This document shows positions 1-40,603 of a stretch of DNA of 40,603 nucleotides, piece after piece. A program made the position numbers and the translations under genes. Source of the stretch: a virus. Below the pieces are notes generated by a model. The model searched no databases. It had not been told where the DNA came from and was given only the letters and a program-made list of their open reading frames with translations. The stretch lies in the IMG/VR virus record IMGVR_UViG_3300035703_000183, positions 1-40,603 of that record, one strand, 5' to 3'. Positions within the stretch are counted from its first letter, which is position 1; the number at the start of each line of letters is the position of its first letter.

Positions 1-127
1 TGCTGCCCGGCGGAAGCACCATATTCCCGCGAGGGGTCGATAACTTCAGCAGTTTCTTCGGTGCTGGCGGCCCTTCCTTCTCAGTAGGGGCTTTCGGTGG
101 TGCCCGCGCAGCCGGCGGCCCGGTCGC
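1..127. repeat. Terminal duplication: 1-127 is identical to 40477-40603 (circular assembly overlap or terminal redundancy)
   Basis: Direct comparison of the first and last lines of the window. The string tgctgcccggcggaagcacc...ggcggcccggtcgc occurs at both ends, offset 40476. Confidence 0.95.
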
Positions 128-377
128 TTCTGGTTCGACCTACATGGTCGGCGAACGCGGCCCCGAACTCTTCGTCCCGCGAAGCAGCGGAACCATCGTC
201 CCGAACCACGCTCTCAGTGGGACAACAAATGTTGTCGTAAATGTCGACGCAAGCGGCAGTACAGTACAAGGCGACAGCCCCAATGCCAACCAACTGGGCC
301 GCGTCATCTCGGCTGCCGTCCAAGCCGAACTCGTCAAGCAACAACGCCCAGGCGGCCTCCTCGCTGGTACTCGCTAA
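3..377 (+). CDS. Tape measure protein, C-terminal end (continuation of 38070..40603 across the circular junction)
   Basis: The frame is open from the window start and in phase with the ORF that runs off the window end. It contains YMVGERGPELFVP, a motif typical of tape measure C-termini. Stop TAA at 375-377. Confidence 0.85.
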   Translation: MPGGSTIFPRGVDNFSSFFGAGGPSFSVGAFGGARAAGGPVASGSTYMVGERGPELFVPRSSGTIVPNHALSGTTNVVVNVDASGSTVQGDSPNANQLGRVISAAVQAELVKQQRPGGLLAGTR

Positions 378-715
378 TGGCCACCTTCCCCAACTATGAC
401 CCGCAGTACGGCGCCAGCAAGACAAGCCAGCCGGCTGTCCGCCGCGTCCAGTTCGGCGACGGCTATTCCCAGCGTCTTGTTTTCGGTCTCAACCAAGACC
501 CCAAAGAATGGGCGCTGGAATTTAACGTCACTGAGGACGACGCCGACGTAATCGAGACTTTCCTCGAAGCCCGAGGCGGCGCCGAATCCTTCGACTGGAC
601 CCCACCGGACAGCAACACCTCCTACAAGTGGCTGTGTTCGGAGTGGAGCAAATCCATCGAACAGCCATTCCGAGCTGTGATCCGAACTACGTTCACCCAA
701 GTGTTCGAGCCCTGA
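377..715 (+). CDS. M: Minor tail protein M (lambda gpM-like)
   Basis: 112 aa. VRRVQFGDGYSQR and ETFLEARGG..SFDWTPP match the conserved lambda gpM motifs VRKVRFGDGYSQR and FLEEHGG..SFLWTPP. It sits directly after the tape measure gene. Confidence 0.9.
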   Translation: MATFPNYDPQYGASKTSQPAVRRVQFGDGYSQRLVFGLNQDPKEWALEFNVTEDDADVIETFLEARGGAESFDWTPPDSNTSYKWLCSEWSKSIEQPFRAVIRTTFTQVFEP

Positions 716-1608
716 TGGCCTATTCCGCCTGGGCCAGCTCTACTGCTTACTCGGTCGGCAACATCGTCCGAGCTAGCACCCTCCAGGCCAGCGGCCTTGT
801 TTTCCGCTGCACGGTCGCTGGAACGAGTGCATCAACGCAACCCACGTGGCCGACCGACATCGGCAGCACGATCGCCGACGGCACCGTCACTTGGGCAGCG
901 ATCAGCAGCGTCTACGAAGAACTTGCTGCACTGGCACCTAACGCCATCATCGAACTGTTCCAGCTGACGCTGGATGCAACACTGCACGGCACAAGCGACA
1001 CCTATTACTTCCATGCCGGCGTAAACGCCAGTGTTACCGGCAACATCGTGTGGAACGGCAACTCTTACGTCCGCCTACCAATTCAAGCCGAGGGCTTCGA
1101 TTATGCCAGCAGCGGTACCCTGCCCAGGCCCACACTGAGTGTGGCTAACCTTGGCGGCGAGATCAGCACTTTGATTTTGCTGGCCAACGCCGTCACACCC
1201 GGCAACGACTTAGGCGGTGCAAAGGTCACCCGTATCCGCACGCTGAAGAAATTCCTCGACGGCGAATCCGGCGCCGATCCACACGCAAAATTTCCGGACG
1301 AAATCTGGTACGTGGATCGCAAGTCTGCAGAAACTCGCGACATTGTGCAGTGGGAGCTGGCCAGCAAGCTGGACATGGCCGGCATGATGATCCCCAAGCG
1401 GCAACTGATCGCCAACATCTGTCAATGGCGATACCGCTCCAGCGAGTGCGGCTACACCGGCAGCAACTACTGGAACGCCAACGATCAACCAGTAGGCAGC
1501 CTTGCTGCTGATGCCTGCGGCAAACGGCTCGGGTCCTGCAAATTGCGTTTCGGCGCCACGTCACCGCTGCCTTTTGGCAGTTTCCCTGGCGTGGGCTTGA
1601 CGGAATGA
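715..1608 (+). CDS. L: Minor tail protein L (lambda gpL-like) with an N-terminal extension of about 70 aa
   Basis: The ATG at 715 overlaps the M stop (TGATG). RPTLSVANLGG, QWRYRSSECGYTG and GSCKLRF parallel lambda gpL RPTLTVSNLYG, TWTYRGDECGYSG and SGCKFR (the Cys cluster). The start is chosen by coupling; the track ORF starts at 628. Confidence 0.88.
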   Translation: MAYSAWASSTAYSVGNIVRASTLQASGLVFRCTVAGTSASTQPTWPTDIGSTIADGTVTWAAISSVYEELAALAPNAIIELFQLTLDATLHGTSDTYYFHAGVNASVTGNIVWNGNSYVRLPIQAEGFDYASSGTLPRPTLSVANLGGEISTLILLANAVTPGNDLGGAKVTRIRTLKKFLDGESGADPHAKFPDEIWYVDRKSAETRDIVQWELASKLDMAGMMIPKRQLIANICQWRYRSSECGYTGSNYWNANDQPVGSLAADACGKRLGSCKLRFGATSPLPFGSFPGVGLTE

Positions 1609-2318
1609 AACTAGGCACGACGCTACAGACCGAAATCCTCGCCTATGCGCAGGCGTGCGATCCAAAAGAGATGTGTGGCTTGATCCATGTGGTCAAAGGC
1701 CGCAAACGTTTTTATGCCTGCGCAAACATCGCCGAGACACCTGACGAGCACTTCGTACTGGATCCTGCCGACTACGCAGCCGCCGAAGATTTGGGCGAAA
1801 TCGTTGCCGTGGTACATAGCCACCCAACAAGCCGCCCGGTCGCATCTGCCGCCGATCAACTGAGCTGCAACGCCACCGGCCTGCCCTGGATCATCGTCAA
1901 CCCAAAGACCGAGGAGTGGGGCGGTTGCGAGCCAAAGGACTTCGAGCTGCCTTATGTCGGCCGCGAGTTTGTATTTGGCGTGGTGGATTGCTACAGCTTG
2001 TGCCGCGACTGGTACAAGCGCGAGTTCGGACTGGAACTAGCTGATTTTCCACGACGGGACCGCTTTTGGGAACGCGGCGAGAACTTGTACGTCGATGGGT
2101 ACAAGTCCCAAGGTTTTCGGCGCGTGCCGTTTGAAGAGCTGCAGTACGGCGACGCGATCCTGATGCAGCTTGGCGCTGACCTGCCTAATCACGGCGCCAT
2201 CTACCTTGGCGACCAGCAGATTTTGCATCATGTGCAGGGGCGGCTATCTAGTCGGGACGTGTACGGCGGCTACTATGTAAAGAGCACTGCCATGGTCCTG
2301 CGGCATGAAAGTCGTTAA
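1605..2318 (+). CDS. K: Tail assembly protein K (MPN/JAB plus NlpC/P60 domains)
   Basis: EMCGLI...VVHSHPTS is a JAB/MPN-like motif. The C-terminal half has VDCYSLCRDWY...NHGAIYLG..QILHH, the NlpC/P60 Cys-His-His pattern. 4-nt overlap with L. Confidence 0.88.
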   Translation: MKLGTTLQTEILAYAQACDPKEMCGLIHVVKGRKRFYACANIAETPDEHFVLDPADYAAAEDLGEIVAVVHSHPTSRPVASAADQLSCNATGLPWIIVNPKTEEWGGCEPKDFELPYVGREFVFGVVDCYSLCRDWYKREFGLELADFPRRDRFWERGENLYVDGYKSQGFRRVPFEELQYGDAILMQLGADLPNHGAIYLGDQQILHHVQGRLSSRDVYGGYYVKSTAMVLRHESR

Positions 2319-2949
2319 GGTCTACGGCACCCTCCGTAAGCTCCTTGGCGGACGATGCCGGTTCGAGTTTGAGGTTGATACACCAGCCCAAGCGCTGAAA
2401 GCGTTGTGCGTCAATTTCCCAGGCCTTGACAGGTGGCTGATGGACCGCGAAGCCGAAGGCACCGGCTTCCGCGTCACGGTCGGCCGCGACGCGATCACGC
2501 AAGAATCACCCGAAGCACTGGTACTGCCTTGGTCCGAACGCGAGGTCTTTAGCATCACGCCGGTGATCTGCGGCGCCGGTCAAGGCTTCGGGCAGGTGCT
2601 GGCTGGTATTGGTCTGATCGCATTGGCGATTGTTGCCGGTCCCGCCGGTGCTGGTTTCCTTGGTCTTGGGGCTGGCTTTATCTCAGGCGCTACAGCAAGT
2701 GCAGTCTCAGTCGCTCTTGGCGGCCTCGGCGCCAGTCTGCTTCTTGGCGGCGTCGCGCAGATGATCTCGCCGCAGCAAAATATGGGCGCTCTAACCAGTG
2801 GCCGCGAGGCAGCCCGCCTGGAGAGCTTCACTTTTTCGGGAATTGTAAATACGTCGAAACAGGGACTTCCTGTTCCGGTGGCCTACGGGCGTCTTTTTGT
2901 TGGCTCGGCCGTTATCAGCAGCGGCCTCGACGTTAATCAAACCGTATGA
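2305..2949 (+). CDS. I: Tail assembly protein I (lambda gpI-like)
   Basis: 214 aa with a Gly/Ala-rich hydrophobic central segment and C-terminal LPVPVAYGRLFVGSAVIS, as in gpI family proteins. Position is between K and J. Confidence 0.8.
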   Translation: MKVVKVYGTLRKLLGGRCRFEFEVDTPAQALKALCVNFPGLDRWLMDREAEGTGFRVTVGRDAITQESPEALVLPWSEREVFSITPVICGAGQGFGQVLAGIGLIALAIVAGPAGAGFLGLGAGFISGATASAVSVALGGLGASLLLGGVAQMISPQQNMGALTSGREAARLESFTFSGIVNTSKQGLPVPVAYGRLFVGSAVISSGLDVNQTV

Positions 2950-5900
2950 CTTACCCCGTAATCCAAGGTGCAGGTGGTGGCGGCGGTGGTAGCGGCTGTT
3001 TTCCGAACTACACGCTTATCAGCGTCCCAGGTGGCCAACGCCGGATCGACTCACTGGAGCCCGGCGAAATCGTCCTGAGTTTTGACGACCGTGGCCAGAT
3101 TCACCCGGCGAAGATCCTCAAGGTCCACATCCACGAAGACCAGCCGATCAAGCGCTACCACCTGTGGGGCGGCACGCACTTAGATGCGACACCCAACCAC
3201 TGGGTGCTGAACCAGTTCAACGCCTTCGTCTGCATCGACACGCTTGGCGCAGATGACTGTCTGGTCGACGGCCTCGGCCACCTGCGTCCAATCCTGCGCA
3301 AAGACGAACTGGAGCGCGGCACTGTTTACAACCTGACGGTCGAAGGCCAGCACACCTTTATTGCCGACAACATCCGTGTCCATAACGCAGGCCTCGGTGC
3401 GACGATCGCAGGTGCAGGCGGGGGTGGCGGTGGCGGCAAAGGCGGCGGTGGATCACAAAGCGTCCCAACTGAAGCTGATGACTCGCTGCAGTCAGTCCAA
3501 TACGCCAGCGTCCTCGATCTGCTGTGCGAAGGCGAGATCCAAGGCCTCGACGACGGCTTGAAGAGCGTCTATCTGGATGGTACGCCCATCGTTGGGCCAG
3601 GTGGCAGCAGCAACTTCAGCGGCTATACCACTGACTTCCGCACTGGCACGCAAGCCCAGACCTACATCGCCGCTACCGGCGGCACAGAGTCTGAGAACAC
3701 CGTCAATGTTGAGGTAACAAACGCAACGCCCGTCGTTCGCACGATCACCGACACCGACGTGGATCGCGTGCGGGTGACTATCCAACTGCCAGCGTTGCAG
3801 ATTATTGAAGACGATGGTGACATTATCGGCCACAGTGTCCGCATCCAGCTGCAAGTCCAATACAACGGCGGCGGTTATACCACGGTTGTAGATGACACAA
3901 TCAGCGGCAAAACCACCAACAGCTATCAGCGCGATTATCTGCTGACATTTAGCGGTAGTTTCCCTATCGACATTCGCATGGTGCGTGTGTCTGCCGATGA
4001 AAGCAGTGCCCGTCGCCAAAACCGCACCTTCTGGTTCAGCTATACAGAAATCCTCGACGAAAAACTGAGATACCCAAACTCAGCACTGTCGTTCCTGCGG
4101 TTTGACTCGCGCCAGTTCGACAGCATCCCGACGCGAAAATATCTGATCCGTGCCACGAAGGTGCAGCTGCCGTCCAACGCAACTGTCGACACCACCACCT
4201 ATCTCGGCCGCGTCACTTATGCCGGCGTATGGGACGGCACCTTCGGCGCCGCCACGTGGTGTGCTGACCCCGCATGGTGCTTATGGGACCTCATCACCAA
4301 TACCCGCTATGGAGCGGCTATTCCTGCTGCCACGCTCGACAAGTTTGACTTTTACGCCATCAGCCAATACTGCAACGAACTGGTCAGCAACGGCTTCGGT
4401 GGGCAAGAACCACGTTTTCAGTGTCACCTACTGCTGAACAATCGCGACGAAATTTACAACGTCATCCAAGAGTTTGTCTCGCTGTTCCGAGGCATCGCTT
4501 ACTACGGCGCCGGCTCGATGGTGGTTTTGCAGGACAAACCAGCCTCCTCGCAGTATCTGCTGGGACCCAGCAACGTTATCGACGGCAACTTCAGCTATTC
4601 GGGCAGCTCGCAAAAAGCGCGGCATAGCACGGCCACCGTTGCTTACCAGACCTACGACAGCCTTGGGGAAGTTCAGTTCGAGTATGTCGAAGACTCCGAC
4701 GCTGTATCTAAGTACGGGGTCATCAACAAAGAAATCAAGGCCATGGGCTGCTACAGCCGTGGCCAAGCACACCGCCTCGGCAAATGGGCCCTACTGGCCG
4801 AGCAAAACCTGACCGAAACTGTCAGCTTCTCTGTTTCACTGGAGTCGGGCATCATTTTGCGCCCTGGCATGGTGATCGACATTGCCGACCCGGTCAAGTC
4901 AGGCAGCCGTCGCTCAGGCCGCATCAGCAGCGCCACTACCACAGCCATCACAGTCGATTCCACGGTCGGGCTTCCCACAACTACAGCTAACTCCCCAACC
5001 ATTAGCGTGTTGCTGCCAACCGGCTTGGTTGAGACACGCTCGATCAGCAGCATTGCCGGCAGTGTATTTACTGTTAGCAGCGCATTTAGCGAAGCACCTA
5101 ACGCAGAAAGCGTCTTTTTAATCCAAACCACCGACATCCAATCCAACCAGTTCCGTGTTCTGTCGGTCACCGAAGGCGAAGCTGGTGCGTTCAGCGTCAC
5201 AGCGCTGACGTACAACAGCAGCATCTACGCCGCGATCGAAAGCGACCTGTCGCTCCAGTTCCGCGACATCAGCAACCTGTCGGCCATCCCCGACGCCCCC
5301 GGATCAATTACCGCCGTCGAGCACCTTTACGAAGACGGCCAGAGTGTCCTTACTGCTGTTGAATTGAGCTGGATCAGTCCGGTGCAGCGCGTCGCGGGCT
5401 TCCGCGTCGAATATCGGATCGACAACAACAACTGGATCCAGATCAACACGACTTCGCCCTCAACACGGCTTACTGGCCTGCGTGCCGGTACGTTGTACGT
5501 ACAAATCCGCAGCGTCAACAGCCTCAACAAACTGAGTGTTGCCTCAACGGCACAGTTCACGCTGGTCGGCAAAACCGCCCCTCCAGGCAATGTCCAGAAC
5601 CTGACCATCGAACCGATCAGCGCCAATAGCGCCCGCCTGCGCTGGAATCAGACTGTTGACCTTGACGTCAAAACCGGCGGCCGCGTCCACATCCGCCACA
5701 CCAACCTGACCAACGGAAGCGGCACCTGGAGCAACAGTGTCGACCTGATTCCAGCCAAATCAGGCGCCTCGACAGAAGCCATCGTGCCACTGGTCGAAGG
5801 CGAAATCTTGGTCAAGTTCGAGGATGACGGCGGCCGCCAAAGCCCTCAAGAAGCCAGCGTGATCGTCGATTTCCCCGATGCTGTTGGGGCGTTGATTATC

Positions 5901-6701
5901 CAACAACGCCGGGAAGATCAGGATGTGCCGCCATTCCAAGGCGCAAAAACCAACACCTTCTACAGCGAAGACCTTGATGCACTGGCACTGGATGCGGACG
6001 GCCTATTTGACGACATTGTCGACTTTGATCTGATCGCTACGCTTGACTTTTTCGGCGACATTGAAGTTTCTGGTGAGTACGCCTTTACCAGCACCCTTGA
6101 CCTTGGTGCGGTGTTCTCGCTGGATCTACGCCGCTATTTCATCACCCGTGGCTTCCTGCCAAGCGACCTGATCGACAGCCGCAGTGGGTTTGTCGATGAT
6201 TGGTCCGACTGGGACGGCGGCGTGATCGACGCGGTCAACGCCAAGCTATACCTGCGCCGCACACCAGACAATCCTGCTGGGACTCCAACTTGGTCCGGCT
6301 GGCAGGAGTTCGTTAATGGCACATTCTTGGGGCGTGGCTTCCAGTTCAAAGCCGAACTGACAAGTTCCGATCCTGCTGAGAGCATCCTTGTTGACGAACT
6401 CGGCTACGACGCCACCTTCCAGCGGCGTAGCGAGCAGTCTGTCGGCACCGTTACCAGCGGCGCTGGGACTGCATCAGTCGCGTTTGACAAGGCGTTTTTC
6501 ACTGGAACAGCCAGTCTCGGCGGCGTCAACGCTTACCTGCCCAGCATCGGCATTGTGGCCCAAAACCTGGCTACTGGCGACTACTTCAACGTCACCAACG
6601 TCAGCAACACCGGCTTCGATGTGACCTTCAGAAACAGCGCCGGCACTGCGGTTAGCCGCAATTTCCTATGGAGTGCCGTGGGATTTGGCAAGGGCGTCTA
6701 A
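2946..6701 (+). CDS. J: Tail tip / host specificity protein J (central fibre) carrying an N-terminal Hint domain
   Basis: 1251 aa, ATGA overlap with I. LQSVQYASVLDLLCEGEIQGLDDGLKSVYLDGTP aligns with lambda gpJ LKSTQLLSVIDAISEGPIEGPVDGLKSVLLNSTP. WCLWDLITNTRYG, EPRFQCH and GQAHRLGKWAL match further gpJ blocks. FN3-like repeats follow downstream. Confidence 0.92.
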   Translation: MTYPVIQGAGGGGGGSGCFPNYTLISVPGGQRRIDSLEPGEIVLSFDDRGQIHPAKILKVHIHEDQPIKRYHLWGGTHLDATPNHWVLNQFNAFVCIDTLGADDCLVDGLGHLRPILRKDELERGTVYNLTVEGQHTFIADNIRVHNAGLGATIAGAGGGGGGGKGGGGSQSVPTEADDSLQSVQYASVLDLLCEGEIQGLDDGLKSVYLDGTPIVGPGGSSNFSGYTTDFRTGTQAQTYIAATGGTESENTVNVEVTNATPVVRTITDTDVDRVRVTIQLPALQIIEDDGDIIGHSVRIQLQVQYNGGGYTTVVDDTISGKTTNSYQRDYLLTFSGSFPIDIRMVRVSADESSARRQNRTFWFSYTEILDEKLRYPNSALSFLRFDSRQFDSIPTRKYLIRATKVQLPSNATVDTTTYLGRVTYAGVWDGTFGAATWCADPAWCLWDLITNTRYGAAIPAATLDKFDFYAISQYCNELVSNGFGGQEPRFQCHLLLNNRDEIYNVIQEFVSLFRGIAYYGAGSMVVLQDKPASSQYLLGPSNVIDGNFSYSGSSQKARHSTATVAYQTYDSLGEVQFEYVEDSDAVSKYGVINKEIKAMGCYSRGQAHRLGKWALLAEQNLTETVSFSVSLESGIILRPGMVIDIADPVKSGSRRSGRISSATTTAITVDSTVGLPTTTANSPTISVLLPTGLVETRSISSIAGSVFTVSSAFSEAPNAESVFLIQTTDIQSNQFRVLSVTEGEAGAFSVTALTYNSSIYAAIESDLSLQFRDISNLSAIPDAPGSITAVEHLYEDGQSVLTAVELSWISPVQRVAGFRVEYRIDNNNWIQINTTSPSTRLTGLRAGTLYVQIRSVNSLNKLSVASTAQFTLVGKTAPPGNVQNLTIEPISANSARLRWNQTVDLDVKTGGRVHIRHTNLTNGSGTWSNSVDLIPAKSGASTEAIVPLVEGEILVKFEDDGGRQSPQEASVIVDFPDAVGALIIQQRREDQDVPPFQGAKTNTFYSEDLDALALDADGLFDDIVDFDLIATLDFFGDIEVSGEYAFTSTLDLGAVFSLDLRRYFITRGFLPSDLIDSRSGFVDDWSDWDGGVIDAVNAKLYLRRTPDNPAGTPTWSGWQEFVNGTFLGRGFQFKAELTSSDPAESILVDELGYDATFQRRSEQSVGTVTSGAGTASVAFDKAFFTGTASLGGVNAYLPSIGIVAQNLATGDYFNVTNVSNTGFDVTFRNSAGTAVSRNFLWSAVGFGKGV
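2997..3386 (+). other. Hint (intein-like / BIL-like) domain embedded after residue 17 of J
   Basis: 130 aa from Cys (CFPNYTLISV, block A) to VHN (block G). It has TPNH (block B TxxH) and VYNLTVEGQHTFIADNIRVHN (blocks F/G). The +1 residue is Ala and there is no endonuclease domain. Confidence 0.8.
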
Positions 6702-6728
6702 AGTGTAAACATTGCCTGCTTCCGATTC

Positions 6729-8180
6729 GTGGCACAACACGACTACGTCATCGCCAACGGCACTGGTGCTGCCGTCCGCTCTGACCTGAACAACGGCCTC
6801 GCCGCAATCGTCAGCCAAAACAGCGGCACGACAGAGCCCACCACCACCTACGCCTACATGCGCTGGGCCGATACCACGGCTGGCGTCATGAAGATGCGTA
6901 ACGGCGCCAATAATGCCTGGATCACCCTTTACCAACTCGACGGCGAGTGGAGCACCATCGCCTTTGAGAACGGCAGCGCTTCCGCTCCATCCATCTACTT
7001 CAAGGACAGCGGCACCGATACCGGCATCTACAGCCCTGGCACCGATCAGGTCGCCATCAGCACGGGCGGAACCGGAAGACTGTTTGTTGACTCCAATGGT
7101 CGGGTAGGTCTGGGGACTAGTAGTCCTGGCGCAAGATTTGATGTTGTCAGCGCAGATAATACGGCAGCAACAACAATTGTCTCCGTAGCGGCTAATAATC
7201 AAACAAGCGCTATTCAGCTTGGTTATAACAGAATTACGCAAGTCAATTCAACACCGGCAAGTGCGTATTTGCAGCTTGGTGTTAGCAATAACACAACTGC
7301 AGTTCACATTGACGGAACAGGCAAGGTAGGGATTGGCACTACTTCGGCCACCGAGTTACTTTCCGTCAACGGCAATCTTTGGCTCGGCAATGGCGGCGGG
7401 TCTGGCGGATCTGAGATGCTCCGCATTTGGAATGATAATGGTGTCGAGAGGATTCACGGCAGCGGCAATCCTTCTGCCGTTGCGTTTGGCATGGGAGGAC
7501 ACACCAGTGTCTCTGAAGCTTTCAGAATTGATACATCACGCAGGCTCTTAGTTGGCACGACTACTGATTCCATAGGCACAGCAGGCACTGTTCTGTATGG
7601 AGCAACAGGAGCTTCAATAACCAGATCCGGCGGTGTACTATGGGCTTTGAATCGGTTAACAAATGATGGCAACTTAATTGAATTTTACCAAGACGGTACA
7701 GTTGAAGGAGCTATTTCTGTATCTGGAAGTACCGTCACCTACGGCGGCGGTCACCTTGCCCGCTGGTCCCAACTCCCCAACGACGACGATCCATCTGGTT
7801 TGCTGAAGGGCACCGTCATGTCCAACTTAAACGAGATGTGCGAATGGGGCGAAGAAGATAACGAACAGCTCAACAAAACCAAGGTAAGCGACGTTGAAGG
7901 CGACCCTAACGTAGCTGGCGTATTTGTCTCTACATCGTTCGATGAGGTTGGTCCACAGGATTTCTTCGTCGCAATGACCGGCGACATGATCATCCGCATT
8001 GCCGAAGGAGTCACGGTGCAGCGGGGCGACCTGCTGATGTCCGCTGGTGATGGCACCGCCAAACCGCAAGACGACGACATTGTGCGCAGCAAGACTATCG
8101 CCAAGGTGACCAGCACTCACGTCACCTGTACTTATGACGATGGCAGCTACTGCGTGCCCTGCGTGCTGATGGCTTGCTAG
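6729..8180 (+). CDS. Tail fibre protein
   Basis: 483 aa with a GTG start. The N-terminus AQHDYVIANGTGAAVRSDLNNGLAAI is typical of phage fibre N-terminal domains. It has Gly/Ser/Thr-rich beta-type repeats and sits immediately after J. Confidence 0.75.
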   Translation: MAQHDYVIANGTGAAVRSDLNNGLAAIVSQNSGTTEPTTTYAYMRWADTTAGVMKMRNGANNAWITLYQLDGEWSTIAFENGSASAPSIYFKDSGTDTGIYSPGTDQVAISTGGTGRLFVDSNGRVGLGTSSPGARFDVVSADNTAATTIVSVAANNQTSAIQLGYNRITQVNSTPASAYLQLGVSNNTTAVHIDGTGKVGIGTTSATELLSVNGNLWLGNGGGSGGSEMLRIWNDNGVERIHGSGNPSAVAFGMGGHTSVSEAFRIDTSRRLLVGTTTDSIGTAGTVLYGATGASITRSGGVLWALNRLTNDGNLIEFYQDGTVEGAISVSGSTVTYGGGHLARWSQLPNDDDPSGLLKGTVMSNLNEMCEWGEEDNEQLNKTKVSDVEGDPNVAGVFVSTSFDEVGPQDFFVAMTGDMIIRIAEGVTVQRGDLLMSAGDGTAKPQDDDIVRSKTIAKVTSTHVTCTYDDGSYCVPCVLMAC

Positions 8181-8203
8181 ACCCAGTAACCCTACTCTCT
8201 AAA

Positions 8204-8311
8204 ATGCGCTACTTGATTGCATTTTTGTTAATGGTTACCGCCATCGCCGTCCCAATGATTTGGATCTATGCCGGTCTTCCATATCGGCGTGGTCCTTTTT
8301 TCTGGGACTGA
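8204..8311 (+). CDS. Small hydrophobic protein (35 aa), hypothetical
   Basis: Hand translation gives MRYLIAFLLMVTAIAVPMIWIYAGLPYRRGPFFWD, with one predicted TM helix. It is below the ORF-track length cutoff. TGATG junction with the next in-frame ATG at 8311. Confidence 0.35.
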   Translation: MRYLIAFLLMVTAIAVPMIWIYAGLPYRRGPFFWD

Positions 8312-8373
8312 TGGTAATGTGTGAAGGCAGGCGTGCGTCAACACCCTGCCCCGGCCACAGTTCCCTAGAAACC

Positions 8374-8757
8374 ATGACCCAAGAAGATTACAGGCATCCC
8401 ATCACCCCACCGCCAGAGCTGAGCGATGAGCAAGTGGGCGAATGGCTGATCGACGACGGCTACCCGTGGGACCCCTCGGAGCAAGCTGTCATCACCATCA
8501 CCACCAACCGGCTCAAGAACGTTGCCCGCCAAGCGTTCCAAGCGGGCGCCGACCAAGAGCTGGAGGCGTGTTGCGAGGCACTGGACAATTTGAATGATGG
8601 ATTCTGGAGTGAAAAACTCCGCATCGCCCGCCGCCCCAAGCCGCCGAGCTTGAAGGGGCAGGCGCTTGCCAGGTTGTCAGCCCTAGAGAGCGACGAGCCT
8701 AGGTACAAGGCTGAAATTGCTGACATTCGCCGTGCCGTGGAGCAACTCGATGACTGA
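8374..8757 (+). CDS. Hypothetical protein, member of a local small-protein paralog group
   Basis: The track ORF is 8260..8757. The start is uncertain (8311 or 8374 are more plausible than 8260, which overlaps the small TM ORF). C-terminal IRRAVEQLDD resembles IRRALEQLPD of 9137..9340. Confidence 0.55.
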   Translation: MTQEDYRHPITPPPELSDEQVGEWLIDDGYPWDPSEQAVITITTNRLKNVARQAFQAGADQELEACCEALDNLNDGFWSEKLRIARRPKPPSLKGQALARLSALESDEPRYKAEIADIRRAVEQLDD

Positions 8758-8883
8758 ATTGCTTGCGATTTGTTTGTTCCTCCTAACAGTGTCTGCCCCG
8801 TTCGCTAAGCACGCTGAGCGGCATGGGCAGCAAGCTCTGCGTTTCGCTTTTCTCGTTCTTCTTCGTACTTTGCGTTTTGCCCA

Positions 8884-9117
8884 ATGACTGACTTTCGAGC
8901 GTTGTGCGCTGAGTTGCTTTGCAGCCTGGAACAGTATCCGGTGCAACCTCCCAGGGACCGCAACTTGATTGACCGCGCACGCTTGGCCTTGGCTCAGTCC
9001 GAGCCGAAAGAGCCGACGGACGAGGAACTGCAAGAACTAGCTGGCATGTTCTTTACTTCCACTGAGTTCGGCTTTGTGGACTTTGCTCGCGCTGTCCTCG
9101 CCCACCGTGGCAAGTAG
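8884..9117 (+). CDS. Hypothetical protein, paralog group (RALCAELL motif)
   Basis: 77 aa. The N-terminal FRALCAELLCSLEQ is shared with 9137..9340, with about 38 nt of near-identical DNA (8896-8933 vs 9167-9204). Confidence 0.6.
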   Translation: MTDFRALCAELLCSLEQYPVQPPRDRNLIDRARLALAQSEPKEPTDEELQELAGMFFTSTEFGFVDFARAVLAHRGK

Positions 9118-9136
9118 TCATTCCCACTAAACACTC

Positions 9137-9340
9137 ATGACCCAACAAGATTGCCCGATTGACTCCCGAGCGCTGTGCGCTGAGCTGCTGCAGGAGCTGG
9201 AACACCCTTCATCCTGGGACTACCAACAAGTTCTTAAAGATCAAGCGCTTGCTGTGTTGGACGACATATCAGATCGGCTTGATGCTGCTCACGAAAACGT
9301 CATCCGCCGCGCCCTAGAGCAACTGCCCGACGCCAAGTAG
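9137..9340 (+). CDS. Hypothetical protein, paralog group
   Basis: 67 aa. It shares RALCAELLQELEH with 8884..9117 and IRRALEQL with 8374..8757. Confidence 0.6.
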   Translation: MTQQDCPIDSRALCAELLQELEHPSSWDYQQVLKDQALAVLDDISDRLDAAHENVIRRALEQLPDAK

Positions 9341-9356
9341 TCACCTTCACTAGCAA

Positions 9357-9383
9357 CCTCCTAATTTTCTCCTAATTAGGAGG
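9357..9383. promoter_or_regulatory. Perfect 10-bp-stem hairpin CCTCCTAATT-(ttctcct)-AATTAGGAGG
   Basis: Read directly from the sequence. It also contains the 14-bp palindrome CTCCTAATTAGGAG and pairs an SD-like AGGAGG with CCTCCT. Confidence 0.5.
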
Positions 9384-9427
9384 TGCCTGGACACCCGTCC
9401 TAAACTCCTACCATCACCCATCAACTC

Positions 9428-9733
9428 ATGGCCACCACCTTTACCTGGCACATCGCCAACCTGGAGCGCGAGACCGCTGACGGTTTTGTGATGACCGCCC
9501 ACTATACCGTCACCGCCGAAGACGGCACCTACAGCAGCGGCGCCTACGGGTCACTGGGCTTTGAGCGCCCGGACAAGCTGATCCCGTATGCCGACTTGAC
9601 TGAGGAGATGGTCATCGGCTGGATCCAGGATGCCTTCGGTGCTGAGAAAGTGACCGAGATCGAAGCCGCCCTACAAGCGCAGCTTGACGAGCAGCACCAT
9701 CCCAGCAAGGCCAGCGGAACGCCGTGGCAGTAA
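9428..9733 (+). CDS. Hypothetical protein
   Basis: 101-aa ORF with clean coding-like composition. No domain confidently recognised. Confidence 0.6.
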   Translation: MATTFTWHIANLERETADGFVMTAHYTVTAEDGTYSSGAYGSLGFERPDKLIPYADLTEEMVIGWIQDAFGAEKVTEIEAALQAQLDEQHHPSKASGTPWQ

Positions 9734-9870
9734 AGGCAAAGGCCGGCGCCGCGCGGATCGAGCACCAACCCGGTCCGCCCAAAACTACCCGTCAAGGGTA
9801 TGGGCAACGTAGCCGTCCCCGACGCAGAGGTAAGAAACCTTTGCGCGGCCAGGGTCGCTAAACTGATTAC

Positions 9871-10119
9871 ATGATCGAGGTCATCGCTGCTATTGCTGGA
9901 GCGTCGATCTCCGTTGCCGCGATGGGCGCGATGGGCTTTAGCCGTCGCAACGATGAAGCACGCGAAGCTGTAATCAGACTGACCGCTGCCGTAGAGCATA
10001 TTGCCACCCAGTTAGAGGTGCTGCATACGGACATCAAAGAAGACCGCAAAGAAACTTTCTCCCGCCTTAATGGCGTGGAGCAGCGAGTAACTATGCTTGA
10101 AGCGCGTCCCCGTTGCTGA
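9871..10119 (+). CDS. Membrane-anchored coiled-coil protein (possible lysis accessory: holin or i-spanin-like)
   Basis: The N-terminal hydrophobic helix IEVIAAIAGASISVAAMGAMGF is followed by a charged helical region and a C-terminal Cys. It lies upstream of the endolysin region. Confidence 0.45.
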   Translation: MIEVIAAIAGASISVAAMGAMGFSRRNDEAREAVIRLTAAVEHIATQLEVLHTDIKEDRKETFSRLNGVEQRVTMLEARPRC

Positions 10120-10125
10120 AGACTC

Positions 10126-10314
10126 GTGAGCGGCGTCGTCGATTCCCGTGACATCGGACAAGGATTTACGATCGACCGCCTCGAAAACGACTGGGGCAAC
10201 ACCTATTACCGCGTCTGCCGTAACAGCATGTGCCGTTACTGCGAAGACGAGTACGTAGCCTACATGTACGCTCAAAACTGGGGCTGGCTACCAGAAAGCC
10301 ACCTACCTAGCTGA
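10126..10314 (+). CDS. Hypothetical Cys-containing small protein
   Basis: 62-aa ORF with a GTG start. No recognised domain. Confidence 0.4.
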   Translation: MSGVVDSRDIGQGFTIDRLENDWGNTYYRVCRNSMCRYCEDEYVAYMYAQNWGWLPESHLPS

Positions 10315-10612
10315 TCCACCAGCTAACCGCATCTTCTAGATGCGGCTCCCAAAAATCTTGCGCTCTAAACCATTCTTTCCACTCATTACTGGACTTTTTT
10401 GTATTACAAGAAAAACAACACGCAACCAAATTACTTAAGTTTGTCTCACCACCTTTTGACTTGGGACGCACGTGATCAAGCGTTCCATTCTTGCCCAGAT
10501 GTTCTCTGCAATACGCACATCTGTAATCCCAGCCCTTAAGGATTTGTTCACGAAACCGTGCCTTGGCCTCGCGTTTACTCACAAAGCCGTGGTGCTCGTC
10601 GATGTAGTCCAC
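10307..10612 (-). CDS. HNH endonuclease
   Basis: CAYCREHLG..GTLDHVRPKSKGGETNLSNLVACCFSCNTKK is a canonical HNH motif. It lies on the opposite strand to its neighbours. It is strongly A/T-rich: line 10381-10440 is 18/60 GC by hand count. Confidence 0.9.
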   Translation of the reverse strand: MDYIDEHHGFVSKREAKARFREQILKGWDYRCAYCREHLGKNGTLDHVRPKSKGGETNLSNLVACCFSCNTKKSSNEWKEWFRAQDFWEPHLEDAVSWWIS

Positions 10613-10708
10613 TTGGGGCTTCGACTAGCTAAACGGTAGCGAGGAAAACAGCACAGACGGGCTACTTAGCATACCTAGCGCTAGACTTACACAAAACGTC
10701 CTATCTCC

Positions 10709-10849
10709 ATGGACTTCCTTAACCACCCCGCCTTCTGGATCGTCGTGGCTGCCGTCAGCGAACTGATCGCGCTGTCACCGCTGAAAAGCAACAGCATCGT
10801 GCAACTCCTGTTCCAGGTGCTGAACCTGCTGAAAGCAAAAAAGCGCTGA
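10709..10849 (+). CDS. Small membrane protein (46 aa), holin candidate
   Basis: Hand translation gives MDFLNHPAFWIVVAAVSELIALSPLKSNSIVQLLFQVLNLLKAKKR, a hydrophobic core with a basic C-terminus. It lies about 200 nt upstream of the endolysin. TAGACT sits 21 nt upstream of the ATG. Confidence 0.5.
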   Translation: MDFLNHPAFWIVVAAVSELIALSPLKSNSIVQLLFQVLNLLKAKKR

Positions 10850-11051
10850 CTCCATTCGCTATTCGCAAACGGCAATTCGACGCGGAACTATCCGCCAAAC
10901 TCGACCACGCCGAGGCTGCCTGGCACGCTAGTCAGCCTCCGGCTATCCCATTGCCCACCGTCGTTGAACACCCAATAGATACCGAGCTGCAGACTGGCGA
11001 CTCCCAGAAGCTCGGCGGACCCATCTCGATCCACGCGCCCTGGAAACGCGA

Positions 11052-12167
11052 ATGACCAGCACCATTCGTCTACTCGACCTAGCTCGGTTCTACCGATCGC
11101 TTCCCCACCAAATGGCGGCTTTAGCCGAGCTGGAGGAAGCGATCAACAAAGCCGACCCCAAGCTACTCAACCGCACCCAACCGTGGTTCAAAACCTGGAG
11201 CCAGTCCGGCAAGCAACCACCAATCGAAAACAACTGGGACGGCATTGTGATGGCCGGCCGGATTGCCGGCGCCAAATACCCAGAACTGGTTGCCGCCCAA
11301 TGGGCCCTCGAATCTAGCTGGGGCAAACTTGTAACAGGCCGCAACAACTTTTTCGGCCTAAAAGGCGATGGAACCACCAGCACCACGCAAGAATTTATAA
11401 ACGGCCAGTGGATCACAATCCGCGACTCATTCCTGCAATTCCCAGACATCCAAACCGCCGTCTGCTATTTAGTTGATCGCTGGTATAAAGATTACAAAAC
11501 CTACAAAGGCTGCAACAACGCCACCAGCATCGAAGACGCCGCCCACTGGCTACAAAAAGAAGGCTACGCTACCGACCCAGATTACGGAAACAAGCTGATA
11601 AAGGTAATTAACACCCAAGCAGAAAAAACCGTAAAAACCAACGAATCTATCCTCAAAGTCCCCTACGAATACCAGCTCGACAACAAAAGCGGCACAGGTT
11701 ACCGCGAGTGCTTCAGCTCCAGCTGTGCAATGGTTGCCCGCTACTGGAAAAAAATCGGCAACGACGACGCCTACAACCTAATCCGCCGCAAATACGGGGA
11801 TAGTACAAATGTACACGCCCAAATCGCCGCTTTGAAAGAGCTGGGACTCCGCGCCACGTTCGAGCAAGAAGGCACCGCCTCCGACCTGGAAGCCGAAATC
11901 CGCATGGGCTATCCCACCCCCGTGGGCTGGCTCCATCGCGGACCAGTCAACAAACCCACTGGTTCAGGCCACTGGAGCGTAGTGATCGGCTTCACCCCGA
12001 CCCACTTCCTGCACAACGACCCAAATGGCGATGCCGACTTGGTGAATGGTGGCTATATAAGCAACAAAGGAGGCGCCGGCGTGGCATACTCCCGAAAAAA
12101 CTGGCTTCCTCGCTGGCTCGTTGACGGTCCCGACAGCGGCTGGTATCTGAAAATCCGCCCGATGTGA
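11052..12167 (+). CDS. Endolysin: N-acetylglucosaminidase (FlgJ/glucosaminidase-type) domain plus C39-like cysteine peptidase domain
   Basis: AAQWALESSWGK...NNFFGLKG is the glucosaminidase signature. The C-terminal part YRECFSSSCAMVARYW...GSGHWSVVIGF shows the Cys...His pattern of C39-like peptidases. Confidence 0.8.
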   Translation: MTSTIRLLDLARFYRSLPHQMAALAELEEAINKADPKLLNRTQPWFKTWSQSGKQPPIENNWDGIVMAGRIAGAKYPELVAAQWALESSWGKLVTGRNNFFGLKGDGTTSTTQEFINGQWITIRDSFLQFPDIQTAVCYLVDRWYKDYKTYKGCNNATSIEDAAHWLQKEGYATDPDYGNKLIKVINTQAEKTVKTNESILKVPYEYQLDNKSGTGYRECFSSSCAMVARYWKKIGNDDAYNLIRRKYGDSTNVHAQIAALKELGLRATFEQEGTASDLEAEIRMGYPTPVGWLHRGPVNKPTGSGHWSVVIGFTPTHFLHNDPNGDADLVNGGYISNKGGAGVAYSRKNWLPRWLVDGPDSGWYLKIRPM

Positions 12168-12391
12168 CCATGAACCCACTGGAGCAAACACCAGAAAACG
12201 CCTTCGACCAGGCGAAGCATGACCACTGGCTCAGACAGCGTTACACCGAAAAGGACTGGAACGGCTTATTCGAGGCCGCACTGCTTTTGAACACTCTGTA
12301 TCACATGGAGCGCACCAAATGCAGGTGGGCGATAAAAGAAGCGGCTAACAACCTGTCGGAAATTTGCGGCCTCGATCGCGACTCCGCTTAA
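12164..12391 (+). CDS. Hypothetical protein
   Basis: 75 aa, GTGA overlap with the endolysin stop (alternative ATG at 12170). Confidence 0.5.
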   Translation: MTMNPLEQTPENAFDQAKHDHWLRQRYTEKDWNGLFEAALLLNTLYHMERTKCRWAIKEAANNLSEICGLDRDSA

Positions 12392-12555
12392 TCGTGCTGG
12401 AGCTTTTCAGCGTACTGCTCGTACAACCCAGTGTAGGTGGCATGTAGTGGATGCTCCGGGTTATCACGGCCATCCATAAAGAACAACTTGTCCAAAAACC
12501 GCTGGCGTGCATCTTGCACTTTAATTTCCAGCACAGCCTGTTCAGTTTCTTTCAT
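12388..12555 (-). CDS. Hypothetical protein (55 aa)
   Basis: The ATG at 12555 overlaps the upstream stop. MKETEQAVLEIKVQDARQRF... The longer track ORF 12388..12681 would overlap the upstream gene extensively. Confidence 0.5.
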   Translation of the reverse strand: MKETEQAVLEIKVQDARQRFLDKLFFMDGRDNPEHPLHATYTGLYEQYAEKLQHD

Positions 12556-12790
12556 TTTTGAGTGCCTTGAGTTTGCGCAGGCGCTCGCTTTCGGCGCCGT
12601 TGTACGACTTGGACAGCGGCCTGAGTTTAGCCGGCGTCTCTGGAACTTCCACCAAGCAACCTGGGTAGCGGTTCCGAGCAAAGGCTAACGCCTGCCTCAA
12701 GGACTCTGCGCGGATCATATCGCGCAGCGGCCCCTGCCCTGGCAACCAGATCTGCAACTCGAAGTAGTCGAGCTTTTTACCTTCAAGCAC
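12542..12790 (-). CDS. Hypothetical protein (82 aa)
   Basis: The GTG at 12790 overlaps the upstream stop by 8 nt (GTGCTTGA). The upstream part of track ORF 12542..12988 looks like out-of-frame sequence. Confidence 0.5.
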   Translation of the reverse strand: MLEGKKLDYFELQIWLPGQGPLRDMIRAESLRQALAFARNRYPGCLVEVPETPAKLRPLSKSYNGAESERLRKLKALKNERN

Positions 12791-13010
12791 GGCAGGCGCT
12801 CCAGCTTTTCGGGTAGGCGGGCTCTTCAACAGCGTGCACAAAAACCTCGCTATTGCAGCGCCGACAAACAATTCGAGCAGCACTGATAGCCCGCTCGTAA
12901 GTAACCCAAGAACAAGCGTCATCAGGATTCTGAGTAAAAGCCATCCACTCGTTTGACGAGTAAACCGCCGCAACGAACTGGGACCCAACCTTCAAAACAA
13001 AGCGCGTCAC
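12783..13010 (-). CDS. Hypothetical protein (75 aa)
   Basis: GTG start at 13010; coding-like composition. Confidence 0.5.
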   Translation of the reverse strand: MTRFVLKVGSQFVAAVYSSNEWMAFTQNPDDACSWVTYERAISAARIVCRRCNSEVFVHAVEEPAYPKSWSACRA

Positions 13011-13090
13011 GGAACTCCCGCGAGACTACTGTGCAAGCCTAACCGCCGACCCCACCCCAAGTCAGACTTACAACGATTTACAACTAAGTC

Positions 13091-13357
13091 TCATGCGTCT
13101 ACTTGCGTCTCTTGCTTGGAGCGCTGGCGTCCTTCTACCCGCCGCTTTACCGAGTCTGCCCATGCTGCACGATCCGCCGCTTCAGCCGCCTTGTAGTCCG
13201 ACACCGACACAGCTTTCTCCAGCATGGTGTACACCATTTCCCGCATCAGCGCCGTTGTGCGCTTGCCCTCCTTTGCGGCCAACCTCTCCAGCAGCTGATA
13301 CCGATGCTGGTCGACCAGCAACTGGCAATACAGCTTCCGTCCGTGCTGCAGGGGCAT
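13091..13357 (-). CDS. Ribbon-helix-helix (CopG/Arc-like) DNA-binding protein
   Basis: KLYCQLLVDQHRYQLLERLAAKEGKRTTALMREMVYTMLEK fits the beta-strand/helix/helix pattern of RHH regulators. Confidence 0.65.
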   Translation of the reverse strand: MPLQHGRKLYCQLLVDQHRYQLLERLAAKEGKRTTALMREMVYTMLEKAVSVSDYKAAEAADRAAWADSVKRRVEGRQRSKQETQVDA

Positions 13358-13388
13358 AGCAAACCGTCTACTCTGCTACACAATAGCA

Positions 13389-13607
13389 CTACCAACGCAC
13401 TGGGGCGTCCACGTACTTGCGCCAGCCATTGGCCTGCGCCGTCCGCGCCCCACCCCTTTGCTTGGCACAACCAGCCCGGATACCACGTGCCCACTCCAAA
13501 AAGGCAGCAGCCCTATGGAGATCAGCGGTTTTTGCCCGCTTGATCTCGTCATAGAGCCACTGGAGCACCAATTCCCGACCAGTTTTCGGCACTACGTCAC
13601 CAGTCAC
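13389..13607 (-). CDS. Hypothetical protein
   Basis: A GTG start at 13607 is proposed because it overlaps the stop of 13597..13761 by 11 nt. The track ORF extends to 13670. Confidence 0.4.
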   Translation of the reverse strand: MTGDVVPKTGRELVLQWLYDEIKRAKTADLHRAAAFLEWARGIRAGCAKQRGGARTAQANGWRKYVDAPVRW

Positions 13608-13761
13608 CTTCCTTAGTGAGTCTGACCATCCGCAAACCCGGCCACAACTCCCGGATGGTGTGATGCGCATGGGTCATGCTGTCGGCCATAATCGTGGCCT
13701 TCCGGAGAAGCCCACCAGGAGTCCGCAACAACGCCACATAATTACAAGGTGCGTACTTCAT
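13597..13761 (-). CDS. Hypothetical protein (54 aa)
   Basis: Hand translation gives MKYAPCNYVALLRTPGGLLRKATIMADSMTHAHHTIRELWPGLRMVRLTKEGDW. ATGA overlap with the DNA polymerase stop. Confidence 0.45.
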   Translation of the reverse strand: MKYAPCNYVALLRTPGGLLRKATIMADSMTHAHHTIRELWPGLRMVRLTKEGDW

Positions 13762-15587
13762 TTTGCCTCCGCCCAAGTCATACCGATATTGGCATCTGCA
13801 AGCGGCGGCACATCATCCAACCACTCAGCTTCGGCCTCTTCCATCGTTGCCTTCAACTGATGCGCCCAAATATCGGCATGTTCTTCACGTACCAGCAAGA
13901 TAATTTCGTCGTGCACGACGCCAGCTAGGCGCACAACTTCCTCCCCGTCTGCTTGGAGCAGCGGCCACAACTTACCGAGCGTGCGCTTAAGCACCGCCGC
14001 ACCAGCCCCTTGGATCGGAGTGTTGCAGCGAATCGTGAGCGAATTGTGATCGCCGTAAAGAAGCCTCCGCAACCCGGAGTGACGAATCTTGATCGCGGCA
14101 TTTCCTTTAGCCGCATTAGCAGCTGCAGCATTTTCACGCTGCCATTTGCTGATCCCTTTATAAGCAGCGTGGAACTTTTTCCGCACGTTTTCCGCTTCAG
14201 TAATATCCATTTGTATGCCCATGCCAGCTGCATAGTTTCTGAGTCCTTTTGCACCGCTTCCATACAACAATCCGAAGTTGGCTGATTTACTGACTTGGCG
14301 CTGATCTTTTGTGACTTCATCTTCTGAAACGCCATAAATCTGCATTGCTGTCAGTGTGTGCAAGTCCGTCCCAGCCTGGAACGCTTGGATCATCAGCTCA
14401 TCCTGGGCTTCGGCTGCCGCCAGCCTCAACTCCATCTGCGCGTAATCCGCCACTACCAGTCTCCATCCATCTGGCGCCTTGACGCACTCCCTAAACCTTG
14501 AATCTCTTGGAATTTGCTGCAGGTTGGGACTCATGCAACTCATGCGCCCTGTGTCAGCCCCCAACTGGAGGTAACTAGCCTTGATGTAGCCACTAGCACC
14601 CAGGTGCTTCAAGAGCGATTCCACCATCTGGCGCCGCTTCTCAATCCGCTTCCAGGCCAGGTAATCCGCAACCACAGGATGATCAGCCACGTACTCACGC
14701 AACACCAGCTTGCTGGCACTGGGCTTCCCGTCTGCCGTCACTGGTGCATTACCAAGTAATGCAGTAAAGACATCCAGCAACTGCTTGGGGCTGTTCAGGT
14801 TGAAACCTGCCTCAACCCGATCGCCACCACGTGCTGTTCCAGTGGCTTTGGCGTTGGTGTTTAGACGCCCATCAGCAAACCTCGGCAGTTTCTTGTCCTC
14901 CGGCAATGCCTGATCCAAAGCAACCAGAAACTCCTCACCTCGCGTCCGATGCTGAAGCGTCAGCTCACGCTGGAGCGTTTCTAATCCGTTGCGATCAAAC
15001 GGCAGGCCGGTTCGCCAAAGCTGCGCCATCGCCGGCAACGCCCGACACTCCAAAAACCACGCCCGATGCAGATTCGCCTCTGCCATCCGCTGGTTAATCG
15101 GCCCATCCATCTGGATCAACAGCTGCACGTCCTTCGCCGCGTATTCCAGCTGTCCTTGGGTCAAATCGCCCGACCAGTCACTCTTCTGCTCTTCCTTAGA
15201 GATCTCCTCCTTGAGATAACGTTTTACAACAGTCTGCAGACCGTGCTTTACGTTCGGCTGTCCATTGGTAAGGATCCGACTGGCCAGCATGGTGCACAAG
15301 ACCTCCCCATTGGGATAGATCTCGTGCTCCTGCAGCCAACCCAAGTCGAACACCGCATTGTGCGCCAGCCAGTAACGCTTCTGCGCAAAGAACTCCTCGA
15401 TGTCCACCCACTGGTGATCCTCCAGCTCCCAGCAGTCAATGACCACCGGATCCCGATCCAGCGCGGCTAACTGCAATAACCGCAACCCGCCGAATGTCGG
15501 CTGGAGCCCAGTCGTCTCACAGTCAAACGCCACAGTCGTGGCATTAGCGAGCGACCGAAGGTGCTCGATCCCTTGTAAAAAACGCAT
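13758..15587 (-). CDS. Family A DNA polymerase with 3'-5' exonuclease domain
   Basis: AFDCETTGL is Exo I, DYAQMELRLAA is motif A, KSANFGLLYG is motif B, VVHDEI is motif C. 609 aa. Confidence 0.93.
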   Translation of the reverse strand: MRFLQGIEHLRSLANATTVAFDCETTGLQPTFGGLRLLQLAALDRDPVVIDCWELEDHQWVDIEEFFAQKRYWLAHNAVFDLGWLQEHEIYPNGEVLCTMLASRILTNGQPNVKHGLQTVVKRYLKEEISKEEQKSDWSGDLTQGQLEYAAKDVQLLIQMDGPINQRMAEANLHRAWFLECRALPAMAQLWRTGLPFDRNGLETLQRELTLQHRTRGEEFLVALDQALPEDKKLPRFADGRLNTNAKATGTARGGDRVEAGFNLNSPKQLLDVFTALLGNAPVTADGKPSASKLVLREYVADHPVVADYLAWKRIEKRRQMVESLLKHLGASGYIKASYLQLGADTGRMSCMSPNLQQIPRDSRFRECVKAPDGWRLVVADYAQMELRLAAAEAQDELMIQAFQAGTDLHTLTAMQIYGVSEDEVTKDQRQVSKSANFGLLYGSGAKGLRNYAAGMGIQMDITEAENVRKKFHAAYKGISKWQRENAAAANAAKGNAAIKIRHSGLRRLLYGDHNSLTIRCNTPIQGAGAAVLKRTLGKLWPLLQADGEEVVRLAGVVHDEIILLVREEHADIWAHQLKATMEEAEAEWLDDVPPLADANIGMTWAEAK

Positions 15588-15627
15588 TGTTCAGTGCCTC
15601 AAACGTGCATTTGCATCAAAAACCGTC

Positions 15628-15906
15628 TCAGCTGTGCATTTGCACATGCTGTACCCAAGCCGCCTGGTGCATCTCGGCCACAGTGATCGGCGGCTCAGCA
15701 GGGCAGAGATCTTCGTCACCAGGCTCCCATTCGATTGCAGTAATCAGCTCTTTGAGAATCGGCTGGAGTTCATCCTCAAGAAGGTTCATCACATGCATCG
15801 GGATGTGTGCATCCATCTGATGCCGGGAACCATCCCGCTTGATGATCACATCCAGCTTGCCTTTGAACTCAGCGACAAGCGTGGAAACCTTGTAAAAGTC
15901 AGACAT
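15628..15906 (-). CDS. Hypothetical protein
   Basis: 92-aa ORF in the leftward gene array. Confidence 0.55.
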   Translation of the reverse strand: MSDFYKVSTLVAEFKGKLDVIIKRDGSRHQMDAHIPMHVMNLLEDELQPILKELITAIEWEPGDEDLCPAEPPITVAEMHQAAWVQHVQMHS

Positions 15907-15984
15907 GGAGGCCTCAGGTGGGGCGACAACTCACTTACTGTACTACACAACAACCGTTTTGCACCGCCGGGCTGTTGTAAATCT

Positions 15985-16191
15985 TCACACTCGCAGGTAG
16001 GGCTTTTTGCCTTCCCACCGCAGTTGGTAGGGCGAGATCAACTCTTCCGCCCACTGGAGCGTGTACCACTTGTGCCCGCAGGCCCGGCAAACCCGCCGCC
16101 GGACAATCCGCCCATCCGAATCCTGGTTGGTCATTAGCACGTAGCTCATCTTGCTGGAGCACTCCGGGCAAGGCGTATGCACAGCTGGCAT
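15985..16191 (-). CDS. Zinc-ribbon protein (NrdR-N-terminal-like CxxC...CxxC)
   Basis: CPECSS...RRRVCRACGHKWYT provides four Cys in two CxxC pairs. Confidence 0.6.
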   Translation of the reverse strand: MPAVHTPCPECSSKMSYVLMTNQDSDGRIVRRRVCRACGHKWYTLQWAEELISPYQLRWEGKKPYLRV

Positions 16192-16193
16192 AA

Positions 16194-16496
16194 CTATTCG
16201 CCTGCTGCGTTGTACGCGGCAACCTCGGCAGCCAGATCACGCTCCAGACAAAGCCGATTCTGCGTGTGAAACGACTGAGTCTTGGAGCCGTCCCATAGCA
16301 CAGCAACGTAAGGCACCCGTGAGCCTCGCGCATTGGTGCGGTAGATGGTAGCCATCACGGTGCCATACCGCTGCGTAAAGAACGGCTGGATCCGCTGCTT
16401 GGTCTCGGCGCTGTAAGTCAGCACCATGCGTTTCTTGGGCTTCTCGGCTACACGATCGCCGTTCACAAAGCGTGGATCTTTTTGTTTTCTAAGCAT
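16194..16496 (-). CDS. Hypothetical protein
   Basis: The ATG at 16496 overlaps the upstream stop by 8 nt (ATGCTTAG). The track ORF extends to 16577. Confidence 0.5.
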   Translation of the reverse strand: MLRKQKDPRFVNGDRVAEKPKKRMVLTYSAETKQRIQPFFTQRYGTVMATIYRTNARGSRVPYVAVLWDGSKTQSFHTQNRLCLERDLAAEVAAYNAAGE

Positions 16497-16782
16497 TTTT
16501 TGTTGAAACACGGTTGCGTACATTGGACATTGCATCAGACCGGAACTGCTTGCAGGTGTCCTCCAGGTCTTGGGCAAGGACGGCAGCCGAACGCAACAGC
16601 GTTGTAAGCGTCACGGGCTTCATGTCACGATCCGTCGCATAGCGAATGGCATGACGAAAGCCCTGGCTGATATTGCCGCCGCCTAGTTTGCGGGCAGCTT
16701 CGATCTCTTCGCGGCTCATGCGGATTTGCACTGTAAAGTTACGCCCTTTGCCATTCGGACGCCGGTCGTTGGCGTTACTCAT
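16489..16782 (-). CDS. Putative RHH-like DNA-binding protein
   Basis: RNFTVQIRMSREEIEAARKLGGGNISQGFRHAIRYA resembles a ribbon-helix-helix module. Confidence 0.45.
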   Translation of the reverse strand: MSNANDRRPNGKGRNFTVQIRMSREEIEAARKLGGGNISQGFRHAIRYATDRDMKPVTLTTLLRSAAVLAQDLEDTCKQFRSDAMSNVRNRVSTKNA

Positions 16783-16945
16783 CTAGCTTGGCGGCAATGA
16801 AGCCGGAGCATAGATGCGCCCGTTCAGGATTCAAGGTTGCCACCCATGACAGCAATATGTTGTCTGGGATAGGCGTGATGTGCCTGGCGCACAGATGCTT
16901 CTGGTGGCAGTCAACGCCGTGGCAACGGGTGATGTCGTTAAGCAT
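16775..16945 (-). CDS. Small Cys/His-rich protein (56 aa)
   Basis: Hand translation gives MLNDITRCHGVDCHQKHLCARHITPIPDNILLSWVATLNPERAHLCSGFIAAKLDE. It has 8-nt overlaps with both neighbours (ATGCTTAA, ATGAGTAA). Confidence 0.5.
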   Translation of the reverse strand: MLNDITRCHGVDCHQKHLCARHITPIPDNILLSWVATLNPERAHLCSGFIAAKLDE

Positions 16946-17177
16946 CGGCACTCTCTAACTCGGCGGCAATGGCTAGGAGTGAAACGCGGATTACGTCATC
17001 ACTCTCGAAGTAGGACTCAGGTACCACCTGATCCGCAGCAGCTCGCAGAGCGGCAACAACATCGGACTTGATCTGATCAATCGACTTTGGACAGGCGAAA
17101 TACGGCACGTCGTACCGCTTGATGGTTACAGCATTCAGCACCGCCTGCGCGGCGGGGGAGAGGTTAGTCATCGTCAT
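16938..17177 (-). CDS. Hypothetical protein
   Basis: Start at ATG 17177 or 17171, overlapping the upstream stop. The track ORF extends to 17192. Confidence 0.5.
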   Translation of the reverse strand: MTMTNLSPAAQAVLNAVTIKRYDVPYFACPKSIDQIKSDVVAALRAAADQVVPESYFESDDVIRVSLLAIAAELESADA

Positions 17178-17403
17178 CCGGCAACTTTGCAATCAAGCGC
17201 TCCAGATACCAGCGAGCCTTCATCAAATCCTGCCGTGGATCATCTTTACACCAGCAGCGCTCAACATACTTAAGCACCTGCCACTGCAGACCTCCCAAAA
17301 CGGGATCTGGCGCAAACTGCACAGCATCCTCAATTTTGTCAATCACCTCAAACTGACGCATCCCACTGGCGTAATGCGTGGGATGGTTGACTGGATCGTT
17401 CAC
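17164..17403 (-). CDS. DUF3310-like (SaV-like) phage protein
   Basis: NDPVNHPTHYASG...FEVIDKIEDA matches the NHPxHY...E.ID signature. The GTG start overlaps the dcd stop (GTGA). Confidence 0.65.
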   Translation of the reverse strand: MNDPVNHPTHYASGMRQFEVIDKIEDAVQFAPDPVLGGLQWQVLKYVERCWCKDDPRQDLMKARWYLERLIAKLPDDDD

Positions 17404-17918
17404 TGAAAATACCCCTTGGATTGTTGAACAGTGCCGTCGTTTTGGTAGTGCCCACGCGCTGCATAAGTAAGTTGCGGTACTTCTGCTAAGCGGTGAACTA
17501 CAAGCTGCCCAATGCGCATCCCATGCCAAATCGGAATCGGATGGAACCGCCTGATGTTGCTCAGCTCCAGTGTCAAGATCCCGGAAAACCCGCTGTCTGC
17601 AAATCCGGCCAAGCTGTGCTCAATCCCTTCCCTGGCACGGGAAGACTTGAGCATGAACTGCACCGCGCAGTCATCAGGCACCGTGATGCGCTCCAGTGTT
17701 GCCGCAAGCAAAAACTCACCCGGCGCCATGAAGTACGGCGACTCCTGACTGGTGTCCCCGATGCTGACCTGCTGGAACTCAGTCGCAAGCTGAGTCTCAA
17801 ACAAGATCGTCGGCCCCAGTCGTACATCCAGCGAACAGGGATTTACCAGTGCTGGGTCGTACTGATCGACAAGGCCCTGTTTGCACAGGGCCGCAATTTG
17901 CGAATCACACAAAAGCAT
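17400..17918 (-). CDS. dcd: dCTP deaminase / dUTPase-superfamily enzyme
   Basis: MLLCDSQI, SLDVRLG, PGEFLLAATLERITVP, KSSRAREGI, DSGFSGILTLELSN and GMRIGQLV parallel the conserved blocks of E. coli Dcd. Confidence 0.85.
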   Translation of the reverse strand: MLLCDSQIAALCKQGLVDQYDPALVNPCSLDVRLGPTILFETQLATEFQQVSIGDTSQESPYFMAPGEFLLAATLERITVPDDCAVQFMLKSSRAREGIEHSLAGFADSGFSGILTLELSNIRRFHPIPIWHGMRIGQLVVHRLAEVPQLTYAARGHYQNDGTVQQSKGYFQ

Positions 17919-18334
17919 CAGCTATGAAGCGTGACAACGTTGGACACAGCCGGCTCGACATGTTTCCATGTCTTGCCGTACTTGATGCAGTTGATTGTGG
18001 TGGGATGCACCCCGTACCGCTTAGCCAGCTTGACTGCAGATAACTCCTTGGCGATCAAGATGCGCTTGATCTCCCGCACATCTGCCTCACGCAGCATCTC
18101 CCGCTTCTTGCGGCGAGACACACGAGTCTTAGGTTGAGACTGGGGCTGCTTGACGGTTTCCGGAGTTTTTTGCTCCAGTTCGAGGGTGACGGTCTGGGCG
18201 CAGCCGACGATCCGCGTCAGGTTCTGAATGATGTCAGACGCTGCCTGGATGTTGGTCAGCAGATCGTGGGTTTCTCTGTCAGAGAGAAGAGTGAGCATGA
18301 GAGTTGGTTGAACGTTGTGCAGTGTAGTACTCAA
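17918..18334 (-). CDS. HTH DNA-binding protein
   Basis: The C-terminal AVKLAKRYGVHPTTINCIKYGKTWKHV is a typical helix-turn-helix segment, preceded by a basic linker. Confidence 0.55.
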   Translation of the reverse strand: MSTTLHNVQPTLMLTLLSDRETHDLLTNIQAASDIIQNLTRIVGCAQTVTLELEQKTPETVKQPQSQPKTRVSRRKKREMLREADVREIKRILIAKELSAVKLAKRYGVHPTTINCIKYGKTWKHVEPAVSNVVTLHS

Positions 18335-18582
18335 TCAGCCTGTTGGGCATAAGCCCGTTGAATCGCAATAAGAGTCTCAGTTGGGACACTGAGAATCTCG
18401 AACAGCGCCAGGGCGGCTAGGCGGTCAGGCGTAACAGTGTCAGCAGCGGCAAGAGTGTCAGAAACTCGCCGATGAAGCTGACAGAGGTTGCGTGGGGCGA
18501 CCCACGTCGAATCGCCCGGTATCGGCTCGGTGCCGTAGTCCCAGTCGTCATAGTCATCTTCATTCCGCGTCGTCCTCGCCAA
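18331..18582 (-). CDS. Hypothetical protein (start uncertain)
   Basis: The track ORF 18331..18657 overlaps 18560..18841 by about 98 nt. A TTG at 18582 would reduce the overlap. No ATG or GTG lies nearby in this frame. Confidence 0.35.
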   Translation of the reverse strand: MARTTRNEDDYDDWDYGTEPIPGDSTWVAPRNLCQLHRRVSDTLAAADTVTPDRLAALALFEILSVPTETLIAIQRAYAQQAD

Positions 18583-18841
18583 AGTCGTAGAGATCGGACT
18601 GGTCCACCACCTCCCAGTTCTCGATTCGGTCCTCGAACATGCGCCGGAGTCCTGCATCGGTAGCTGGAATTACGTCTTCATCACAAAAGTAGAAGGAGCC
18701 TCGGCACACGGCAGGCCCCCATTCGGCCGGCTCTTCCATGGTGGGCGGATGCACCACGACCACATCATCAACCAGGGCCTCGACATGGCACGTCCCATCC
18801 ACCCCAAAAGAAAGGTCCAACACTTCGAGAACATCAGCCAC
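18560..18841 (-). CDS. Hypothetical acidic protein
   Basis: 93-aa ORF, 8-nt overlap with the upstream gene. Confidence 0.5.
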   Translation of the reverse strand: MADVLEVLDLSFGVDGTCHVEALVDDVVVVHPPTMEEPAEWGPAVCRGSFYFCDEDVIPATDAGLRRMFEDRIENWEVVDQSDLYDFGEDDAE

Positions 18842-19085
18842 GGCTCACCTCCTCAACACGATGGCCGGTCAACTGCTCCATCCACGTGTCCCAGCTCATC
18901 TTGAGCCATTGCTCCATGTCCTCCAGGTGTTCCAGCTGGTGCCTGTCGTAACTGGCGCTGAGACCGTACTTCTCGGTGTTTGCGATGCGTTCTTTGATGC
19001 TGGTGATGGCCCAGCGGGTTGCGAAGTAGTACTCGCTGAGCTTGCTGTTGTCCAGCTTGGTGTGCAGGCTGGTGTGGGTGTCCAT
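18834..19085 (-). CDS. Hypothetical protein
   Basis: 83-aa ORF preceded by agaggact SD-like sequence. Confidence 0.55.
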   Translation of the reverse strand: MDTHTSLHTKLDNSKLSEYYFATRWAITSIKERIANTEKYGLSASYDRHQLEHLEDMEQWLKMSWDTWMEQLTGHRVEEVSRG

Positions 19086-19090
19086 AGTCC

Positions 19091-19131
19091 TCTAATACAG
19101 AAACAGGGCAGGAAGCTCTCGCCCCCTGCCC
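19091..19131 (-). terminator. Possible intrinsic terminator (leftward)
   Basis: The stem is GGGCAGG (19106-19112) / CCTGCCC (19125-19131). On the minus strand it is followed by TGTTTCTGTATT. Confidence 0.4.
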
Positions 19132-19132
19132 A

Positions 19133-19146
19133 TAGTGTTACACACA
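19133..19146. promoter_or_regulatory. Conserved box TAGTGTTACACACA (copy 1)
   Basis: Identical 14-mer also at 23020-23033. Related TACAC boxes occur in other intergenic regions. Confidence 0.5.
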
Positions 19147-19181
19147 GCCAGCGGTGCCGGCAATCCCGTCAGTTGTAAAAC

Positions 19182-19577
19182 TTAACCCTCGGGTACGCCG
19201 AGGATGTGGGCCGGGTAGGTGGTCAGCACAGAGACGTCTGCCCCCTGGCGCAGGGCCTGCCCAACGACGTAGTGGAAGATTCGGGTGCTGTCGCCGCACT
19301 CGAAGATCTGGATCTCATCGACCTCGACAGGCTTGCCCTTCCTAAACCAGCTGGTACGCACGATGCTGTGGATCTCATCGGGCACGTTGCCGACGGTGTA
19401 ACAGAGCGTGGGCCGCCTAGGCGGCCTCGGCTCACGCTTGGACTTGTCTGCGACATCCACGGGGTCTCTCCAGAAGATCCAAGCGACCACCCGCAGGAGG
19501 CCCAAGAAAAAGTTAGGCGTTCGTAGCACGGGCAGTTCTCCGGTAACGGCAGGGTTTTGCGTACACCCGCTCGTCAA
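19182..19577 (-). CDS. Hypothetical protein
   Basis: 131-aa ORF with an N-terminal hydrophobic segment FFLGLLRVVAWIFW. Confidence 0.5.
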   Translation of the reverse strand: MTSGCTQNPAVTGELPVLRTPNFFLGLLRVVAWIFWRDPVDVADKSKREPRPPRRPTLCYTVGNVPDEIHSIVRTSWFRKGKPVEVDEIQIFECGDSTRIFHYVVGQALRQGADVSVLTTYPAHILGVPEG

Positions 19578-19607
19578 GACACGGGAATGACCCGCGTGTC
19601 TGTTGTA

Positions 19608-22046
19608 CTACGTCCAGCTGTCCGAGGCACTTCGCATCAGCTGTGCCATCTCCTCGGGAGTGCGTTGGCTCTCGCGCGTGAAGATAGACGTGTCCTGCTG
19701 TCCCAAACTCTGAGATCCACTGCCCTGCAACGGATCTACTGTTTTGAGTTGTCCCATTTTGTCCCGTTTTGTCCCAACCTGTCCTTTGGATGTCCCAGAG
19801 CCCGTCTGAAGCTCCGGTTTGGGACAACTTGGGACAACTTGGGACAAACTGGGACAACCCATTTCCTGAGATCCCTCTCCAGCACTGGATTCTTCTTCTT
19901 TGGGACAAGCTATACCTCCTCCCCCCACGCGCGCGAGTACTGCTGAGTAGCGCTTGCTGGAACGTTCTCCTTCAACCGAGACCAACCCCCGGTCGACCAA
20001 GCGCTGGAGCGACTTCGAGATTGCGCTGACGCTGCCCCCAAGGAGAGGGTCGGCGTTCAACTCAGTCCGAGTCATTGGCACGCCTTTGGTGCGCAGCCGC
20101 TGAAGCACCCGGTCGATGATCGAGGCAGGACTAGCCGAATCGACTCCTTCCAGAGCCGGCAGATCCTGGAGCGAGAACGTCAGGTCTTCCTGCTGGCGCA
20201 GGATCAGCTGCTTGCCCTCGTTCCCTTCCCGGCTCTTACCGATGGTTATGAGCCGTGCAGAAGCCCCTACACGCTCCAGCTCGGCCTTCTCCGGCCTACG
20301 GATACCCCAAGACTCATCCACGGCATCCTGGAGCGCCGAGGTGCCCCTGAAGTCGCCCGTTTTGGCTGCGTGGTGGATGAAGACGATCGTGGTTGCTGGG
20401 AAGCTCTCGCCGTTCTCGGCGCTGTACCAGTAAATGGGCTCGGCATATTCGGCCTTGTTCTGGTCGTAAGCGCAGCCCCTCATACAGGCCGTAACGGAGT
20501 CCCACACAACAAGGGAAGGCCGATGCTCTTCGATCTGCTGGATAAACCACGGATACCAGAGCATCGAAACCTTGTTCTGTACCACAACAGGGTCATCAGC
20601 TGTGAAATCCAGATCGGCAAACTGCTTGCGAATCCGCCGACTGTTTTGATCACCATTCAGCCAAAGCACCTTGCCCGGTTCAACTGGAACATCAGCCCCT
20701 CGCACAGAAAACGGGATTCCGCGTGCAATGTGCTTGGCAAGCGTCATGACAGCCATAGTTTTGCCGCAGCCTCCACGTCCGTGGATCAGCACTGTCCCCG
20801 GCTTAGGCAGTAGATCAGGAATGAGGTATTCGATTGGCGTGTCCTCCGTGGCAAAAATTTCCTGGAGAGTTCCTCCCTGTGATCCGCGCCTGTATTCCTG
20901 ATCCGCAATCAGAAGCCGCACAACCGCAGCGGCCTCCCTGTAACCAGCTTCCAGCGCAATTTCGTGGAGCTTGTGCTGCACTTCCGAAGGATTGGGCAAC
21001 CCCATGGCCGCCGTCGCCCGTTTGACGATTTCCTCGTGCGAAAGACCAGTGCTACGGAATCGCTGCACGCGATCTTGCTCAACACTGTCAACAACCTTGC
21101 GCAAATCCTCAGACAGCCACAGCCGCCCTGGCATCTGCTGATCAGCCATCCAGAACAGCGACCCAAGCGTCACCGGCCCTTTCTTGAAAGACTTCCAAAC
21201 CTCCTCGCAGGGGTTGGAGCTAGCCCACTCTTCGCTGTACTCAGGATCATCTGACGACCATGCCGCCCACAAGGTGAGGCCCAAGTCCGTAGGCAACTCC
21301 GAGTGGATCGCCATACCCACCTTGACCCAGTGGTCCCGACTACCGGCCCCCTGCCCTGGAATCACCCGCAATGCGGACTGAATAATCTCAGCCACCTCAG
21401 CCGGATCTCGATCTGAGAAATCAAGCGCCTTGCGGTTCTTGATGAACCCGCCGTCCTGTAGCTCTTTGCCGGCGGAATCACGCATCTCAGCCAGCAGCCA
21501 CGCTGGAGCCTCCGGGATGGCCTCCAGATCACCCTCAAAGCCGTACCGCCCAGCCGGAGCCTTCCCATCACTGGAGCCCGGATACGCCCCGTAGAGGAGC
21601 CCCTGACGGCCCCAGAGGACCTCATAGCCCTGCCCGGTATCGGACAACCCAAAACCCCTTACAACGCCCCACAGAGCCTCTGGGACGCGAAACAGGTACT
21701 TCGCCGCATTGGCCTTGGTGGAGGTAACGACTGGAGCACCGTCGAGCGAATCGCACCACTTGCTCTTCAATCTGGCGAGATTCCTGTCCACATCAAGGAT
21801 TACGAGGCCGTTGCTCCTCGCCCCAGTGAACACACCAACCGCCTGGAACACTTCCGGCTTGCGCTCGATCTGCAACGCGACATCCGCCGGATCCATGACG
21901 ACGTGATGCGACCGTTCCAGCGGCGTCTTGCCCTTGCTGATTTTCCCGGACTGGAGCAGCGCATCTTTCCGGTAAATGGGCGCATACGCCAACCCGACAG
22001 GCAACTGGCGCACAAATGCCAGAAGCTCTTGCGTCTCATGCGACAC
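19608..22046 (-). CDS. Bifunctional primase-polymerase / P-loop helicase with C-terminal winged-helix domain
   Basis: The N-terminal prim-pol motif is VGVFTGARSNGLVILDVD, followed by a PriCT-like DHWVKVGMAIHSE. Walker A is IHGRGGCGKT and Walker B is SLVVWDSV. The wHTH-like segment is ISKSLQRLVDRGLVSVEG. GTG start with AGGAG 9 nt upstream. Confidence 0.85.
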   Translation of the reverse strand: MSHETQELLAFVRQLPVGLAYAPIYRKDALLQSGKISKGKTPLERSHHVVMDPADVALQIERKPEVFQAVGVFTGARSNGLVILDVDRNLARLKSKWCDSLDGAPVVTSTKANAAKYLFRVPEALWGVVRGFGLSDTGQGYEVLWGRQGLLYGAYPGSSDGKAPAGRYGFEGDLEAIPEAPAWLLAEMRDSAGKELQDGGFIKNRKALDFSDRDPAEVAEIIQSALRVIPGQGAGSRDHWVKVGMAIHSELPTDLGLTLWAAWSSDDPEYSEEWASSNPCEEVWKSFKKGPVTLGSLFWMADQQMPGRLWLSEDLRKVVDSVEQDRVQRFRSTGLSHEEIVKRATAAMGLPNPSEVQHKLHEIALEAGYREAAAVVRLLIADQEYRRGSQGGTLQEIFATEDTPIEYLIPDLLPKPGTVLIHGRGGCGKTMAVMTLAKHIARGIPFSVRGADVPVEPGKVLWLNGDQNSRRIRKQFADLDFTADDPVVVQNKVSMLWYPWFIQQIEEHRPSLVVWDSVTACMRGCAYDQNKAEYAEPIYWYSAENGESFPATTIVFIHHAAKTGDFRGTSALQDAVDESWGIRRPEKAELERVGASARLITIGKSREGNEGKQLILRQQEDLTFSLQDLPALEGVDSASPASIIDRVLQRLRTKGVPMTRTELNADPLLGGSVSAISKSLQRLVDRGLVSVEGERSSKRYSAVLARVGGGGIACPKEEESSAGEGSQEMGCPSLSQVVPSCPKPELQTGSGTSKGQVGTKRDKMGQLKTVDPLQGSGSQSLGQQDTSIFTRESQRTPEEMAQLMRSASDSWT
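19748..19860. repeat. Inverted iteron-like array: 5x TTGTCCC-type boxes then 4x GGGACAA boxes, 10-bp phased
   Basis: GTCCC starts at 19751, 19761, 19771, 19781 (gtcct) and 19792. GGGAC starts at 19821, 19831, 19841 and 19851. The centre is near 19807. Confidence 0.8.
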
Positions 22047-22059
22047 GATGTTAGACTCC

Positions 22060-22065
22060 TACAGT
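22060..22065 (+). promoter_or_regulatory. -10-like hexamer TACAGT (rightward)
   Basis: It fits the TAnnnT pattern and lies in the divergent intergenic region 14 nt upstream of a strong hairpin terminator. Confidence 0.35.
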
Positions 22066-22079
22066 GAAAGTTTTGAGTG

Positions 22080-22111
22080 TGCCCCGAGGCCGGCAGCCTT
22101 GGGGCATTTTT
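22080..22111 (+). terminator. Strong intrinsic terminator-like hairpin in the leader of the rightward ssb-exo operon
   Basis: The 10-bp stem is TGCCCCGAGG / CCTTGGGGCA (one G-T pair), with a 7-nt loop followed by TTTTT (22107-22111). Confidence 0.6.
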
Positions 22112-22164
22112 CTATGGTAGCCATCCAGGCAACCCCGTGCTACTGTATGAGAGTTGCCATCCGG

Positions 22165-22202
22165 CGACCATCCAAACCGACCATCCAAACCGACCATTCA
22201 CC
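22165..22202 (+). repeat. Three tandem 13-bp repeats CGACCATCCAAAC x2 plus CGACCATTCACC abutting the start codon
   Basis: Read directly from the sequence. Two more CCATCC copies occur at about 22121 and 22157. Confidence 0.85.
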
Positions 22203-22784
22203 ATGGCATTTCTTTCCAAGACTGCTTCAGCCAACGTCAACAGCTCGGGCAGCGGCGGCGGCTACCTGCAACTTTCCAAACTCCCTGACGGCGGCTCAGT
22301 CCGCTTCGCACTGCTCTCGGACGAGCCCCTGGAGGGCTACGAAGTCTGGGGCCAATGCGCCGGCCAGTCCAAGCCCTTCCGCTTCGAGCAAGAGCCCACG
22401 CCCGAGGACGTCACGGTCGAGCTGGGCGACTTTGAAGCACGCGAAGGCCGTGGCGGCCCTGGCACCGTCGACCTGAAGTTCTTCATTGCAGTCCCGGTCT
22501 ACAACTACGAGTCCGGCAAAGTCCAAGTCCTGCAGATCACGCAGAAGTCCATCCTGAAGGAAATCGACCAGATCTCCCAGATGGAGGATTACGAGGATTT
22601 GCTTGCCTGGGACTTCACGATCAGCAAGAAGGGCTCGGGCCTTACGACGGAGTACACGGTCCGCCCTGTCCCGCGCAAGAAAGGCAGCCAAGAGCACATC
22701 GACGCCGCCTGGCTGGAGGCCAAGTCCGAAGGCTTCGACATTTCGAGGCTTTTGACAGGAGCCAACCCCTTCAAGGCTGTCTGA
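22203..22784 (+). CDS. Putative ssDNA-binding protein (OB-fold, DUF669-like)
   Basis: 193 aa from the internal ATG of track ORF 22077..22784. It has a pattern of N-terminal beta-rich region and acidic tail, and is adjacent to a nuclease. Assignment is by recollection of family features only. Confidence 0.45.
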   Translation: MAFLSKTASANVNSSGSGGGYLQLSKLPDGGSVRFALLSDEPLEGYEVWGQCAGQSKPFRFEQEPTPEDVTVELGDFEAREGRGGPGTVDLKFFIAVPVYNYESGKVQVLQITQKSILKEIDQISQMEDYEDLLAWDFTISKKGSGLTTEYTVRPVPRKKGSQEHIDAAWLEAKSEGFDISRLLTGANPFKAV

Positions 22785-22891
22785 TAACACTGGAGTTATC
22801 ACTTACCCCGGCTTCAGCGTTCCCCATGCGCTGTGTAAGACCGGGGCTTCTTATTGCCACGCCGAGCTTGACACTAGGTAGTAGAATCCAG

Positions 22892-23740
22892 ATGGGAAAG
22901 AGTATCTGCATGGCCTCCAATACCCAAGACGTACTGGCAGGCCTACGTAAATGGCGACTGGAGCAAGACAACTCTGGCCCCCACCGGGTCTACCGAGACC
23001 AAAAAGGCAATATCTACACTAGTGTTACACACATCCTAAAGGAAACCAGCGACCAGACCGGACTGGTACGTTGGCAAGAACGACTGGGACCTGTCGAAGC
23101 CACCGCCCAGCGCAACGTTGCTGCCACCCGAGGCAACATGGCCCATTCACAAGCTGAATATTTGCTTAAGACTTCCCAGCAACTGGCACGTAACACCGCC
23201 AATAAGCGCAACGCTATTCACTGGGACACTGACGGATTGGCTCGGATTCCCTCGCCAATCACGCAATGGGCCCTACAGAAAGTCCGCCCCAATGTCCCCC
23301 GTGTTGGTTGGAGCGCATCCGGCTACGCACGCGGCCTATCTGACTGGATCGTCACTAATGTGACAGAAATCTTTGCATCCGAATTTTCCATACATCATCC
23401 AGCCGGCTTCGCCGGCACCTGCGACGGACTGGTGTGTCTCAAGGGGCATTCAGGCATCATCGTTGCTGACTGGAAAACCACAGTCAACCGCAAGCAGCTC
23501 GACGACGCCCATTCATACGTCCACCAGCTTGGAGCGTACAGCCTGGGACTGCAGCACCTGACGGGCCTCCGCCCATCCGGCGGTGTCATTGTGCTGGCAC
23601 GCCGCTGTGGTCCACCCCAGCAGCACTTTCTCGGCGATACAGAGCTGCGTGCTGCAGAAGATGCATACCTCGCTCGCGTGGTGCGTTACTTCCAAGACCT
23701 CGAAAACCCATTCAAGGCCTCAGGCTTCGCCTTCGGCTAA
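22892..23740 (+). CDS. PD-(D/E)XK family exonuclease
   Basis: GTCDGLV...IIVADWKTT gives the D...D-x-K motif, and YVHQLGAYSL gives QxxxY. Start is 22892 or 22910. Confidence 0.7.
   Translation: MGKSICMASNTQDVLAGLRKWRLEQDNSGPHRVYRDQKGNIYTSVTHILKETSDQTGLVRWQERLGPVEATAQRNVAATRGNMAHSQAEYLLKTSQQLARNTANKRNAIHWDTDGLARIPSPITQWALQKVRPNVPRVGWSASGYARGLSDWIVTNVTEIFASEFSIHHPAGFAGTCDGLVCLKGHSGIIVADWKTTVNRKQLDDAHSYVHQLGAYSLGLQHLTGLRPSGGVIVLARRCGPPQQHFLGDTELRAAEDAYLARVVRYFQDLENPFKASGFAFG
23020..23033. promoter_or_regulatory. Conserved box TAGTGTTACACACA (copy 2, inside the exonuclease gene)
   Basis: Identical to 19133-19146. Confidence 0.4.
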
Positions 23741-23906
23741 AACCCATTCATGCCTGGAATCTCATTCATGGCCTTGCGAGTTTCTGACAGTTTTTGTAGT
23801 GCATACGTACTAGCCTCCATGGCTGCTGGTACCGGGCCGACTCTGCCCTTGACTCTGCCCCTGGGGTGTCTCGTAGTGTGTCTCGTGAGTCTCACCCGTA
23901 GACAGT

Positions 23907-23934
23907 GAAAAAGCCCCAGCCGGTTGACTGGGGC
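23907..23934 (-). terminator. Intrinsic terminator (leftward)
   Basis: On the minus strand GCCCCAG-tcaaccgg-CTGGGGC is followed by TTTTT, immediately downstream of 23942..24355. Confidence 0.7.
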
Positions 23935-23941
23935 GGATGAC

Positions 23942-24355
23942 CTAGGTTCCGCGTGGCTTGTAGCTGGGGCGAGCTTTGCCCTTATCGGTCCGGGCTTTAC
24001 GCGGTGCCCCTGGCTTGGGACGTGTCAGTGGTTCTGTGCGCGCATTTTGTGCGGATAATTTCAGACCCACCGGCTTAAGGTCACTGGGGCACGGTTCGCC
24101 CCGGTTGACGGTCTGGCAAGCCTCCCAGTATGGGATCAGCGATTCCCAAAGCTCGCGGATACCCTCTTTGCCGTGCTGTTGGTGGAGCGTCAGCAGATCC
24201 CGCCATTCGGCAGCGGTCAGGGTCGACCGCTCCGCGCAATAGCGCAGATCACGTAGCTGCCGCTTTTCGTTGCGGATTTGCTCGCGCAGCAGTTCGCGGG
24301 CATCTGCCGCCAGCTGTTTACGCTCGCGTTGCGTCGTCCATTCGCCGCCGCTCAC
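23942..24355 (-). CDS. Hypothetical protein with basic C-terminus
   Basis: 137-aa ORF, 4-nt overlap with the upstream gene. Confidence 0.55.
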   Translation of the reverse strand: MSGGEWTTQRERKQLAADARELLREQIRNEKRQLRDLRYCAERSTLTAAEWRDLLTLHQQHGKEGIRELWESLIPYWEACQTVNRGEPCPSDLKPVGLKLSAQNARTEPLTRPKPGAPRKARTDKGKARPSYKPRGT

Positions 24356-24579
24356 TGCTCACCCTCCCTACGGTCGGGTTCGCTGTTCGCAAAAACCATG
24401 AGCACGGTCTGGCCGGCGCTGGTACTCATGCCGCAGTCGATCACATGCAGCAAACCGCGACGCTGCAGCGATCGCGCAACCCGTACGGTTTCGCGGTCTG
24501 GCGCGATGGTATGGGGCCCGGGGTGGTTCTGGCAGAACTGCAGCATGTGCCGCTGCAGGTATCCGAGTCTGTGGTTCAT
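24352..24579 (-). CDS. Hypothetical protein (possible winged-helix)
   Basis: 75-aa ORF, first gene of a leftward unit. Confidence 0.5.
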   Translation of the reverse strand: MNHRLGYLQRHMLQFCQNHPGPHTIAPDRETVRVARSLQRRGLLHVIDCGMSTSAGQTVLMVFANSEPDRREGEQ

Positions 24580-24688
24580 GGCAAGGTGAGCCTAGGTGAA
24601 CCCTTGCACAGTAACAGCACAAGCAACCCAGCCGGCCGGATTGTAAAGTTACACAACAACGGCAGAGTGTGGGCAGGACTGGGGCCCA

Positions 24689-24694
24689 TACTGT
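24689..24694 (+). promoter_or_regulatory. -10-like hexamer TACTGT, 24 nt upstream of ATG 24719
   Basis: TAnnnT pattern, with the same spacing to the start codon as the late TACACT boxes. Confidence 0.35.
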
Positions 24695-24718
24695 GCGAGT
24701 CGTTCGGCCTATCACGCC

Positions 24719-24970
24719 ATGACATACAGGGAACCACGGCTCAGGCCCCAGCGTTTTGTGGGGATGAGCTGGGAACAGATCACAACCCAGCTGCAGGGAT
24801 TGGAGCGTCAGCAAGCCATGGCGCTGTGGCAGTGGGCAGCGTACCGCTACAGCTCGCACGGGACGGCACAGGAAAAGCACTGGCGCCGCTATGGCGTGGC
24901 ATCTGTCACCCGTCGCGTTGACCGTGTCCGCTCCTGGCTCAACCTGCAACCCTACGGGGAGGCATCATGA
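24719..24970 (+). CDS. Hypothetical protein (possible HTH)
   Basis: 83 aa, ATGA overlap with the next gene. Confidence 0.5.
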   Translation: MTYREPRLRPQRFVGMSWEQITTQLQGLERQQAMALWQWAAYRYSSHGTAQEKHWRRYGVASVTRRVDRVRSWLNLQPYGEAS

Positions 24971-25407
24971 AAGGCCGCACCGTGCACCCGGCAGAGTTTG
25001 CCGGCTGGCGCCCCAGCATGGTCGACGCTGCCCTATGGGAGACGATTCTGTGGTCTACCACAGACGACGATGGCGAACCTCTAGACCGGAATCACGACCA
25101 AACCGCAGCATGGCGCGAGGACATGCAGGCCCTGTCTGATCAGTACTACAGCTGGCGTGATCTGGCGGATGGCTGCCTGCTGGAATACGGACTAGGTGAG
25201 CTGAGCCTGGAAGATCTCCTAGGCGATCGCGTCGAGCATTGCTACGTTCTGGCGCGAGACGGCCATGGCGTCAGCATGACCGATCGGTGGATGCCAGGGC
25301 CAGAGTACAACTGCTGCGAAACCATGCAGGAGCTGGCACGGGCCCAAGGTCCCATCGGCGCCTACGTTGGTGATGATGACAGGATCTATCTCAGTTGGTC
25401 CGTTTGA
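24967..25407 (+). CDS. Hypothetical acidic protein
   Basis: 146-aa, Asp/Glu-rich, directly upstream of the ArdA-like gene. Confidence 0.55.
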   Translation: MKGRTVHPAEFAGWRPSMVDAALWETILWSTTDDDGEPLDRNHDQTAAWREDMQALSDQYYSWRDLADGCLLEYGLGELSLEDLLGDRVEHCYVLARDGHGVSMTDRWMPGPEYNCCETMQELARAQGPIGAYVGDDDRIYLSWSV

Positions 25408-25463
25408 CAGTCGGCCGGTTCCGGTTCTACACTTGCACACAAGCCACACCACGGCAAACCACC

Positions 25464-26102
25464 ATGACAACGTACATACCAGAGCAGCTAGCGACCTTTC
25501 CCTGGATCGTCAGCTGTGACACCCTTCGGACCGAAGATCTACTGGTCAAGTTCTGGGGCGCAGCAGAGCAGATCGGAGCAGACCTTACGGATCTGCTGCC
25601 AGACCTGCAACGGCTGGTAGGCGAGGATTCCAGCGAGTCTGACTGGGACGCTGATCAGGCCGGCTGGGCCCTGGAAAGCCTGGCCGCTTGCCTGCAGGAT
25701 GCGGCGCCCACCGGCTTTTATTTTGGCGCCTCCGAAGGTGACGGCGCTTGCTTCGGGTTCTGGCTGACGCCGGAATGGTGCGACGCTATGGAAGTGCTCG
25801 GCTTCGGGGATGACAATCCCGAAGGCTGGGCTGAGCTGGTGGCGCGCTTGGAAGCTGACGGCTTGGACCCTGACAACATCGAAGACGCCTACCAGGGCAG
25901 AGCCGAGGGTTGGTCAGAGGAACGGGCCGGCGCTGATTTTGCAGAGCAGACCGCCTACGATTCCGGCATGGTCAGTGATCAGCAGCATTGGCCGCTGAAC
26001 TGTATTGACTGGGACGCTGCATGGCGCGAGCTACAGACCGGCGACGGTTACCGGCTCCATGACATAGGCGGCGGGGACTGGCTGGTCTTCCGGTCAGTCT
26101 GA
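25464..26102 (+). CDS. ardA: ArdA-like antirestriction protein (DNA-mimic type)
   Basis: Very acidic. The C-terminal FAEQTAYDSG...LNCIDWDAAWRELQTGDGYRLHDIGGGDWLVFRSV resembles the ArdA C-terminal signature (IDWE..ARDL...Y......VFR). Start is at the internal ATG 25464 of the track ORF. Confidence 0.6.
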   Translation: MTTYIPEQLATFPWIVSCDTLRTEDLLVKFWGAAEQIGADLTDLLPDLQRLVGEDSSESDWDADQAGWALESLAACLQDAAPTGFYFGASEGDGACFGFWLTPEWCDAMEVLGFGDDNPEGWAELVARLEADGLDPDNIEDAYQGRAEGWSEERAGADFAEQTAYDSGMVSDQQHWPLNCIDWDAAWRELQTGDGYRLHDIGGGDWLVFRSV

Positions 26103-26127
26103 CCCTGGCACATCCCAGACCCTACGG

Positions 26128-26152
26128 GCCCGGCCACACGGTCGGGCTTTTT
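26128..26152 (+). terminator. Intrinsic terminator
   Basis: GCCCGGCC-acac-GGTCGGGC followed by TTTTT. Confidence 0.65.
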
Positions 26153-26229
26153 GCTGCGCGGCCTGCGGCCGCTTGCAAAACGTGGGACCGCGGAGGTTAG
26201 CATAAGGTCGGATTGTTTGATACTGAACC

Positions 26230-26682
26230 GTGGCCGAGACTGACGGGATCGAAACACCGAAACCCACCAACGTCTCGAACGATGAGGCTAAACGGTGGCG
26301 CGGCGGAAAGGGTTCAGAGGCTCGCATGGATGAGCGCATGAATTACGCCTATAGCCTCCTGCTGGAGGGAAATACCCGGCGAGCCAACGCCCAACTCATC
26401 GCAGATCGTTTCGGGGTGTCAATTCGGACGGCTGACGCTGACATAAGCCGCGCTATGGAGATTCTCCGAACGGAGCAATCCGAATCCCGCGATTCAATCC
26501 TGAACCAAATCCTGGCAATGAGGCTCGCAACTGCTAAGCGGGCCATGAAGCGCGGCAACTTCCAGGTCGTGGCGCATTTGTTGGACTCGATCGGCCGCGC
26601 TGCTGGCGAACTGAGCCAGGAGCAAGCCGCCCAGGCCGCTCCCACGCTCAACATCACGGTTGAGGACAAACGGCAGGCCTGA
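26230..26682 (+). CDS. terS: Putative terminase small subunit
   Basis: 150 aa with HTH-like LIADRFGVSIRTADADISRA and a helical C-terminal half. It lies upstream of terL. Confidence 0.5.
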   Translation: MAETDGIETPKPTNVSNDEAKRWRGGKGSEARMDERMNYAYSLLLEGNTRRANAQLIADRFGVSIRTADADISRAMEILRTEQSESRDSILNQILAMRLATAKRAMKRGNFQVVAHLLDSIGRAAGELSQEQAAQAAPTLNITVEDKRQA

Positions 26683-26782
26683 TCCCCTGCGATTGTTACA
26701 GAGTGTGAACGCTGGGACGCTGCAACCTCGACGCGACCCCAGGCGTCGCTATTGTGTGAGGGTAGTTCAGGCAAACCACGCC

Positions 26783-26902
26783 ATGCGCACCATCGCCGCC
26801 CTTGCCCTGCTGGCCCTCGCAACGTCAACCGCTAACCTCCCCCTTGCCGTGGCACTCGCGGCTGGGGGCCTGGCGATCGGCGCCACGGTGCCAGCGGACT
26901 GA
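26783..26902 (+). CDS. Small hydrophobic protein (39 aa)
   Basis: MRTIAALALLALATSTANLPLAVALAAGGLAIGATVPAD. It begins at the internal ATG of track ORF 26660..26902 and is followed by a terminator. Confidence 0.35.
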   Translation: MRTIAALALLALATSTANLPLAVALAAGGLAIGATVPAD

Positions 26903-26939
26903 GGCGGCGTTACAAATTGTTGCAACGCTTGACACAAAG

Positions 26940-26963
26940 CCGGGGGGAGTCTCCCGGTTTTTT
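26940..26963 (+). terminator. Intrinsic terminator
   Basis: The stem is CCGGGGG / CTCCCGG (one G-T pair) with a tetraloop, then TTTTTT (26958-26963). Confidence 0.55.
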
Positions 26964-27092
26964 GGCGTGCAGGGTGGGGCCCAGGGAACCTACTGGTACA
27001 TTCCCATCTCCTTCTTCTGTTACACACCTGGGGGGTAGTGTTGCAATTCTTGTAATACACTGCAGGGTACCTGCTAGAAAAATGGCCACTAA

Positions 27093-28340
27093 ATGCCCGA
27101 ATCGCCAGCATTAACGCTCCGTTGGGCCCAAGGCGAGGTGTTTGGCAGCCGCAAACGCTTCCGTGTGCTGGTTGCCGGCCGCCGCTTCGGCAAAAGCTAC
27201 CTGTCATGTATCGAATTATTGCGTGGGGCGATCGAGCGGCCGGGCGAAACGTTCTTTTACGCGGCCCCTACATACCGAATGGCGAAGGACATCGCCTGGA
27301 AGGTGATGAAAAAACTCGTCCCCAAGGCCTGGATCAAGAGCAAGAACGAAACCGACCTGAAGATTGAGCTGGTAAACGGCAGCACGATCGAATTAAAGGG
27401 CACCGAAAACGCAATGGCGTTGCGCGGCCGCAGTTTGGCCGGCGTGGTGCTGGACGAAGCCGCCTTCATGGACGCCGAGGTCTGGTTCGAAGTGATCCGC
27501 CCGGCCTTAGCAGACAAACAAGGCTGGGCTTTATTCATCTCCACCCCCGACGGCACCGCCAGCTGGTTCTATGAACTATGGCAATACGCCGAGAGCGGCG
27601 ACAACGACTGGAGCCGCTGGCAATTCACGACAATCGAAGGCGACAACGTCCCACCGGAAGAAATCGAAGCCGCCCGAGGCCAACTCGACGCCCGCACCTT
27701 CCGCCAAGAATTTGAAGCCAGCTTCGAGAATCTTTCCGGCCTTGTCGCCGTCAGCTTCAGCGACGAAAACATCTCCACGCAAGCTATCGACATCCCAACA
27801 CTTCCCCTAATGGTTGGCGTCGACTTCAACAACGACCCGATGACTGGCATCGTCTCCGTACGCCACAACGACAACCTATACGTCATCGACGAAATCATCC
27901 TTACCGGCGGCGCCACCACCTGGGATTTCTGCGACGAACTTATCCGCCGCTACGGCGTCGAGCGCCGCATCATCACATGCCCAGATCCAACTGGAGCAGC
28001 TCGCAAGACAAGTGGCGTTGGCTACACAGACCACAACATCCTGCGTAAATCTGGTTTTACCGTCTCTAGCCCTCGCTCTCCGTGGAAAATCCGCGACAAA
28101 ATTACATGCGCTAATACAGCGCTTCTCGATGCAGCCGGAAATCGTCGCACGTTAATCCACCCTAAGTGCCGCGAACTTATCAAATCCCTCCGCACCCTCA
28201 CCTACACCCCCAACACTGGCCTCCCCAACAAAAACCTAGGCGTCGACCACGCCTTCGACGCCTTCGGTTATCTCTGCCTTCAAGTATTCAACCTTGCGAA
28301 TATCGGCAAAATCGGCACTACAGACTACCGCCTGTACTAA
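27093..28340 (+). CDS. terL: Terminase large subunit
   Basis: Walker A is VAGRRFGKS and Walker B is GVVLDEAAF. The C-terminal nuclease-type segments are VGVDFNNDP and DHAFDAFGY. 415 aa. Confidence 0.9.
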   Translation: MPESPALTLRWAQGEVFGSRKRFRVLVAGRRFGKSYLSCIELLRGAIERPGETFFYAAPTYRMAKDIAWKVMKKLVPKAWIKSKNETDLKIELVNGSTIELKGTENAMALRGRSLAGVVLDEAAFMDAEVWFEVIRPALADKQGWALFISTPDGTASWFYELWQYAESGDNDWSRWQFTTIEGDNVPPEEIEAARGQLDARTFRQEFEASFENLSGLVAVSFSDENISTQAIDIPTLPLMVGVDFNNDPMTGIVSVRHNDNLYVIDEIILTGGATTWDFCDELIRRYGVERRIITCPDPTGAARKTSGVGYTDHNILRKSGFTVSSPRSPWKIRDKITCANTALLDAAGNRRTLIHPKCRELIKSLRTLTYTPNTGLPNKNLGVDHAFDAFGYLCLQVFNLANIGKIGTTDYRLY

Positions 28341-28846
28341 AAATCCAACGACGCAATAAGTGCATCTACAGCCAGCTTGGCTTCCGCCGACGTACCAAAT
28401 GCTTTTGTGCTATACAACTTTCCGTTACGTCTTACCTGTCCTATCCACTGGAGTTTTCGCCTGTACACATGTTTGTGCGGCGATCTCCGCCGTTTGTGAC
28501 CCACCTGATTAGTGATGTTTTGCCCTCTCTTCACTAACCGCAGATTAGTCCAGCGATTATCCAGTCCATTACCGTTAATGTGATCAACCATCAAATCCCC
28601 TGGATCTTCTCCGGTCATGTACATCCATATAAGGCGGTGAGCGTAGTAAGTAACACCATGAAAACGTCCGGCGTAATAGTGCTTTGTACTGTTCGAGCCT
28701 TTACCTAGCGTTGTTTTCGAGCCAAAAAATGTCCCAGGGCGTACCCGCGACTGCTCACTTGGCAGAAGCCAGATCAACTCACCCGTCTGCGGATCGTACT
28801 CCAAGCATTCCTGAAGAATCCCTTGCACCGGAAGAGGTTTGGGCAT
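28337..28846 (-). CDS. HNH (HNH_3-type) homing endonuclease with AP2-like DNA-binding domain
   Basis: VDHINGNGLDNRWTNLRLV is the HNH_3 motif. C-terminal YRRKLQWIGQVRRNGKLYSTKAFGTSAEAKLAVDA is AP2-like. It lies on the opposite strand, overlaps the terL stop by 4 nt, and has lower GC than its flanks. Confidence 0.85.
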   Translation of the reverse strand: MPKPLPVQGILQECLEYDPQTGELIWLLPSEQSRVRPGTFFGSKTTLGKGSNSTKHYYAGRFHGVTYYAHRLIWMYMTGEDPGDLMVDHINGNGLDNRWTNLRLVKRGQNITNQVGHKRRRSPHKHVYRRKLQWIGQVRRNGKLYSTKAFGTSAEAKLAVDALIASLDF

Positions 28847-28906
28847 GACTTAAACAGACTGCATGTAGATCCTAGCACGCTAGACTGGAGTATCCGCCAT
28901 ACATAA

Positions 28907-29074
28907 ATGGCCAAAAAACCCACCAAAGCCCAGAAAAAGGTGGAAAAAGTGCTGTCCGAGTACAAATCGGGCACCCTAAAGTCCAGCTCGGGCAAAAAAG
29001 TAACCGGCCGCAAGCAGGCAATCGCCATCGCCCTCTCCGAGGCTGGCCAAACCCGCAAAAAGAGGACCAAGTAA
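28907..29074 (+). CDS. Small basic conserved protein (55 aa)
   Basis: Hand translation gives MAKKPTKAQKKVEKVLSEYKSGTLKSSSGKKVTGRKQAIAIALSEAGQTRKKRTK. The KQAIAIALSEA motif is recalled from a widespread small-protein family. Confidence 0.55.
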   Translation: MAKKPTKAQKKVEKVLSEYKSGTLKSSSGKKVTGRKQAIAIALSEAGQTRKKRTK

Positions 29075-29247
29075 TGGCTAAACCCGGCCTCTACGCCAAC
29101 ATCAACGCCAAGCGCAAGCGCATCGCTGCCGGAAGCAACGAAAAAATGCGTAAGCCTGGCTCAAAAGGCGCCCCAACCGACGCTGCCTTCAAAGCAGCCG
29201 CCAAAACCGCCAAACCGGCTAAACCCACCAAAAAACGGAGCAAGTAA
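29074..29247 (+). CDS. Small basic protein (57 aa)
   Basis: Hand translation gives MAKPGLYANINAKRKRIAAGSNEKMRKPGSKGAPTDAAFKAAAKTAKPAKPTKKRSK. TAATG junction with the preceding ORF. Confidence 0.5.
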   Translation: MAKPGLYANINAKRKRIAAGSNEKMRKPGSKGAPTDAAFKAAAKTAKPAKPTKKRSK

Positions 29248-29249
29248 TT

Positions 29250-29594
29250 ATGGCCGCCGTCGCTCTTGCCACCACCGACCGCTACACCAACATCATCGAA
29301 TACAGCGGCGCCAAACTAACCGCCCTCGATGACTGGTTCGAGGTCCCCGCCCACTCGGGCAGCTATACGATGGCTGCCACCGTGGTCGGCTCCGCCACCT
29401 TCAAACTTGCAATCGAGTGCAGCTTCAACGGCACCTGGTTCACAATCGAAGCCGCCAAAACAATCAACTCTGCTGGCGCCTACGTTTATTTCTACGACGG
29501 TAAACCAGCAGCTAAACTCCGCCTTCGCATCTCCCAAGTCGACTCTGGCACTCCCGACGTAACCCCATACATCGCAGTTGCGTACCACGGCTAA
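29250..29594 (+). CDS. Hypothetical structural-module protein
   Basis: 114-aa ORF, beta-rich composition. Confidence 0.55.
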   Translation: MAAVALATTDRYTNIIEYSGAKLTALDDWFEVPAHSGSYTMAATVVGSATFKLAIECSFNGTWFTIEAAKTINSAGAYVYFYDGKPAAKLRLRISQVDSGTPDVTPYIAVAYHG

Positions 29595-29794
29595 TGGCAA
29601 TCCAAACCATTAACGGCGGCTGCATCCACATCGAAATCGACGCGGAAGACGGCCTCACTCACGCCACATTCGCCTTCAAAACACCATCAATACCCGAAAC
29701 TCTGGGCGGCTTTATCACAATGCTCGCCCACGGAATCGAAGTGCTGGTGCCCCTTCCCGATCCCGACGACGAGGAGCCCGAAGACGATGATTGA
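29594..29794 (+). CDS. Hypothetical protein with acidic tail
   Basis: 66-aa ORF with coupled start. Confidence 0.45.
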   Translation: MAIQTINGGCIHIEIDAEDGLTHATFAFKTPSIPETLGGFITMLAHGIEVLVPLPDPDDEEPEDDD

Positions 29795-30059
29795 GTATCG
29801 CGGCGAACGCTTCGAGGGCTACAACAAACCCAAACGCACCCCAAATCACCCCGAAAAATCACACGTTGTCCTCGCAAAAGACGGCGACACAGTAAAACTT
29901 ATCCGTTTCGGCCAACAGGGCGTAACTGGCTCACCACCAAAAACAGGAGAAACAGAAGCAGCGAAGGCCAGAAGGGCATCGTTCAAAGCGCGTCATGCCT
30001 CTAACATAAAGAAAGGCAAAATGTCCGCCGCCTACTGGGCCGATAAGGTGAAATGGTGA
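29787..30059 (+). CDS. Conserved phage protein, function unknown
   Basis: 90 aa. GYNKPKRTPNHPEKSHVV...FGQQG...SAAYWA resembles a family seen in other phages (recollection only). Confidence 0.55.
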   Translation: MIEYRGERFEGYNKPKRTPNHPEKSHVVLAKDGDTVKLIRFGQQGVTGSPPKTGETEAAKARRASFKARHASNIKKGKMSAAYWADKVKW

Positions 30060-30063
30060 CCCG

Positions 30064-31614
30064 ATGACCTACGCAGTTCCCGGCCAAATCCGCACCCATC
30101 TTGTCAGTTCGACCTTTGAAGGCCCGACTGACTCACCCTTCACGCGCACCCGCGCCGTGTTGGACATGATGCGCGGCTGGGAAATCATGAAAGCGGTCAG
30201 CCTAGGTACCGAATACCTGCGCGAAAACAGCGAAACCTTCCTCCCCCTGGAACCCCGCGAGGACTACACGGCCTACTTGGCCCGCGTCAACCGCGCCGTC
30301 TTCTCACCCTTCACGCAACGACTGGTCCGCGCCGCTGCCGGCCTGATCCTACGCAAACCGATTGTCCTCGAAGGCGACCCCTACTGGAGCGAAATCTTCG
30401 CCAAGGACGTCGACGGTTGCGGCTCGGACCTGGACGAGTATGCCCGCCGCCTACTGATCTGCGCCCTTACCTACGGCCACTGCCACACACTGGTCGATTT
30501 CCCAGCCCCAACTGGCGCCCGCAGCCTGGCGGAAGAACGCGCCCTAAACCGCCGCCCGTACTGGATCGAGGTCGACCCGCAGAATGTGTACGGCTGGCGC
30601 TTGGACCGCGAGGTCAACTACGGCAAGCTCATCCAGGTCCGAATCGCCGAAAAAGCCATCGTCCCCGACGGCCGCTTCGGCGAAAAAGTGTACGACCAGA
30701 TCCGCGTCATCGAGCCAGGCCGCTACGAGATCTACCGCCAACTGGAGAGCCGCAAGGACATGTACGGCCAAATGCCGTACCCCAACTCGTTTGACGTAAC
30801 AGGCCCCACGGGCGGCAACTACGAGCTAGTTGAAACTGGCGCTTACAGTTTGGGCGAAATCCCCCTCGTAACCCTTTACTCGAACAAGACCGACACGCTG
30901 GTCAGCAAACCCCCACTACTGGACATCGCCTACCTAAACCTGGCGCATTTCCAACGCCAAGCCGACCTGATCCACAGCCTGCATGTCGCCAGCCAACCCA
31001 TGCTTGTCCTCGAAGGCTGGGACGACCAGACCAAGGACCTTGCCATTAGCGTTAATTATGCGTTGGCGATGCAGCCCGGCAACAAGGCTTATTACGTGGA
31101 GCCTGCGTCTAGCGCTTTCGAGGCCCAGTCAAACGAAATAAAAGAACTGCAGATGCAGATGGCGACGCTGGGCATCAGCACTCTGAGCCAGCAAAAGTTT
31201 GTCGCCGAATCTGCCGACGCCCGCCGCTTGGACCGCGTCGACACCAACTCGATGCTGTCGATGGTCTCGATGGATTTACAGCAAACGCTGCAAGGCGCCT
31301 TCAACCTGGCCGCCAACTACCTCCAGCTGGAGCCCCCCAAGGTCTACGTAAGCCGCGACTTCGACATCGACCGCCTGATCGGCCAAGACATTACCGCCCT
31401 GACGACACTGTTCACGCAGCAGGTAATCGACCGCGAAGAGTTCCGCGACATCCTGCGCCAAGGCGAAATCCTATCAGCTGGCGTCTCGATGGACGGCGAT
31501 AACGAAGCCACCGAGTCTGCAGAGGAAGAAGCCCGCGAAGAAGAGGAAGAAAATTCCTCCGACGGAATATCTGCCGACCAGATGGAGCGTCTAATTCAAG
31601 CAATGATGGGCTGA
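30064..31614 (+). CDS. Portal protein
   Basis: 516 aa, positioned between terL and the scaffold/capsid genes. The N-terminal pattern [20 protein letters not shown]...[13 protein letters not shown] resembles DUF4055-type portals. The C-terminus is acidic. Confidence 0.75.
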
Positions 31615-31618
31615 CGGG

Positions 31619-32509
31619 ATGGCCACCAAACAGGACTACCTGACGCTGGCCCAAGTCACCGCGCTCGTCAAACTCAGCAAAAAACTCAAAAATCTCACGA
31701 CGCTGCTATCCGGCGACGGTCCCCCAGACGACACGGGCAGTTCCGGCGACTGGTACATCGACCGCCGCACGAAACAGCTTTACGGCCCTAAGTCCAGCAA
31801 CGGCTGGCCTAGCGAGCCCGTTGCACTTGGCACAAAAGACACAGATGGCCGCCTCCGCACCACGCAACTAACAATCAGCGGCAACCAAGCAGAGGCCGCC
31901 AAGGGAGACGCAGGCCCTGCAGGACCAACAGGCGCTACTGGCCCTGCCGGCCCCACCGGACCCGCTGGCCCAACCGGCGCAACCGGCCCAACAGGTTCAA
32001 CTGGTGCAACCGGCCCTGCGGGACCTGCAGGTCCACAAGGCGACGCCGGACCAACCGGCCCAACTGGAGCAACAGGTCCTCAAGGCCCCCAGGGCGAACA
32101 AGGCCCAATTGGTCTGACCGGTCCGGCAGGTCCACAAGGCGAAACAGGCCCTGCCGGCCCCACGGGCCCACAAGGCGAGACAGGTCCCCAAGGTTTAACG
32201 GGCGCTACAGGTGCCACAGGCCCCGCCGGCCCTACTGGTGCTACAGGACCTGCCGGCAGCAACGCTACTGTGACCGCCGGCACCGGCATCGCAGTCAGCG
32301 ACGGCGTTGTTTCCCTGAACTCCAGCTTTCTTACAACAAACCAGTTCATCCAACTACCAACCGGCACAACCGCACAGCGCCCGAACACCCCAGCCACGGG
32401 CATGATCCGCTTCAACACCAGCGCTGGCGCCTTCGAGGGCTACACCGGCACCGCGTGGGTGAATTTGTCCCCGGCCAACATCGACGACGTTGGAGCAACG
32501 ATTACCTAA
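31619..32509 (+). CDS. Collagen-like (Gly-X-Y repeat) protein with globular C-terminal domain
   Basis: About 39 uninterrupted G-X-Y triplets (roughly 31904-32257). The C-terminal [11 protein letters not shown]...GMIRFNT...FEGYTGTAW is a motif seen in phage fibre proteins. Confidence 0.85.
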
Positions 32510-32554
32510 TCTTCTTTTGTTGTAGACTAGAACTGCACTATTTACAGTCCGCTG

Positions 32555-32734
32555 GTGAAGAGCCTGGATTACGTGCAGCAACCGGACGGCAGTTTCCGCT
32601 GGGAAATGGTCGAGATGGACGAAGCTGCGCGGGCTGCAAAGCCTGAACCCGAAAAACCCGCTCGCCGGGCCCCGAAAAAGGCCATCAGCGAGCCTGTTTT
32701 CGTCGAACCCACTACCGAAACCCCCGAGTTCTAA
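32555..32734 (+). CDS. Small hypothetical protein (59 aa, GTG start)
   Basis: Hand translation gives VKSLDYVQQPDGSFRWEMVEMDEAARAAKPEPEKPARRAPKKAISEPVFVEPTTETPEF. TAGACT lies 26 nt upstream. Confidence 0.35.
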   Translation: MKSLDYVQQPDGSFRWEMVEMDEAARAAKPEPEKPARRAPKKAISEPVFVEPTTETPEF

Positions 32735-32737
32735 CGC

Positions 32738-33460
32738 ATGGAAGAGCAAGTCATCCAGGAGACGCCCGTGGCGACTCCAACCCAGCCTGTGGCTGGAGCC
32801 GACACCGCTCAAACCACTCTTGATGTCTCGGGCATCAAGGCTGAGTACGAGTCCCAGATCAATGCCCTAAAGGTCCAAGCGGCCGAAGCCGACGAACGTT
32901 TCCAAGGCATCAAGGCAAAGCTGGACGAGGTCTACAAAAAACAGGACGACCAACGCAAGAAGGTCCTCCAAGACCAAGGCCAGTGGAAAGATCTCTGGGA
33001 GGAAGCCAACAAAACCGCCCAAGAAAAAGACACGCAGATCGCCGAACTCCACCGCCAACTGGAGGACCTTCGCACGTCTAACGAAGCCGCAACAATGCGC
33101 ACAGCGGCGATGTCGGCTATCAGCCAAGCTGGCGCAATTAACGCCGAGCAAATGCTGATGTTGTTGCAAAACAACCTCCGCAAAAACGAAGGTGGCAGCG
33201 TCGTTGTCCTCAACGGCGGCGTGGAACAAGACCTTCAGGCATATCTAAGCAACCTGAAGAACCCAGGCTCCGGCTTCGAGCACCACTTCAAACCCAGCTC
33301 TGCCGCTGGAATGGGCGCCAAGCCCCACCCCACCTCTACCGTCGCCCCAGGTATGAACAACCCCTGGAAGGAAGGTAGTATTAACTTAACGCAGCAGATG
33401 ATGCTGTCCGCCCAAGACCCTGAACTCGCAGCAGTGCTGAAGAGGGAAGCCGGTCTTTAA
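32738..33460 (+). CDS. Scaffolding protein
   Basis: 240 aa, coiled-coil rich (KVQAAEADERFQGIKAKLDEVYKKQDDQRKK...), directly upstream of the capsid gene. Confidence 0.65.
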   Translation: MEEQVIQETPVATPTQPVAGADTAQTTLDVSGIKAEYESQINALKVQAAEADERFQGIKAKLDEVYKKQDDQRKKVLQDQGQWKDLWEEANKTAQEKDTQIAELHRQLEDLRTSNEAATMRTAAMSAISQAGAINAEQMLMLLQNNLRKNEGGSVVVLNGGVEQDLQAYLSNLKNPGSGFEHHFKPSSAAGMGAKPHPTSTVAPGMNNPWKEGSINLTQQMMLSAQDPELAAVLKREAGL

Positions 33461-33528
33461 GCCTCAGTGAGGCACCACCACCCAAGTCTGTGACTGGGAC
33501 GCAAACCCCCTGACCTTTCGGAGGCCCA

Positions 33529-34620
33529 ATGGCTGCTCCTTTCCAGAACTATTCCGGCGGTGTCCTTCTGGCGGACATCGTCAAGCGCAATAACCTCAGC
33601 ACCTATGTGTCTGAGGCGATCAAAGAGCGTTCGCTCTTCATCAAGAGCGGCGCCGTTGTTCGCAACTCGCTGCTGGATGCCCGCGAAGGCGGCACCCGCA
33701 TCCAAGTGCCCGAGTTCAATCCCGTGGCTCCGACCGAGGAGATCATGAACGGGACGGCCACCTGGGGCACCAGCAACGCCGGCTATCTGACCCCCCAAAA
33801 GATCGGCACCGGCACCCAAGTCGCCACCATCTGCCATCGCGGTTTCGCGTACGCCGTGGACGACGTGGCCATGCTGGCCGCTGGTGAAGACCCCATGCTT
33901 CACATCCGCAACCAGCTGGCTGACGCCATCAACAAACTGAACAGCGCCCGCCTGTTCAGCCAACTGAACGGCCTGTTCTCCGCCGGTGCTGGTGCCCTTG
34001 GCGGCAACCACGTTGACCTCGCCGTTGCTGCTGCCAGCGGCCAAGGCGAAGCCAACTACCTGACCGGCGCTGCCGTTGCCCGCGCCCGCGCTCTCCTCGG
34101 TGAGCGTGGCGACGAGCTGGACATCCTGGTTGTCCACCCCTCGGTCGGCTTCTACCTGTACCAGGTCGGCCTCCTGACCTTCAGCACCAGCGCTCTCGCA
34201 GCCTCTGGTTCTGTCGTCTGGGGTGGCGGCGGTGTGGGCGTCAATGCCCGCATGATCGGCGAATTCGCCGGTTGCCGCGTGATCATCGACCCTCAAGTCA
34301 ACACCGCAGCCCCGGGTGCTTCCGGCCATGTCCGCGAGTTCCGCTGCTACCTGATGAAGGGTGGTTCGATCCTCGAAGGCGTCCAGCAGGACCTCCGCAT
34401 CGAGGCCGACCGCAACATCCTGTCCAAGCAGGACGTCCTCTCGGTCGATTACCACGGCGCCTTCCACGTGATGGGCACCAAGTGGAACGATGCCAGCGAC
34501 AACCCGACCAACGCCAATCTGTCCGACGGCACCAAGTGGCAAGCCACTTACGACATCGACCTCATCCCGATCGTCGAACTGATCGTCAACAGCCCCCTGG
34601 ACACCAGCCTCATCCCCTGA
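33529..34620 (+). CDS. Major capsid protein
   Basis: 363 aa, strong SD (GGAGG) upstream. It follows the scaffold gene and is followed by a strong terminator. Confidence 0.75.
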   Translation: MAAPFQNYSGGVLLADIVKRNNLSTYVSEAIKERSLFIKSGAVVRNSLLDAREGGTRIQVPEFNPVAPTEEIMNGTATWGTSNAGYLTPQKIGTGTQVATICHRGFAYAVDDVAMLAAGEDPMLHIRNQLADAINKLNSARLFSQLNGLFSAGAGALGGNHVDLAVAAASGQGEANYLTGAAVARARALLGERGDELDILVVHPSVGFYLYQVGLLTFSTSALAASGSVVWGGGGVGVNARMIGEFAGCRVIIDPQVNTAAPGASGHVREFRCYLMKGGSILEGVQQDLRIEADRNILSKQDVLSVDYHGAFHVMGTKWNDASDNPTNANLSDGTKWQATYDIDLIPIVELIVNSPLDTSLIP

Positions 34621-34640
34621 GCCTGCTCACCAGAACCCTC

Positions 34641-34666
34641 AAGCCTCACCTTCGGGTGGGGCTTTT
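34641..34666 (+). terminator. Intrinsic terminator after the capsid gene
   Basis: The 9-bp stem is AGCCTCACC-ttcg-GGTGGGGCT, followed by TTTT. Confidence 0.75.
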
Positions 34667-34673
34667 TCATTGC

Positions 34674-34683
34674 CGCTACACTG
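34674..34683 (+). promoter_or_regulatory. GCTACACTGG box (-10-like TACACT), 24 nt upstream of GTG 34706
   Basis: One of three near-identical boxes, each placed after a terminator. Confidence 0.45.
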
Positions 34684-34705
34684 GAACAAAGCATGAAATT
34701 GTCCA

Positions 34706-35236
34706 GTGGCCGCAGTAATCAACGCCACTCTTAGCTCCGCCTCGGCCAACAGCTACGTAACGCTGGCCGAAGCTGACGCCTACTTCGAGACGATTCCTGA
34801 CTCGGCCACCTGGACCACAAAAACGACCGACCAAAAAAACCGCGCCCTGATCTCGGCAACGCGCTGGATCGACAGCCTGAACTTTTACGGCGACCGCTGC
34901 GATAACGGCCAGGCCTTAAAGTGGCCCCGCAACAACTGGCTGATCGACCGCGTCGAACTGGTCTGCAACGTCATCCCGAAAGAAATCAAGTTCGCCACCT
35001 ACGAACTGGCGCGTGAACTGGCAAACGACACCGACGCCATCACCAATACGCAAAACGACCCGGACCAGCTGTACAAAGAAGTCGAACTTGGCGAACTGCG
35101 AGTCCAGTACAAAGAAGGCCAAGCCAACGGCGTGATCAACAATGTCTTCGACGTCTACCCCTGGCTACAGGCATACTTAGGCGCTTACACGATCGGCGGC
35201 GCCGGCGGCTTCCAACTCCGCGCCTTCCGAGGCTGA
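34706..35236 (+). CDS. Head-tail adaptor / connector (gp6-like)
   Basis: The N-terminal ANSYVTLAEADAYF...T....K..ALI.ATRWID is typical of head-tail connector proteins. GTG start. Confidence 0.6.
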   Translation: MAAVINATLSSASANSYVTLAEADAYFETIPDSATWTTKTTDQKNRALISATRWIDSLNFYGDRCDNGQALKWPRNNWLIDRVELVCNVIPKEIKFATYELARELANDTDAITNTQNDPDQLYKEVELGELRVQYKEGQANGVINNVFDVYPWLQAYLGAYTIGGAGGFQLRAFRG

Positions 35237-35237
35237 C

Positions 35238-35615
35238 ATGGGCCTGATAGACGACACTTTTGGCGCCATCCCGGCCTCTCTCCTCTCCGACTGGGGCCAA
35301 ACAATCACGTACATCAAGACCACCACACCCCGCACGTATAACCCAACTACTGGAGCAGTCACCGGCGCTGATACCAACGTCAGCATGAAAGCTCTAATCA
35401 TCCGCCTCACCCCACGCGAATCCGAAGGGCTCTACCAAACCACCGACATCAAGGTCATCTTCGGTAAAGAGGAGCTTGGCACCTACTACCCCACCGAAGC
35501 CGACCGTATCCAATACAGCCAAGACGGTGTAACCCGCGAAGCCAAAATCATCAACATCACCACTTACCGAGGCGATAACCCCGTGCTCCACACCGTCATA
35601 GCGAGGCCCCAGTAA
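35238..35615 (+). CDS. Putative head closure / head-tail joining protein
   Basis: 125 aa; call rests on position in the connector block. Confidence 0.45.
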   Translation: MGLIDDTFGAIPASLLSDWGQTITYIKTTTPRTYNPTTGAVTGADTNVSMKALIIRLTPRESEGLYQTTDIKVIFGKEELGTYYPTEADRIQYSQDGVTREAKIINITTYRGDNPVLHTVIARPQ

Positions 35616-36136
35616 TGGCCGCTCTATCCCAGCTGGAACGCGACCTCCGCACCAAGCTGAATAAGTCGGTGCGTACAGTCGCCCGCAACATCATGAACGA
35701 CCTCGCCGAAGCAGGTCCTGTTTGGGGCGGCGAGTTCCGCGATAGCTGGGAAGCCTACGCCCCTGGCGTTGGAGCAGCCATCCCCGGTCAGTATCCGTAC
35801 AGGCTTTCCGACATCCCCGAACTCCCGGTCACCAAGCGGGAAATGGAACGAGTAACAAAACTCATCATCGGCAACCGCGCCCCCTATGCAATGGTGGCTA
35901 TGGATCTAGTCGCGCCTAGTGATGGGTTCCGTTACCCCGGTTACGAACCAGAGGGCGACGTTATCTTCCGTGGCACTAGACCCGAAGGAGGCCGCCGAGG
36001 CGACATCGGACCAAAAATTCCGGGCGGATCTGACAACCGATCCACAGCACCTCTTGACTGGTATACAACCTATGCACGAGGCGGCAAAATGCAAAAAGCC
36101 CTCGAACGCGGCGTCAAAGCTGAATTTCAAGCATGA
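35615..36136 (+). CDS. Putative neck / tail-completion protein (HK97 gp10-like)
   Basis: 173 aa. Call rests on position and the N-terminal helical segment with AGPVWGGEFRDSW. Confidence 0.45.
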   Translation: MAALSQLERDLRTKLNKSVRTVARNIMNDLAEAGPVWGGEFRDSWEAYAPGVGAAIPGQYPYRLSDIPELPVTKREMERVTKLIIGNRAPYAMVAMDLVAPSDGFRYPGYEPEGDVIFRGTRPEGGRRGDIGPKIPGGSDNRSTAPLDWYTTYARGGKMQKALERGVKAEFQA

Positions 36137-36564
36137 ACTACCAGTCCATCCGCGCCGCCGTCGAGAATCCGTTACTGACCGCTTTTAACGCGCTGGTGCC
36201 GGCGGTCCCGGTCTACTTCGACAACATTACGGCCGTCCCACCTAACACAACCACTGAATACGTCCGGGTCAATGTTACTTTCGGCATTACCAACGAACCC
36301 ACGCTTACTACTAGCGTTGATAACGCACGTGGCGCCCTTGTTATCCGCGTATTTACGGAAAAAGGTAGGGGTCCCGCCCGCAACCAAACCCTAATCACCA
36401 CTGCCGTAAACGTCCTAGAAACACTTAATGCTGCTGCAAAAACATCTAGCGGCGTTTTCTTCCGCCTTGGCGAAATAAACGGACCGACATTTTCTGCAAC
36501 TGACGACGCCCCACATTTCGTGGGTCGCATCGACACAAGCTGGGTAGCAACAGTCCTGAGCTAA
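36133..36564 (+). CDS. Putative tail terminator protein
   Basis: 143 aa, immediately upstream of the major tail protein. Confidence 0.45.
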   Translation: MNYQSIRAAVENPLLTAFNALVPAVPVYFDNITAVPPNTTTEYVRVNVTFGITNEPTLTTSVDNARGALVIRVFTEKGRGPARNQTLITTAVNVLETLNAAAKTSSGVFFRLGEINGPTFSATDDAPHFVGRIDTSWVATVLS

Positions 36565-36633
36565 AGACTGTTGCTATTCTTGTAAGAGCCGGGCAGTGTC
36601 CCGCCCCACTGCATATCCATCTGGTACGCCCCT

Positions 36634-37404
36634 ATGGCCACCACCGTTCTGTCCGGCACGTCCGGCGCCCTCTACTACAAGCCCGCTGGAACCACCGGCT
36701 CTTTCGGTGAAGCCAACGTTACTGCCGGTAGCGACGAAATCGTCGTTCAGACCTTTCTGAACTTGAAAGTCGGCGACCCCGTCAAGTTCAGCGTGGTCAA
36801 CAGCCAAACCGGTGGCTCGGGCTCCGGCACCGTCCCCGGCGGCTTGGTTGCTGGCACCACCTACTACGTCATCACCTATACAGCCAGCACCGGTGTGCTG
36901 AAGGTATCGGCTACTGCCGGCGGCGCTTCCGTCGACATCACCGACGACGGTACTGCCGTTGCCCCCAACGAGTTCCAAGTCGCCTACGCCGACTTCGCTG
37001 TTGTCGGCCAAGTCCGCGACTGGAGCTTCGAGATCAGCCGCGCCGAGATCGACGTCACCACGATCGGCCAAACCCCTGGTCAGTACGTGCCTTTCCGCAC
37101 CTACATCAGCGGCTTTGGCGATGGCACCGGCACCGCGACGGTCTACATGACCAACGAGGACGCCGCCCTCTCCAACCGGATGATCGAGGACGTCCTGCAG
37201 CGCCAACAAGATGGCGCCGCTTTCAAGCTCTACACCGACCGCGTTTTCAGCGGCGGCACCCTGAGCGACACCCTCAGCCGCTCGATCTCCTTCGATGCCG
37301 TGCTGACTTCCGCCAGCCTCAACATCAACCCCGACGACGCTCAGTCCGTCACCGTCAACTTCCGCCCAGCTGGCACCCCCACCTTCGACTTCAGCAAGAG
37401 CTGA
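36634..37404 (+). CDS. Major tail (tube) protein
   Basis: 256 aa. WSFEISRAEIDVTTIGQ...GDGTGTATVYM resembles tail tube protein cores. It is followed by a terminator and then the chaperone genes. Confidence 0.75.
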   Translation: MATTVLSGTSGALYYKPAGTTGSFGEANVTAGSDEIVVQTFLNLKVGDPVKFSVVNSQTGGSGSGTVPGGLVAGTTYYVITYTASTGVLKVSATAGGASVDITDDGTAVAPNEFQVAYADFAVVGQVRDWSFEISRAEIDVTTIGQTPGQYVPFRTYISGFGDGTGTATVYMTNEDAALSNRMIEDVLQRQQDGAAFKLYTDRVFSGGTLSDTLSRSISFDAVLTSASLNINPDDAQSVTVNFRPAGTPTFDFSKS

Positions 37405-37424
37405 AATCACACAACAAACACCAG

Positions 37425-37448
37425 GCCCCGCTTGCGCGGGGCTTTTTT
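37425..37448 (+). terminator. Intrinsic terminator after the major tail gene
   Basis: GCCCCGC-ttgc-GCGGGGC followed by TTTTTT. Confidence 0.8.
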
Positions 37449-37460
37449 ACTGTCTACTCC

Positions 37461-37470
37461 GCTACACTAG
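37461..37470 (+). promoter_or_regulatory. GCTACACTAG box (-10-like TACACT), 23 nt upstream of ATG 37492
   Basis: See 34674 and 38039. The upstream GTCTACTCCGCTACAC also resembles GTCTACTCTGCTACAC at 13366-13381. Confidence 0.45.
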
Positions 37471-37491
37471 AAGTATCAACATTCTCGTTGT

Positions 37492-37833
37492 ATGCCTGTT
37501 CCAGTCCGCGCCATTGACCGCCTTCGTAAGGCCGCCAACCTGGAGCCCGTCAAAAAGACCGTCGACCTCTCGGACGGCAGCACCTTCGAGCTGTGGGTCA
37601 CTCCTCTCACCATGGCCGAACGCGAACGCGCCCAAAAGCAGGCCAAGTCTGACGACGCCAACGCCTTCGCCCTCCAACTGCTGATCACCAAGGCCCTCGA
37701 CGAATCCGGCACCAAACTCTTCAGCGCTGGCGAGATCGACGTCCTTAAGAACGAAGTCAAGGACAAGGATCTCCAGCAACTGATGCTGGCCATCATCACC
37801 GACGACGCCGAGCCCATCGACCCAAAGAGCTGA
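37492..37833 (+). CDS. Tail assembly chaperone (gpG-like)
   Basis: 113 aa between the major tail and tape measure genes, with an acidic C-terminus. Confidence 0.75.
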   Translation: MPVPVRAIDRLRKAANLEPVKKTVDLSDGSTFELWVTPLTMAERERAQKQAKSDDANAFALQLLITKALDESGTKLFSAGEIDVLKNEVKDKDLQQLMLAIITDDAEPIDPKS

Positions 37834-38018
37834 GCGCCGAACTCCGCAAGGACAACTGGCTCATGCTCCAGTTCGGAGTCGCCAAAGAGCTAGGCAAGTC
37901 CCTACGCGAGGTCCGCGCCTCAATGACCGTCGAAGAACTGATCGGCTGGAGCGCCTACTTCCAGATCCTTAACGAGGACCAACAAAAAGAGCTAGACAAA
38001 GCCAAACGCCGCCACTAA
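37492..38018 (+). CDS. Tail assembly chaperone frameshift product (gpGT-like; -1 shift at 37821-37827)
   Basis: The -1 frame is open from the slippery site to TAA 38016-38018. It encodes ...ELRKDNWLMLQFGVAKELGKSLREVRASMTVEELIGWSAYFQILNEDQQKELDKAKRRH. Confidence 0.7.
37821..37827 (+). promoter_or_regulatory. Slippery heptamer C_CCA_AAG for -1 programmed frameshifting
   Basis: It has the X_XXY_YYZ pattern in the zero frame, three codons before the G stop. Confidence 0.7.
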
Positions 38019-38034
38019 CCCCGGCGGCTTTTTT
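38007..38034 (+). terminator. Weak terminator-like hairpin plus T6
   Basis: CGCCGCC-actaaccc-CGGCGGC (short stem, about 6 bp) followed by TTTTTT. Confidence 0.4.
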
Positions 38035-38038
38035 CTCG

Positions 38039-38048
38039 CGTACACTGG
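38039..38048 (+). promoter_or_regulatory. CGTACACTGG box (-10-like TACACT), 23 nt upstream of GTG 38070
   Basis: Third copy of the late box. Confidence 0.4.
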
Positions 38049-38069
38049 TAAAACAGGATTCAGGCGCCG

Positions 38070-40603
38070 GTGGCCAACTACAACGCCAACATCAACATCA
38101 CTGTTGCTGGTGCGTCGCGCCTGAACGCAGTAACAGCATCTGTTGAACGCTTAAATAACTTAAGCCAGAATCTAAAACCACTAAATTTACTTGCACCCGG
38201 CGGCGGAAAGCTGGGCGACTCAATTCGCCTAGCTATCAAACCGATCAACGATTTTGCCCGCAGCGTACAGAATGGTAATAAACGAATCTCTAATACTTTT
38301 GCCGGTGCAGTCCAACAAGCAAACGTATTCCGCACAGTTTTAGAGAACGTAAAAGTAGCTGCAGGTGGTTACGAAAAACAGTCAGCGTCGGTAAAACTAT
38401 ACGCCAATGCTCTTGCTGAAGCTGAAAAACAGGCTACTCGACTTTCTGCGGCTCAAAACGATCTCGCTCGGACCGCAAAAGGTCTGCAAACTCAATCTCA
38501 ACGCGATTTTGAGTATTACCGCCGTCTAAACACTATTCAAAGCGGACGTTTTAAGCAACGTCAACAAGAAGCCCGAGCAACAGAGGCAATAAACGAGGCT
38601 GAACGCATTGCCGCTAGTGTTCGTGAGCGAGAAACAGCAAGAACCACGGCACAGCAAGCCAGGGGCAAAAGAATACGGGGTGCCATCAGCGAAGGTATTA
38701 TCGGCGGCTCGTTCCCTCTTCTGTTTGGTCAAGGACCAGGTGCAGCAGCAGGTGGTGCAATAGGAGGCATCGCCGGAGGTCTTTTAGGGCCGGGAGGCGG
38801 TTTTGCAGGTTCGCTGTTGGGCACTCTTCTAGGTGGTATTGCTGAACAAGGCAATAAAATTAAGGAATTAGCCGGAGACATAGGTTTTACAGCACAGCAG
38901 ACACTACAACTACAGGCCGCTTTCAAATTAGCCGGGGCAGATGCAGATAAATTTACCGAGGCTGTTCAAAATATACGCGGTGTTGGTTTAGCAATTGAAG
39001 ACCAAGCAAAAGCTATACAGCTTATAAGTGTTCTTACCGAAAAGTTTGGCGGGAATATCACAAAAACTACAAATGCCTTGACCGGAGCACTAGAAAGCGG
39101 TAAAGTAACACAAGCTACACTTAATCAACTACAAAATCAAGGTATAGATATTCAAAGTGCTTTAGCAGAAAAGTATAAAACAAATCGCAATAGTATTCTT
39201 TTGATGGCAAAAGACGGAAAAATTTCCGTTCAGGATTTAATTAACACTTTAGTAGACTTGGGTAATAAGGGTACAGAGTCTACTACTAAAAATAAAACGG
39301 CTGTCGAAACCCTCACAGACGCTTGGAATAATTTGGCGCGTGCAATCGGAAGCATTGCAAGCACGATTGTAGTAAAATTGACTCCTCCTTTTGATTGGCT
39401 TGTAAAACGTTTAGCGGACATAACAAATATTGCAGCTAATGCTGTTGCTCAGATAGGATCCCTTATTGATCGGGCAGCTTTTGGTCCGCGAGCGCAAGCA
39501 GTGAAAGCGGTGCAACAAGGGCAATTACCGTTTGGTACACAAGGTGTTGTCGAACTTATAGGACAAAAACGAACACGAGAACTCCAAAAACAGGCAGGTC
39601 CCGGTATGCTCGGGTTCGGCTTTAATACGGACAAATTTGTAAAACTTTTACAGCAACAACCGGAATTTCGCGTAAAGAGTCAAGCTCTTCCTCCCCTAAA
39701 ACCTTTCGCCGCCCCTTCTCAGTTACCGCCGTCAGCAGGTAAGGCATCAAAACCTAAAAAAGACAGAGCTGCCGAAGAAGCGCAGCGCCTTCAAGCAGTG
39801 CTAAAGCAGTTGCGCGAAGAAATCAGTATTCGCGACAGAGTACTTCAGATAGAAGAAAATATAATCCGCGCTCGCGCCGATCAAGATGATGTTGCTTTAG
39901 CTGAACTTGCTTCGGACCAGCGCATCCTAGAAATAGGCATTCGGCGTGCAAAAGTACAGAAAGATTTTGATGCTGGCCGCATCCAGCAAGCTGAATTTAT
40001 GCTGCGTATGCAGCTAATCGAGTTTGACCAGACAGAAGAACAATTAAAAACAGAAGAAGCGCTCAACAAGATATACCGCGAGCGTTTCGGTATTGTTGAT
40101 TCTGTAGCTCGTGCAGCTCGACAAGCCCGCGAAGCTGCATTCGGTAACACACCTGGCGCTGCCGGAGGAGCAGGCGCTTTTCGCACAGACATCGACTTGA
40201 TGCCAGGACTTACTGGTGGCGTAACCGGTGAACAGATCGGTTTACTAAAAACCGAACTAGAGGAACTCGTAAAAGTTGAAAACCAAGTAATCCAAGCCGC
40301 CAAGAGTATAGGCGACGCCTTCGGCACCTCACTGAAAGGCGTCATCACTGGCACGATGACTGCCCAAGAAGCACTAGCCAACTTCTTCCAGTCGGTAGCC
40401 GATCATTTTGCCGACATGGCAGCCCAGATGATCTCCAAGTGGCTGCAGATGCAAATCCTCGGCTTGGCACAGAGCCTGCTGCCCGGCGGAAGCACCATAT
40501 TCCCGCGAGGGGTCGATAACTTCAGCAGTTTCTTCGGTGCTGGCGGCCCTTCCTTCTCAGTAGGGGCTTTCGGTGGTGCCCGCGCAGCCGGCGGCCCGGT
40601 CGC
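38070..40603 (+). CDS. Tape measure protein (N-terminal 844 codons; runs off the window and continues at 128..377)
   Basis: I translated the whole stretch by hand and found no stop from GTG 38070 (in-frame TAA at 38049) to the window end. It has a Gly-rich hydrophobic segment GGSFPLLFGQGPGAAAGGAIGGIAGGLLGPGGGFAGSLLG, a tape-measure-domain-like FTEAVQNIRGVGL...GKVT..TLNQLQNQGIDI, and long coiled-coil stretches. It is missing from the ORF track because it has no stop in the window. Confidence 0.88.
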   Translation, partial: MANYNANINITVAGASRLNAVTASVERLNNLSQNLKPLNLLAPGGGKLGDSIRLAIKPINDFARSVQNGNKRISNTFAGAVQQANVFRTVLENVKVAAGGYEKQSASVKLYANALAEAEKQATRLSAAQNDLARTAKGLQTQSQRDFEYYRRLNTIQSGRFKQRQQEARATEAINEAERIAASVRERETARTTAQQARGKRIRGAISEGIIGGSFPLLFGQGPGAAAGGAIGGIAGGLLGPGGGFAGSLLGTLLGGIAEQGNKIKELAGDIGFTAQQTLQLQAAFKLAGADADKFTEAVQNIRGVGLAIEDQAKAIQLISVLTEKFGGNITKTTNALTGALESGKVTQATLNQLQNQGIDIQSALAEKYKTNRNSILLMAKDGKISVQDLINTLVDLGNKGTESTTKNKTAVETLTDAWNNLARAIGSIASTIVVKLTPPFDWLVKRLADITNIAANAVAQIGSLIDRAAFGPRAQAVKAVQQGQLPFGTQGVVELIGQKRTRELQKQAGPGMLGFGFNTDKFVKLLQQQPEFRVKSQALPPLKPFAAPSQLPPSAGKASKPKKDRAAEEAQRLQAVLKQLREEISIRDRVLQIEENIIRARADQDDVALAELASDQRILEIGIRRAKVQKDFDAGRIQQAEFMLRMQLIEFDQTEEQLKTEEALNKIYRERFGIVDSVARAARQAREAAFGNTPGAAGGAGAFRTDIDLMPGLTGGVTGEQIGLLKTELEELVKVENQVIQAAKSIGDAFGTSLKGVITGTMTAQEALANFFQSVADHFADMAAQMISKWLQMQILGLAQSLLPGGSTIFPRGVDNFSSFFGAGGPSFSVGAFGGARAAGGPV
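40477..40603. repeat. Second copy of the terminal duplication (identical to 1-127)
   Basis: Direct comparison. Confidence 0.95.

Follow-up and report, generated by a model that had tools for sequence, protein, structure and literature searches.

What is an intein-like domain doing at the front of a phage tail-tip protein, would it remove itself, and why would the phage keep it? Gene J of the viral sequence analyzed here (IMG/VR record IMGVR_UViG_3300035703_000183; "the window" refers to the whole stretch of 40,603 nucleotides) raises these questions. In lambda-type siphophages, J initiates assembly of the tail tip and recognizes the host; to our knowledge, and in the papers searched, an autoprocessing step at its N-terminus has not been described.

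Gene J, encoding the tip attachment or central tail fiber protein, lies at positions 2946 to 6701 on the plus strand and specifies 1251 amino acids including the module; it was identified by its Pfam matches (FNIII-A_GpJ, 6.5e-38; Phage-tail_3, 3.9e-14) and by alignment to 8IYK. Gene I, for the tail assembly protein or plug, precedes it (2305 to 2949, plus strand; phrog_32 tail assembly protein match, 2.2e-46), the TGA stop of I overlapping the start codon of J as ATGA, and the genes stand in the order L-K-I-J. The J reading frame opens with a Gly-rich leader of 17 amino acids, MTYPVIQGAGGGGGGSG, which is the N-extein (2946 to 2996, plus strand). Its motif, hydrophobic-x-G-[AS]-G-G-G, is that of native J N-termini, and it places Gly at -1. 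The Hint module of 130 amino acids follows (2997 to 3386, plus strand), predicted from AlphaFold2, Foldseek, and a family profile to be an autoprocessing domain of the BIL/PT-HINT type. It runs from Cys18 (TGT, 2997 to 2999) to His146-Asn147 (AAC, 3384 to 3386) and contains the segments CFPNYTLISV, ATPNHW, VYNLTVEGQHTFIA, and NIRVHN, with Thr82-Pro-Asn-His85 as block B and Asn129 at the block-F position. C-terminal to the module is AGLGATIAGAGGGGGGGKGGGGSQSVPTEADDSLQS. Positions 3387 to 3437 (plus strand) encode a spacer, AGLGAT, with Ala148 at +1 and Gly149, which is invariant, at +2, and a second copy of the leader motif, IAGAGGGGGGG. The segment K165-GGGG-SQSVPT (3438 to 3470, plus strand) is, in alignments, the start common to Hint-free J and lambda gpJ. 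K165 aligns with K3 of lambda gpJ, and from there on the protein is homologous to gpJ in the hub and FNIII domains (8IYK residues 3-454, E 1e-95), making J from K165 onward an ordinary lambda-type J. The first-pass annotation had placed the module within J and likened the sequence after it to lambda gpJ's N-terminal end; every element that it described is present where it was placed, and the likeness to gpJ begins at residue 3.

Such a layout might be an artefact, whether an assembly chimera, a separate Hint reading frame followed by a downstream J, or a fusion of I and J by frameshifting, with gpI as the N-extein. From N147 to K165 the J frame contains no ATG, GTG, or TTG, so Hint and J form one polypeptide, and a separate J start after the Hint domain was rejected. 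The frameshift fusion was rejected as well: a J-frame TAA (2934 to 2936) stands 3 codons upstream of the J ATG, the 9 nucleotides between them contain no slippery heptamer, and the J-frame sequence upstream of the start is not conserved among the loci of a first set of 91. That set comprised the J-carrying contig L001, 80 IMG/VR loci from a Hint scan, and 10 GTDB loci. All 91 share the layout, and the gene is a single continuous reading frame (1,037-1,672 codons) wherever the contig covers it; shorter J frames are cut off by the end of the contig or, for L001, by a frameshift error. Some entries are fragmented (L001, P0001, P0031), but their source is long-read assemblies that contain frameshift errors, and we consider an artefact to be practically excluded.

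The fold predicted for the module by AlphaFold2, taken together with structural and profile matches, is certainly that of a Hint domain. The model had pLDDT above 93 over amino acids 20-145, with the flanking Gly tracts disordered. Foldseek returned BIL2 of Tetrahymena as its best match (PDB 6Y75/6TMM; 4e-11, target TM-score 0.80), other leading matches being the DnaB and gp41-1 mini-inteins (0.9 for gp41-1) and the C. thermocellum BIL domain 2LWY (0.86); 64 PDB Hint domains matched at E values of 1e-3 or lower, with target TM-scores up to 0.9. A profile built from 18 family members and searched against PDB gave full-length Hint matches, the best to 2LWY (3.3e-11), and also matched BIL2 of the Tetrahymena BUBL1 locus (1.5e-9). 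PT-HINT, Hint, and Intein_splicing each matched 17 of the 18 relatives (best PT-HINT value, 5.3e-10), window J being the single member with no PT-HINT match. On its own, window J matched Intein_splicing at 3.6e-7 and Hint at 2.2e-5, both under the Pfam gathering scores (30.6 versus 35.8 and 24.6 versus 29.7). The Hint, intein, or BIL profile match that had been anticipated was therefore significant for the family profile, with the window protein alone falling below the Pfam gathering scores, and the module is a true Hint domain; among solved structures, it is closest to BIL domains (2LWY, Tetrahymena BIL2) and mini-inteins. It is only 130 amino acids long and lacks an endonuclease domain, as had also been noted.

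Judged by its residues, the Hint domain is catalytically complete, with Gly at -1, Cys1, block-B T-x-x-H, and the terminal His-Asn. G17, C18, F19, T82, N84, H85, N129, H136, H146, N147, and G149 were invariant among the 18 relatives, and so was an N-H-W-V-L-N-Q motif that extends past the usual block B. Cys1, the -1 Gly, and the terminal His-Asn were present in all complete sequences examined, distant J-like representatives included. In 76 close variants, Gly occupied both -1 and +2 without exception, and +1 was Ala 68 times, Gly 7 times, and Thr once; the same pattern held for the representatives of 66 distant J-like clusters, 58 of which have Gly at +1. The non-nucleophilic +1 residue first noticed here as Ala148 is thus a family trait rather than an accident of one phage, and with Ala or Gly at +1 across the family, classical class-1 splicing is not expected. 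Mean identity was 73% for the Hint domain versus 63% for the J hub, and dN/dS was 0.109 for Hint versus 0.124 for the J core.

Relatives are encoded on at least 579 IMG/VR contigs, and a J-like protein with an N-terminal Hint makes up each of at least 66 protein clusters (50% identity); 190 clusters were found at E values of 1e-30 or lower. Ten GTDB contigs carry relatives, one of them a 704-kb Castellaniella contig. The Hint-J fusion was found in 0 of 50,697 GenBank phage records (INPHARED), megablast of window positions 2000-7000 against GenBank phages gave no match, and tblastn of the module against INPHARED found only three unrelated inteins at approximately 28% identity, in genes not annotated as J. 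Leaders across the family are 8-34 amino acids long, and Gly tracts flank the Hint domain, in most cases with the flanking motif duplicated. Outside J, its closest relatives are tandem Hint arrays of exported cellular proteins, so that the subfamily may have a function beyond self-excision. The Hint-J protein reported by the first-pass annotation is real, and it is no curiosity of a single phage, as sequence comparison indicates that the Hint family is very large, old, and under strong purifying selection.

The module is bracketed by direct repeats. Repeat comparison identified an upstream arm, ATCCAAGGTGCAGGTGGTGGCGGCGGTGG (2961 to 2989, plus strand), and a downstream arm, ATCGCAGGTGCAGGCGGGGGTGGCGGTGG (3405 to 3433, plus strand), each 29 nucleotides long, 83% identical, and spaced by 444 nucleotides, or 148 codons. 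A 23-mer from the repeat had 2 matches at up to 3 mismatches, compared to 0 in 100 shuffles, and both arms encode I-x-G-A-G-G-G-G-G-G. The repeats are therefore real and slightly longer than originally described. They are not merely a target-site duplication, because native J N-termini and members of this Hint subfamily alike typically have Gly-rich flanks. Across distant clusters the leader and post-Hint motifs matched each other (z = 6; 0 of 10,000 permutations), agreeing even in unusual variants such as GSKG, GHGGG, and GRKG; inside the close clade covariation was weak (3.0 versus 2.75 matches of 5). The motif is not duplicated in 14 of 61 distant representatives, where the Hint domain is followed directly by GGGGKGGGG.

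An unbiased J-based sample of close J genes contained 44 with and 34 without the Hint domain (approximately 56% with). In Hint-free J the module is missing precisely between the Gly tracts, as the first-pass annotation had proposed to check, and the insertion site is a low-complexity Gly tract 17 amino acids from the N-terminus that holds no catalytic motif. Alleles with and without Hint were interleaved in the J tree, and some such pairs were 99.8% identical in the J core. Pairs that differed in Hint but had near-identical J showed greater divergence on the upstream side. Between L128 and L129, the DNA 3' of the insert was 100% identical and the 5' side had diverged. The Hint and J-core trees conflicted in both directions. 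A linkage between Hint and gpI variants, sought as a sign of co-adaptation, was not found, as gpI clusters mix alleles with and without Hint. Among 155 loci, no pair differing in Hint had both flanks more than 97% identical, and simple in-place deletion or insertion was therefore not directly caught; the nearest to a clean indel were L147/L140 and L131/L140, at 95-99%. By sequence, close relatives carry or lack Hint at exactly one site, and the Gly tracts are where the recombination junctions lie.

Taken together, these data suggest that residues 1-164 of J are, on balance, probably a facultative self-removing cassette of the BIL/PT-HINT type, exchanged by recombination through the Gly-tract repeats, with a chemistry that we infer. 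Cys18 would form a thioester with Gly17, and Asn147, assisted by His146, would cyclize and cut the N147-A148 bond. The leader thioester would then be hydrolyzed and the Hint domain removed post-translationally, leaving a mature J that begins with AGLGATIAGAGGGG...KGGGG and would match the native Hint-free N-terminus in motif and length. The freed Hint domain would be discarded, or lost as the tail tip assembles. At the DNA level, the repeats of about 29 nucleotides and the homologous flanks would permit loss or gain of the cassette, whether the two arms recombine with each other or co-infecting phages swap it for a Hint-free allele. The chemical steps draw on conserved residues and on BIL precedents.

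A second scenario is true splicing, in which Asn cyclization frees the alpha-amine of residue 148 (Ala here, Gly in most relatives), and this amine then attacks the thioester between Gly17 and Cys18 and ligates the leader to J, so that mature J retains MTYPVIQGAGGGGGGSG-AGLGAT.... Hint chemistry could in that case be a natural peptide ligation that uses no nucleophilic side chain. The N-terminal machinery (G-C-F, T-x-x-H) is strictly conserved, and the always small residues at +1 and +2 (Ala or Gly, then Gly) and the flexible Gly-tract flanks would suit aminolysis. C-terminal cleavage alone would not require a strict Cys1, Phe2, block B, and leader-final Gly; their conservation argues that thioester chemistry, either ligation or coupled cleavage, is selected. 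In the 14 of 61 representatives with no duplicated motif, Hint splits ...GSGGG|GGGGKGGGG, and the complete native N-terminus would be regained by splicing alone, which would rebuild it exactly; cleavage there would still yield a lambda-like GKG... start. The top match by sequence is the C. thermocellum BIL domain 2LWY, and BIL domains with no +1 nucleophile reportedly splice or trans-splice. However, the spliced tail does not fit the close clade: the N-terminal tail of Hint-free J has a median of 29 amino acids (24-36), and the predicted median for J with Hint is 30 (24-38) if C-terminally cleaved and 45 (35-53) if spliced. Splicing would also leave the duplicated, co-varying post-Hint motif with no reason to exist. 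BIL domains lack a +1 nucleophile and yield mainly cleaved products (PMC7664689; PMC7765530), becoming efficient splicers only after mutation (PMC7664689). We therefore regard splicing as fairly unlikely and self-removal by cleavage as the better account.

Whether the cassette benefits the phage is a separate matter. It could be a selfish or neutral passenger resembling a mini-intein, of no benefit, spread by hitch-hiking and recombination in a highly mosaic population, its catalytic residues kept only since failed self-removal would kill J. Presence or absence at one site in near-identical alleles is the classic intein pattern, and the tree conflicts and the mixing of gpI types described above fit a passenger. 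Hint-free J is common and its reading frames are apparently intact, and the Hint domain therefore appears dispensable. Conservation of catalytic residues and low dN/dS are also expected of a parasitic intein in an essential protein. However, a passenger with no homing endonuclease has no drive, and its loss should be easy given the repeats and the abundant Hint-free alleles, yet the frequency of approximately 56% persists and at least 66 deep clusters retain Hint. The constraint also extends beyond the active site, the whole Hint domain evolving as slowly as the J hub, and the tandem Hint arrays of cellular proteins, its closest non-J relatives, cannot be inteins. A pure passenger is possible in our view but doubtful, and we lean towards a cassette maintained by selection as a conditionally useful pro-segment, because of its persistent frequency and slow evolution. 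The more specific proposal, that Hint is a pro-domain of the tail-tip initiator protein that removes itself, benefits the phage under some conditions, and is held in natural phage populations as a balanced presence/absence polymorphism, is unlikely enough to be offered as speculation. If true, the pro-domain could time or gate tail-tip assembly by keeping the J N-terminus unavailable until folding is done, or could shield new J from host defenses directed at the central tail fiber, such as the Bil ubiquitin-like conjugation system.

Alternatively, Hint could stay on the virion as a flexibly tethered decoration of the hub periphery, for example in envelope binding or a structural role, with the "catalytic" residues serving otherwise. 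The N-terminus of lambda J lies in the outer, hypervariable part of the hub, beside the gpL C-domain, a place that tolerates additional domains (PMC10721106; PMC13243795), and both the invariant extension of block B and the tandem Hint pairs in some J proteins (P0121, P0129) would suit such a role. A structural domain would not need the full autoprocessing set, His-Asn and -1 Gly included, that is nevertheless kept, and that the N-terminal motif is present a second time makes most sense if the first copy is lost. Retention on the virion is accordingly very unlikely. Every computable check proposed with the initial interpretation gave the predicted outcome.

A Hint domain or intein on J, and a large Hint-J family, were not described in the papers searched. 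Reports of phiCbK inteins concern TerL and RNR, escape mutations from Tai defense systems map to the C-terminal region of J and not its N-terminus, and the Bil paper does not give the conjugation site. In the sources searched, Hint-J proteins carried no name or were labeled "hypothetical protein", and the mature N-terminus given for them is probably wrong. With this family, hundreds of natural variants become available of a small Hint of about 130 amino acids that is flanked by Gly linkers and has Ala or Gly at +1, useful for studying the BIL-type choice between cleavage and ligation and possibly as a traceless N-terminal self-cleaving tag. Its fine-scale presence and absence with no homing endonuclease makes it a tractable case of parasite versus adaptation in viruses.

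Among known systems, BIL2 of Tetrahymena BUBL1 (6Y75/6TMM) is the best structural match, at a sequence identity of 18-19%. It is eukaryotic and flanks a ubiquitin-like domain, whereas the N-extein of the J Hint is a short Gly-rich peptide. Tetrahymena BIL2 has been proposed to conjugate its ubiquitin-like domain via a thioester. The A-type BIL domains (C. thermocellum 2LWY) and PT-HINT (PF07591), closest in profile and structure, share the Hint fold (the beta-horseshoe of the superfamily), the Cys1 nucleophile, T-x-x-H, and His-Asn; they likewise lack a nucleophilic +1 residue and an endonuclease and have Asn for the block-F Asp. Known examples lie inside variable secreted proteins or in polymorphic toxins upstream of the toxin module (PMC7765530), unlike the J Hint, which sits at the extreme N-terminus of a lambda-type tail-tip protein behind a leader of 8-34 amino acids, with Gly tracts and usually a duplicated motif.

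Class-1 mini-inteins of phages and cyanobacteria (gp41-1, DnaB, DnaE, RecA) also have the same fold, about 130 amino acids, Cys1, T-x-x-H, and the terminal His-Asn of block G, and the same one-site pattern of presence and absence among close alleles. The J Hint differs from them in having Ala or Gly rather than Cys, Ser, or Thr at +1 and Asn rather than Asp in block F, which reads V-Y-N-L-T-V around the invariant Asn129; in the profile alignments gp41-1 has Asp at this position and 2LWY, like the family, shows Y-N. Class-1 inteins occupy conserved active-site motifs of replication and packaging enzymes, whereas the J Hint occupies a low-complexity tail with an N-extein of 17 amino acids. The Hedgehog Hog domain shares its Hint fold and, at the cleavage site, the tripeptide G|C-F (1AT0 and 6TYY matched), but Hedgehog profile matches span only the N-terminal two-thirds of the J Hint, which has no sterol-recognition region and carries the terminal His-Asn that Hog lacks, followed by Gly-rich J sequence. 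Finally, the solved lambda gpJ/TipJ proteins (8IYK, 9E7M; F2-pyocin fiber) begin at the GKG... segment with no Hint domain, residues 3-9 of these J-like chains aligning to residues 163-165 of window J.

The lambda-type tail-tip protein J (2946-6701, + strand; 1251 aa) begins with a 17-aa leader, MTYPVIQGAGGGGGGSG, followed by a 130-aa module and then by AGLGATIAGAGGGGGGG and KGGGGSQSVPTEADDSLQS.... The module begins with Cys18 (nt 2997) and ends with His146-Asn147 (nt 3381-3386); J from K165 onward can be aligned to lambda gpJ, starting at gpJ residue 3 (8IYK, E = 1e-95). No in-frame start codon was read in the sequence between the module and J. A direct DNA repeat (2961-2989 and 3405-3433; 83% identity, spacing of 444 nt) flanks the module where none is expected by chance, and each of its two arms encodes the peptide I-x-G-A-G-G-G-G-G-G. 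The Gly tract at the N-terminus of J contains an invariant Lys (K165) that is kept in Hint-free J as well. The Hint module, the Ala at +1 (Ala148) and the bracketing repeats that the first-pass annotation had reported on J were all present in the sequence; its finding is real and its interpretation holds.

Searched alone against Pfam, J gave only sub-threshold matches, to the two ends of the Hint fold. A family profile built from 18 homologous N-termini of J-Hint proteins, in contrast, aligned full-length to solved Hint domains, the first being 2LWY, a bacterial intein-like (BIL) domain from C. thermocellum (3.3e-11), followed by gp41-1, Tetrahymena BIL2, the RecA, DnaE and DnaB mini-inteins, and Hedgehog. 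The profile search that the annotation had outlined was thus positive for the family and sub-threshold for the single protein. When members were searched one by one, PT-HINT, Hint and Intein_splicing matched 17 of the 18. AlphaFold2 modeled residues 20-145 with pLDDT above 93 and both Gly tracts as disordered, and Foldseek matched BIL2 (4e-11), the DnaB and gp41-1 inteins (target TM-score up to 0.9) and 2LWY (0.86). Taken together, the profiles and the predicted structure indicate that the N-terminal module of J is a real Hint domain of BIL type. Gly-1, Cys1, Phe2, the block-B Thr-x-Asn-His and the terminal His-Asn were invariant in the 18 members; these positions make up the autoprocessing machinery of Hint domains.

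Among 76 distinct close variants, the +1 residue was Ala in 68 (as in the window), Gly in 7 and Thr in 1, and +2 was Gly in every one. Because +1 is Ala or Gly and seldom Thr, the canonical-intein test fails at a defining feature and the description of BIL domains fits; these have no +1 nucleophile, and their products are mainly N- and C-cleaved (PMC7664689; PMC7765530). With a non-nucleophilic +1 in 75 of the 76, classical splicing is not to be expected, as the annotation had argued. Thr occupies +1 in one subclade, comprising an Aquiluna MAG contig (L086; RVHN/TGSGEG...) and a database protein (P0029; RVHN/TGKGSG...), in which canonical class-1 splicing could be chemically possible.

At about 40.5 kb, the window constitutes a complete siphophage genome, and a repeat of at least 100 nt shared by its ends (1-140 and 38052-40603) indicates circular assembly. 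Among its gene products are a DNA polymerase, primase, exonuclease, large terminase, portal and major head protein, and the window-end junction is crossed by a reading frame of about 864 codons that is presumably the tape-measure gene. GC content was 0.46 at 38-40 kb and about 0.58 elsewhere. The large-terminase ORF (415 aa, region 27093-30064) matched positions 261-592 only of the 807-position phrog_2 profile, and about 1.7 kb of lower GC (0.53) with small ORFs only separates it from the portal gene. The lambda-type tail-tip module (628-6701) carries, in order, L (628-1608; PF05100), K (1605-2318; JAB and NlpC/P60), I (directly before J; phrog_32) and J (FNIII-A_GpJ, Phage-tail_3); the J start codon, at 2946, and the gene I stop codon overlap in ATGA. 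The L ORF is 326 aa as listed, with its Phage_tail_L match confined to aa 122-323; the first 120 aa lie over the ORF before L (377-715), have a weak CBM_5_12 match (E = 0.088), and point either to a GTG start called too far upstream or to an L extended at its N-terminus. Both a JAB/MPN peptidase and an NlpC/P60 domain are present in gpK, the gene one upstream of J.

About 60 metagenomic proteins with this Hint-J fusion came out of a word-indexed search, and at least 579 IMG/VR contigs carried relatives of the J Hint. Ten contigs with Hint-J were found in GTDB genomes, some of them long and betaproteobacterial (Castellaniella, 704 kb; Oxalobacter); betaproteobacterial prophages with the fusion lie in Castellaniella NZ_JAUCCV010000002 (L084) and Oxalobacter JAJDFZ010000019 (L089). 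The 91 loci of this first set are all built alike: after Met comes a short leader with Gly as its last residue, then C...HN, [A/G/T]-G, a Gly tract and K-GGGG, and lastly J. When 1.84 billion cluster representatives were searched exhaustively with an HMM, 190 matched at E<=1e-30; J-like proteins with Hint made up 66 of 143 new representatives (376-3102 aa, Hint Cys at residue 8-34), with Gly at +1 in 58. Two Hint modules were counted in 4 of the 66, and in 3 of these they are in tandem at the N-terminus. P0121, P0129 and P0220 are J proteins with two tandem N-terminal modules and a short Gly-Lys linker between, for example ...IRVHN/GGGGGKG/CFEAF...IRVHN/GGGGGKSGGGGGGGK.... Several database entries of the family were truncated or garbled, as in the proteins P0001 and P0031 and in L001 (ENA ERZ28548055 contig_19121_pilon), where J is split over at least 5 called genes; because long-read assemblies carry frameshift errors, the family resembles short "hypothetical proteins" in protein databases. 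The fusion was absent from 50,697 GenBank phage records. The first-pass annotation had treated an autoprocessing Hint on J as not known, and the literature searched described neither a Hint nor an intein there.

A J-core scan, unbiased as to Hint state, yielded 80 loci, of which 44 were Hint+, 34 Hint- and 2 of undetermined state. Exactly the Hint plus one motif copy was missing from the Hint-free alleles (MTRILGAGGGGGGGGGGGKGGGG... compared to MTRILGAGGGGGGG/C...HN/AGLGLGIAGAGGGGGGGGKGGGG...), so that 34 of the 80 are J homologues precisely without the insert, the comparison that the annotation had suggested. Hint+ and Hint- alleles were interleaved in the J tree, with 99.8% identity over 576 aa in some mixed pairs (L128/L129, L147/L140), and by contig names they share metagenomes (IMG 3300044825, 3300010354, 3300012000, 3300032322 and 3300034021). 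These data suggest that Hint state is polymorphic within communities. L128 and L129 have 100% identical DNA that begins at the Gly tract and extends downstream; upstream, the two have diverged. For pairs with J 5' regions at least 95% identical, median identity over the upstream 600 nt was 97% when both were Hint+ and 96% when both were Hint-, against 73% in mixed pairs; gpI variants showed no segregation by Hint state. Hint and J-core distances were correlated (rho 0.62) yet disagreed in both directions. The mixed pairs with near-identical cores, upstream divergence and discordant distances indicate that homologous recombination reshuffles the cassette (leader, Hint and spacer with the second motif copy), the Gly tracts serving as junctions. 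A simple deletion in place, from one repeat to the other, is plausible, and no direct instance was caught among the loci compared. The titles of some MAGs (Lake "K_Offshore_surface" and Aquiluna, and Limnocylindrus in the case of a Hint-free J) hint that the hosts live in fresh water.

The native N-terminal motif of J (hydrophobic-x-G-[AS]-G-G-G) was found on each side of the Hint, and unusual variants match across it in distant clusters (VIGSKGG/VIGSKGG, VKGSKG/VKGSKG, GHGGG/GHGGG, GRKG/GRKG). Leaders had a mean of 1.89 non-Gly matches to their own post-Hint region compared to 1.50 for permuted pairs (z = 6, 0 of 10,000 permutations), a test that kinship inflates. Duplication was lacking in 14 of 61 representatives, where GGGGKGGGG directly follows HN, and in the nearest non-J relatives the Hint modules likewise sit amid Gly-rich flanks; the repeat is therefore more than a target-site duplication. 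The annotation had read the repeats as a duplication linked to insertion or excision: the direct repeat is real, but target-site duplication alone is inadequate.

Measured from +1 as far as the conserved EADD segment, tails in the window's clade had a median length of 30 aa (24-38), indistinguishable from that of Hint-free J (29 aa; 24-36). An N-S acyl shift would occur at Gly17-Cys18, cyclisation of Asn147 would free J from Ala148 on with a native-like N-terminal tail, the leader thioester would be hydrolysed, and the free Hint would be lost; we consider this cleavage route, as a whole, somewhat probable. In the main alternative, the small +1 residue would attack by aminolysis, resulting in ligation. 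Ligation would explain the strong conservation of the N-terminal machinery and leader and suits the layout without flanking duplication; the tail of a hypothetical spliced product would have a median of 45 aa (35-53), and we regard this scenario as doubtful. Retention of an unprocessed Hint is unlikely; it would be tolerable sterically because the N-terminus of lambda J lies in the outer, variable part of the hub, adjoining the gpL C-domain (PMC10721106; PMC13243795).

Over 579 pairs, the Hint had a dN/dS of 0.109 and the J core one of 0.124; their mean amino-acid identities were 73% and 63%, respectively. The low dN/dS and high mean identity indicate constraint on the whole Hint domain, beyond the active site. 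The closest non-J Hint relatives (P0122, P0123, P0128, P0165 and P0170; about 850-1130 aa) have a signal peptide, 2-5 tandem Hints, a transmembrane segment and a Tim44-like domain (PF04280). Their tandem Hints are joined by linkers of 3-4 residues (GGG/CF...VHN/KGG/CF...), and nearly all have Lys at +1; since hardly any extein separates the modules, these arrays cannot be ordinary inteins. We lean toward a useful rather than parasitic cassette, since it persists without drive though loss should be easy, constraint acts on the entire domain, and the non-J proteins most closely related to it are such cellular arrays. Bil is a defence that modifies the central tail fibre (bioRxiv 10.1101/2023.09.04.556158), and a link between the cassette and tail-fibre-modifying defences of this kind is speculation. 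In alignments, block F has Asn in the J-Hint family and in BIL 2LWY, whereas the gp41-1 intein has Asp. The kind of domain, a Hint of BIL/PT-HINT type, is already known; the Hint-J family, which is large and spans environmental phages and prophages, places it in a new host protein, at a new position and within a new flanking architecture.

What the first reader, a model, noticed from the sequence alone, without database searches (positions are those of the whole stretch)
19748..19860. Helically phased inverted array of 5+4 GGGACAA boxes inside the primase/helicase coding sequence: candidate replication origin
The plus strand reads gTTGTCCCa ttTTGTCCCg ttTTGTCCCa acCTGTCCT ttggaTGTCCCa, then a 24-bp spacer, then ttTGGGACAAc tTGGGACAAc tTGGGACAAac TGGGACAAcc. 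Box starts are spaced 10, 10, 10 and 11 bp on the left arm and 10, 10 and 10 bp on the right arm, so all boxes sit on one face of the helix. The two arms are inverted relative to each other. The array lies in the last roughly 100 codons of the prim-pol/helicase ORF, just downstream of a winged-helix-like segment (LQRLVDRGLVSVEG). The encoded peptide there is low-complexity (GCPSLSQVVPSCPK...GTSKGQVGTKRDKMGQLK), which suggests the constraint acts on the DNA rather than the protein. This is the arrangement known from lambda ori, where iterons sit inside the initiator gene O. It would imply that the replicase binds its own 3' coding region.
Basis: partly seen in the sequence, partly recalled or inferred. 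Interest (0 to 1): 0.75.

Follow-up and report, generated by a model that had tools for sequence, protein, structure and literature searches.

The report
Replication origin inside primase-helicase gene
A cluster of eleven to twelve short DNA boxes inside the end of a phage primase-helicase gene is most likely the phage's replication origin, read by that protein's own DNA-binding domain; the design is known from lambda and staphylococcal islands, but here it comes as a natural series of at least 14 matched box/protein specificities.

Summary
Window 19690-19915 holds 11 boxes (T)TGGGACAA plus a half box, phased at 10-11 bp, with two outer boxes 51 bp away. They form two inverted sets inside the last 100 codons of an 812-aa primase-helicase.

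- **DNA, not protein, is constrained.** Third-codon positions vary far less in the boxes than elsewhere (entropy 0.33 vs 0.90). The encoded residues 706-794 are predicted disordered.
- **The array is family-wide.** All 104 distinct relatives keep 5-14 GGACA-core boxes at this spot.
- **Box type tracks the protein.** The 4 bases before GGACA switch in concert between lineages (at least 14 box types). They track the recognition helix and wing of the protein's own winged-helix domain (AUC 0.97). Neighbouring genes track them poorly (0.47-0.76).
- **Coding status does not matter.** In remote relatives (32-42% identity) the array straddles the stop codon or lies in non-coding DNA just downstream, next to or around an AT-rich stretch.

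Best reading: an iteron-type origin bound by its own initiator. It works like SaPI Rep/ori, and sits inside the initiator gene as in lambda O/ori. Binding and origin activity are inferred, not shown. No AT-rich unwinding element is present in the window. I class it as a new variant of a known kind.

The parts
19608..22046 (-). Primase-helicase gene, 812 aa. N-terminal AEP-type primase with PriCT_2, RSF1010-RepA-like helicase, winged helix, disordered linker, C-terminal helix.
   Evidence: ORF. Pfam PriCT_2 (222-301) and AAA_25 (399-565). Invariant D85-V86-D87 in the A1 alignment; its reading as the AEP DxD motif is my interpretation. Foldseek top hit RSF1010 RepA 1nlf, E 7e-12. AF2 model.
19932..20129 (-). 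Coding segment for the winged-helix DNA-binding domain (residues 640-705).
   Evidence: AF2 topology H-(b)-H-H-b-b, pLDDT 73-90. Foldseek matches Zur/ArsR/MarR/TFE/AspA winged helices, TM 0.6-0.69. Weak TrmB Pfam hit.
19995..20036 (-). Recognition helix (residues 671-684, GSVSAISKSLQRLV). Its exposed positions change with box type.
   Evidence: AUC 0.973 for separating same-box from different-box pairs. None of 1643 different-box pairs share an identical helix.
19690..19915 (.). Whole origin-like element: 11 boxes plus a half box, mirror-symmetric spacing 51, 10, 10, 10, 31, 11, 10, 10, 10, 51.
19901..19908 (+). Outer box TGGGACAA, 51 bp from the four-box arm.
   Evidence: Conserved as TGTCC in at least 90% of 104 relatives.
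19878..19889 (.). Near-palindrome TCCAGCACTGGA between the outer box and the arm. Conserved family-wide as CCAGT...GGA. Function unknown.
19820..19857 (+). Arm of four TGGGACAA boxes, 10-bp period.
19798..19819 (.). 22-bp spacer between the arms, 64% G+C. Variable, with a 12-nt indel among close relatives.
19749..19797 (-). Arm of five boxes on the minus strand: TGGGACAA, CGGGACAA, TGGGACAA, AAGGACAG (degenerate), TGGGACAT.
19713..19737 (.). Local inverted repeat AGATCC..GGATCT between the arm and the outer box.
   Evidence: helix 8: one pair with compensatory change.
19690..19705 (-). Outer box TGGGACAG (19698-19705) plus half box GTGTCC (19690-19695).
19665..19931 (-). Coding segment for residues 706-794, predicted disordered. 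It contains the whole array.
   Evidence: pLDDT 26-31. First and second codon positions of the non-box positions of 19690-19915 vary more than in the rest of the gene (0.49 vs 0.28).
19614..19658 (-). Coding segment for the conserved C-terminal helix (residues 797-811).
   Evidence: pLDDT 84. Conserved motif PEEMAQLM was used as a search pattern. Absent from tail-less remote relatives P0132, P0137 and P0141.

Best explanation
Window 19690-19915 is the phage's iteron-type origin of replication, and the initiator is the primase-helicase whose own reading frame runs through it.

**Proposed mechanism**
- The winged-helix domain (residues 640-705) reads the boxes. The invariant helix residues would contact the invariant GGACA core. 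The variable helix positions and the wing would contact the 4 variable bases on the 5' side.
- The 10-11-bp phasing puts successive protomers on one face of the DNA.
- The two inverted sets nucleate RepA-type helicase rings in opposite orientations.
- The DNA is then opened, the N-terminal primase domain makes the first primers, and the phage family-A polymerase (13758-15587) extends them.
- The peptide encoded by the array is a passenger: a disordered linker of about 90 aa between the winged helix and a C-terminal helix.

**Shown here**
- The boxes, their phasing and their enrichment.
- The DNA-level constraint.
- Concerted box-type switching between lineages.
- Covariation of box type with the helix and wing.
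- That the array does not depend on being coding.
- That only one further box copy occurs elsewhere in the genome.

**Inferred**
- Physical binding.
- Origin activity.
- The helicase loading geometry.
For: - **Clustering.** Seven of 8 exact TGGGACAA copies lie within 160 bp, against 1.14 expected in the window. Family-wide the last 370 nt of the gene hold 8.5 GGACA cores on average, against 0.31 expected from the rest of the same genes. 69% of same-orientation neighbour spacings are 10-11 bp.
- **DNA-level selection.** Third-codon entropy is 0.33 in boxes and 0.90 in the rest of the gene (p = 5.6e-8). First and second positions of the non-box positions in 19690-19915 are more variable than the gene average. 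Boxes rotate through all three frames. The encoded residues 706-794 have pLDDT 26-31.
- **Concerted evolution.** At least 14 box types share the form NNNN-GGACA and are homogeneous within each genome, including the two outer boxes 51 bp away.
- **Link to the protein's own winged helix.** Same-box and different-box pairs are separated with AUC 0.973 by the recognition helix and 0.969 by the wing. The C-terminal tail, equally close to the array, gives 0.81. Helicase and primase give 0.75. Neighbouring genes give 0.47-0.76. Each of 29 helix variants maps to one box class.
- **A partial recognition rule holds in two remote lineages.** The pairing K677 with GG-GGACA is also seen in P0122, and R677 with TG-GGACA in P0128.
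- **The array does not depend on being coding.**
  - L169 (42% identity) has the same TGGGACAA boxes straddling the stop codon, followed by AT-rich DNA.
  - L167 and L168 (35% and 32% identity, no C-terminal tail) have inverted box sets around an AT-rich centre in non-coding DNA just after the stop.
- **Uniqueness.** Box 8- or 9-mers are absent from 5-8 kb of flanking DNA in 16 loci. No other iteron-like array exists in the 40.5-kb genome.
- **Fit to characterised systems.**
  - SaPI Rep/PriRep5: a C-terminal winged helix reads 6-12 short iterons, in two opposed sets, directly after rep (PMC9371898).
  - Lambda and SPP1: the origin is embedded in the initiator gene.
Against: - No AT-rich unwinding element lies in or beside the array in this genome. 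The highest value is 55% A+T in 40-nt windows, and the central spacer is 64% G+C.
- GC skew gives no origin signal.
- There are no binding, replication or coverage data.
- The segment would also fold into a very stable hairpin (-114 kcal/mol, z = -10.4), so a structural role for single-stranded DNA or RNA cannot be excluded.
- The recognition code is not one-to-one at long range. P0128 reads the same TGGGACAA box with a different helix sequence.
- The winged helix and the array are adjacent, so part of the covariation reflects linkage. In the mosaic genes L036-L041 the helicase, winged helix and array travel together.
Confidence: 0.68

Rival explanations
1. The winged helix does bind the boxes, but the array is a regulatory operator or transcriptional roadblock rather than an origin. 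It would set primase-helicase levels or expression of the downstream replication genes.
For: - The array sits between the primase-helicase body and the downstream genes of the same leftward gene cluster.
- In L169 the boxes lie in the intergenic DNA next to an AT-rich, promoter-like stretch directly upstream of the next gene.
Against: - Operators rarely need 8-14 helically phased sites in two inverted sets.
- No sigma-70-like promoter was found in 19000-22400.
- The binding protein is a helicase-primase, and the design matches characterised origins.
- The conserved promoter region upstream of the gene (22047-22202) carries no boxes and does not change with box type.
Confidence: 0.12
2. The selected feature is a nucleic-acid structure. 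The candidates are a long hairpin in the mRNA (an RNase III site, stability or pausing element) or a hairpin or cruciform in single-stranded or supercoiled DNA used as a priming or loading signal. On this view the boxes are only the stem segments.
For: - RNA fold of 19690-19915(-) is -114 kcal/mol, z = -10.4.
- Strong folds occur in most lineages.
- Within the window clade 97% of cells are paired, and cells with compensatory change number 15 against 7.2 in shuffles (3 of 500 shuffles reach it).
Against: - A stem does not need identical boxes repeated within one arm.
- Orientation patterns differ between lineages: the window clade has '<<<<< >>>>>>>', the 60%-identity clade has '<><<>><>', and the L032 clade is mostly '>'.
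- Fold z-scores drop to -2 in L019 and -3 to -4 in L032 and L042, although 9-11 boxes persist there.
- The number of pairs with compensatory change (4) equals the shuffle mean (4.1), and 40 of 58 pairs never vary.
- There is no Rfam family; the best hit scores 24.5 bits against a threshold of 74.
- A hairpin does not explain the covariation with the winged helix.
Confidence: 0.08
3. The array is a centromere-like partition site or a packaging (pac) recognition site bound by a winged-helix protein.
For: - Phased short repeats in two sets resemble plasmid centromeres such as parC (my own knowledge).
- Foldseek hits include the pNOB8 centromere-binding protein AspA.
Against: - Pfam/PHROG scans of 30 ORFs gave no ParA/ParM-type partition protein and no integrase hit, and no integrase-sized ORF is seen in 8.2-13.8 kb or 37.4-40.6 kb.
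- The large terminase gene is 7 kb away at 27093-28340.
- The array always follows the primase-helicase winged helix, including in remote relatives.
Confidence: 0.03
4. The array is a chance or slippage-generated repeat, or a repeat selected at the protein level.
For: None beyond the existence of low-complexity peptide.
Against: - 0 of 100 shuffles reach the observed count.
- The array is conserved from 32% to 99% protein identity.
- The 10-bp period is not a multiple of 3.
- The peptide is predicted disordered and variable.
- The array is partly or wholly non-coding in L167, L168 and L169.
Confidence: 0.01

Closest known systems
SaPI Rep / PriRep5 with the SaPI ori (staphylococcal pathogenicity islands; PMC9371898)
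   Same: - A self-loading initiator-helicase, fused to a primase in PriRep5.
- A C-terminal winged-helix domain reads 6-12 short iterons.
- The iterons follow the rep reading frame and form two sets pointing in opposite directions.
- Specificity differs between elements.
   Different: - The SaPI iterons are non-coding and flank an AT-rich centre. Here the reading frame runs through them and the centre is G+C-rich.
- The SaPI helicase is AAA+/MCM-like with 3'-5' polarity. Here it is a RecA-fold RSF1010-RepA-like helicase.
- No sequence homology to SaPI Rep was detected.
- The remote relatives L167 and L168 do show the SaPI layout.
Lambda O protein and ori-lambda (PMC3985674)
   Same: - Initiator-binding repeats sit inside the initiator's own gene, downstream of the segment that encodes the DNA-binding domain.
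- Transcription passes through the origin.
   Different: - Lambda has four 19-bp iterons bound by O dimers plus an AT-rich region. O only recruits the host DnaB through P.
- Here there are 11-12 boxes of 8-9 bp in inverted sets, and the initiator itself carries the helicase and the primase.
- No O-family domain was found.
SPP1 G38P and oriL (PMC5737612)
   Same: The origin (AB boxes) is embedded in the gene of the protein that binds it.
   Different: - G38P is a replisome organiser without helicase or primase.
- oriL has an adjacent AT-rich unwinding element.
- A separate loader (G39P) and helicase (G40P) are needed.
P4 alpha protein with ori/crr, and N15 RepA (from my own knowledge; not checked in the library)
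   Same: One polypeptide combines primase, helicase and a C-terminal origin-binding domain that reads short repeats. For N15 the origin is reported inside the 3' part of repA.
   Different: - Those helicases are superfamily 3.
- P4 needs a second site (crr) 4.5 kb away.
- No detectable homology: no match to any record in the plasmid collection (PLSDB), and only remote matches (24-26% identity over the helicase region) in the phage collection.
RSF1010/IncQ replicon (RepA helicase, RepB' primase, RepC iteron-binding protein, oriV)
   Same: - The helicase domain is the closest structural relative (1nlf, 1g8y).
- The three activities (primase, helicase, iteron binding) are the same set.
   Different: - In RSF1010 the three activities are separate proteins.
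- Its iterons are 20-bp direct repeats in non-coding oriV.
- Priming uses the ssiA and ssiB hairpins.

Membership tests
Iteron-type origin embedded in the initiator gene (lambda O/ori, SPP1 gene 38/oriL) | Several repeated, helically phased candidate initiator-binding sites | tested here: met
   11-12 boxes, spacing 10-11 bp.
Iteron-type origin embedded in the initiator gene (lambda O/ori, SPP1 gene 38/oriL) | Repeats lie inside the reading frame of the protein that binds them | tested here: met
   The position inside ORF 19608-22046 was shown directly. Binding by that protein is supported only by covariation.
Iteron-type origin embedded in the initiator gene (lambda O/ori, SPP1 gene 38/oriL) | Adjacent AT-rich DNA unwinding element | tested here: not met
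   The highest A+T is 55% in 40-nt windows around the array, and the spacer is 64% G+C. AT-rich DNA is present next to the array in the remote relatives L167, L168 and L169.
Iteron-type origin embedded in the initiator gene (lambda O/ori, SPP1 gene 38/oriL) | Initiator homologous to lambda O or SPP1 G38P | tested here: not met
   Pfam finds only PriCT_2, AAA_25 and a weak TrmB hit.
Iteron-type origin embedded in the initiator gene (lambda O/ori, SPP1 gene 38/oriL) | Demonstrated origin activity and specific initiator binding | not testable with these tools
   Needs EMSA or footprinting, replication assays or marker-frequency data.
Self-loading primase-helicase initiators with a C-terminal winged helix (SaPI Rep/PriRep5 type) | Primase and helicase in one initiator polypeptide | tested here: met
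   PriCT_2 and invariant D85-V86-D87 in the N-terminal part (reading it as the AEP DxD motif is my interpretation). AAA_25 and RepA-like fold.
Self-loading primase-helicase initiators with a C-terminal winged helix (SaPI Rep/PriRep5 type) | C-terminal winged-helix domain | tested here: met
   AF2 models. Foldseek matches winged-helix proteins with TM 0.6-0.69.
Self-loading primase-helicase initiators with a C-terminal winged helix (SaPI Rep/PriRep5 type) | 6-12 short iterons after the DNA-binding domain coding segment, in two sets of opposite orientation | tested here: met
   Five plus four inner boxes and two outer boxes, arms inverted.
Self-loading primase-helicase initiators with a C-terminal winged helix (SaPI Rep/PriRep5 type) | Iterons non-coding, immediately downstream of rep, around an AT-rich centre | tested here: not met
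   In the window the iterons are inside the ORF and the centre is G+C-rich. The feature is met in the remote relatives L167 and L168.
Self-loading primase-helicase initiators with a C-terminal winged helix (SaPI Rep/PriRep5 type) | AAA+ (MCM/SF3-like) helicase core | tested here: not met
   The best sequence and fold matches are RSF1010 RepA, DnaB and RadA, all RecA-fold.
RSF1010/IncQ replicon | RepA-type hexameric helicase | tested here: met
   1g8y E = 0.0099 by sequence profile. 1nlf E = 7e-12, TM 0.64 by fold.
RSF1010/IncQ replicon | Separate RepC iteron-binding protein, 20-bp direct iterons, ssiA/ssiB priming hairpins | tested here: not met
   Here there is a single polypeptide and 8-9-bp boxes in inverted sets. 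Hairpin potential exists, but its role is unknown.
Described structured RNA family (Rfam 15) | Match reaching a family's gathering score | tested here: not met
   Only sub-threshold miRNA-like hairpin hits, 24.5 bits against 74.

The most novel reading that the evidence does not exclude
The family is a natural library of at least 14 orthogonal initiator/origin pairs built on one scaffold: an invariant GGACA core with 4 variable bases, and an invariant helix framework with variable helix positions and wing. That would amount to a readable winged-helix recognition code.

Placing the origin directly after the segment that encodes the DNA-binding domain may also serve cis-preferential loading. The nascent winged helix would leave the ribosome while the ribosome is translating the array. 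In coupled transcription-translation it would fold next to its own target. Each genome would then load its own initiator during mixed infections.

The reading frame appears to have been extended across an ancestral non-coding origin. Intermediates seem to survive: L169 straddles the stop codon, and L167 and L168 are fully non-coding.
Probability: 0.25. Interest if true: 0.78.

Novelty: new variant of a known kind. Interest (0 to 1): 0.58.

Why it matters
- It assigns a replication origin and an initiator to a large, uncultivated family of siphoviruses with roughly 40-47-kb genomes. The family has more than 250 viral contigs and more than 1100 protein relatives, and no cultured or plasmid relative was found.
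- It shows a protein segment whose sequence is dictated by the DNA sites that the same protein reads. Evolutionary intermediates range from a non-coding to a fully coding origin.
- The matched series of box types and helix/wing variants is a ready-made data set for working out how a winged helix discriminates 4 flanking bases, and for building orthogonal replicons.
- The underlying principle (iterons in or next to the initiator gene, read by its own domain) is already established, so this extends rather than overturns current knowledge.

Tried and rejected
- **Nucleotide and protein similarity.** Nucleotide search against cultured phages found nothing. Protein search found only remote helicase-region hits at 24-26% identity. 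The plasmid collection gave nothing. Reference genomes gave one hit, a 44.8-kb contig in a metagenome-assembled genome labelled Gammaproteobacteria, which does not identify the host.
- **GC skew** falls across most of the genome (near-flat at 16-20 kb, slight rise at 24-27 kb) and gives no origin signal.
- **Rival origin sites.**
  - The 13-bp tandem repeat at 22165-22197 is a strain-specific duplication in a conserved promoter region, and L002 has one copy fewer.
  - The low-GC block at 38-40.3 kb has no iteron-like repeats.
  - The 9-bp repeat at 29198-29233 encodes a K/P-rich protein tail.
- **RNA explanations.** Rfam gave nothing. Covariation analysis of the long hairpin was weak, with 4 compensatory pairs, equal to the shuffle mean.
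The weak-HTH protein at 17918-18334 shows no association with box type (AUC 0.475), and the other neighbours give 0.47-0.76.
- **A simple one-residue/one-base code.** The idea that T681 pairs with T at position -1 failed once more box types were seen.
- **Remote relatives in the viral contig collection.** Searches with P0132 and P0126 found no usable loci. Their DNA came from exact-protein look-ups instead.
- **L165.** The contig ends 183 nt after the stop codon, so its downstream repeats are inconclusive.
Full report
**1. The observation**

- TGTCCC starts at 19750, 19760, 19770 and 19791, with a degenerate TGTCCT at 19780.
- TGGGACAA starts at 19820, 19830, 19840 and 19850 after a 22-bp spacer.
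- Exact TGGGACAA occurs 8 times in the 40,603-nt window against 1.14 expected, and no shuffle reaches 8. Seven of the 8 copies lie in 19749-19908.
- Tandem Repeats Finder reports both arms with period 10.
- Two more boxes were missed: 19901-19908 (+) and 19698-19705 (-). Each lies 51 bp outside its arm. A half box lies at 19690-19695.
- Core-to-core spacings are 51, 10, 10, 10, 31, 11, 10, 10, 10, 51. The whole 226-bp segment is therefore a helically phased, nearly mirror-symmetric imperfect palindrome.

**2. Context**

The window is a complete circular assembly: its first 127 nt are repeated at the end.

The genome is a siphovirus-type genome.
- Lambda-like tail genes lie at 628-8180 and an endolysin at 11052-12167.
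- The large terminase is at 27093-28340, the portal at 30064-31614 and the major head protein at 33529-34620.
- No integrase or partition-protein match was obtained among the 30 ORFs scanned.
- A leftward replication module runs from a family-A DNA polymerase (13758-15587) to the gene that holds the array.

The gene holding the array is ORF 19608-22046(-), 812 aa.
- It has PriCT_2 and an AEP-type N-terminal part, plus an AAA_25 helicase domain.
- The helicase's closest solved relative is the RSF1010 RepA helicase.
- A winged helix covers residues 640-705, with the recognition helix at 673-685.
- Residues 706-794 have pLDDT 26-31, and a confident C-terminal helix spans 797-811.
- The boxes encode residues 713-783, entirely within the predicted disordered stretch.

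No cultured phage or plasmid is related at a useful level.

**3. The constraint is on the DNA**

More than 1100 protein relatives and 160 viral loci were available, giving 104 distinct genes.
- In the 18 sequences that share the TTGGGACAA box (74-99% protein identity), third-codon entropy is 0.33 inside boxes and 0.90 in the rest of the gene (Mann-Whitney p = 5.6e-8).
- First and second codon positions of the non-box positions in 19690-19915 vary more than in the rest of the gene (0.49 vs 0.28).
- The 10-bp period moves successive boxes through all three frames, so there is no peptide repeat.
- Family-wide, the last 370 nt hold 5-14 GGACA cores (mean 8.5), against 0.31 expected from the rest of the same genes. 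69% of same-orientation neighbour spacings are 10 or 11 bp.

**4. The boxes evolve in concert**

The core GGACA is invariant. It is one of the few stretches in the region conserved in at least 90% of sequences.

The four bases on its 5' side differ between lineages and are homogeneous within a genome, including the outer boxes. Types seen include TTG-G, AAAC, AACC, AAGG, AA(n)A, GGTG, AGTG, AATG, AG(C/T)T, GGGG, CCG, CACT and ATCG.

Box 8- or 9-mers do not occur elsewhere in 5-8 kb of flanking DNA in 16 loci. In the window GGGACA is if anything under-represented outside the array, with 11 copies against about 20 expected.

Concerted change of dispersed copies is what recognition by a co-evolving trans-acting factor predicts.

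**5. Which factor reads the boxes**

I tested 69 sequences whose N-terminal 600 residues are at least 72% identical to L063. Each protein segment was scored for how well its pairwise distance separates same-box from different-box pairs.

| Segment or gene | AUC |
|---|---|
| Recognition helix (671-684) | 0.973 |
| Wing (685-705) | 0.969 |
| Rest of the winged helix (640-670) | 0.858 |
| C-terminal tail (786-812), as close to the array on the other side | 0.811 |
| Residues 600-639 | 0.765 |
| Helicase (391-599) | 0.744 |
| Primase (1-390) | 0.749 |
| orf131, immediately downstream | 0.62-0.70 |
| Other neighbouring genes | 0.47-0.76 |
| Weak-HTH protein at 17918-18334 | 0.475 |

- None of 1643 different-box pairs share an identical helix.
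- Each of 29 helix variants goes with one box class, apart from AGCT/AGTT, which also mix within genomes.
- The framework residues of the helix (V673, I676, K678, R682, L683) are invariant, matching the invariant core.
- Partial rules emerge: K677 with GG-GGACA, R677 with TG-GGACA, and E/D682 with C-GGACA. The first two recur in the remote lineages P0122 and P0128.
- The code is not strictly one-to-one, because P0128 reads TGGGACAA with a different helix.
- Linkage contributes. In the mosaic genes L036-L041 the helicase, winged helix and array travel together while the primase part is exchanged.

**6. The array does not depend on being coding**

A search of 1.84 billion representative proteins gave full-length relatives down to about 30% identity. 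Their DNA was recovered by exact-protein look-ups.

| Locus | Protein, identity to window | Array |
|---|---|---|
| L170 | P0122, 47% | Eight GGGGGGACAA boxes inside the ORF |
| L171 | P0133, 38% | Seven TGTCAAAACC boxes, both orientations, inside the ORF |
| L169 | P0128, 42%, short tail | The window's own box TGGGACAA. Two copies before and four after the stop codon, then an AT-rich stretch before the next gene |
| L167 | P0137, 35%, no tail | AAGGTGGAAAAC boxes in both orientations around ATTTTTATAAAAA, in non-coding DNA after the stop. All 4 GGTGGAA of the locus are here (0.34 expected) |
| L168 | P0141, 32%, no tail | Five CTGA(G/T)ACA boxes around an AT-rich centre downstream of the stop (0.19 expected; 0 of 200 shuffles) |

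An array of boxes in both orientations thus follows the winged-helix coding segment in these lineages whether or not it is translated. L165 (P0132) was inconclusive because its contig ends 183 nt after the stop. The non-coding layout is exactly that of SaPI origins. The simplest history is that the reading frame was extended across an originally non-coding origin and acquired the C-terminal helix.

**7. Mechanism proposed (inference)**

- Winged-helix domains of several protomers bind the phased boxes on one face of each arm.
- The opposed arms assemble RepA-type rings in opposite orientations.
- The duplex is opened, the primase domain primes and the phage polymerase extends.
- Transcription and translation of the gene pass through the origin, as in lambda, where this activates the origin.

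The weak point is the missing AT-rich unwinding element in this genome, although remote relatives have one.

**8. Rivals**

- **Nucleic-acid structure.**
  - In favour: the segment would fold into a very stable hairpin (z = -10.4).
  - Against: orientation patterns differ between lineages.
  - Against: fold z-scores fall to -2 to -4 in L019, L032 and L042 while the boxes persist.
  - Against: repeated identical boxes within an arm are not needed for a stem.
  - Against: covariation is weak, and Rfam has no match.
  - A role for a hairpin or cruciform after unwinding is not excluded.
- **Operator or roadblock.** This remains possible if binding is real but regulatory. The number and phasing of sites, and the nature of the binding protein, argue for an origin.
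- **Packaging or partition site.** This is unlikely.
- **Chance or protein-level repeats.** These are excluded.

**9. Comparison with known systems**

- It works most like SaPI Rep/PriRep5 with its ori.
- It shares with lambda O/ori and SPP1 G38P/oriL the embedding of the origin in the initiator gene.
- It is not a member of any of these families. The helicase is RecA-fold, RSF1010-RepA-like. The iterons are coding. There is no AT-rich centre. No homology to O, G38P or SaPI Rep was detected.

I class it as a new variant of a known kind. The most valuable by-product is the natural series of matched box and helix/wing specificities, together with the evolutionary intermediates between non-coding and coding origins.

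Noticed in passing
window 1-127 and 40477-40603: The first 127 nt are repeated exactly at the end. The window is therefore a circularly assembled complete genome of 40,476 bp, and its ends are arbitrary.
   Followed up: partly
window 22165-22197: A perfect 13-nt tandem repeat (CGACCATCCAAAC x2.5) lies in the divergent promoter region between the primase-helicase gene and the SSB-like gene. The 99%-identical relative L002 has one copy fewer, so it is a strain-specific duplication, not an iteron array.
   Followed up: yes
window 22047-22202 (hairpin 22079-22107): The intergenic region upstream of the primase-helicase start is conserved in all lineages. It has a promoter-like TTGAC..N17..TA.AAA and a G+C-rich hairpin whose sequence differs between lineages but remains a hairpin. 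It may be a 5'-terminal stem-loop of the replication-gene mRNA, or a terminator for the opposite strand.
   Followed up: partly
L036-L041 (gene at 3001-5448 in the loci): These primase-helicase genes are mosaics. Residues 1-330 are only 38-75% identical to the window protein, whereas residues 390-690 are 90-97% identical. The helicase, winged helix and array are exchanged as one module, separately from the primase part.
   Followed up: partly
window 19713-19737: A local inverted repeat AGATCC..GGATCT lies between the five-box arm and the outer box. In relatives it keeps pairing partly through paired synonymous changes (CCG..AAC to CCA..AAT in L014) and G-T/G-U pairs. Its role is unknown.
   Followed up: partly
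window 19878-19889: The near-palindrome TCCAGCACTGGA lies between the outer box and the four-box arm. The motif CCAGT...GGA is conserved in 70% or more of the 104 relatives (GGA in at least 90%), independently of box type. It could be a site for a second, possibly host, factor.
   Followed up: no
whole window: GGGACA occurs 21 times, 10 of them in the array. The remaining 11 compare with about 20 expected, a mild depletion elsewhere. The single outside copy of TGGGACAA, at 218-225, sits beside an unrelated 7-bp inverted repeat.
   Followed up: partly
L169 3850-3915; L167 2724-2737; L168 2390-2425: Remote relatives with a partly or wholly non-coding array have an AT-rich stretch inside or directly after it. 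The window's coding array lacks such a stretch. Where this genome is unwound is unexplained.
   Followed up: partly
window 31913-32257: Collagen-like GXY-type repeats (periods 9, 18, 27 and 36) lie in ORF 31619-32509, between the portal and the major head protein genes.
   Followed up: no
window 38000-40300: A low-GC block (43-50% against 57% for the genome) carries small minus-strand ORFs. The two ORFs tested from this block (38078-38335 and 39881-40381) have no Pfam match. It has no iteron-like repeats and is probably an acquired accessory region.
   Followed up: partly
window 19614-19658 (residues 797-811): A confidently predicted, conserved C-terminal helix ends in a tryptophan near the C-terminus. 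It is separated from the winged helix by the array-encoded linker and is absent from tail-less remote relatives. It may be a docking element for the polymerase or SSB.
   Followed up: no
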